Part shown: piece after piece, positions 1 through 47,807 of the stretch | How positions within the stretch are numbered: position 1 is the first letter of the stretch | How the letters are laid out: each line of letters begins with the position of its first letter | From: Rhodosorus marinus CCMP1338 | Lineage: Eukaryota > Plantae > Rhodophyta | NCBI GenBank assembly: GCA_029953675.1 | Contig: JAMWBK010000014.1 | Location: 1 to 47,807, forward strand | Length of the DNA stretch: 47,807 nt | Reading direction: 5' to 3' | The notes under the pieces: generated by a model | The model's database searches: none | The model's input: the letters and a program-made list of their open reading frames with translations, nothing else | What the model was told of the DNA's origin: nothing | Translations under genes and position numbers: made by a program

Positions 1-158
1 ACGAACGAATGGTTTAATCGGAGGCTGAAAAAAACCCCGAGGGAAAAAGACTAAGCGCGGCGAAGTACTCGCGAAGTACTCGCGGCATTCATCAAAGCGG
101 CATTCATGCGCCACAGCAGGAAACTTAAACGTAAACAACGATTGAAGACGGTCAGGGC
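1..158 (-). mobile_element. RLE-A non-LTR retrotransposon 3'-end fragment, cut by the window edge
   Basis: Matches the 3' end of 31061-33504: end of the RLE coding region, T-rich UTR, then CAGCCTCCGATTAAACCATTC(GTTC)n. Has a 10-bp duplication at 61-80. Confidence 0.9.
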
Positions 159-329
159 AATCTTTCAAAGAGAAAGTGGTCAAAGAGGGCTTGGTACGCC
201 GTGTGGCTCGGCAAATTCGTGGAGCGCCCCAACTGGCTATCGTTTGCAAAGCCCGTATCCCCCGTTCCTGCCGCTGGGCGTGCGGAACCTGCTGAGAACG
301 TTGGCTCCTGCAGTGGGAACGGCTTCTTT

Positions 330-453
330 GGTGGAGAGTTGTTCCATGAACGCCTGACCGTCTTCTGTTGATGGCTTCGGTTCCGCATGAATGGCCGCGA
401 TGTCCAATGCAAGGCCGCCGCTCTAGTTTTTTCAGCCTCGATTAAACCATTCG
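330..453 (+). mobile_element. Degenerate RLE-A-like 3'-end fragment
   Basis: GAGTTGTTCC..GAACGCCTGACCGTCTTC and TTTTCAGCCTCGATTAAACCATTCG resemble the RLE-A 3' terminus. Confidence 0.6.
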
Positions 454-734
454 AATGTTGAAGGCGGCTCATTCCGCAGAAAAACAAAACGCAGAGTGTT
501 CTGCTGTGTTCCCCCCGTTTTTTGTGCAGCTCGAATGAACACATCATGTTTCAAGCATTGATCCTCCTGGCTGCCATAACCGGATCTGGTGCAGAAGAGT
601 GGATAGCCGGAGCGAAAGACAACATCAAACGGGTTCAGCTACCGAAACAGAAACACTCTCAATCAACTCCTCCGAACAAAAACCGAGCAAACAACTATGA
701 CTGGAGACGTGCCCCTCCGAGGGTGAATTCTTCG

Positions 735-3627
735 CGGCGTCTCATGCTGGCGGCGGCAGATCCACGGCGCTCCCCCGCAGCCGGGAGATAACGACTAGCT
801 TGAGGGTTAGGAACAGCAAGATCAACGTATGTGGTACGGCGGCTGTCGTCACAGGTGATCACCAGGTCGGCTACACGGCGTTCATCATTTTGAAAGTCCG
901 CGACGGGTAAAGGTTTCTCACGTTCGATTTCCAGACCGGCTTGCCGGACTATAGGCCGAAGTTCCCGGTATAACAGGTTCAAGATCCGTGTGTGGCGGCG
1001 GGTTCGAGCACCTTTCACCGCCGGGCAACTAGCGAGCGTTGTCTTCAGTCTGAGAGCAGAGAGGGCACGACGGACCCATCTCGTACGGCCAAGGGGGCTG
1101 ATGTAAGCCGAGGTATAAGCGCAGTGAAGTACGCACTTCGAAATCCGACAGTGTGAGTGGCGGAAAGGCTGGTACGGTCATGAGCCACTGAGAGCTAATA
1201 ACCCCTCCAAGACTACGTAGGCGGGCGCGAGCGCGAGAAGATGAGACCATCTGCGCGAGGAGTCGGCCATATGCAGCACGGTGCAAGTCCCAAGAAAGGA
1301 TATTTTGCAGCGCATCCGTGCGTGCTTGAGCTCGGCTCCCAGCGCGCTGGGAATCATCAGGAGGATCAACTGGAACTTCTTCTTCTGCGGCAACCACTGG
1401 GTCAATCTCCCCTAGAACAGGTTCAGGCGCAGGACGAATCCCGGGGCGGAGCCTCGAGAGCGGTCAAATACAGCTCGCCAGTCAGGAAGACGGGGTTGAA
1501 CGGTTTCGGGGAGACTAGTACAGGAATTCAGGGCGGTTTGGAGCTCCAGAAACAAGTCTTGGGCGCTTTCCGGTACGCTGGGAAGCAAGACACCCCGCGA
1601 GAGGCTCGCCATCAAATTGCGGAACTTCGAGATACCCAAGCTGCTCAAAGTGGGAAGTGCGGTTCCCCAGGCCCCTACTGCAGCTGCAGGTTGGACCACA
1701 ACACGATTGCAGAGGCCCAGTCCCCCAATCGCAATGGGAGGCCTACCTGGGCGCGCACAACATCAGAGGTGGGTCGCGGCAGAGCGCTCAGCTCTTCATC
1801 GAGAAAATACCCCAGGTCACGGAAACTTTCAGCATCCGCACGAGTGGCCAAACACCGGTCCCAATGAGTTGGAAGTGAGCGAAGCCATTAGGTTAACCGC
1901 TGACTGCAACAATACCGGAAACAGCAGCAACGAGCACTGAGAAAGCCCGGAGGTAGCCGTCGAAGCTCTGCAACCAGCTGTCTGTGCTTACCGAGGAGCT
2001 GCAGCAACTCGCCTTCAACGAAGGACGGCGACCCGTAGGGGATGCCTCCGGTCTCCAAAAAGTGGACGCAGGTACCCGTGCCTGCCCAACCGATATCCTG
2101 GAACGACGCAGGTACCTGCTGCTCTTGTGCAGCTACACCTCCCCAGTAGAACGATTTGTGATGATTAACCTCCAGGTCAACCCGCGAAGCCAAGGAGCGG
2201 AGACGATCATAAGCGAGTGCTAGAGTATCAGGGGGCCCCAGGAGGCACACGTCGTCGTGGTATGCAACCGTACGAACCTGCGGGAATTCGGAGCGAAGAC
2301 AAAGCAAGACGAGTTGTAGTCCACAGGCATGTAGGAAAGGGGACAAGGGATCACCCTGTTGTACCCCTGTGCGCGCCGCAAACGTGTGTGAGGAAGCGCC
2401 AAGGGTGTCATAGGTAGCCCCCGACCAAGCGGAGAATAAAGTCTACTAACAAAGGGAAAGCCTACAGGGAAGACTTCGCGCACCACGTGCATGAGAGCCG
2501 GACGAGAGACGCGGTTGAACGCATTGGTAAAATCTACAGAGAGGAGCCCAGAATCTGGGGAGTACGCCATTTCCGAACGGAGTAAAACAGACAACAACTC
2601 ACAGCCACCACCATAGCCCACGCCTAACTGCACGTGCCCAAAGAAACGGCGGGATTCGGGAACCAGGATTTTCACTAACCATCGCGCCGCCAATTTGCGG
2701 ACCACCTCAACCAGGCCAATAGGGCGAATAGCAGGGCTCGAGGCCGTGTGGCCGGGCTTCGAAAGCAGACACAACTGCGAACGACCGACCAAGAACCACG
2801 CACACTCACACAGGGGATCACCATTCACAAGCGCTTCGACCACCCACGCCAACGCCTTCAAACCTTCATCACTTAAGAAACGGAGATATTCCACCCGCAG
2901 CCCCGAGGGCCCTGGGGAACGGCCCTTCGGAGCATCATGAACCAACCTCACGCACCGCCTCCAGATTGACCACTAACCGCGCACTGGGATGTGGCGCGGC
3001 GCGGTACTCTTCCAACACTGATTCAAACGAGGAGTCCCAAGGGGAGCCTTCCGAGGGAAAGAGCAAACGGAGCGGTGAAGAAAGATCATCGGAGTATGGA
3101 ACCACAGGTTGCCGCTGCTGGAGGATCCCGGCTGCCCGCCGCAGATCACCGCCTGCCACCGCGTGACGCGCCCGATTCTGTCGAGAAGACCTAAAAGCTG
3201 AGGGAGCACTAGGAGAAAAGGAAGAGAGAGAAGCGAAACAAAGACGTTCGAGGTCCTCAAAGTCGCCGGAAAGGAACATTTGCAGTTTTCGGCGAGGGTG
3301 GACCCGGCGAGGATGTGGGTTGAGGGGGACGGTAGAGGAGGTGAGCACGAGGCGGGGAAAAAAGAACAAGAGTTCCCAGCGAAGAGAGCAGTGAGGGGTC
3401 GCGGCGACCTGCTGCCAGAGAAAATCCAACACCAATCCTAGGGGCTTATGAAGTCGACGAAGGAGCCGTACGGCCGTGCTCTGACGACAAAGGGGAAGGG
3501 AACCGTCCGGGTAGGAGGCGACAAGGTGCGAAAACCACGAGAGAACACGCTCATGCCAGGCTGAGCGGTCACTGGTAAACAGGGGTAACCGGGACGACAC
3601 GCACGCGGAGGAGGAAGACTCAGGCAT
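735..3627 (-). pseudogene. RLE-A ORF2 (RT, CCHC finger, restriction-like endonuclease), frameshifted and 3'-truncated
   Basis: Pieces 2935-3627, 2220-2951, 1888-2346, 1412-1699, 1029-1397 and 695-1018 join into the protein seen in 31025-33443. ATG at 3625-3627. Confidence 0.9.
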
Positions 3628-4919
3628 CGGGCCTCCCCTCAGTCGGGAAGGCAGATCGAATATCCGGAGGAGGTGCCTCGGAGGGAGGCTCAGGAGCCGC
3701 ACGACGCTTACGTGGGGGGCGCACGAAGGAACTAAAAGACCTGAAGAAAGTAGACACAGGGTTTTCAGCAGCGGAGTCTTGACTGAGGGTGTCCAGAGCC
3801 AGCGGATTCGGAGAGGCCGATGGTGCTTCTGCCATGTCGGTGTCACGAGCCTCGGAGACAGGGCGAGGGGAGGAAGGGGTGCTCAAGAGTCAGCGGCAGA
3901 AGGTCAAACGCAGGGTGGGCTTCCAGCAGGGTGGCCTCAGTGGAGAGGAAGGCCTCTAACGCGGTGCGGAGGACCCCGCGAGGAGGAAAACGCGCGAAGA
4001 GGCTCGCCTGTATGCGCGAGAGCCGCGCCGCATGAGTGTGTAGCGCGACAACCGAAGCCTGCGAGGCATCCAGGTTTTGCAAGGCCGACGGAGGAACCCA
4101 GCCGGCGTCAAAACGATCGAACTCGACAAACAAAGAGACATGAGGACGAGTCAGTATCATGTTGGCCAGAGCAGAGCGCTGGGGCGCGGGGGTGGTTACA
4201 AGCGATTGAAGGAACTGGTAAGCCGAGTCAGTAACAAGAAAACAGGCATGAGGGCCCGTGAAGTCCACATATAGGAATTCAGATGGGGCGACCCCAAGGG
4301 AGGAAGCCATGGTGTCGCGAAAATCGCGGTAGTGGACGGGCGCGCGGCCCCGACCACGAGAGGGGGTCTGGGGACGCACGTTCGTCATCCAAACAAAGTG
4401 GAACGGAGATAGTTGGCGAGAAGAGTCAATAGGGATGTGTTGTGGCATCATACGCACCATTGCCGTCGTGCGTTGTTCAGAAGAGCCCCTGCGCAGGACC
4501 TGCGAATAGGTCGCACGTGGGGCACTGGAGGGAGCAGGATTCGGGCCCGACGCGGGCCCAGGAGGCGTCTGTCCTTGAATAGGGGTAGGCCAGTCGGAAT
4601 CAGGAATGACCGGAGCGGAGCGCTCGGGTCGGGTGGAGGCAGGCCCCGCTGTACCGTGCGGATCCGCGGGGACGGGCACCGGGGGGTATGGGACAGGCGC
4701 GGAGGCGGAGAAGCGCTCCAAATAGGCGATCAGCAGGGGCAGGCGGTGTTCCTGGGAAGCAGTCACAAGAAGACTCGTCATTTTCGAGCAGATCCCATGG
4801 GCTAACTCGTCAGCGCAGTCCGTGAGGGTGGCCGCGGTACTAAACCCGCCCACGCTGAGCTCCACGCGCGCTGAGAGAACGGCTCCGTCCGCCGGAATGG
4901 GTGGGGAAACCCCAACCAT
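3620..4919 (-). CDS. RLE-A ORF1 (gag-like, putative RNA-binding); 1-nt frameshift in a G-run near 3877
   Basis: Same protein as the uninterrupted 432-aa ORF at 28002-29300. Lies upstream of ORF2 and overlaps its start. Confidence 0.8.
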
Positions 4920-5228
4920 AACGATAGGAAGGTGTGAAAAACCGATTCCCCCACGAAACCCCCAAAAAGAGAACTTGTTCCCAACGTTTGCAACCAAAGA
5001 AAAACCACCACGACCTCCAAGGGGCGCTAGCAACCCCCAGCACACACCACACCACTAGAAGATGCGGGGGAAAGGCTGCAGAAAGAAGCGCCTCCCACCG
5101 AAGAACACAATTGCGACTCAAAACCACCAAAAGCCAGCACCATACACCCTCACGAAACCAAAAACTGTATTGTGAACATGGTTCTCAAAAGCGCGGGAAG
5201 TTCATGTAGTTGACTGAATTTCTTTAAT

Positions 5229-5705
5229 CGAACGAACGAATGGTTTAATCGGAGGCTGAAAAAAAAAAACCCGAGGAGAAAAAAAGACTAAGCGCGGCGA
5301 AGTACTCGCGCCTCCAACATCAAAGCGGCATTCATGCGCCACAGCAGGAAACTTAAGCGGGTAAACAACGATTGAAGACGGTCAGGGCGTTCGCGGAACA
5401 ACTCCCGAATCGGAGACTGAAAGAAAAAACTTCGAGGGCAGAAAAAAGACTATGCGCGGCGAAGATCGCGCCTCCAACATCAAAGCAGCGTTCATACGCC
5501 ACAGCAAGAAACTTAAACTGGTAAACGAGGAGAGATGGTCAGGGCGTTCGCGGAACAATTCCCGAAGCCAACGAGAGTTTACGGAATCCATAAACCCAAA
5601 GCACTCAATGACCAGAGGTACCAGGCGATGACCTAGAGCCGAAGCACGAATGCCTGGGGAAGACAAAGCTCCCGCATATTTCAACTCTTTGCGACGTCTC
5701 AAGTA
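5229..5705 (-). mobile_element. Two stacked RLE-A-type 3' fragments (about 5229-5409 young, 5410-5705 older)
   Basis: RLE C-terminal coding (LVPLVIECFG) and 3' UTR occur twice head-to-tail. (GTTC)n tail at 5229-5240. Confidence 0.85.
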
Positions 5706-5714
5706 GTTTACGCC

Positions 5715-6450
5715 GGTCATTATCCTAACACCCAAGCTCTCAACCCTCTATACAGTGGTTTCTGAGCTTTTCTTAAAACATTTTGCTCAGTTCACCGTTT
5801 CACATTTTTCACACTCTTTGCCTTTTTGCCTTTTTGCCTTTTTTGCACTTTTGCCGCTACGTATGAGATGTCGCAAAGAGTTGATATATTCGGGGGCTTT
5901 GCCTTCCCCAGGGATTCGTGCTTCGGTTCTAGCTCATCGCCTGGTACCTCTGGTCATTGAGTGCTTTGGGTTTGTGGATCCCGTTGGTTCTCTGTGTTCC
6001 GTGAACGCCCTGACCGTCTGACAACCTCGTTGCTTACCTGTTTAAGTTTCTTGCTGTGGCATATGAACGCTGCTTTGATGCACGCGATCTTCGCCGTGCT
6101 TAGTCTTTTTTTCCCCTCGGGATCTCTTTCTTTTAGTCTCCGATTAAACGAATTCATTCATTTTGCCCTTTTGGCACTCTCACGTGATACCCCTCCAGGT
6201 TGGGAGTACCCCACCTATCACAAAAGAGTGTGACGAGGAGAAGGAAACAGGGGTATCACACGATGACCGAAGCTCGAATTCTAGGCAACTAAACTCAGTG
6301 ACAGTTTTGGGTTCTTGAGGGTGTATGGTGAAGTAATCCACCGCCGAATCCAACTCCGAAAACGCGCGCCTCCAAATGCACCAGTGCCCGGCCTGCTTCT
6401 GGACGTAAGCCTGCAAAGCCAGTGGCTGCCATCTCGCAGTCAAACCCTTA
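5715..6450 (+). mobile_element. RLE-C family 5' region, interrupted by an RLE-A-type fragment
   Basis: GGTCATT..GCTCTCAACCCTCTATA..CAGTGGTTTCTGAGCTTTTC and GTGATACCCCTCCAGGTTGGGAG are shared with 47047-47210 and 39860-40337(-). The 47 kb copy runs into RT motifs. Confidence 0.6.
5856..6160 (+). mobile_element. 5'-truncated RLE-A-type insertion with 7-bp TSD
   Basis: RLE C-terminus plus 3' UTR ending ATTCATTCA, flanked by TTTTGCC at 5849-5855 and 6161-6167. Confidence 0.8.
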
Positions 6451-6607
6451 CTGCTCAGGATTCTCCCCCTTAGACCCGGGAAAGTCGGTCCTACACGCTT
6501 GCACCTAGCCGCACCAAAGGTGTCCGCCGCCCGCTCCGTGAGGCTTGCGGGATTTTACCCTGTGCGTTCGGCGAGTAATCGGGGCACTCTCCACTGTGGT
6601 GGTTTTG

Positions 6608-7135
6608 ATAGTGTAGCCTGATGCGCTACGCAAGACGTAAAAGGAAAAAAATTAACTAGGGACTAGGGAGAAGAGCATGTAAGCCCAGGCGGCGGTGGCG
6701 CGCCTCGGCAAGCATGTTGCAAGAATACCGCCAGAGAGCGACACTCAAACGGCGGAGGAGCACCAGATGTTATTCAGGATGTTCGGTAAAACATTTAAGC
6801 AGCCACTCCAAGCTTGAATTTTAGGGACTAGGAAGAAGAGCATGTAAGCCCGGTCGACGGAGGCGCCCCTAGGCGAGCATGTTGCTAGAATACTGCCAGA
6901 GTGCGATACTTAAACGGCGGAGGAGCACCAGATATTCTTCAGGATGTTCGGTAAAGCGCTTACGCGGCCACTCCAAGTTTGAATTTTCCAGATGCAAAAG
7001 CTGGAACCTGTGAGACCGGCCCTCTTTCTCGGGGAGGGCCGGTCTGGCCATGCTCTCAGCGTAGCGTCGTTCCTTCATGCGTCCGAAGTCCAGAAACTGC
7101 TGTAACCCTGCGGAGAACGGCAGAAGGCAGATAGG
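6608..7135 (-). mobile_element. Two tandem RLE-B-type 3' fragments
   Basis: Encode KERRYAESMA..EHPEEY..LLRRLSIALWQY, homologous to the C-terminus of 12032-13249. The unit is repeated at 6608-6822 and 6823-7135. Confidence 0.8.
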
Positions 7136-7452
7136 TACTCTCTCTCTACTGTAGATACAACATTTTAGGGGAACAACAGTGTACGGACCAAACCGTCCGT
7201 TGGTACGGATATGTGGACCAATAGGTATGGGGTTGCAGAAAGTCATGAGTTAGACATAGTTGTAACTGCATCGTCCCAGCACTACTCCCGAATCTCTCTC
7301 ATTTTGTGAGGGACTGGGCTCGATATATGGTAGCTTGCAAGGTGCGAATGTGACAGTAGGCTGTGGAGGGTTCTCCGCTTATACTCCAGAAGTAGCCTTT
7401 AAAGAATTCATGCAAAGCGAAGTTGAAAGTATATATTTAATGGGCCCTAGCT

Positions 7453-9199
7453 TCAGCTACGCGCAATAGTACGGAGGAAGGCGGGAGTGCTAGCGTAGAG
7501 CATTGAGCCAAGTGGCTCCTTCAGTCCAAGCCGGTATGCCAATCTAGGAATGGCCAGCATTAGGTGAGCGAACTTCGGGTTGACAGCTTCCGTATAAGTC
7601 GAGGCGAGTACGTCGTTGACGATAATGGTTCCTTCGAGAGTGTGGGGGTTGTACAATCCACGACGGTTCACGAGAGAAATATTAGCGACTTTCGAGGTCG
7701 AACCATCGTATAGCGTGAGGATGTCTCCAGACGTCACGTCCTTGGCTGCTAAAAGGGTTCCTTCGATGACCATGTAGTGCCCCGCGGTCAACTCAATCAC
7801 GTGTTCACTCGTCGTTTCGATGCGCACAAACTCTGAAGTGATAGACCCGTCCTTGTGTCCAAATCCAAATACATCGCTAAAACGACCACTGGAGACCATC
7901 ACGCGATCTCCTGCACGAACTTGATCCATCCTCTTCGATGATCCGTCCTCCATTACCACCAAAGCACCTTCAGGGAAACATCCATCATTAGGTACTGTAG
8001 CTACTAGGTCATCACTGAGTTCAGCCAGAGACAGAGATCCACCGAGCTTCTTCACATTGCTTAGCATGAATTTCGTATGAGGACGGCTCGAAAGGCTCGC
8101 GTAGGCATTTTCGTATTCCGGTCTGCATGCTGCAGTTGAATAAAGGATTGGAAGAGTCGGTTTAGTATTGCGAACTTCGGACTAAACGAAACGACGCTCG
8201 GTTGGTTTGCAGAAGCGTGGAATACTCACATCCTGTCCGTTCATCCACGGCGATATAGCTTGCCACCCCGATAGCAATGTGTTCAGATGGTGTGCTTCCA
8301 GGAACGAGCAACGGACCTCCACTATCGCCGAAGCATGCCGTTCCTCGAGAACCATCATGGTTTCCATTTGAGCAAATCAGGTCAGGATCTCCAGCCTGGC
8401 CCACTAGTTCAAGAAATCTGCACTGATCAGACGGCACCACGACCGTATCCCCATACCGCATCCTTCCGTCAGCCCTATCGGCACCGGGATAACTGAGCCC
8501 GAACCCCACGGCCATAGACGGCAGTCCAGCTGGAGGAGTTTCCAAGCTGATCTTCATTATTGGAATTCCGGTCATTGGACCCGAAAGTTTGAGGAGACTC
8601 AGGTCATTCCCCGATATTACTGTCGACCTGTGGTACGCTCTGGGTATTGCAGCATTCGTGACCATATTACATACTCCATGGTCGGCAAAATAGTCTATCG
8701 TACCAGCACACACTACCAGTCGGATATTAGCAGGGATCTCATCAACGCAATGTGCTGCAGAAAGCACTATGTCCTCATCAACGATTGACCCTGTACATAC
8801 GATTCCAATCACGTTGTCCAGGCTATCAATGGCGACGATCACTCCCACGTTGGCGAACATATCACGGTTTGGCACGTGCTCGCCGTTGTAAATCCTCGAG
8901 CTCAACCACTTCTTCGCCCTGGCGACGACAGCTTGATTGTCCGCCGGTGTGATCTCCACGTCCGTAGTATTCTCGAATGTGATATATCTCGTCTCCAGCC
9001 CGATATCTTCAGGTGTATTCCCATCGAGGGCATCCTCTCGCACGTTCCCACTGTTCTCATTGATTGCTCTGTCCAGTTCATTGATTCCATCCAAAGTTAT
9101 TGCTGGCTCCATCAGGTCGACAGGAACAGCGCTCACAAAACCCAAGGCCAACACCACCAGAACACCAAGTTGAATCCGCATGATTATTTTACGCGTCAT
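7453..9199 (-). CDS. Secreted S1 (trypsin-fold) serine protease fused to a Hedgehog-type Hint/Hog domain; join(8230-9199, 7453-8129), 548 aa predicted
   Basis: Signal peptide, R|IYNG activation site, triad motifs AAHC / NDL / GDSGGP. A 100-nt intron at 8130-8229 (GTGAGT...CTGCAG, phase 1) joins in frame to the Hint ORF (G|CFP, TAGH, GLYNPHT, VNDVLAS). Confidence 0.8.
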
Positions 9200-9439
9200 C
9201 GTTTCTTCCTCTGCAAAAAACTTTCCAGAAACTGTTCACTACCTGTCCTCTCTTCTTTGAATTCTACTCTTGACCATCTATCAACCTCTTGCATGCCGTA
9301 GCCCCTCAACACCCATATATACTCACAACTCCTCAGATGGCAGTTTTACAAACCACCACCGCAAACCACCACCAATCGGAACAAAGGCACAACCCCAGAC
9401 TATCCTTCCACCCAGTAAAACCAACACCTGACAGCTCGA

Positions 9440-10600
9440 GCATGTTGGAGGCGCGCGATCTTCGCTGTGTGTAGTGTTTTTTTCCCCCTCTGGTTTTTTT
9501 CTTTCAGTCTCCCATTAAACAAATTCATTTCAGTATGCGCTGACACTAAACCATTCGTTCGACAGGAATAGGAATTCGTTTAATTGGAGCGGGCTTCAAA
9601 ATTGCTGGTCGCGGAAGCTCTTTCAGAGCTATCAACGGTCCATGGGGCTCTGGGAGATGGTACAATAGCTCTTCCGCAACACCTAAAACGTTGTTTACCC
9701 GCTTAAGTTTCCTGCTGTGGCGCATGAATGCCGCTTTGATGTTGGAGGCGCGAGTTCCTCGCCGCACTTAGTCCTTTTTTCCGGCTCGGGGGTTTTTTTT
9801 TTTCAGCCTCCGATTAAACCATTCGTTCGTCTGATCCTTGAGTTCTCTGGGATTATGGACTCCGTTGGTTTTCGTTAGCTTCTGGTTGGTCAGCTGGTTT
9901 TTTTTCCTTCAGTCTCCCGACCAAACAGAATCTTCCTATTCAATTCACGTGGTGGCATCCAGTCAAAATCGCTTCGAAACACCGGTTGATATATTTTTGT
10001 TTTTCAGTGGAGATTCAAAGGAGTCAATCAATTAAATTGAAGAGCAAGAATCGAACAGGTTCATTTGCGAAGATATGACACCACCATTCGTTTCGCAACA
10101 CCTAAAACTCGGAACATAGCCATCAGCACTGACCACGTTTTCCGTGCGACCAGCGAGGAGTTACAAAAAAAAATTGTTTTGTTTTGTTTTCGAAAATCAA
10201 CATAACATAACTCTTGTTTAAATATTGACCAATTGTGATCCGCTTCAATCATTTTCAATAATCGAACGAATGGTTTAATCGGAGGCTGAAAAAAAAAACC
10301 CCGATAGGGGAAAAAAAGACTAAGCGCGGCGAAGTACTCGCGCCTCCAACAATAATCGATGTACGACTTACTAAATATTTACACTATTCAAAAGGATATA
10401 TCGCCAAATGTCCAATCATGATTCATAGCTTGCTTCGTAAACATGGTACCACCAATCAAAGGCCCGGGAAGTTCTGTCAGAGCTATCAGGGACCATGTGC
10501 ATTGTGTTGTTAGAGATATACTCTTTCGTCGCATCGGGATGCGAAGCGTTAGCCATCAACGAACGAATGGTTTAATCGGAGGCTGAAAAAAAATAGAAAA
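9440..10600. mobile_element. Cluster of short RLE-A-type 3'-end fragments (about 9440-9560 +, 9690-9831 +, 10262-10350 -, 10558-10600 -)
   Basis: Each carries part of GGAGGCGCG...T-tract...CAGCCTCCGATTAAACCATTC(GTTC). Confidence 0.8.
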
Positions 10601-10740
10601 AAAAAAGAAGCGCTACCCACCTCCGTTTTCTTCTAAAAAAACAAACCGGCCTGGCAGTCTAGGCTATGCTAGTAATGAATTTGCTTAATTGGGGATTGAA
10701 AGAAAAAGCCCCCCCAAAAAAACCGGAAGGGAAAAAAAAT

Positions 10741-11652
10741 AGTACCAAATGGGTCGTACGGAGCTGGCGCGATGACTGTAGCTTTGTCATTGAGCTAGTG
10801 GATAACTTGGGGTTGCGTGGATGGTTCTGGCCTTTACCTCGCCAGGTTCGCAGTTCCCTTCGAAAGCGGTATTTTCTACACACCGTTCGCTGTCACAATT
10901 GAAACCGAGAGTGCCTGTTTGAGCACTCTCGGCAAAGACATTCTCCCTTTTCATTCACTGCAGCTTCCTGTAGATTGGAACAGGGGGAGAATCGTGAGGA
11001 GCTTGGAGGGGATAATTGAGGTGATTTCCTTCTAACCAAACCTTTGTAGGACCACAGCTCAGTGCCCACGACGAGGGTGGGCTCGTGATCGCAAGGCAGT
11101 CAGAACCGATCCTGCAAGTGCGAGAGGGGCACACCGATGCACATTCGAGTTCGGCAGTTCAGCCGAATTGGAACGCTTTGCCGGGTTTCAACTCTCGACA
11201 CTTGAAATCTAAGGTCAGTCATGCTCGTCTTGCGTTCGAGTCCGACTGATTCTCCCGGGCCTGGGCGTATCCGACGACCTCAAAGTCCCTATCATGACAC
11301 GAGGCTGTTTTTTTTTGTCCTCCAACTCGAAAGGCCTTTCTCTTCGTGAATCTCTTTGTGCTGAATGGAATCGAATCCCCCTTGACCCAGATTCCCGTTC
11401 TCAGTTCAGTATCGTGAACCCATCTCGCACATAAAAACTCATCCGAAAGCAGGTGTTCATTGCGGGCCTCATGCGTTGGACGGGCTCGAGATTTGCACTG
11501 CCCAGCACGTTCCCTGCAAAATCTCTCAGATCGAAGGTCCGAGTCCGCATCGTAAAGCTCTCAAACGCCGCCTCACCAGCACGTGTACCGGTTTTGGGAG
11601 CCCCAAGAACTGCCACCAACAATAAAAACCATACAACGAAAGTTCTACTCAT
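10741..11652 (-). pseudogene. Degraded paralogue of the secreted Cys-rich modular protein family
   Basis: Signal peptide. CFRMSFYVRDGFTIL..LRTGIW..RFTKR aligns with CIRAKFRADDGFQLNLLRAGAH..RFTSR of the 38739 gene. Intron at 10968-11041 and a Cys-module exon at 10838-10967. Frameshifts near 11405 and 10925. Confidence 0.65.
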
Positions 11653-11950
11653 CTTTTCTTTCTATCTAAAGAACAAAAAAAACTCATCAGAAAAAACTCC
11701 CGTCTGCCTTGAACCTCCTTCAACTCCAAACGGCCTAAGTCAAAGACCTCTACCTTCTCACCGCCACCAACCCAGCCAGCTTCTCCACCGAGAGGTTTTC
11801 AATACGCTCAACTGTTCTACCATTAGAGCCTTTACCCAGAAAGTGACGCTCATTCATTCATCTTCTCGTCCTATCCGCCAAGATAAAGGCGTCGCAACAG
11901 TTTGGTGCCTTCCAGCACAAATTTGTGTCCCCAACCCCAGAGAATTTTGC

Positions 11951-13234
11951 TGGTTTTTACTGGACTTTACTGGACTTTACTGGACTTTACACTAGCATAG
12001 CCTGAAGTGCTACGCAAGGCGTGAAGATGAACTAATAACTAGGGAGGGAAGCATGCAACCCCAGGCGCCGATGGCGCGCCTCGGAAAGCATGTCGCTGGA
12101 ATATCGCCAAAGGGAGACACTTAAACGCCTCAAGAGCGCCAAATATTCAGTAGGATGCTCAGCAAAACATGTCCGCAACCACTCTAAACCCGACTTATCG
12201 ACGTGACCAAAGCTTTCCACAATGAATGGCTGGAACCGGTGAGAGCGACCCTCAGCGCAAGGCAGACTGGCCATGCTCTCAGCATACCGTCGTTCCTTAA
12301 CTCTTCGAAGGGCTGAAGCCGCGGCCCCCCGGCGGCGGGCGGCTACGGTGAGGTGGGCGCTGGCCACGGGGCAGGTAATCGCAAGGTCCACATATGTTGA
12401 GCGTCTGGCAGCAGCGTCGGAGACGAGGAGATCGGCTATACAACGGGGCGGTGCAGAGTCCGAGATGGATCTGGGCAGTTCCGACTCAACCTCAACCGTA
12501 TGCCTTATCCGAGTCAAAAATTCGCTGAGGATGTACTTGAGGCGAGTGTGACGCCTCGTACGGAGACCTCGCAACAGTCCGCAGGAACCCAGGAAGTGGT
12601 AGCCACAAGCGTCAATCCGGCTCTCACATCCCTGACAGAAAGACGGCCGATTAGAGTGCCACGGAGCCTGTGGCAAACCGAGATAGATCCGTGTGGCAGA
12701 ACGGAACTGGAAAGCATCGAGACGATGACTCAATGACGACGGTAGAGTGGTTAACCACAAGTGCGAGAGGTGGCCTCCCATGCCGCGGAGACGAGCGGCA
12801 GTGGTAGGCGGCGTGAGAGGAGAATTGAGCATGACTGTGTGAGCGGCACTGTGTTGGCCCCAGGTGAGGCTATGTTGAATCAAATCAGTGGGGGAGCTCC
12901 ACAATCGGCTCAAACCCGGGTAGGCTGCAACAGGGGACCCGGGGCTAGCCTCTCCGTCATCGGCAAGAACTCGGTCGAGGGGACAATCCTCAATCGCTTC
13001 AGCTCGTCCCCATAACAGCTCCCTCCAAGAACGAAAGCCGGACCGATTTGCGTCCGGCACGGCGTTGCACCTCCTGAACGCGTGTTGAAGACCATCATAA
13101 ATTGTCAAAAGCGGGGGCGGCAGGGTCACTGGATCCTCGTTGGTCAAAGCTCGAGCCAAGAGGCAGGCACTTCGCATCTGGAAGGTCACCAACGTTCGCA
13201 GCGCGGTAGCCCAGGAGGCAACCGCCGCTGGCGA
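11951..13234 (-). mobile_element. RLE-B non-LTR retrotransposon, 5'-truncated; open 405-aa C-terminal ORF2 (12032-13249)
   Basis: CQGC..H..SC finger, RHTRL, IADLLV, YVDLAI, KERRY and FIVESFG motifs. 3' tail is (GTAAAGTCCA)3 GTAAAAACCA at 11951-11990. Confidence 0.9.
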
Positions 13235-13771
13235 GGACTTTACTAGCATAGCCTGAAGCGCTACGCAAGGCGTGAAGATGAACTAATAACTAGGGAGGGA
13301 AGTATGCAACCCCAGGCGCCGATGGCGCGCCTCGGAAAGCATGTCGCTGGAATATCGCCAAAGGGAGACACTTAAACGCCTCAAGAGCGCCAAATATTCA
13401 GTAGGATGCAGGTTTTTACTAGCATGGCCTGAAGTTTTACGCAAGGCGTGGACTGTAACTAAGAACTCGGGAGAGAAACGTGCAAAACCAAGCACCGATG
13501 GCGCGCCCCGGCAAGCACGCGTCTAGAATATCGCCACTGGGCGACACTGAAACGCCGTAGGAGTTTCAAGTATTCCATAGGATGCTCAGCAACTGGTTTT
13601 TACTAGCACAGCCTGAAGCGCTACGCAAGGCGTGGAATGCGACTAAGAACTAGGGATAGAAGCGTGCAAACCCAGGCGCCGATGGCGCGCCTCCGCAAGC
13701 ATGCTCTAGAATGTCGTCACAAGGCGACTCTGAAACGGCGTAAGAGTTTCAAGTATTCCATAGGATGCTCA
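13235..13771 (-). repeat. Three head-to-tail ~175-bp RLE-B 3'-end units
   Basis: Units at 13235-13409, 13410-13592 and 13593-13771, each running from (GCTGA)GCATCC to GCTAGTAAA(G/A). Confidence 0.9.
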
Positions 13772-13989
13772 TGAAGACTGGTTAGCAGACCCATTAGATA
13801 GCGAACAATAAAGGAAGCTACCGAGGTACACGTAGGAGATACTTAGGTCAACAACGCCCTCCGAATCACTTGCCCAGTATTTTCTTACATAATTCACCAG
13901 GATTTTCTAGCGAACCATAAAAACGGACGATCAAGGTATATGGAAAACATTCGTTAGAACGAGCAGTAAGAAATGTGTCTTAATTCCGA

Positions 13990-14672
13990 ACGGCACTAGC
14001 TCATCGCTTGGTTCCCCTGATCATTGAGTACTTTTGGGTTTCTGGACTCTGTTGGCTCTAGCTGGCTTCTGGGGCTGTTCCGCGAACGCCCTGCCAGTCT
14101 CCAATCGCTGTTTTACCTGCTTAAGTTTCCTGCTGTGGCGCAGGACCGCTGCTTTGATGTTGGAGGCGCGATATCTTCGCCGCGCTTAGTTTTTTTTCTT
14201 CCTCGGGGTTTTTTCTTTCAGCCTCCCGAATAAACCATTCACTCAACGGCTTCCGATAAACTGTAACTCGGTAGGATTTTCCAAAACAACAGAAAGACGG
14301 ACGACCAGGGTATAAAGACATGGAAAATATGAAACGCATGCTAACGAATTGTCAGAAACTGAGTGAATCGTTTAACGGAGGCTAAGAGAAAAAACCCTGA
14401 GGGGGAAAAAGAAGACTACGCGCGGCGAGGATCGCGCGTCTCCAACATCAAAGCCGCGTTCATGCGCCACAGCAGCGAACTTTAGCGGGTAAACAAGGAT
14501 TGGAGACGGTCCTGGGCTTCGCGGAACAACTCTCGAAGCCAGCGAGAGCCAACAGAGTCCAGAAACCCAAAGCACTCAATGATCAGAGGAACCACGCGAT
14601 GAGCTAGTGCCTACGGATGAACACCGGGAGAAGACAAAGCCTCCCCGTACTTGATCTCTTTGCGGCGTCTCA
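13990..14672. mobile_element. Convergent pair of older RLE-A-type 3' fragments (about 13990-14245 +, 14360-14672 -)
   Basis: Both carry LVPLIIE.FG coding and the 3' UTR. They face each other across ~115 bp. Confidence 0.8.
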
Positions 14673-15244
14673 TACTTATTAGACACAGAGCATCGGGACT
14701 CCCGACTTATCCGGCCGTCCATCCGAAATACATTGTCACGTCAGACCGCCCTCTCATGAACTACTTGTTCAACCCTCTTCGTCTCCTATTTTCATGACAT
14801 TCGGCGCTCCCACATAGTCTATCCCGTTCATCCCAAACTGCACTCTAACTCGGTCCCCCTCCGGTCGGAAGCAACCCATCGTTCAACCGTCTTCACCCCG
14901 TAAGCATGTGCCAACCGCAACAACATGGTGGTCTCATGGGAGGTATTCGTATCCGCTCGAGAAATGGCTCTTGGAATATTATGGTAAATTCTAGTCTCCA
15001 CCGGCATCGGATAATCTCGCCCTATCCACACAGTATGCGCCCGTTGTGAGAACGCACTTGCATGGCAGAGGTACCCCGCTTGTCAACCTGTGTCGAGAAC
15101 GGGCCAGAGCTTAGGCAAACTCGGGTTCCGCCAACTGGCGACACCTCCTTGCCTTGGAGCAGCGTCCCCCAGGGAGAGGGGCCGGGCTGCTCAGGGAGAC
15201 TTCTACCATCAGGAAAGGGTGCAGTGAGCGAATTTTTCCACCAT

Positions 15245-15870
15245 AAAAAACCCCCGCCAAAAGCACAGGGCGATACTGAAACGCCGTAAGAGTTCCAAGG
15301 ATTCCATAGGATGCTCAGCCAGACATTTCCGCAACCGCTCCAAACCCGATTTGTCCACGTGGCCAAAGCTCTCTACAATGAAAGCCTGAAACCGGTGGGA
15401 GCGACCCTCGGCGTAAGGAGACTGGCCATACTCTCAGCATACCGTCGTTCTTTCACTCGGCGAGGGGCCGAAGCGGCTGCTCCCCGGCGGAGGACGGTAG
15501 AACTGGTATGGGTACTTGCCACAGGGCATGTGATCACGAGGTCCACGTATGCTGAGCGTCTGGCGGCAGTGCCTGAGACCGATCTGGGCAGTTCCCGTTC
15601 CATCTCAACCGTATGCCCTATCCGAGTCAAAGATTCGCTGAGAATGTACTTGAGGCGAGTTTGACGCCGCGTACGGAGCCCTCTCAACAGTTCGCGATGA
15701 ACCTAAGAGGTAGCAACCACATGCGTCAATGCGACTCTCACATCCCTGACAGAAAGCGGGCCGATTAGAGCGCCACAGAGCTTGTGGCAAATCCACGTAG
15801 ATCCGTAGGGCAGTGCGGAACTGGAAGGCATCGAGACGGTGACCCAGTGACGAAGGCAAAACGGTACTTA
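15245..15870 (-). mobile_element. Degenerate RLE-B fragment
   Basis: HRLDAFQFRTA, FCQGCESRIDACG, RLKYILSE and YVDLVITCP match 12032-13249. Confidence 0.85.
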
Positions 15871-15971
15871 AATCCCTACAAGGTTTTTGCATAGCAGCGC
15901 TTGGCTGATGGTCCTTGTCGAGGCGAGGGTTACAAACAAACTTCAGTTTTAATCACGTTCCGTCACCTAGT

Positions 15972-16953
15972 TTAGTCATTGACTTCAATGCTTTTCAGAA
16001 TGTCGAAGTTATCATATGTGCCCTCAATCGTATCTATACCCTCGACCCCGTGGAAAAGTCTTGGTATCCACTCGGGCCACCGTTTGAACGCACCAGGTCG
16101 TTTCCCTTTCCCAAGTAGATCTTGGCTTGGGCTTCTCCTGCTATAACGAAATCGTCTCCTCCTTTCAGGAAAGCGGTAAGACCATCCTGTGAAAAGTAGT
16201 AACCATTAATTAAATCTTGGCCCTCGGACCCGATCACGACGTCATAACCTTTGTAAGATAGAACATAGTTCACTTTGTCGTTCTCGTCAAGGATGAACAG
16301 GTCGTTGGACTCGGTTCCAAGAAGAGGCGTAAACGGAGCCCCAACTTCCCTTCCTTCGTTAATCAGATTTGGACAGCCAATGGAGTACGGGCAGCCCTCC
16401 TCAGCGCTACATGTGCCATCATCAACGGTGACTAGCGAGTCAACGCCCGCAACCTCGACAACCGCCTCAAACAGCAGACACTGCACCGTCTCACAGCACG
16501 TTTCTGCTGCGGGGCGGGAATTTTATCAAAGCATATTCTAATCGCCCCCATCTTCTTACCGCTAGCCAGTTTGGTCTTGCTCCTCCTCCTCTGAAACTTC
16601 TCCCTGTCGTTTACTGGGATACTGCTGCAATCTGGGTGGATACCTACCCTGAGCTCCTTGATCAGAGGTGTGTCAATGTGCCTTAAGTTTAATCTCAAGC
16701 AACTTGTTGGTGCTTGCTCTACGGGGTTCTCATTTCGTACGCACAGCTTGGGAGTCTTCCCGTTCAGCTCTTTAAGCGTCAGCTCCTTGCAGTAGGATTC
16801 ACCCCAGAGAACCCTCGTTTCAACGTTGCTAGGGTCACCAGATCGAGTTCCCTCGGTAGGGTCAGGAAGATCGAAACTAGTACACGTTGTGGCATTTACC
16901 CACCCGAGACACATTGCGCCCACCACAGTCATCACCAACAACGACAACGTCAT
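15972..16953 (-). CDS. Secreted Cys-rich family protein with C-terminal RTX/hemolysin-type Ca-binding-like repeats; two 1-nt homopolymer frameshifts (near 16510 and 16055)
   Basis: Signal peptide. The N-domain is similar to the 38739 gene (LC..CLR..LRVGIH..ICFD..CC..LLFEAVV). Then GGDDFVIAG, GKGNDLVR and GVEGIDTIEG motifs. Adding one C and one T to existing runs gives one ORF. Confidence 0.7.
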
Positions 16954-17214
16954 CCTTCCAATCTATAGCCGGACCCCTACAAGCTCCTATTCCTCATAAA
17001 CCACGCCTCTCACGCTCTCTGCAGCACAGCTCTCCGAAAACCTGGACGGTCCCACGTACCGGATAACTTTGGTCTACGGCGGGCCCCTTGCGCGAGATTC
17101 GCGCTTAAGTATCTGGCTTTGCCCGCTTCTCTCCATAATTATTAGCTACCTCTCACTCCTGCTTCGGGCTACTCCTGAAAAATCAGTATTCACCAGGAAA
17201 CACGTATAAAAAAA

Positions 17215-17320
17215 AACCCAACGTCTTTTTTCTTTCAGCCTCCCATTAAACCAATTGACACACGTGTAGAAAACCCCAACGCCTGTTTTCCTTCAGCCTC
17301 CGATTAAACACAATTCATTC
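17215..17320 (+). mobile_element. Two ~45-bp RLE-A-type terminal fragments in tandem
   Basis: TTTCAGCCTCC(C/G)ATTAAAC occurs twice; the second ends ATTCATTCATC. Confidence 0.7.
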
Positions 17321-17726
17321 ATCATTTACGGTGTCCGCGGCAGGGGCTTCTCACGCACAATTTCAAGGACCGCCCTTGTTGGACGACCAGCAGAATTTCC
17401 CTGTATTCTAAATTTGTGTACAGAATGGGTTCTGGTTCAAAGGAATGATTGTTTTTTTGAAGTCCGGCTTAGCTCTGGAGAAAACCCTGTCTAGATTTCC
17501 GAAACGTGTTTTGGAATATTTTGACAAGACTTAGGCAGTAGCGGCTTCCGATCAAATGGAACTCTGTAGGATTTTCTAAAAACATGGAATAGACGATCCG
17601 AAATAAAAACATTAAAAATACAAAAATATTTCAAACAAAAAAAACGTTGGGGCCTCGGTCCTACCAAAATATTCCGAAAAAGGCATTTGAGAACCGATGG
17701 AATCTGGGTGTTTTTCTTTAGATACT

Positions 17727-20288
17727 AACGAATGGTTTAATCGGAGGCTGAAAGAAAAAACCCCGAGGGGAAAAAAAGATTAAGTGCGGCGAAGAACTCG
17801 CGCCTCCAACATCAAAGCGGCATTCATGCGCCACAGCAGGAAACTTAAGCGGGTAAACAACGATTGAAGACGGTCAGGGCGTTCGCGGAACAACTCCCGA
17901 AGCCAGCGAGAACCAACAGAGTCCATGAACCCAAAGCACTCAATGATCAGGGGTACCAAGCGATGTGCTAGTGCCGAAGCACGAACACCAGGGGAAGACA
18001 AAGCCCCCGCGTATTTGATCTCTTTGCGGCGTCTCATACTGGCGGCGGCAGATCCACGGCGCTCCCCCGCAGCCGGGAGATAACGACTAGCTTGAGGGTT
18101 AGGAACAGCAAGATCAACGTATGTGGTTCGGCTGCTGTCGTCACAGGTGATCACCAGGTCGGCTACACGGCGTTCATCATTTTGAAAGTCCGCGACGGGT
18201 AAAGGTTTCTCACGTTCGATTTCAAGACCGGCTTGCCGGACTATAGGCCGAAGTTCCCGGTATAACAGGTTCAAGATCCGTGTATGGCGGCGGGTTCGAG
18301 CACCTTTCACCGCCGGGCAACTAACGAGCAGGCGGGCGCCAAAATCTGCGTTGTCTTCAGTCTGAGAGCAGAGAGGGCACGACGAACCCATCTCGTACGG
18401 CCAGGGGGGCTGATGTAAGCCGAGGTATAAGCGCAGTGAAGTACGCACTTCGAAATCCGACAGTGTGAGTGGCGGAATGGCTGGTACGGTCATGAGCCAC
18501 TGAGAGCTAATACACCCTCCAAGACTACGTGGCGGGCGCGAGTGCGAGAGGATGAGACCATCTGCGCGAGGAGTCGGCCATATGCAGCACGGTGCAAGTC
18601 CCAAGAAAGGATAGTTTGCAGCGCATCCGTGCGTGCTTGAGCTCGGCTCCCAGAGCGCTGGGAATCATCAGGAGGATCAACGGGAACTTCTTCTTCTGCG
18701 GCAACCACTGGGTCAATCTCCACTAGAACAGGTTCAGGCGCAGGACGAATCCCCGGTGCGGAGCCTCGAGAGCGGTCAAATACAGCTCGCCAGTGGAAGA
18801 CGGGGTTGAACGGTTTCGGGGAGACTAGTACAGGAATTCAGGGCGGCTTGGAGCTCCAGAAACAAGTCTTGGGCGCTTTCCGGTACGCTGGGAAGCAAGA
18901 CACCCCGCGAGAGGCTCGCCATCAAATTGCGGAACTTCGAGATACCCAAACTGCTCAAAGTGGGAAGTGCGGTTCCCAAGGACCCTACTGCGGCTGCGGG
19001 TTGGACCACAACACGGTTGCAGAGGCCCAGTCCCCCCAATCGCAATGGGAGGCCTACCTGGGCGCGCACAACATCACAGGTGGGTCGCGACAGAGCGCTC
19101 AGCTCCTCATCGAGAAAATACCCAAGGTCACGGAAACTTTCAGCATCCGCACGAGTGGCCAACCACCGGCCCCAATGAGTTGGAAGTGAGCGGAGCCAAT
19201 ATGTTAACCGCTGACTGCAACAATACCGAAACAACAACAACGAGCACTGGAGGAAGCCCGGAGGTAGCCGTCGAAGCTCTGCAACCAGCTGTCTGTGCTT
19301 ACCGAGGAGCTGCAGCAACTCGCCTTCAACGAAGGACGGCGACCCGTAGAGGATGCCTAAGTGGACAAAACCATCCGGTCTCCAAATATCCTGGAACGAC
19401 GCAGGTACCTGCTGCTCTTGTGCAACTACACCTCCCCAGTAGAACGATTTGTGATGATTAACCTCCAAGTCAACCCGCGAAGCCAAGGAGCGTAGACGAT
19501 CATAGGCGAGCGCTAGAGTATCGGGGGGCCCCAGGAGGCACACGTCGTCGTGGTATGCAACCGTACGAACCTGCGGGAATTCGGAGCGAAGACAAAGCAA
19601 GACTAGTTGTAGTCCACAGGCATGTAGGAAAGGAGACAAGGGATCACCCTGTTGTACCCCTGTTCGCGCCGCAAACGTGTGTGAGGAAGCGCCAAGGGTG
19701 TCATAGGTAGCCCCACGACCAAGCGGAGAATAAAGTCTACTAACAAAGGGAAAGCCTACAGGGAAGACTTCGCGCACCACGTGCATGAGAGCCGGACGAG
19801 AGACGCGGTTGAACGCATTGGTAAAATCTACAGAGAGGAGCCCAGAATCTGGGGAGTACGCCATTTCCGAACGGAGTAAAACAGACAACAACTCACAGCC
19901 ACCACCATAGCCCACGCCTAACTGCACGTGCCCAAAGAAACGGCGGGATTCGGGAACCAGGATTTTCACGAACCACCGCGCCGCCAATTTGCGGACCACC
20001 TCAACCAGGCTTGGTACCCCTGATCATTGAGTGCTTTGGGTTCACGGACTCTGTTGGTTCTCGCTGGCTTCGGGAGTTGTTCCGCGAACGCCCTGACCGT
20101 CTTCAATCGTTGTTTACCCGCTTAAGTTTCCTGCTGTGGCGCATGAATGCCGCTTTGATGTTGGAGGCGCGAGTTCTTCGCCGCACTTAATCTTTTTTTC
20201 CCCTCGGGGTTTTTTCTTTCAGCCTCCGATTAAACCATTCGATTCGAACCAGGCCAATAGGGCGAATAGCAGGGCTCGAGGCCGTGTG
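17727..20288 (-). mobile_element. RLE-A copy 2, 5'-truncated, 3' end intact; ORF2 frameshifted
   Basis: RT (18776-19999) and finger-RLE (17780-18604) ORFs. Terminus GATTAAACCATTCG. Confidence 0.95.
20011..20246 (+). mobile_element. RLE-A 3' fragment nested antisense in copy 2, with 8-bp TSD
   Basis: AACCAGGC at 20003-20010 and 20247-20254. The host sequence resumes exactly. Confidence 0.92.
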
Positions 20289-20294
20289 ACCGTC

Positions 20295-20644
20295 CCGCGA
20301 AAGACCATTTCGACGGAATCTTGACCCGCTCAAAATAGAGCGCGCAGTGATCTTGGGACGGCGCCCTTCGGGGGCTTTTTCTTTTAAGCGAGTTGAATGA
20401 TTGGGCTATCTGCAGACGTACTCTCACGCCGATCAAAAAAAAATGTCGCGCTACATCCTGGAGTCGACGGCAGAACTCGTCCTTGCAAACGGACGAATTT
20501 TATGGATCAGCATGAGATTAAGTCTACAGATAGCCCAATCATTTTCAACTCGCTTAAAGAAAAAGCCCCGAAGAGCGCCGTCCCAAGATCACCGAGGGCG
20601 CTTTTTTGAGCTGGTCAAGATTCCGTCGAAATCGTCGTTCGCGG
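20295..20644. mobile_element. MITE/foldback-like element with ~125-bp imperfect terminal inverted repeats
   Basis: 20295-20418 is the near reverse complement of 20522-20644. The ~100-bp spacer is non-coding. No clear TSD. Confidence 0.75.
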
Positions 20645-20992
20645 ATCCTCGTAGTATCACGGGGAACTCTCCAGTTGCTGAACGTAGTCACAAGGAACTC
20701 TCCAGTTGCTGAACGTCTTACTTAAACGGAAAAAAGCGCTCGAAGGGACTTTGATTCATAGTGTCATGGTCGATAATAATGATTGATTGTGGAGGCGGAG
20801 ATTCTGCCTCTTCCAATAAGCCAAAATATGGCCATAGTATCAGTATTGATTGATTTACTCGGTTCCCTCCAATTACAAAGGTAAATGAACAGTTAGCGAT
20901 TGACTGTTCCTGGCATTAGGTGGAACCCAATCCTAGACTTCTCCCGCGCCTCCTCCTTCCCCCTCCGGACTTACCCCGATTAGGCACAAATC

Positions 20993-23727
20993 GTGCAGGA
21001 GACGACAGTCAATCAGCGCCCGGCGGTTACGCATGCTGGGGCCAACGGCGGGACTTATCAATACATGGCTCCGGAATGCGTGAGCGAGGACCAACCGTCT
21101 TTCAACAGGAAGACGGACGTTTTCAGCTTTCGGGTTCTTGTGTGGGAGCTGTTCTCTGGGGAGGTTTCATACAAGTAGCTGCAGTTGAGTTCAATATTTC
21201 GTCAGTTGCAATAAGGCACCTACGAATTTCCGCCGTTGGCCATGATAGAGCGTGGTTGCCCCGAGGAGGTGACGACACTGACGTGTGAATGTTTTTCTAA
21301 AGCAGCAGAGGAACGGCCAGAGTTTGGAACAATTGTAGTCCGACTGAGTGAGACTCTGTCAGGACTTGATCCAGGGCGGGAAAAGAGTTTGGACCCAAGA
21401 AAAGCACCCGAGTCGCCAGCGGAAGTTGAAGATAGAGTGTCGACCGTGATGAGCGATGAAGCGAGTGACGAATCATGCAAAAATGAATCTAGAAATGGAA
21501 AAGATAACTGTCAGACTCCTAAGGAGGGAGCTGTGGTCAGCACGATCGGATCAGAACAGCCTGCGAAGGCAGGCAGTTCTCGTAGATTGTTGCCGGAATC
21601 CGGAAAGGGTCCCAGGGATTTAGACGAATCTGGATTTGGGGCGTTAGGGCGTGCTATAGCAGGTGCGAACTGGGACCTAGAGTTGGCAGGGGAGTACCTG
21701 CACAAGTGCGCTGAGATGGGGAAGGAGGGTGAAACGTTTACATATTTGCTGGAGTCGGGGGAAACGTATTTGCTCAAAGACGAGATGGCCAAGTGGTTGT
21801 CACACGTCAGCAACGAGGGTAGGAGCGTCCTTCATTCCTGTGCGCGATACCAGAAGAAGGGAGAGACGTTGAAAGAGTTTCTGGAGTACGGGGGAAAATA
21901 TTTAACAAAAGAAGAGATGCTCAAGCGCTTGTTGGACGTCGACAACTACGGTGAGAGCGCCCTTCATGCATGTGCGAGGAGGAGGGGAGAGGCGCTGATA
22001 GAGTTGCTGGAGTACGGGGGAAAGTATTTACCCAAAGACGAGGTGGCCAAGTGGTTGTCGCAAGTCAACAAAACCGGTCGTACGGTCCTTGATTTGTGTG
22101 CGGGAAATTCGGGCGAGACGCTGATAAAGTTGCTGGAATATGGGGGAATGTATTTACCCAAAGACGAGATGGCCAAGTGGTTGTCGCACGTCGACAATGA
22201 CGGTTGTAGCAACCTTCATACATTGGTGGGAAACCCGGACAAAGGAGAGACGTTGATAGAGTTGCTGGAGTATGGGGAAAGGCATTTACCCAGAGACGAG
22301 ATGGCCAAGTGGTTGTCGCACGTCGACAATGACGGTTTTAGCGTCCTTCATACATGTGCGAGAAACTCGTACAAACGAGAGACGTTGATAGAGTTGCTGG
22401 AGTATGGGGAAAGGCATTTACTCGAAGAAGAGATGGCCAAATGGTTGTCCCGCGTCGTGGACGACGGTTGGACCGTCCTTCATTTCTGTGCGCAATTCCA
22501 GGAGAGGGTTCACCTGATAAAGTTGTTGGAGTATGGGGAAAAGTATTTACCCCGAGATGAGATGGCCATGTGGTTGTCGCACGTCGACAACTACGGTGAG
22601 CGCGTCCTTCCTGTATGTGCGCGATACCAGGAGAAGGGAGAGACGTTGATAAAGTTGCTGGAGTATTGGGGAGAGTATTTACCCAAAGAAGAGATGGCCA
22701 CGTGGTTGTCGGAAGTCAACGGCCATGAGAGCGTCCTTCATATCTGTGCGGGAAACGAGGAGAGGGGAGAGACGTTGATAAGGGTGATGGAGTATGGGGA
22801 AAAGTATTTTCCCAAACAAGAGATGGCCAAGTGTTTGTTGCACGTCGACAACTTCGCTTGTGGCGTCCTTGATAGATGTGCGGAAATCCCGTGGAAGGGC
22901 GAGACGCTGATAAAGTTGCTGGAGTATGGGGGAAAGCATTTACCCAAAGACGAGATGGCCAAGTGGCTGTCACACGTGAACCACTTCGGTTCGAGCGTCC
23001 TTCTTTATGTGCGAAATACCAGGAGAAAGAAGAGACGTTGATAAGGTTGCTGGAGTATGGGGGAAAGTATTTACCGAAAGAAGAGATGGCCAAGTGGTTG
23101 TCAGACGTCAACAACACCGGTTGGAACGTCCTTGATCTATGTGCGCAACACCAGGAGAAGGGAGAGGCATTGATACAGTTGCTGGAGTATGGGGAAAAGT
23201 ATTTACCCAAAGAAGAGATGGCCTACTGGTTGTCACACGTCGACAGCGGAGGTTCGAGCGTCCTTCATTTTTGTGCGGCACACCAGAGGGAGGGAGAGAC
23301 GTTGATAAAGTTGCTGGAGTATGGGAAAGAGTATTTACTCGAAAAAGAGATGGCCAAGTGGTTGTCACACATCAACTGCTACGGCGAGAGCGTCCTTCAG
23401 TTATTTGCGGAAAACCAGGAGAAAGGAGAGACGTTGATAAAGTTGCTGGAGTATGGGGAAAAACACTTACCCAAAGAAGAGATGGCCAAGTGGTTGTCAC
23501 ACGTCATGGACGACAGTATATCGACGCAGGTTCGATCCGCGTTCTTCGCGAGAATTTTCGAACGTACATAGCAGGAGCCGTTGATAAAGTTACTGGAGGA
23601 CGGGGGAACGTGTTTACCTGGAGAGGTATTGGAAGAACTGTTTTCAGGCGACATTTCAAACGAACGGAACGATTTTCGGTCTCCTGAGGCTCAGGGCAGG
23701 AATTTTCGGGACGAAAGACGTTCCTAG
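20993..23727 (+). pseudogene. Protein kinase (C-lobe only, TKL-like) fused to ~14 tandem 42-44-aa ankyrin-like repeats
   Basis: GTYQYMAPE, DVFSF..LVWELFSG and C..RPEF..IV..L lie in one frame, with stops at 21176-21178 and 21212-21214. Repeat consensus ETLIKLLEYGEKYLPKEEMAKWLSHVDxxGxSVLHxCA (about 21730-23510). Frameshift near 23000 and stop at 23569-23571. Confidence 0.85.
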
Positions 23728-23879
23728 TGGCAAAGACAGGTTCACGAGGAGAAAGCGAATTGCCGAGGTCGGAGACGCGGGGAAAGTTGTTGAGGCCTCC
23801 ATGTACATCTGTCCCCCAAGTATCCCAGCGGAAATAACCCCAAATTGCTGTGAAAGACCCAATTTGGGTTTATTCGCGA

Positions 23880-24175
23880 CTGCCGTGATTACCAATGTGA
23901 GTCTGCGCGAGTGTATATGGTACACAACCAAGCTTCGTCAAATTCGTCATGCATAACCCCAGACTCGGAAAAGCCGTTCCGACAGACCTGCCTTCTACCG
24001 ATTACCTGCCGTTAGATTACCTGCCGTGGTGACCAATGACGGTGAGTCTGTGCGAGTGTATGCTAGTAAAGTCCAGTATATATGGTAAACCAAGCTTCGT
24101 CAGGTTCGACATGTCTAACGATGGACTCGGAAAAGCCGTTCCGACAGGCCTGCCTTCTACGGATTACCAGCGGGA
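23880..24175. repeat. Imperfect tandem duplication of a ~130-150-bp unit
   Basis: GTGAGTCTG.GCGAGTGTA...CCAAGCTTCGTCA...GACTCGGAAAAGCCGTTCCGACAG.CCTGCCTTCTAC occurs twice. Confidence 0.85.
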
Positions 24176-24569
24176 TTACCCCAGAATGAACGAATGGTTT
24201 AATCGGAGGGATTAGAATAACGTAATCCCACCTAGTGCTTCTAAATACATAGTTCTTTTCGTCGATACGGCATTCAGTTTACTCCATAAGACGAAACGAA
24301 AAAACCCACGAATGCACTTTAAGATGTTCTTTTTGAAAAAAAGATTTTCTGGTTCATTCAAATTTTGTTTATAACTTGAAAGTTCAACGGCCTGTCAGCG
24401 AGTTTGAGCCGAACCATTTATGTATCCGTTTATCTTCCTTCCATCTCTCAGAGCATACCATCCTGATCGGTGGGGAATCCATGACTTGCATAGGTGTTCT
24501 TAGCTCATTAGTGAACTCAAGGAAAATTGTCAAAGCTAACCTTCGCATACAAAAAACCTTGGTTCTACA

Positions 24570-24835
24570 TACGTGCCTGAAATACATCCTGAGCGAACAC
24601 TTGACAAGAGTTGGCTCGTGTTCGAGATCGACTCGGCACTGCCTCGAAAACCTTCCGCAAACACCCCTACTCGTTGCATAGCAGATCTCCTGGTATCGGA
24701 CGCAACCCCCAGACGCTCAACATATGCGGTACTGGTTTTACTAACACAGCCTAATGCTCTGGTTTTTATTGGCTGGCTTTATTGGCATAGCCTAAACCGC
24801 TACGCAAGGCGTGAAAAGGAACTAAGCACTAGGTG
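24570..24835. mobile_element. RLE-B remnants (RLE coding on +, then 3' ends on -)
   Basis: LKYILSEHLTR..RCIADLLVSDA..RRSTY, followed by TACTGGTTTTACTAACACAGCC and GCTACGCAAGGCGTGAA. Confidence 0.75.
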
Positions 24836-24922
24836 AATGAATGGTGAGGTGGCAATAGGGCCGGCTCTATCTGCCCTATCATATTACGATACTAATTTCA
24901 ACGGTTTGGCCTTAAAAAAAAC

Positions 24923-25351
24923 GTGATCACCGGTGACGACAGCCGCCGTACCACATACGTTGATCTTGCTGTTCCTAACCCTCAAGCTAGTCGTTATCTC
25001 CCGGCTGCGGGGGAGCGCCGTGGATCAGCCGCCGCCAGCATGAGACGCCGCAAAGAGATTAAATACGCGGGGGCTTTGTCTTCCCCTGGTGTTCGTGCTT
25101 CGGCACTAGCACATCGCTTGGTACCCCTGATCATTGAGTGCTTTGGGTTCATGGACTCTGTTGTTCTCGCTGGCTTCGGGAGTTGTTCCGCGAACGCCCT
25201 GACCGTCTTCAATCGTTGTTTACCCGCTTAAGTTTCCTGCTGTGGCGCATGAATGCCGCTTTGATGTTGGAGGCGCGAGTACTTCGCCGCGCTTAGTCTT
25301 TTTTTCCCCTCGGGGTTTTTTTTTTCAGCCTCCGATTAAACCATTCGTTCG
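24923..25351 (+). mobile_element. Young 5'-truncated RLE-A insertion
   Basis: Near-identical to 33068-33500. Ends AAACCATTCGTTCG. Confidence 0.92.
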
Positions 25352-26810
25352 TAAAAAAGTGTGCCTGTGAAGAGTTCTTGACAACACAGCAGAGGAACGC
25401 TGTGTTCTCAAGAAGTCTTCCGGCGGTTTGTGATGGGTTACGGAGTTGGGTTGGGTGAATTTTTGGTTATCATATTCTTTGCTCGTGGGAGGCGCTGCCT
25501 TCCGTCGTCTTTGCCCAGGGTTGTTTGGGTGTGTGGCTTGTCGGCGGACTTTCTCTCCTTCTCTTGGGTTGTGGTGGAGGTTTCGGGGTGCTTTGTATTG
25601 GGTATTAGCCAGTCTTTGTGGGGCTTTTGTCGTGAAACTTCTCCTCGCCACACTCTTTTGTGATGGCTGGGGTCTCCCCACCTCTTCCGGTGGCCGGCGC
25701 TGCCGTCTCTCCGCCCATGGAGCTGCAAGTGGGCGCATTCAGCACCCAGGCCACTCTCAGCAACTCCCAACTCTGCTGTACCCCTCCAAATCTCCGGCCA
25801 AAACACCCCCCTGAACTTTCCCTGAGGCCGAATCCTGCCCCTGCAAGTGTCTCTCAGCCCTCCTATTCCCAAGTCCTTCGTCGGGGCTCCTCTGAAGAAC
25901 CCACGACGGCCATGGTGCGTATGATGCCTTCCCCCGTGGCCACGCCTGCATTCTCTCGCCAGCTCTCTCCGTTTCATCTCGTCTGGATAACGAACGTGCG
26001 CCCCCAAACCCCTTCTCGTTGTCGGGGTCGCACGCTCGTTCACTACCGTGATTTCCGCGATACGATGGCCTCCTCACTTGGAGTCGATCCATCTGAGTTC
26101 ATCTATATGGATTTCAATGGAACTCATGCCTGTTTCCTCGTCACAGAGTTTGCTTATCAATGCCTTACCTCGCTTGTCGCCATTCCTGAGCCCCAACGGT
26201 CTGCCCTTTCAAACACGACACTGACTCGTGCCCACGTCTCATTGTTTGTTGAGTTTGACCGCTTCGACGCAGGATGGGTTCCCGCGTCGGCGCTGCAGAG
26301 CCACCCTACCACGCAAGCTCCTGTTATCGCACTGGAAACTCATGGTGCGCGACTATCACGCATCCAGTCGAGCCTCTTTGCCCGTTTCCCTCCCCCGTGG
26401 AGTCCTCCGCTCGGCGTTAGAGGACTTCCTCGCCGCTGAGGCCGCTCTGATGGAAGCTCATCCGGCCTTTTACCTCTACCGAGCGACTCCTGCCCGCCCT
26501 CCTCCCCTTGACATGTGGGCGGCCCCATCGTGCTCCCCGAATCCGCTGGCTTTGGACCACCTCAGCGAAGACTCCGTTCCTGACAATCCTGCATCTGCCT
26601 TCTTTAGGTCTTTTAGTTCCTTCGCTCGTACGCCACGTAAGCGACGTGCCGCCCTGAGTCACCCTCAGAGGGCCCCCCACCGGATACCCGCAACGCCTCC
26701 GCCGCTGAGAGGACGCCTGATGTCTGGGTCCTCTTACCCCGCCCGGGTGTCACCCGTGTCCGTCCTGTTCTCCGATGCCCCCTCCACCTGGCGCGAGGCG
26801 CAGGTTGGCT
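25352..26810 (+). mobile_element. RLE-A2 (sister family): 5' UTR, ORF1 (from about 25660) and start of ORF2; 3' part lost
   Basis: ORF1 is homologous to RLE-A ORF1 (YSQVLRRGSSE, RQLSPFH, TNVRPQTPSR, FVEFDRFDAGW). ORF2 begins MSGSSY at 26720. Abrupt junction to Gypsy integrase near 26810. Confidence 0.85.
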
Positions 26811-27140
26811 TTTGATAGCGTTGTTGATCGTGTTGCCGTTGTGCGAAGACGGTTGCAGCTTCCGGTAGGGTCGTCATAGTTCGAGTTTCGTCCGGTGTAA
26901 TAAGGTCGGCTGGCAGGGGTGGATTCTTTCCGTATACTAGCTCGAATGGAGAAATTCGGTTGCTCCTGAGATTTGGCGATTCCACGTAAGTCCTGCCATC
27001 GGTAGAAAATCTGCCCAGTTCGACGTTGTTGCATTATATCGTAGGTACGTCTCCAAAATTTGATTTATCCGCTCCGTTTGTCCATCCGTCGGCGGATGAT
27101 ACGCGGTATAACTTTTCTGCTTCACCTTCAAAGAACAGAG
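26811..27140 (-). mobile_element. Gypsy-1 integrase, displaced middle segment
   Basis: LCSLKVKQKSYTAYHPPTDGQTERINQILETYLR...SPFELVYG, typical of a Ty3/Gypsy integrase core. Confidence 0.9.
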
Positions 27141-27832
27141 ATATTCCACCCGCAGCCCCGAGGGCCCTGGGGAACGGCCCTTCGGAGCATCATGAACCAA
27201 CTCACGCACCGCCTCCAGATTGACCACTAACCGCGCACTGGGATGTGGCGCGGCGCGGTACTCTTCCAACACTGATTCAAACGAGGAGTCCCAAGGGAAG
27301 CCTTCCGAGGGAAAGAGCAAACGGAGCGGTGAAGAAAGATCATCGGAGTATGGAACCACAGGTTGCCGCTGCTGGAGGATCCCGGCTGCCCGCCGCAGAT
27401 CACCGCCTGCCACCGCGTGACGCGCCCGATTCTGTCGAGAAGACCTAAAAGCTGAGGGATCACTAGGAGAAAAGGAAGAGAGAGAAGCGAAATAAAGACG
27501 TTCGAGGTCCTCAAAGTCGCCGGAGAGGAACATTTGCAGTTTTCGGCGAGGGTGGACCCGGCGAGGATGTGGGTTGAGGGGGACGGTAGAGGAGGTGAGC
27601 ACGAGGCGGGGAAAAAAGAACAAGAGTTCCCAGCGAAGAGAGCAGTGAGGGTTCGCGGCGACCTGCTGCCAGAGAAAATCCAACACCAATCCTAGGGGCT
27701 TATGAAGTCGACGAGGGAGCCGTACGGCCGTGCTCTGACGACAAAGGGGAAGGGAACCGTCCGGGTAGGAGGCGACAAGGTGCGAAAACCACGAGATAAC
27801 ACGCTCATGCCAGGCTGAGCGGTCACTGGGGT

Positions 27833-27955
27833 GTTTCCTGCTGTGGCGCATGAATGCCGCTTTGATGTTGGAGGCGCGAGTACTTCGCCGCGCTTAGTCT
27901 TTTTTTCCCCTCGGGGTTTTTTTTTTCAGCCTCCGATTAAACCATTCGTTCGTTC
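27833..27955 (+). mobile_element. RLE-A 3' fragment nested antisense in copy 3
   Basis: Interrupts GGTCACTGG|TAAACAGG of the host (compare 3567-3583). Tail CATTCGTTCGTTC; 2-bp GG duplication. Confidence 0.92.
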
Positions 27956-28001
27956 GGTAAACAGGGGTAACCGGGACGACACGCACGCGGAGGAGGAAGA
28001 C

Positions 28002-29300
28002 TCAGACATCGGGCCTCCCCTCAGTCGGGAAGGCAGATCGAATATCCGGAGGAGGTGCCTCGGAGGGAGGCTCAGGAGCCGCACGACGCTTACGTGGAGG
28101 GCGCACGAAGGAACTAAAAGACCTGAAGAAAGTAGACACAGGGTTTTCAGCAGCGGAGTCTTGACTGAGGGTGTCCAGAGCCAGCGGATTCGGAGAGGCC
28201 GATGGTGCTTCTGCCATGTCGGTGTCACGAGCCTCGGAGACAGGGCGAGGGGAGGAAGGGTGCTCAAGAGTCGGCGGCAGAAGGTCAAACGCAGGGTGAG
28301 CTTCCAGCAGGGTGGCCTCAGTGGAGAGGAAGGCCTCTAGCGCGGTGCGGAGGACCCCGCGAGGAGGAAAACGCGCGAAGAGGCTCGCCTGTATGCGCGA
28401 GAGCCGCGCCGCATGAGTGTGTAGCGCGACAACCGAAGCCTGCGAGGCATCCAGGTTTTGCAAGGCCGACGGAGGAACCCAGCCGGCGTCAAAACGATCG
28501 AACTCGACAAACAAAGAGACATGAGGACGAGTCAGTATCATGTTGGCCAGAGCAGAGCGCTGGGGCGCGGGGGTGGTTACAAGCGATTGAAGGAACTGGT
28601 AAGCCGAGTCAGTAACAAGAAAACAGGCATGAGGGCCCGTGAAGTCCACATATAGGAATTCAAACGGGGCGACCCCAAGGGAGGAAGCCATGGTGTCGCG
28701 AAAATCGCGGTAGTGGACGGGCGCGCGGCCCCGACCACGAGAGGGGGTCTGGGGACGCACGTTCGTCATCCAAACAAAGTGGAACGGAGATAGTTGGCGA
28801 GAAGAGTCAATAGGGATGTGTTGTGGCATCATACGCACCATTGCCGTCGTGCGTTGTTCAGAAGAGCCCCTGCGTAGGACCTGCGAATAGGTCGCACGTG
28901 GGGCACTGGAGGGAGCAGGATTCGGGCCCGACGCGGGCCCAGGAGGCGTCTGTCCTTGAATAGGGGTAGGCCAGTCGGAATCAGGAATGACCGGAGCGGA
29001 GCGCTCGGGTCGGGTGGAGGCAGGCCCCGCTGTACCGCGCGGATCCGCGGGGACGGGCACCGGGGGGTATGGGGCAGGCGCGGAGGCGGAGAAGCGCTCC
29101 AAATAGGCGATCAGCAGGGGCAGGCGGTGTTCCTGGGAAGCAGTCACAAGAAGACTCGTCATTTTCGAGCAGATCCCATGGGCTAACTCGTCAGCGCAGT
29201 CCGTGAGGGTGGCCGCGGTACTAAACCCGCCCACGCAGAGCTCCACGCGCGCTGAGAGAACGGCTCCGTCCGCCGGAATGGGTGGGGAAACCCCAACCAT
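28002..29300 (-). CDS. RLE-A ORF1, intact, 432 aa
   Basis: Uninterrupted ORF conserved in copy 1 and in RLE-A2. Pro-rich linker, then a conserved alpha/beta-like block (VWMTNV..YRDFR..LGV..YVDF.G.HACFLV). Confidence 0.85.
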   Translation of the reverse strand: MVGVSPPIPADGAVLSARVELCVGGFSTAATLTDCADELAHGICSKMTSLLVTASQEHRLPLLIAYLERFSASAPAPYPPVPVPADPRGTAGPASTRPERSAPVIPDSDWPTPIQGQTPPGPASGPNPAPSSAPRATYSQVLRRGSSEQRTTAMVRMMPQHIPIDSSRQLSPFHFVWMTNVRPQTPSRGRGRAPVHYRDFRDTMASSLGVAPFEFLYVDFTGPHACFLVTDSAYQFLQSLVTTPAPQRSALANMILTRPHVSLFVEFDRFDAGWVPPSALQNLDASQASVVALHTHAARLSRIQASLFARFPPRGVLRTALEAFLSTEATLLEAHPAFDLLPPTLEHPSSPRPVSEARDTDMAEAPSASPNPLALDTLSQDSAAENPVSTFFRSFSSFVRPPRKRRAAPEPPSEAPPPDIRSAFPTEGRPDV

Positions 29301-29589
29301 AACGATTGGAAGGTGTGAAAAACCGATTCATCCACGAAACCCCCAAAAAGAGAACTTGTTCCCAACGTTTGCAACCAAAGAAAAACCACCACGACCCCCA
29401 AGGGGCGCTAGCAACCCCCAGCACGCACCACACCACTAGAAGATGCGGGGGAAAGGCTGCAGAAAGAAGCGCCTCCCACCGAAGAACACAATTGCGACTC
29501 AAAACCACCAAAAGCCAGCACCATACACCCTCACGAAACCAAAAACTGATTCGTTTTACTGAGTATCCTGTTATTATCGAATGAATGAA

Positions 29590-29820
29590 TGAAGAGATTT
29601 TGCGTTATTATCAACGCAAAATCTCCAACTCCCGGATTCAAAAGTTTTTCCGCCCAGATATGTTGGGCCTTTCAAAATTCCACGCAAAGTTGGCGAAGTT
29701 GCGTATCAACTGGAGCTCGGAGGGAATCATCAAATCCATGACGTTTTTCACGTATCGCTTCTACGTAAGTTTAACGGAGCCGAACCAGAAATGACCGAAG
29801 TGACAAGGGCACTCTTACCA
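29590..29820 (+). mobile_element. Gypsy-1 integrase C-terminal (GPY/F) segment, inverted
   Basis: The + strand reads DFALLSTQNLQLPDSKVFPPRYVGPFKI..VGEVAYQLEL..IHDVFHVSLLRK. Confidence 0.85.
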
Positions 29821-31060
29821 GACACCCAACAACGCGAAGTGTAGTCAGTATCTCGGTCGGAAACAATTTCTCTGGGTAACCCCGCAAACCTAACCCAATG
29901 GCGTAGGAATAGCTCTGCAACCTTCTGCGCAGAAACGTCAGTGGTTGTCAGAATAAAACGAGAATACTTGGTGAAGCGATCCACGATGACAAAGATGGAG
30001 TCGAACCCTTCCGCAGTCATAGGTAGGCGAATGATAAAGTCCATAGAAATTGACTGGAACTTCCCATCTGGAATGGGTAGAGGTTGGAGTGTGCCCGCTG
30101 TCGATCGTAGAGGTTTTTGTCGTTGACAGACATCACAGTGTCTTAGCATTTGTTCGATGTCGTGTTTCATCGTTGACCAAAAATACTTCCTCTTAATCAG
30201 GTTCCGGGTTTTCGTTACCCCAAAGTGTCCTCCGGTTGGCTCTTCGTGATAGGTTCTGAGCAATCTATCGACCATTGATTCAGGTACACAAATACGATGA
30301 TGTCGATAGAGGACGTTATTCCTCTTGAGAAAACCCTGCTCCGCATATTCTGCAGGTCGCTGATAGATCGCCGCAAACTCTGGATCGCGTAGGTACGTCT
30401 GCGGCCAATCCACATCGGTCGTAATCGACGATACAGCCAGTTGCTGGATGGCATGTCTGCTTAGCGCATCCGCAATGTTGTCACTGCCTTTTCTGTATTC
30501 GATCGAAAACTGGAAGGGCATCAGTCTATTGATATATCGTGCCTGCCTCTTCGTGAGCTCCTTCTGCGAGTGTAAGAATCTCAACGGGTTGTGATCGGTT
30601 CTCACTAAAAATCGGTTTCCCTCCAAGTAAGTTCGCCAGTGTAAGATCGCGGTTGTCAATGCGAAAAGCTCCTGCTCATACGTTGAGTATCTGGCTTCCG
30701 CATTCGTAAATTTTTTTGAGTAATAGGCTACAGGATGTTCGCCTGTGTCGAATGTTTGTAACAGCACACCGCCCACTCCGATGTTGCTGGCGTCGGTGTG
30801 GACAATGAACTCCCGGGTAAAGTCAGGGCTACGCAGCACTGGGTGTTGAGTGATTCGCGTTCGTAAATTGTTAAACGCTGCCGCTTCTCTGGTTCCCCAA
30901 TTAAAACTCGACCCTTTCTTCGTTAATGCGGTTAACGGGGCCGCAAGTGGGCTGAACTCTGAAATGTAGCTCCGTAAATAATTAGCAAAACCCAAGAAGG
31001 ATCTTACATCCGTAACATTGGAAGGTGTCCGCCAATTCCGGATCGCCGTTTTTTTTTTTT

Positions 31061-33504
31061 GGTTTGAAGGCGTTGGCGTGGGTGGTCGAAGCGCTTGTGA
31101 ATGGTGATCCCCTGTGTGAGTGTGCGTGGTTCTTGGTCGGGCGTTCGCAGTTGTGTCTGCTTTCGAAGCCCAGCCACACGGCCTCGAGCCCTGCTATTCG
31201 CCCTATTGGCCTGGTTGAGGTGGTCCGCAAATTGGCGGCGCGATGGTTAGTGAAAATCCTGGTTCCCGAATCCCGCCGTTTCTTTGGGCACGTGCAGTTA
31301 GGCGTGGGCTATCGTGGTGGCTGTGAGTTGTTGTCTGTTTTACTCCGTTCGGAAATGGCGTACTCCCCAGATTCTGGGCTCCTCTCTGTAGATTTTACCA
31401 ATGCGTTCAACCGCGTCTCTCGTCCGGCTCTCATGCACGTGGTGCGCGAAGTCTTCCCTGTAGGCTTTCCCTTTGTTAGTAGACTTTATTCTCCGCTTGG
31501 TCGTGGGGCTACCTATGACACCCTTGGCGCTTCCTCACACACGTTTGCGGCGCGCACAGGGGTACAACAGGGTGATCCCTTGTCCCCTTTCCTACATGCC
31601 TGTGGACTACAACTCGTCTTGCTTTGTCTTCGCTCCGAATTCCCGCAGGTTCGTACGGTTGCATACCACGACGACGTGTGCCTCCTGGGGCCCCCTGATA
31701 CTCTAGCGCTCGCTTATGATCGTCTCCGCTCCTTGGCTTCGCGGGTTGACCTGGAGGTTAATCATCACAAATCGTTCTACTGGGGAGGTGTAGCTGCACA
31801 AGAGCAGCAGGTACCTGCGTCGTTCCAGGATATTTGGAGACCGGATGGTTTTGTCCACTTAGGCATCCCCTACGGGTCGCCGTCCTTCGTTGAAGGCGAG
31901 TTGCTGCAGCTCCTCGGTAAGCACAGACAGCTGGTTGCAGAGCTTCGACGGCTACCTCCGGGCTTTCTCCAGTGCTCGTTGTTGCTGTTTCGGTATTGTT
32001 GTAGTCAGCGGTTAACCTATTGGCTTCGCTCACTTCCAACTCATTGGGGCCGGTGGTTGGCCACTCGTGCGGATGCTGAAAGTTTCCGTGACCTGGGGTA
32101 TTTTCTCGATGAAGAGCTGAGCGCTCTGCCGCGACCCACCTGTGATGTTGTGCGCGCCCAGGTAGGCCTCCCATTGCGATTGGGGGGGACTGGGCCTCTG
32201 CAATCGTGTTGTGGTCCAACCTGCAGCCGCAGTAGGGGCCTGGGGAACCGCACTTCCCACTTTGAGCAGCTTGGGTATCTCGAAGTTCCGCAATTTGATG
32301 GCGAGCCTCTCGCGGGGTGTCTTGCTTCCCAGCGTACCGGAAAGCGCCCAAGACTTGTTTCTGGAGCTCCAAACCGCCCTGAACTCCTGTACTAGTCTCC
32401 CCGAAACCGTTCAACCCCGTCTTCCTGACTGGCGAGCTGTATTTGACCGCTCTCGAGGCTCCGCCCCGGGGATTCGTCCTGCGCCTGAACCTGTTCTAGG
32501 GGAGATTGACCCAGTGGTTGCCGCAGAAGAAGAAGTTCCAGTTGATCCTCCTGATGATTCCCAGCGCGCTGGGAGCCGAGCTCAAGCACGCACGGATGCG
32601 CTGCAAAATATCCTTTCTTGGGACTTGCACCGTGCTGCATATGGCCGACTCCTCGCGCAGATGGTCTCATCTTCTCGCGCTCGCGCCCGCCTACGTAGTC
32701 TTGGAGGGGTTCTTAGCTCTCAGTGGCTCATGACCGTACCAGCCTTTCCGCCACTCACACTGTCGGATTTCGAAGTGCGTACTTCACTGCGCTTATACCT
32801 CGGCTTACAGCAGCCCCCTTGGCCGTACGAGATGGGTTCGTCGTGCCCTCTCTGCTCTCAGACTGAAGACAACGCAGATTTTGGCGCCCACCTGCTCGCT
32901 AGTTGCCCGGCGGTGAAAGGTGCTCGAACCCGCCGCCACACACGGATCTTGAACCTGTTATACCGGGAACTTCGGCCTATAGTCCAGCAAGCCGGTCTGG
33001 AAATCGAACGTGAGAAACCTTTACCCGTCGCGGACTTTCAAAATGATGAACGCCGTGTAGCCGACCTGGTGATAACCTGTGACGACAGCCGCCGTACCAC
33101 ATACGTTGATCTTGCTGTTCCCAACCCTCAAGCTAGTCGTTATCTCCCGGCTGCGGGGGAGCGCCGTGGATCTGCCGCCGCCAGCATGAGACGCCGCAAA
33201 GAGATCAAATACGCGGGGGCTTTGTCTTCCCCTGGTGTTCGTGCTTCGGCACTAGCACATCGCTTGGTACCCCTGATCATTGAGTGCTTTGGGTTCATGG
33301 ACTCTGTTGGTTCTCGCTGGCTTCGGGAGTTGTTCCGCGAACGCCCTGACCGTCTTCAATCGTTGTTTACCCGCTTAAGTTTCCTGCTGTGGCGCATGAA
33401 TGCCGCTTTGATGTTGGAGGCGCGAGTACTTCGCCGCGCTTAGTCTTTTTTTCCCCTCGGGGTTTTTTTTTTTTTCAGCCTCCGATTAAACCATTCATTC
33501 ATTC
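31061..33504 (+). mobile_element. RLE-A copy 4: 3' half of ORF2 with intact 3' end, inserted in Gypsy-1 RT/RNase H
   Basis: RT-finger-RLE ORF to the stop at 33443, broken only by an extra G at 32182-32188. Tail (ATTC)3; T-run at the 5' junction. Confidence 0.95.
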
Positions 33505-34713
33505 AATTTTGGTAGGATCTGGCTTCCTGGTTCCACTGCCAACGAGATGCCCGAGATATTGGGTCTCAGGTACCCCGAACGTACATTTCCCCTTTTTCGC
33601 GTATAATTTGTGTTCGTGGAGTTTCGCGAACACGATATCCAAATGCTTCCGATGTGCATCCAGGTCCGAAGAGTAAACGATGATATCGTCAAAAAAAATC
33701 TTGACGAAATGACCTAACTCTTTGAAGAATATGTGTGTCAGAAGTCGAGTAAACACGGCCGGTGCGTTCGTCAAACCAAAAGGCATGACTAGCCATTCAT
33801 ACAACCCAAACGGCGTTGTGAATGCTGTCTTAGGGATGTCTTCTTCTCGCACCCGTAACTGCCAGTAGCCACTGCGCAGATCGATGACGCTTAAGTATGT
33901 GGCGGAGTCTAGGGCATCGAGGCAGTCGTCAATGCGCGGCGGGCTCGTCCGGTTTGGTATTGTAGATTGGTTGAGCTTTCGATAGTCAATGCACAAACGC
34001 TTTCCTCCATATTTCTTGTCTACAAACAGACATGGCGACGCGAATGGGGAGGAACTCGGTCGAATCAGCTTCCTCTGTAACAAGTTCTGTAGCTGCTTCT
34101 TTAGTTCGTGTTGGTCTGGGAGACTCATGCGGTGTGGTCGTTGGGCCTTTGGTTCTGCTCCCGGTCGTAGCTCGATATCAAAGTTAACTTTGCGCCATGG
34201 AGGTAGCTCAGGAACATCGTCGGAAAAAACTCCGTCATATTTTGCGGTTATCCGGGTCTCGAACTCTTTCGCCTCTTTCTGGCGTCTGGATCTTTCAGGG
34301 TCTTCAGGTTCTTCAGGTTCTTCAGGTTCTTCAGGTTCTTCAGGTTCTTCAGGTTCTTCAGGTTTTTCAGGTTTTTCAGGTTCTTCAGGGTCTTTAGGTT
34401 TTAGTGTCAGGGTCTGGTTTTGTAGATTCAGCTGCGCGTTGTATTTTTGCAGGAAATCTCTTCCTAAGTACCCCGGGCTAGTGGCTTCTTCCACAATATA
34501 GGGTTGCCAGTTGAAGTTGTGATCACCTAGCTGTAAGATTACGTTCTCTTCCCCCAGAATCTCTATTGATGCGCCTGGGGAAGCGGTGTCCAAACTCCCG
34601 TGTTGAGTTGGGATTATTGGAGTGGCGTCTGGTATGCCTCGCAGAACGGAATGGCTACTTCCGGTATCGATCAGGAGGGCTTGCTTCTTCCCATTCAAGA
34701 ATCCCGTAACCAT
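33505..34713 (-). CDS. pol: Gypsy-1 Pol, protease-RT part; continues at 31050-29821 (RNase H, integrase)
   Basis: LIDTGSS, RLCIDYRKLN, IDLRSGYWQ, MPFGLTNAP, FFDDIIVY. ...KPDPTKI joins to TAIRNWRTP..VRSFLGFANY across the RLE-A insertion. Confidence 0.92.
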
Positions 34714-34747
34714 AAGGTTTCCACTGAAGGGAATCCGAACGCCTTTA

Positions 34748-35545
34748 TCAGCAACAGTGTTGGCGTCTCCTACTGCTGCTCCTCTTTAACTCCTGTAGCT
34801 TCGGGGGTGCGGACTTGGACACTGTCGGGTCCCTATCAGGGTTGTTCCAGCAGATCCTTTGTATATGCCCCTTTTTTCCGCAGTAGTTGCAAACAATGTT
34901 GGTGTAGTTACGCTTCTGCAGCGCTTGCGTTCCGGGTTGGTAAATGCGTCCAGACCTGGTTCCCCTGCTTACAGTGGTCTGGGGCGTTGCCATTTTTTGG
35001 GGAAATTTCTCTTCCCATCTGGAAGGTTGGCTGGCTGCCTCAGCTCCCTCAATTTTTAGGGCAAGTGCCTGTGCCGCCTCAAAATCCTGCACGTCCTGTA
35101 TGTAGATGTATTTCTTGACCTCGGGTTTAAGGCCTTCGACGAAGCGGTCGAATTTCTCTGAATCCGAAATCTCTCCCACCTGGATCAGGCATGTGTTGAA
35201 GTATGCCGTATACGCTGCGACCGTCGTCTTCTGCTGCGCCTTTGCAAGTTGCTGTTTCGCGCGGATCTTGGAGTCTGCCGGGTAGAACTGGGCTTTGAGC
35301 GTACATTCGAAGCCCTCGTAGGTCGTTGGTTTCCGGTCGTCCGGAATCAGTGACCACCAGTATGAGGCGTCGCCAGTCAAATAACCTTCTGCTAGGGTGA
35401 TTCGGTATTCGTCGTCGTCGACGGGTAGCCGCGCCAGTTTGAAGTATGTTCTTAGTTGATTCAAGAACGTACTTATGACTAGGGCGTCACGTCGCCCGTC
35501 ATAGGCTTTCGGCTGCGGAGCCTGCATCTTGATGAGTGATGCCAT
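34748..35545 (-). CDS. gag: Gypsy-1 Gag with CCHC zinc knuckle
   Basis: Capsid-like region (FLNQL..YF..A..YL.GDA..WW) and CNYCGKKGHIQRIC. Confidence 0.9.
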   Translation of the reverse strand: MASLIKMQAPQPKAYDGRRDALVISTFLNQLRTYFKLARLPVDDDEYRITLAEGYLTGDASYWWSLIPDDRKPTTYEGFECTLKAQFYPADSKIRAKQQLAKAQQKTTVAAYTAYFNTCLIQVGEISDSEKFDRFVEGLKPEVKKYIYIQDVQDFEAAQALALKIEGAEAASQPSRWEEKFPQKMATPQTTVSRGTRSGRIYQPGTQALQKRNYTNIVCNYCGKKGHIQRICWNNPDRDPTVSKSAPPKLQELKRSSSRRRQHCC

Positions 35546-36799
35546 CTGCGGGTTGTCAGGTTGTCAGGTTGTCAGGTTTTGGGCTCCCTTCTGCTGCTCC
35601 TTGCGATGAGACCAAATTGATACGTTCTTCGTTAGCGCGTGTCGGTGATCCAAAATACTTTTAAATTCCCTTTTGTTTTTATCTTTTTTTCTATCTTGGA
35701 TACCTCCCTCTACTCTAATCTTAAGGAGGAAGGTCGTAACTTCCGTATTTATAGCCTTCGGGTTCATGACTTGGGTATGTTAGACTACTATTATTAGCCC
35801 TGTCCGTACAATATCTTGCCCACTGGGCGCATCATAGACTTACTATATTTTGTACCCATGGTGGTTATTTTTAGCTCACCAATATGTTAGCCAGATGTCA
35901 TGTCAGGACGTCACAAAAACTGTCTTGCGAGGGACAGACTGTCTTGACAAGCACAAACTTGTGAGAACCTTCCCTGACAGCTGTGTAATCCGCCTATGTT
36001 TTAGTGTTAGGCACCTATTTTAGTGTAAGACATCAATGTTTTAGTATCCACTGGTTTCTACTTTACTGTCAGGTATGTTTTAGTTTACAGTAACCGAGAC
36101 TATATATATATATGTAGGGCCTAGCTTTGCTTAGATCTTGAGACCTAGAATTGAGTAAAGACAAGCTGGTTCGAAGAGTTCTGACAAAACTGTGTTGACG
36201 AGGACGGTGACGAGTGGAAGACGTAGCACCCAACAGAATGCCCATCAATCTTCCACTGACATATGAAGTTTCAACAAGTCCAGCGTCCTTCGCTTAAGCC
36301 CGTTCGTGAGGCAAACCGACAAGTTCACCGACAAGTTCACCGACAAGTTCGCCGACAGATCGAATGTGTTGCATGGTGATGACTTCGGCTTGGACGAGAT
36401 GGAGGCAGTCTATATACCTCACGTGCATGTGAGGTCCACGCTTAATGGAGGTTTTTCGCTGGACCCACAACAGAGCTGCTTGATTGGCTACATTCGGTGT
36501 GGTAGGTGAAACCCGGGCATATGTGCAGACCGCAGACTATGGTGCAGAGCCATATGATGTCTCTTAAGGCTTCATGAAGAGCCAGAAACTCAGCCACACG
36601 GGTTGAAGTTGCGTTCAGTCTGGCGCTGCATTGCTGGACAGCTTTGGAGGTCGGTCTGGGAGTGGACGTGCTCGAAGTCGCATACGCAGATGAGGTACTG
36701 TACTTGAAAGCATTAAGGGTTGACTACCAATCAACTAGGCTCCAGTTCGAAAAGATGTACTTCTCTGTCAGGTACCGAGCAGGAGCATGTCGCACGTGT

Positions 36800-38739
36800 C
36801 TACGGAGGAGTACATGTGCAGCTTCCGTTAGATTCATCAAAAGCGGTAACCTAGTCATGGAGTGGAAGGGAAAACACAGCGGGGCGATCGATCATGTCAA
36901 TAGCAGCTAAGAAGAACAAATGCAGCTGCTCAAAATGGAATTGGAATATTGAGGAAGTCTTGCGGGCTATGGAAACGCGACAACGTACCAGCATTTGGGC
37001 AGGACAAATTGGCCATTCAGATTGGAGGACGCAGATATTGTTCTCGTCAATGCATTTTTCTTCCTCATCTAGGCAACAAACGCAGACTTCATTATCCGCT
37101 GAGGTTCTGGACACGAAGCCAGTCTAGAGGACGGGTTTACGTCAACCGACAGGTCATAAACCCACCCACCCCAACAGATAAGGTGAAGAAAGTAGAGAAA
37201 CGCGTGTCAGAGACTTTTTTGTCACCTGTAGTGACCAGTTTTCCACTCTAGTGCTTACACCGCACGTAGTGTTACGAGGGACGCACTCGAAGCCGCCGGG
37301 TGAGTTTCGGCATGTGTCTGGCGCGCACTCCGGCCGACAAATGCAGTCTCCATTAAACTCTGACCTGAGAGGAATCTGCCATCGAGAATCCGGGAGATAG
37401 CAGAGCCACACCGACACATTCAGCTCCTTGGCCGATCACGATCATTTTTGGGTCACAGCGTTCGATCAATACTCACCGCCCCGGGATTGCATGCTACCTC
37501 GCTCAGAAACAAGCACTCGCCGGTCGCTTCTCTGCTGCACGTAAGCTCATCGCTACAAGCGCATTTGCAGATTTTGTCTGAATCATCGATATCAGGAACC
37601 TGATTTTGGTCGGTCGAATTGGTTAGACGAAAGATGTTAAGAACATGGGGGGGGAGGCTCTTCGTAGCTAGATGAAGATGTAGTCAAAGGACTCGATTCT
37701 CAAGCACGGGTGGACTAATCCCCAAGGGAACTGACACGAAGGGAATTGACTGTTGAAAATATCCACTCTACGCTCACCTCGGCACCTTCACATTCAAAAA
37801 AGTCTCCGAATTCGAAAGGGGAAATGCACCGATTCCCTTCAAAAATGCATGTACCCTCGCCCCCACAACAAGAGCAGAAGTTATCTGAAAGTGAGTCGGG
37901 ATATGCTACCTGTACGAAGTTGTTGGAAAGCAAAATAAGTCAGCTGATACTCCATGTTCACTGTAGTCATCAATGAACCTTCCGCTGCGAAGAAAGTGCC
38001 GTTCGGATCACATCGAGTGCAGGCAGAACCAGGGGAATGAAGGACAACCAAGCACATGCGATTCATTGCAACTTACTGGGAACCCCGCCATGCATTCAAA
38101 AGTATTAGTTGGAATACAAACTCCGCCCAATATGCGGCACTCGTTCTCTGAGCATTCCGGGCAGGAAATTTCAACGTCACAAGAAGTAGTGTCGTCGCTG
38201 TCCCGCGTCGTGCATTTATTGTCATCCTCCTCAGGGCTCAGAAAGGCTCGAATTATTTTTGCGTCAGGATCGCCTATGGGAGTAACTACTGCGTACGCGA
38301 CTAACCCGATGGTTTCTCCGCAGCATTCGCTCTCTCCGGTCATTTCATCCGGGCATACAAGAAGTCTCGCTACGGTGACTACGTCCGTGATGTTGTTCTT
38401 CTCCTTCCACCCATCGATGTTTCTGCGGGAGGTAAATCGAGCCTGCTCGGTGGGGGGCTCGTTGAAATGTGCTCCCGCTCTGAGCAGGTTCAACTGGAAT
38501 CCATCATCAGCCCTGAACTTGGCTCTGATACAGCTCGGATTAAACCCGGGTTCGTTCCTCGGACTTGTCTTGGTGTCCACGCATAATTCGCCGAATCGGT
38601 CCCCGGTGTTGTCTAGCAGAGGCCTACAGAACTCTGAAAACTCGAGCGCTCCAGCTTTTGTGTCATCCAAACAAGTCTGAGATTGAGCGAGACCAAGAAC
38701 CACCACGAACACGAACAGCACGAAGTCGTAGGATCCCAT
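36800..38739 (-). CDS. Secreted Cys-rich modular protein, 6 exons: join(38077-38739, 37778-37909, 37477-37599, 37259-37375, 36989-37123, 36800-36850), 406 aa predicted
   Basis: Signal peptide. Five GT-AG introns, all phase 0, several with CTAAC/CTGAC-like branch motifs. The internal exons are 117-135 nt, stop-free and each Cys-rich. Ends CTCTPP*. Confidence 0.8.
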
Positions 38740-39652
38740 TACTTCTTTTTACTCTCTAAACGCTCTAGTGACAATGTTTTCCTCATCTCTCTCGTCCAAG
38801 CCTGCCTTGCTTGTCTCCCCTACCAACTCGACCTAGAGCTTTGCCGACAAGTTTTTCTTGTGTGAGATTCTTATGTCCAATCTCTGGTTCAAGGGAGAAT
38901 CATATATATACCCAAACGCTAGTGTTCACTTTCTTTACTTGGAGTTGTTTTCTTCCAAATCAACAAGGAGGGCACACCAGAGCGGTGGCCAAGAATGCAT
39001 CGTTGTGATGTGGGGTAGCCTCCAACACCCGCCACACCCCTGCACACCCAAAAGGTTCACCCTGACATTTAGCAAACGAGCGTAGATTTCATAGCGATAA
39101 TGGACAGATTAGCCCAACTGATGATCAAGTTGCGCAACAGTGCAAAGGCTGGACCCCCCCCACCCTTTTCACGTCCTCAATCTGGACGGGTTGCCACACC
39201 GTGGACAGTTGAAGTTTGATGTGGAAATTCTTCCCTAAGGAAGATAAACAGTGCGATGGCTAGGCTCGTAGGATATTGAATCAGTTGGTTGCAAACCATC
39301 TCTACTGGACTTTGCTAGCCTGAAGCGCCTCTACTAGCCTGTATTTTTTGTTGATAGCATATGACAGCCTGTCACCCGGTTCTTTCCCCCCCCAAAAAGC
39401 TTGAGGATAGACTATTAAAAACATTAAAAGCCATTACTTATTATTATTTCAGTTCGATTGAGAGAATCATATACTCCATTAAATAAACGAATTCATAATA
39501 TTTTATATTAATTACCGAAATAATGACCCGTATAGTTTAAATATTTATTTTAGACAGTTTTCTGTTGTTATGAATTGTAATAGATTAGTCGATTTCTGCG
39601 AGAAGATTTTTTTTCTCGAACCGCTGGAGTTCGCCAAATCTCCGGTGCTTTT

Positions 39653-39825
39653 GTTCTCCCCAGAGTGGAAGAACAGGGGAGGGTTTAAGATCATTACGTT
39701 ATTCCCATATTGAATGAATTTCTAGTGGTTTCTGGTTCTCCCAGGAGTGGAAGAACAGGGGAGGGTTTAAGATCATTACGTTATTCCCATATTGAATGAA
39801 TTTCTAGTGGTTTCTGGTTCTCCCC
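39653..39825. repeat. 82-bp direct tandem repeat x2
   Basis: GTTCTCCC..GAGTGGAAGAACAGGGGAGGG...TTTCTG starts at 39653 and again at 39735. Confidence 0.9.
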
Positions 39826-39859
39826 TCAGCGGAATTTGTTGTTAGGACCCAAGTTGCTA

Positions 39860-40337
39860 TAAAGACCTCCCCTGTGGCGAGCCAATCAAAGGTGAATAAG
39901 GAATCTGTCGACGCGTTAGGGAACTCTCCCAGGGGGTTTGGTAGTTCCGTTCTACCCTTGGCACTATCGTGATTGCACTAATTCCTAACGAACTCCCTAG
40001 TGGCGAGCCAATCAAAGGTGAATGAGAATCTATCGATGCGTTTTGGAACCCTCCCAGGGAGTTAGTTTGGTGGTTTCGTTCTACCCTTGGTACTATCGTG
40101 AAGTTGAAGCAGAAGCAGGCATTGTCTATGCCGGTATTGTCAATGCAGTGGAAGGAGTTGTCCAAAAACCCCTCGGGTTTTTGACTCCCACAGGGAGGCG
40201 TACCCCATAGAAATACGAGTGCCAAAAAGTGTCAAAAAGTGTAAAAGGTGCAAAAGTGTAGAAAGTGTAAAAAAGTGTAAAAGGTGCAAACATTATAAAC
40301 TGAGCAAAATGCTTTAAGAAAAGCTCAGAAAACCACT
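39860..40337 (-). mobile_element. RLE-C-type 5' region with an internal ~125-bp duplication
   Basis: The reverse complement matches 5755-5850 and 6165-6210. Confidence 0.55.
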
Positions 40338-40501
40338 CGTCTGTAGCAGGTTCAGCGCGAGAGTCTGAGGACAATGACCTACACGAACTACATGAGGTCT
40401 CGCGCTCTTGGGAACCCTGAATATCTTATCTATTCTGAACAGGGTTTTGGAGTGTTTTTGGGATAATGTCTGTACATAAATGGATGATTCTAGGGTCAGT
40501 C

Positions 40502-43500
40502 TGAAGGAACCAAGTGACAGCCTGTCTCCAAAATGAAGAACCTTAACTGATTAGATTTAGGAAACGTTTTGGCATTTGCTCAGCCGATGAAAAGGGTATA
40601 AAAATACCGTAGATACGACTTCTATATTGGTTTAGAGGGAGAGCTGGAAGGACACAACACGGTTCAATGGGGGAATAGATTTAACGCTTGTAGTCTAGAG
40701 CTAGACTAATTAATGGAACGAGCTTTATTCCTTTGAGAAAAGAAAGTGTGGTGGTATTTGGACCTAGGGTCCAATAGTTTGGTCTCATAGCGAGTGTAGC
40801 GATTGCTGAGTGCCCTGTTTGGAAAAGAGCAATGGAGCAGAACCCCGCGCTCACTCAGGTTCTTCTGGCGATTGGACGAGTCCTAGACAGGTAAGAACAG
40901 GCGGCGACGAATGACCCGGGCCTTTCTATCACGACAAGACCGGTCGAGACCCTTGCTGAAACTTTACCCTGAGTTCACTGGTGAAGGGACAGGAACGTTG
41001 AGGACTACATTGCTGAATTCAACCATGTCATCAAAGCCTACAAAGTTCCCGAGGGCAAGGGAGCTTCAAGAGTCCACCCGTGGGCTGACAAGGTGAGCAG
41101 CTGCTTGGTTCTCTCGTCTGGAAGACGATAGGAAGAACGACTGGCATACCCTGCAAATCGCATTCAGGGAAAAGTATGCCGCCCAAACCGTACGTGAGCG
41201 TTAGCAAATAGGATAACTAGTATGGAGTCTCGCGAGGGGCGAACGATCCGCGAATATGTAAATACGTTTGAACGAACCCTCGATGAACTTCTTAAGTATG
41301 TTCTGGATTGCATTAAAATCTGACATGCAATCCCAGATGTTATGATAGTGGCGATCTTCTTGAAAGGGCTGACACCACCCGCCCAGAGTCTACGTAGCGT
41401 CGACTAGACCTGCTACTATCGAAGACACAATATACGCGGCCCTGACAATTCCTGACGAAAAATTCCTAGGAAAATTCCAGGAAAGTTGGAGGACCAAGCC
41501 ACGAAGCTCGAAGCACCGTTCAGCAACAACCAGATTCACCGAGATTCCCGCATCTGGTGATACAGAACGGTGAGGAGCCAGACCAGAATGAGGTTCCCGG
41601 AAATCAAACAGTAGTAAGAGATCGACCGTGGCAACAGTGCGGGCCAGCTCTTCCGAACATGTGGAAGACGCCGCCATTGCACAAGTGATTTCGGAGTACG
41701 AGACGTACTCGCAAGGCCTTCAAGACAGTGCAATCCGACAGCTTCGACTACATGCACGAATAGCAGGACAACAGGTGGAAGCCCTGGTCGACGCAGGAGC
41801 AATGGTCAATCTCCTCGACCCCACTGTACAGCAAGAAGCGGGGTTGAACGAGGAAACCAAGCGGAAGAGATTATCGTCCGTATTCGGGGACGACCGCGAA
41901 GTTTCCGTGGTAAACGCTGTGAAGATCGAATGCCACCCGAAGTGGGCGAGCACGACGTGTTTCCACATTACGCCACTGGGTGGGGCGAGGGCGATCTTGG
42001 GATTGCCGTGGCTAACAGCGAACCAGGCGGTGGTACATGCAGCACCACGAATGGAAAGCGTCTACACCCCGGACGTAGGTGATCTAGTCCTACGCTGCAA
42101 CAACGGGGTGAAAAACGTGGAGGACTACGCACAAGTCGCACTAGTTGGGCAAAAATAGCTCACGAAGCGACGACTCCCTGGCATTCTTCAGGTACGAAAC
42201 TGGATCAGGAAATGCGTGAAGCGTATCCAGATGTCATCCAAAAAATTGGTGGGGTTGCCACCGCGAAGGGAGGTAGAAGCCGAGCTAGGCACGGGAGATG
42301 CTGAGCCAGTGTTTCGGAGTCCATATAGACTCTCTGGCTCGAGAGGAAAGAACTATCAAGCCAGCTGGATGAGCTACTTCGGCTTGGTTTCATCCAACCA
42401 TTGGAGAGCTCGGTGGCGCACCTGTTTTCTTCGTGAAGAAGAAAACCGGGGAACTCCGGCTGTGCGTGGACTGCCGAGGACTGAACCGGGTTACCAAGCG
42501 ATTAAGCTATCCGTTACCGAGAATTGACGACCTAGTCGACCAATTAGGAGAGGGCGGAGTCTTCTCCAAGCTCAACCTACGAAGTGGCTACCACCAGCTG
42601 AGTATATCGGAAAAGGAATGTGCCGAAGACGGCTTTCGTCTCGGAGTTCGGACACTTTGAGTGCAGGGTGGCACCATTTGGACTGACATCTCTACCCGCT
42701 TACTTCAGTAAGCTGCTGACAGAGATACTCCGGAAGTGGATGGGAAAGTATGTCGTAGTCTATTTAGATGACATACTGATAAATTCGCCAGATGAAGAAA
42801 GTCGTCGACATGACGTTCGTAACGTGATGAGCGGACTACAGAGGGCAATGCTCATTGTGCACCCAGAGAAATCGTCTTTTGGGATGACGGAGGTGGAATA
42901 TCTAGGCTTCAAGATCTCAGAAGGCACCATCTGCATCGACAACGCCAAGGTAGCTGCCGTGAGGAAACTCAAACTTCCGAGTACGATAAAAGGGGTAAGG
43001 TCCATTATGGGGTTGATCGCTTACTTTCGTCGCTTTATCCGCGATTTCTCAAGTATAGCAGCACCGTTAACGGACCTCCTGAAACAAGGACGCCCCTTCT
43101 TGATGACGCCGACGCCGTATCAGCCTTCCAGAACCTGAGGATGCTAGTGACGTCGGGACCGGTGCTAGCCTACCGCACCTAGACGGTCAAAACTATGAAG
43201 TGACTACGGACGCGTCAGGCATAGGCATTGGCTGTATGCTAACCCAACCAGGCGATAGTGTTCGAATCGAGCAAACTCACTGGAGCAGAGCGGAGATACA
43301 GTACCCACGAACGAGAAATGTTTGCGGTGGTATGCCGTGTTGAAAGGTGGCGACACTACGTCGGGGGGACTAAATTCGCCACCTTCGTAGACAACAGCGT
43401 TCTCACCTATCTCCAGACGATGTGCAACCCGTGGAGGAGGATGACGCGGTACTTCGAGAAAACAGCCAAGTTTGACTATGAAATCAAACACTTACCCGGC

Positions 43501-45172
43501 CGAATGAACTTCGTAGCAGATGCCCTATCGAGACAAGATATGGGAGAAGATCTCGAGGTGGGCAGTAGTCACGACGGAGTGTTGGTTGAAGGATTATGCT
43601 AGCCAAAGACAAGAATTCAACAAGTTGCCTGAGGCAGAGAATAGATTGGTCCAAGAGGAAACGGAAGGAGTCGTCCCGGACGAAGCAACCGGAATCCTGT
43701 ATTGGGAAGCTGAGGGAATACGTACCCACTGGCTAGCGCCGGAGGATCACAACGATCTACTGGCGGACGCCCATAAAGCACTAGGACATCGGTCCGCCCG
43801 CGCGCTATACGAACAGCTGAGGTCCCGATGTTACTGGAGAACCTTGAGGAAAGAGGCGGGAAGCAGTCCGAAAGTGTGCGGGTGATAAACTGCACCAGAT
43901 ACCGGCTCCCCAAAGGAGGTTGGCGCCAAAACACCCACTGCCGACGGAGGCCTTGTTTTTTAGGTGGCATATCGACTTCATATGGCGATTGCCGACGACG
44001 CCACGAGGGAACAGATGGATTCCCATAGCTGTGGAAAGCCTCAGTCGCTGGAGCCTAGTGAGGGTATTGTCTGAGGCAACCAAAGAGAACGTCGCGAAGT
44101 TCATTTATGAGGAAATAGTCTCAACGTATGGAGCCCCGGTCCAGATAATGTCAGATCGTGGAGCTCAGTTCCGATCGGCGGTACTGGCGGAATACCTGAA
44201 GTTGTTGCCAACCAAGCAAGTATTCACGTCCGCCTATCACCCACGGACTAACGCGACAGCCGAACGCTGGAATCGTACTTTCCAGGAAATCCTGGCGCAG
44301 TACACAGGAGGCATGGTTCGTAGGTGGGACCAGTTCGTTCCCCAAGCGAATGCTGCTATGCGTCTGACAGTCAATCGTAGCACAGCAAAGACCCCTTTCG
44401 AACTACTCTACGGAATTCCTGCGCGGATACCGGGTATAGATCACGCACCTCTTCTGTTCGATGCGAGCGAAGAGAATACGGCGGTTCGAGCTCGAGTTGA
44501 GGAGTTAACGGGCCCAGGGCGTATACGCGAGGCGGAAAACCTCAGCGTAGAGGATGCGAAGACACAAAACGCCAGTACTATAATGCGCTGGTTACCCTGA
44601 CCCGTTAGTAGTTGGTACCTGGGTGCTGGTGAGAACGAAACGAAAACGATGGGTCAGTCCCGATTTTTCGGACCCTTTAAGGTGACCGAGGTGATGATCT
44701 TCGACACTTACAGACTGGAAGATCCAAAAGGCAAGCGAGAGCCTACCCTTGTTCACCGAGACCGACTACGCCGAGAACTACGGAGGGCGATGTTGCGAAG
44801 TGGTGGACCCCGCCTGCACGCCGAGAGTTAGCAGAATTAGTGGGCGATGAACTCAAGGATTCACCGACTACGCAGGGCCAGTAAGTGGGAGAACAGGGGG
44901 GTATGAAAGAACCAAGTGACAGCCTGTATCTAAATGAAGAACTTTCTAGAAGCTAAACTGATTAGATTTAGCATTTGCTGGGCCGGAGAAACTGGTCGAT
45001 AAATACCGTAGATACGACTTCTTTATTGGTTAGAGAAAGAGAAGAGAGGACACAACAAGGTTAAATGGGGAATAGATTTAACAAGTGTCGTCTAGAGCTA
45101 GACTAATTAAAGGAAGGAAGTTCATTCCTTTGAGAAAAGAAAGTGTTGTGATATTGGGCATGGGGCCAAATA
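40502..45172 (+). mobile_element. Gypsy-2, degenerate Ty3/Gypsy LTR retrotransposon
   Basis: 5' LTR 40502-40865 (TGAAGGAACC...GGTTCTTC), PBS-like TGGCG at 40866, gag remnant, PR (LVDAGA), RT (VYLDDILI), RNase H, IN (WHIDF, SDRGAQF, ERWN), PPT 44887-44901, truncated 3' LTR 44904-45172. Many frameshifts and stops. Confidence 0.92.
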
Positions 45173-45924
45173 AGTCGACCTTAGATGCAGTGATAAAAAG
45201 CCTAGAAAAAGAGCAAAAGAGTGTTGCAAGTGATAAAAAGTGATAGAAAGCGACAAAAAGCGATAAAAATGGATAAAAATGTAAAATTCTGAATCGGATA
45301 CAACACAAAATTGGAGTCCCCGCCCCTTGCAAAAACCTCTATTGATATCTTTCCGAGATCTCCACTCGCTTACTCCCCCCTGAACTACCCCTTTCAGCTC
45401 CCCAATTCTCATCAGAATTGTCGATCAGTTTTCTACTCATTCGATTCAATCAGGTTTTTTGTTCTTATGGAAACTATTCGGTTCCCTGGTAACACGCGCA
45501 ACAAGGTAACGAGAAAACATTTGTTTTTCAATACGAGGAGAACAGGGGAGAATTGAATGTTAGCCAGAATGCGACTGATGTGTACTTATCAAATGCTCAC
45601 CTGATGCTGCACGTATTTGACCGACTTCTCGTACAGAGGGGGGGGGAAGGGTCTTCCCGCGAGCGAGCTCGCTGCTGTGTCTTTGGGGCCGTATTTGCCC
45701 TGAGTAGCTTACGACCGTCCCAGGCTTTCCCCACTCACGCCGACGGATTTTTGAGATATGTACTTGTCTTTGACGCACTTGTACCTGGTGTACAATAGCC
45801 GGCTTGCCCTATAGCGCAGGGTTCGCCATACCTTTTGTGCCAAGCGTAAAAACCTGCTCAGAGTAGAAAAGATATTCAGGGGTTTTCAAAGCGTGGGAAC
45901 TTCTTGTAGTTGAAATAATTTGTT

Positions 45925-47010
45925 TAGTCGGAGACTGAAAGAAACAACCCTGAGGGGAAAACATAGACTATATGCGGCGAAGGTCGCGCGTCTCCGACAT
46001 CGACGAATGGTTTAATCGGAGGCTGAAAGAAAAAACCCCGAGGGGAAAAAAAGACTAAGTGCGGCGAAGAACTCGCGCCTCCAACATCAAAGCGGCATTC
46101 ATGCGCCACAGCAGGAAACTTAAGCGGGGAAACAACGATTGACGACGGTCAGGGCGTTCGCGGAACAACTCCCGAAGCCAGCGAGAACCAACAGAGTCCA
46201 TGAACCCAAAGCACTCAATGATCAGGGGTACCAAGCGATGTGCTAGTGCCGAAGCACGAACACCAGGGGAAGACAAAGCCCCCGCGTATTTGATCTGCTT
46301 TGCGGCGTCTCATACTGGCGGCGGCAGATCCACGGCGCACCACCACCAACCACCAAAGCATGCGTTTATATGCCAAGCAGCAAGAAACTTAAACGGGGTA
46401 AACAACGAGAACAGACGGTCACCTGAACAATTCCCAGGAAACCAAAGAGAACCAACGGAATCCATAAACCCAAAGCACTCAATTACCAGAGGTCCAGGCG
46501 CGGATAAGCTAGAGCCGAAGGACGGAAAATGCATGGCGAAGAAGAAAGCCCCCGCATATCTCAACTCAGAGTGGGAAAAAAGACTAAGAGAGCGCGAAGA
46601 TCGCGCCCTTCCAACATCAAAGCATCGTTCATACGCCACAGCAAGAAACTTTAAACGGGTAAAACAACGAGGACAGATGGTCAGGGGCGTTCGCGGAACA
46701 ATTCCCCGAAGCCAACGAGAACCAACGGAATCCATAAACCCAAAGCACTCATTGACCAGTGGTACCAGGCGATGAGCTAGAGCCGAAAGGACGAGATGCA
46801 TTTGGGAGAGAGGCAAGGCCCCCGCATACTTCAACTCTTTGCGACGTCTCATACTGGCAGCGGCAAATCGACGGCGCTCTTTCGCAGCCGGCAAAATAAA
46901 CCACTCAGCCTGAGGGACTAGGAACAGCAAGATCAACGTACGTCCTACGACGGCTATCACCACACGGGTGATCCACGAGATCTCAGCCACTCCGGCGCTC
47001 ATCATTTTTG
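45925..47010 (-). mobile_element. Stack of about four RLE-A-type 3' fragments in the same orientation
   Basis: The ..ECFGFMDSVGS..FLLW..NAALM segment recurs at about 45925-46003, 46004-46335, 46355-46560 and 46560-47010, with differing divergence. Confidence 0.85.
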
Positions 47011-47046
47011 GTAGTCTGCGAACCAGGCCGGGGATGTTGCTGCGCA

Positions 47047-47807
47047 GGTCATTGTCCTCACACCCCAGCTCTCAACCCTCTATAAGCAGTGGTTTCTAAG
47101 CTTTTCTTAGAACACTTTTGCTGAGTTCATCGAGTTTTACACTTTCTAACACTAATTTACGCATTGTTGTACACTCGTGTTGTTTTATGTGGTACCTCTC
47201 CAAGTGGGAATGCCGCCTCCTTGCTTTGTCCACTCAGGGATGAAGATACCACTGATTTTTTTAGGCGCCCGCCTGCTTGCCGACTTGCCCTGCTGTGAAT
47301 GTGCTGTGAAAAATGGCTTCGTGACTCGCAGACATACGAGGATCCCCCTGATGGGATGCCACAAAAGCCGCTGATGAGGGTCTCCTGTCGATTTTGGCAC
47401 GTCTTCCACAGGGCAAGAGCCCAGGGACCCAGTGCAATGCGCGCGGAACATCTCCAAGGCGCCAATCAACAGACGCAAGTGGCTTTGATCCGCGTACTGC
47501 GACAACTAGCGACAGCTCCCGAGGAGCTTCCCCTCCGCTGGCGCGTTCCCCGCGTAGCAGCAGACTACTACCATTCGCGAAGCCACGGAAGGACTCGGCT
47601 CCCCAGGAAAACCCAGGCGTTCGGCCCATCGGCGTCCCTGAAGCTCTACGAAAAAGTGGCGACTCAATGGACCCTTCGCGCGGTGATCATTATGGGTGCC
47701 ACGCTCCTGGTGCCATTACAACTAGGGGATCGGAGTCAGTGGCGGATGCGAACGCTCACGTCACGCGATCCAGGCCCATCTGTCATGTGAACTAGACGCG
47801 GTGGTGC
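47047..47807 (+). mobile_element. RLE-C element: 5' region and degenerate RT N-terminus, runs off the window
   Basis: Across frameshifts it reads GKSPG..SAMRAEHL, SSRLLPFAKP, GVRPIGVPEALRK, LVPLQLG, which are CRE-type RT subdomains 0-2. Confidence 0.75.

Follow-up and report, generated by a model that had tools for sequence, protein, structure and literature searches.

Hedgehog proteins end in an autoprocessing Hog domain (Hh-C; Pfam PF01079, MEROPS C46; Drosophila structures 1AT0 and 6TYY) whose cargo is the Hedge signalling domain, and to our knowledge protein cholesterolysis has so far been documented only for these animal ligands. Inteins and BIL domains share the Hint fold and the chemistry of the first step. 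A variable N-terminal cargo followed by a C-terminal, releasing Hog domain is also found in nematode Warthog, Groundhog and Quahog, choanoflagellate Hoglet and Glomus GIN1 (AIG1 GTPase plus Hint), and none of these cargos is described as a protease in the literature searched. Animals also have S1 proteases anchored at the cell surface, type II enzymes such as the TMPRSS members through a transmembrane helix and prostasin through GPI; the literature searched gives no example of a protease with a sterol-ester anchor. The Hog proteins that Burglin described from red algae and moss in 2008 carry a signal peptide, a C-terminal Hog domain and motifs J and K, have the motif-J cysteine replaced by Ser, Thr or Asp, and are without a recognisable N-terminal domain (PMC2362128). 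The words ‘protease’ and ‘trypsin’ are absent from that paper, which proposed an ancestral secreted Hog protein adding a sterol or similar moiety (PMC2362128). For non-metazoan Hog domains, the literature searched contained no biochemical data.

Here we describe a gene of the unicellular red alga Rhodosorus marinus CCMP1338 that joins an S1 (chymotrypsin-fold) protease to a Hog domain, an arrangement neither described nor tested in the searchable literature. Within the window, the 47,807-nt stretch of contig JAMWBK010000014.1 that was analyzed, the gene spans 7453..9199 from start to stop codon on the minus strand, as do all features below, and corresponds to GenBank NDN08_004234. It encodes a 548-aa precursor with the order signal peptide, propeptide (~78 aa), S1 protease, 21-aa linker, Gly373-Cys374 junction, Hint module and short sterol/adduct-recognition tail. 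The protein resembles Hedgehog in the C-terminal position of the Hog domain on a secreted precursor, the junction of a small residue with Cys-Phe, the TxxH motif and an SRR helix-1 motif (AHxxLxxxR) after the Hint module. In contrast to Hedgehog, its cargo is an S1 protease, His415 stands in place of Asp46 as a natural counterpart of the engineered D46H variant, Thr501 replaces Cys143, and the tail is shorter. The proteins of Burglin share with it the signal peptide, motifs J and K, the C-terminal Hog domain and the loss of the motif-J cysteine, whereas here a complete catalytic S1 domain precedes the Hog domain. Like the animal enzymes, the protease is proposed to be a cell-surface chymotrypsin-fold zymogen, but the domain that cleaves itself off would provide its anchor, a sterol ester at the C-terminus.

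Gene structure and splicing

The locus contains two open reading frames separated by a 100-nt phase-1 intron (8130..8229; GTGAGT...CTGCAG), located one codon before the Cys220 equivalent (Cys325) and carrying a branch-like TACTAAA motif ~32 nt upstream of its 3′ splice site. Exon 1 (8230..9199; 970 nt) encodes the signal peptide, the propeptide and the S1 protease as far as the first nucleotide of the Ser324 codon. Exon 2 (7453..8129; 677 nt including the stop codon at 7453-7455) supplies the final strand and the C-terminal helix that complete the S1 fold, as well as the linker and the Hog domain. Splicing yields a single 548-aa ORF that reads ...ERTG-S-CRPEYENAYASLSS... across the junction and whose translation is identical to the GenBank protein NDN08_004234 (P0001), with exactly matching gene-call coordinates. 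The intron had been proposed in an earlier note on this DNA as fusing the two ORFs, and is confirmed by splice arithmetic, by the GenBank identity and by the paralogs NDN08_006361 and NDN08_006607, each of which has a single phase-1 intron of 96 or 102 nt in the same loop. Contrary to that note, the fusion is not hidden: the spliced model is public in GenBank and also in UniRef, where both Pfam domains are recorded. Gene models of R. marinus were generated with BRAKER2 trained on RNA-seq mapping (PMC10250338). Furthermore, a homologous transcript (L001) is devoid of the intron stretch.

Among 23 frame-open GT..AG pairs, the 8229..8130 pair has a consensus donor and the phase of the paralogs. 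A 103-nt pair (8225/8123), resulting in ...ERTGCEPEYENAY, is disfavoured by its poor donor (GTATTC), by its phase 2 against phase 1 in the paralogs and by its absence from the annotated model; protein homology alone does not decide against its product. We also rejected a 48-nt alternative acceptor, which is present as the earlier note had stated, keeps the stop codon at 8162-8164 and would result in a truncated protease.

The locus is almost certainly a single spliced two-exon gene. Separate genes, or a fusion created by annotation, with an unspliced 345-aa protease as the functional product, would fit the intron-retaining transcripts that one homolog shows in a transcriptome assembly (P0004 and P0029, next to the spliced P0028), as well as the 48-nt acceptor that would preserve the stop. 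We give this interpretation virtually no credence, as the unspliced product lacks the last β-strand and the C-terminal helix, which the S1 fold requires according to alignment and AF2 model and which come from exon 2, in agreement with the protease ending that the note expected splicing to restore. Moreover, the first Met of the downstream ORF falls within this helix, two paralogs share the intron, spliced transcripts of homologs encode the fusion, and the S1-Hog architecture is repeated in at least 12 further cluster representatives.

Domains of the precursor and their relatives

The predicted signal peptide (aa1-24, MTRKIIMRIQLGVLVVLALGFVSA followed by VP; 9128..9199) is the sole strongly hydrophobic segment of the protein, with a 15-residue Kyte-Doolittle mean of 2.7; its cleavage site we infer. 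An N-terminal hydrophobic segment is present in every family member with a complete N-terminus, and in P0008 it forms an internal membrane span behind ~70 aa of cytoplasmic sequence. The propeptide (aa25-102; 8894..9127), assigned by family alignment and modelled by AF2 with low confidence, ends in ...KKWLSSR directly before IYNG. In the family alignment, an I-[VYF]-N-G motif occupies the position of chymotrypsin Ile16-Gly19. Arg102, the following Ile103-Tyr-Asn-Gly and Asp292 are all present, making the zymogen-type N-terminus of the earlier note a sound reading of the sequence. We infer activation by cleavage after Arg102, a step that is uncertain because the residue before the site differs among paralogs (R, M, F or K).

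The intron-interrupted S1 protease domain (aa103-352; 8044..8893) was recovered by Pfam, a phmmer search of the PDB, AF2 and Foldseek. Pfam Trypsin (PF00089) matched aa132-320 with an E-value of 1e-20, placing Trypsin and Hint domains in one ORF, just as the note had described a secreted S1 protease and a Hedgehog-type Hint in one gene. The alignment to Streptomyces griseus trypsin crosses the splice junction into GSCRPEYENAYASLSS. With an input alignment containing added trypsin sequences, AF2 gave a confident model over aa110-360 (pLDDT mostly ≥90, including the exon-2 strand 331-335 and helix 339-351), while a Hog-rich alignment modelled the protease poorly. Foldseek matched S1 proteases with TMt values of 0.82-0.87 over ~255 columns, prostasin and TMPRSS13 being among the structural matches. 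The triad of His150 (AAHC; 8750-8752), Asp199 (8603-8605) and Ser293 (in the oxyanion-hole motif GDSGGP; 8321-8323) shows little or no variation across the S1-Hog family. The cysteines of three canonical disulfides (42-58, 168-182 and 191-220) are present and conserved as Cys135/151, Cys260/276 and Cys289/325, with predicted pairing and with Cys325 (8125-8127) encoded in exon 2. Asp189 of the trypsin-like specificity subgroup is absent: Thr287 (8339-8341) aligns with it (GTACFGDS versus vDTCQGDS), and the paralogs carry T, A, V or G there. A non-tryptic specificity is expected from this Thr, a point on which the note had read the pocket correctly.

A flexible linker (aa353-373, GGSLSLAELSDDLVATVPNDG; 7981..8043; pLDDT ~61) leads to Gly373, the residue predicted to bear the adduct; paralogs have their protease and Hog domain separated by a PT-rich stretch and a Cys-rich module. 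The predicted scissile bond between Gly373 and Cys374 (7978..7983) precedes a cysteine that aligns with Cys1 of Drosophila Hh-C, and the codon of Cys374 is located at 7978-7980, where the earlier note had started the Hint domain. Pfam, AF2 and Foldseek agree on the Hint module (aa374-507; 7579..7980). Pfam Hint (PF01079) covers aa369-524 with an E-value of 6e-26 and a score of 91.7 bits (cut-off 29.7), and the AF2 model of the module has pLDDT values ≥93. The best Foldseek matches were the Hh-C structures 6TYY (TMt 0.83) and 1AT0 (TMt 0.85), ahead of the next-best gp41-1 and RecA inteins and BIL2. An intein was ruled out, since intein-type Hint Pfam models remained below their cut-offs and there is no C-extein, because the Hog domain ends the protein. 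Unlike inteins and BIL domains, the protein has no terminal Asn/+1 nucleophile arrangement and instead carries an SRR-like tail.

Column counts over the 149 closest Hog domains revealed a strongly conserved first-step site. In motif A, a small residue before the nucleophile followed by Cys-Phe-Pro, Cys374 is conserved in 148 of 149 relatives, Phe in 147 and Pro in 140. Motif B, the TxxH already recognized in the note, corresponds to Thr438-Ala-Gly-His441 (7777-7788), with His in all 149 domains and Thr or Ser in 148. 

The short sterol/adduct-recognition region (ARR; aa508-548, PKFAHLMLAIPRLAYRLG...; 7456..7578) consists of a helix, a loop and a terminal helix, with AF2 helices predicted at 508-523, 533-536 and 540-547, and the stop codon follows directly after aa548. 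Its FAHLMLAIPR aligns with lAHwgLapmR of fly and wAHrafapfR of human Hedgehog in SRR helix 1, and Ala511, His512, Leu515 and Arg519 are kept in 85-98% of relatives. The recognition region (motif K) is therefore present, but it is ~20-25 residues shorter than the fly SRR, and the HWY motif named for Hedgehog (PMC9163320) has no counterpart in the alignments of the ARR to Hedgehog. Of the hydrophobic, SRR-like tail in the earlier note, the SRR likeness stands, while the tail is amphipathic rather than strongly hydrophobic (15-residue Kyte-Doolittle mean ≤1.0, compared with 2.7 for the signal peptide).

Rhodosorus has at least four S1-Hog paralog groups, and other culture transcriptomes contain additional copies. 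The combination of Trypsin plus Hint, for which the note had suggested an architecture search, recurs in paralogs and transcripts. Relatives of the Hog part were sought by an exhaustive phmmer search, and Hog hits numbered 5,952 in all. Among 98 of the closest relatives, the most frequent cargo that could be recognised is Trypsin (9/98, counting the protein of the window itself); others include Fasciclin (5), Spondin_N (4), pentapeptide repeats (2), FG-GAP (1) and Temptin (1). A profile search with the S1-Hog family alignment yielded no new fusions, and its matches were dominated by animal polyserases.

Proposed maturation and alternative readings

Two residues of the Hedgehog second step are replaced. 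In two independent alignments, His415 (7855-7857) occupies the position of Asp46, which itself is absent; His also stands there in 145 of the 149 relatives. The earlier note had placed this His correctly and taken it to suggest a different nucleophile. This conclusion does not hold: engineered Drosophila D46H/D303H transfers cholesterol with near wild-type efficiency and accepts more sterols, its pKa and structure being the same as those of the wild type (PMC9163320), and D46H Hedgehog is processed in 293T cells (PMC12054796). In addition, the top structural match of our model, 6TYY, is the crystal structure of the D46H mutant. Judged by these engineered enzymes, which are catalytically competent in Drosophila and human Hedgehog, the general-base function may persist with a different residue, and His415 is fully compatible with a sterol nucleophile. 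The second replacement, overlooked in the note, is that of Hedgehog Cys143 (SCY motif, motif J) by Thr501 (Ala-Ser-Thr501-Tyr; 7597-7599), with Thr in 127, Cys in 10 and Ser in 6 of the 149 domains. Cys143 of Hedgehog forms a branched thioester and was reported to be indispensable, as C143A and C143D block processing (PMC12054796); the mechanism may consequently diverge in its second half.

The protease has its full set of catalytic residues and the Hog domain those of its first step (Cys374, Thr438 and His441), and we consider it probable that the product is a secretory S1-Hog precursor whose Hog domain cleaves itself and most likely leaves a sterol on the protease C-terminus. In the ER, Cys374 would attack the carbonyl of Gly373 in an N-to-S acyl shift, by homology with Hedgehog. 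The thioester would be resolved by a nucleophile at the Hint/ARR interface, with His415 as putative general base. The most likely candidate for this nucleophile is a 3β-hydroxysterol, although we assign a sterol as the adduct only tentatively. The protease, esterified at Gly373, would then be tethered to the outer membrane face via the flexible linker, and the Hog fragment (aa374-548) discarded. Finally, a cut after Arg102 would activate the tethered zymogen, with Ile103 pairing with Asp292, and Thr at position 189 would confer non-tryptic specificity. Red seaweeds have cholesterol as their major sterol (PMC5104453); a sterol profile of Rhodosorus itself was looked for and not found. Hh-C remains active when unrelated polypeptides take the place of its N-terminal cargo (PMC13060885).

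Self-cleavage between Gly373 and Cys374 is likely, judging from the conserved site and the modelled fold. The reading that the Hog domain stays uncleaved and the full-length protein works, with Hint and ARR as a C-terminal binding or membrane-association module, is highly improbable, since the nucleophile Cys and the TxxH His are essentially invariant, which is expected of a catalytic site rather than of a binding module, and the modelled structure closely resembles that of active Hh-C. A more serious alternative, though still rather unlikely, is cleavage without lipidation: water would resolve the thioester, and the Hog domain would be a removable C-terminal pro-domain from which a soluble secreted protease is released. 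Roles named for such a pro-domain are folding, ER quality control or latency. Invariant first-step residues combined with altered second-step features of Hedgehog (Asp46 to His, Cys143 to Thr501, a shorter ARR) are consistent with hydrolysis, as are the spontaneous hydrolytic autoprocessing of vertebrate SHhC constructs (PMC13060885) and the unsettled question of cholesterol addition by nematode Hog proteins (PMC2362128). However, the conservation of His415 and of the SRR helix-1 residues argues against simple hydrolysis, which would require neither, and His at position 46 is a competent general base for sterols.

The version put forward in the earlier note, in which the His-for-Asp exchange reflects a non-sterol acceptor such as another lipid, a glycan or a cell-wall/mucilage polymer, is improbable. 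It draws on the tail, which is shorter than the Hedgehog SRR and without the HWY motif, on the broadened substrate tolerance of D303H (PMC9163320), and on the neutral term ‘adduct recognition region’, with which Burglin left open what adduct Hog proteins other than Hedgehog carry (PMC2362128). The argument from His fails because D46H Hedgehog still uses cholesterol efficiently, and the protein retains the SRR portion shared with Hedgehog. Moreover, no alternative acceptor candidate or binding module is visible, sterols are the sole substrates in the literature searched, and nothing in the analysis supports the wall-anchored protease that the note had also considered.

Implications for Hog proteins beyond animals

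On the favored reading of self-cleavage with sterol transfer, a Hog domain on a complete, apparently active red-algal protease would extend cholesterolysis beyond signalling ligands to enzymes, and beyond animals to a distant lineage. It is possible, if distinctly speculative, that a large non-metazoan Hog clade, in which His acts as general base and Thr replaces Cys143, sterylates enzymes instead of signalling ligands, and that active S1 proteases are fixed to the cell surface of Rhodosorus via a C-terminal cholesterol-type ester. If true, protein cholesterolysis would for the first time be known outside animals, a protease with a sterol anchor would have its first example, and the branched thioester at Cys143 would not be obligatory for sterol transfer. 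The clade offers a natural test of the general-base swap and of the need for the Cys143 branched intermediate. Hh-C is already in use as a protein-sterol ligase, and natural His-type Hog domains might tolerate broader substrates. In evolutionary terms, S1-Hog would be a concrete case of the ancestral secreted Hog protein proposed by Burglin.

Gene structure and genomic setting of the fusion

The S1-Hog gene belongs to the red alga Rhodosorus marinus (assembly GCA_029953675.1) and lies on contig JAMWBK010000014.1, all 47,807 nt of which make up the window. On the minus strand, exon 1 (9199..8230; 970 nt) ends one base into a codon and is followed by a 100-nt intron (8229..8130), which starts with GTGAGT and ends with CTGCAG, and by exon 2 (8129..7453), which is in frame through to the stop. 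Translation of the window yields a 548-aa ORF when the exons are joined and, without splicing, a stop at 8162-8164 after 345 aa. The spliced translation, with its Pfam Trypsin and Hint matches, is identical to the product of NDN08_004234, a GenBank "hypothetical protein" spanning 9199..7453 exactly. This confirms the protease-Hog fusion by splicing described in the earlier note, but not its characterization as hidden, since GenBank already holds the spliced product. The annotation of the assembly was generated by BRAKER2 trained on RNA-seq mapping, with ~3 introns per gene (PMC10250338).

Four independent lines of evidence favor the intron. Two paralogs each contain a single phase 1 intron in the same loop: that of NDN08_006361 (96 nt, GT..AG) lies one codon ahead of the Cys220-equivalent, as in the S1-Hog gene, and that of NDN08_006607 (102 nt) four codons ahead. 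The MMETSP transcript L001, encoding the homolog P0002 (72% amino acid identity), matches the window as two aligned blocks with the intron left out between them. Another homolog in an MMETSP culture transcriptome (Transcript_13903/Transcript_13905 pair) occurs both spliced (P0028; 534 aa) and intron-retained, as two ORFs (P0004, 351 aa; P0029, 265 aa); either intron retention happens at this site or pre-mRNA was captured. Finally, the complete S1 fold requires exon 2, because the alignment with Streptomyces griseus trypsin continues across the exon junction (GSCRPEYENAYASLSS vs GCARPGYPGVYTEVST), exon 2 supplies Cys325, the counterpart of Cys289 in the 191-220 disulfide, and the last strand (331-335) and C-terminal helix (339-351) derive from it in a confident AF2 model. 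The Met opening the apparent downstream ORF sits within this helix. Although 23 GT..AG pairs leave the frame open, a consensus donor and the phase of the paralogs coincide only in 8229/8130. The 48-nt alternative acceptor proposed earlier does exist in this survey of splice pairs, and its use would retain the stop at 8162-8164. We conclude that the S1-Hog fusion is real.

The contig is small and rich in algal retrotransposon remnants, with four retroelement-type ORFs (18776-19999, 29748-30995 and 33499-34713 on the minus strand; 31025-32395 on the plus strand) containing reverse transcriptase, RNase H/integrase and retroviral-type aspartyl protease domains. Positions 1-19199 hold only two called genes, the S1-Hog gene and a 262-aa gene (16034-16953, minus strand) without a Pfam domain. 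Tandem repeats with units of ~165-176 nt (6657-6987 and 13239-13771) flank the S1-Hog gene on both sides; their consensus units are similar by eye and may represent one dispersed repeat family. A further tandem array (21746-23505; 13.5 copies of a 132-nt unit, 77% matches) overlaps an ankyrin-repeat ORF (21236-23041, plus strand), each unit corresponding to four 33-residue ankyrin units.

Protease and Hog domains of the precursor

The precursor begins with a signal-like segment (aa1-24), its sole strongly hydrophobic stretch, followed by a propeptide (aa25-102) ending in SSR|IYNG. The S1 domain (aa103-352; Pfam Trypsin at aa132-320, E 1e-20) carries His150, Asp199, Ser293, Asp292 and three conserved Cys pairs, and its whole model superposes on S1 proteases with TMt 0.82-0.87. 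Thr287 aligns with trypsin Asp189, which points to non-tryptic specificity, and the P1 residue at the predicted activation site differs among paralogs. A flexible linker (aa353-373) leads to the predicted scissile bond Gly373|Cys374 (Cys374 at 7978-7980, minus strand).

The Hedgehog-type Hint model of Pfam matches aa369-524 (E 6e-26), with intein-type Hint models under their thresholds. The AF2 models of the Hog part (pLDDT ≥ 93) match best in the PDB to Drosophila Hh-C, both D46H (6TYY; E 5e-13, TMt 0.83) and wild type (1AT0; TMt 0.85), with inteins and BIL domains ranking next. The Hint module (aa374-507) contains the TxxH motif T438-A-G-H441 and is followed by an amphipathic tail (aa508-548), a predicted helix-loop-helix shorter than the Hedgehog SRR. 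The earlier note had placed Cys374, TxxH and Thr287 correctly, and its Hog assignment, non-tryptic pocket and two-step maturation at SSR|IYNG and Gly373|Cys374 are reasonable readings.

Conservation was counted over the 149 closest Hog domains (best 149 of 5,952 phmmer matches). Cys374 (Hedgehog Cys1) is kept in 148, Thr/Ser438 likewise in 148, and His441 in all 149. His415, at the position of Hedgehog Asp46, is His in 145/149, while the Cys143 position, Thr501 here, is Thr in 127, Cys in 10 and Ser in 6. Ala511, His512, Leu515 and Arg519 of SRR helix 1 (127-146 of 149) match the AHxxLxxxR opening of the fly and human Hedgehog SRR. These counts agree with what Burglin described for the Hog domains of red algae and moss, in which motifs J and K are present and the motif-J Cys is replaced (PMC2362128). 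Two residues past the Cys143-equivalent, Thr503 (7591-7593, minus strand; A-S-T-Y-T) is invariant in 149/149 and is Ala in Drosophila Hedgehog; it is a clade-specific conserved residue.

Distribution and cargos of the family

When aa345-548 was searched exhaustively by phmmer against 1.84 billion cluster representatives, 5,952 proteins matched at E ≤ 1e-3 (260 at E ≤ 1e-30), and the Hog domain was at or close to the C-terminus in all of the best 150. Cargos recognized in 98 longer members, including the window's protein, were Trypsin (9), Fasciclin (5), Spondin_N (4), pentapeptide repeats (2), FG-GAP (1) and Temptin (1); the remainder had no Pfam domain as cargo. Red-algal Hog proteins carrying a range of secreted cargos have been on record since 2008, in a paper that lists no protease among them (PMC2362128). 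Our full-text literature search found no paper on the trypsin-Hog architecture and no biochemistry for any non-metazoan Hog domain, and public databases name the protein only "hypothetical protein" or "Peptidase S1 domain-containing protein".

Three S1-Hog genes are present in the sequenced R. marinus strain (NDN08_004234, NDN08_006361 and NDN08_006607); a fourth group (P0046) comes from transcripts only. Two further culture transcriptomes contain three genes (JGI 3300016877) and one gene (JGI 3300016811), and run SRR6342624 contributes one more, remoter protein with a membrane span at its N-terminus. In most paralogs, protease and Hog domain are separated by a linker rich in Pro and Thr plus a Cys-rich module, whereas the window's copy has only a short linker. 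The catalytic His of the protease has been lost in the S1-Hog relative P0055 (L004 418-2067; LVTALC in place of AAHC), which carries Lys at the Asp46/His415 position and retains Cys at the Cys143 position; it may thus represent a pseudo-protease cargo with a differing Hog active-site make-up. Four genes, distributed over both strands, lie on its 6.5-kb "transcript" contig. The close paralog P0003 (R. marinus transcript, 492 aa; 66% identity over the protease) combines the protease with a Pro/Gln-rich linker and a Cys-rich module without a Hog domain, so the cargo exists also without the autoprocessing tail, much as in nematodes, whose "Wart-only" and "Ground-only" genes are Hog-less.

Proposed maturation and tethering of the protease

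The gene structure, both folds and intact sets of catalytic residues in both domains are established here; the maturation steps are modeled on Hedgehog (PMC12054796, PMC9163320, PMC13060885). Hh-C stays active when unrelated polypeptides take the place of its N-terminal cargo (PMC13060885), so a protease poses no mechanistic problem as Hog cargo. The earlier interpretation is partly supported: fusion, Hog assignment, two-step maturation and non-tryptic pocket stand, whereas "hidden" does not, nor does the proposal that His415 suggests a different nucleophile, which conflicts with the D46H data and with His being the norm in the clade. The equivalent D303H Hedgehog shows no change in pKa or structure, uses cholesterol almost as efficiently as wild type and tolerates more sterols (PMC9163320). 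The Cys143-to-Thr difference, which the earlier note missed, is the more serious departure from Hedgehog, where Cys143 is reported to be essential and forms a branched thioester (PMC12054796); Thr501 may form an oxyester at most, or the branched-intermediate step may be skipped. We found no documentation of Rhodosorus sterols in the literature searched. A sterol is the favored nucleophile, given the conserved SRR part shared with Hedgehog, a His proven to substitute for Asp46 and the accumulation of cholesterol in red seaweeds (PMC5104453).

After ER entry, Cys374 would attack the Gly373 carbonyl, aided by Thr438 and His441, and the thioester would be resolved by a nucleophile that the Hint/ARR interface positions and His415 activates. 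The protease would depart bearing the adduct at Gly373, with the Hog fragment discarded, giving a zymogen that a leash of 21 residues holds on the outer leaflet of the membrane and that is then activated through cleavage after Arg102.
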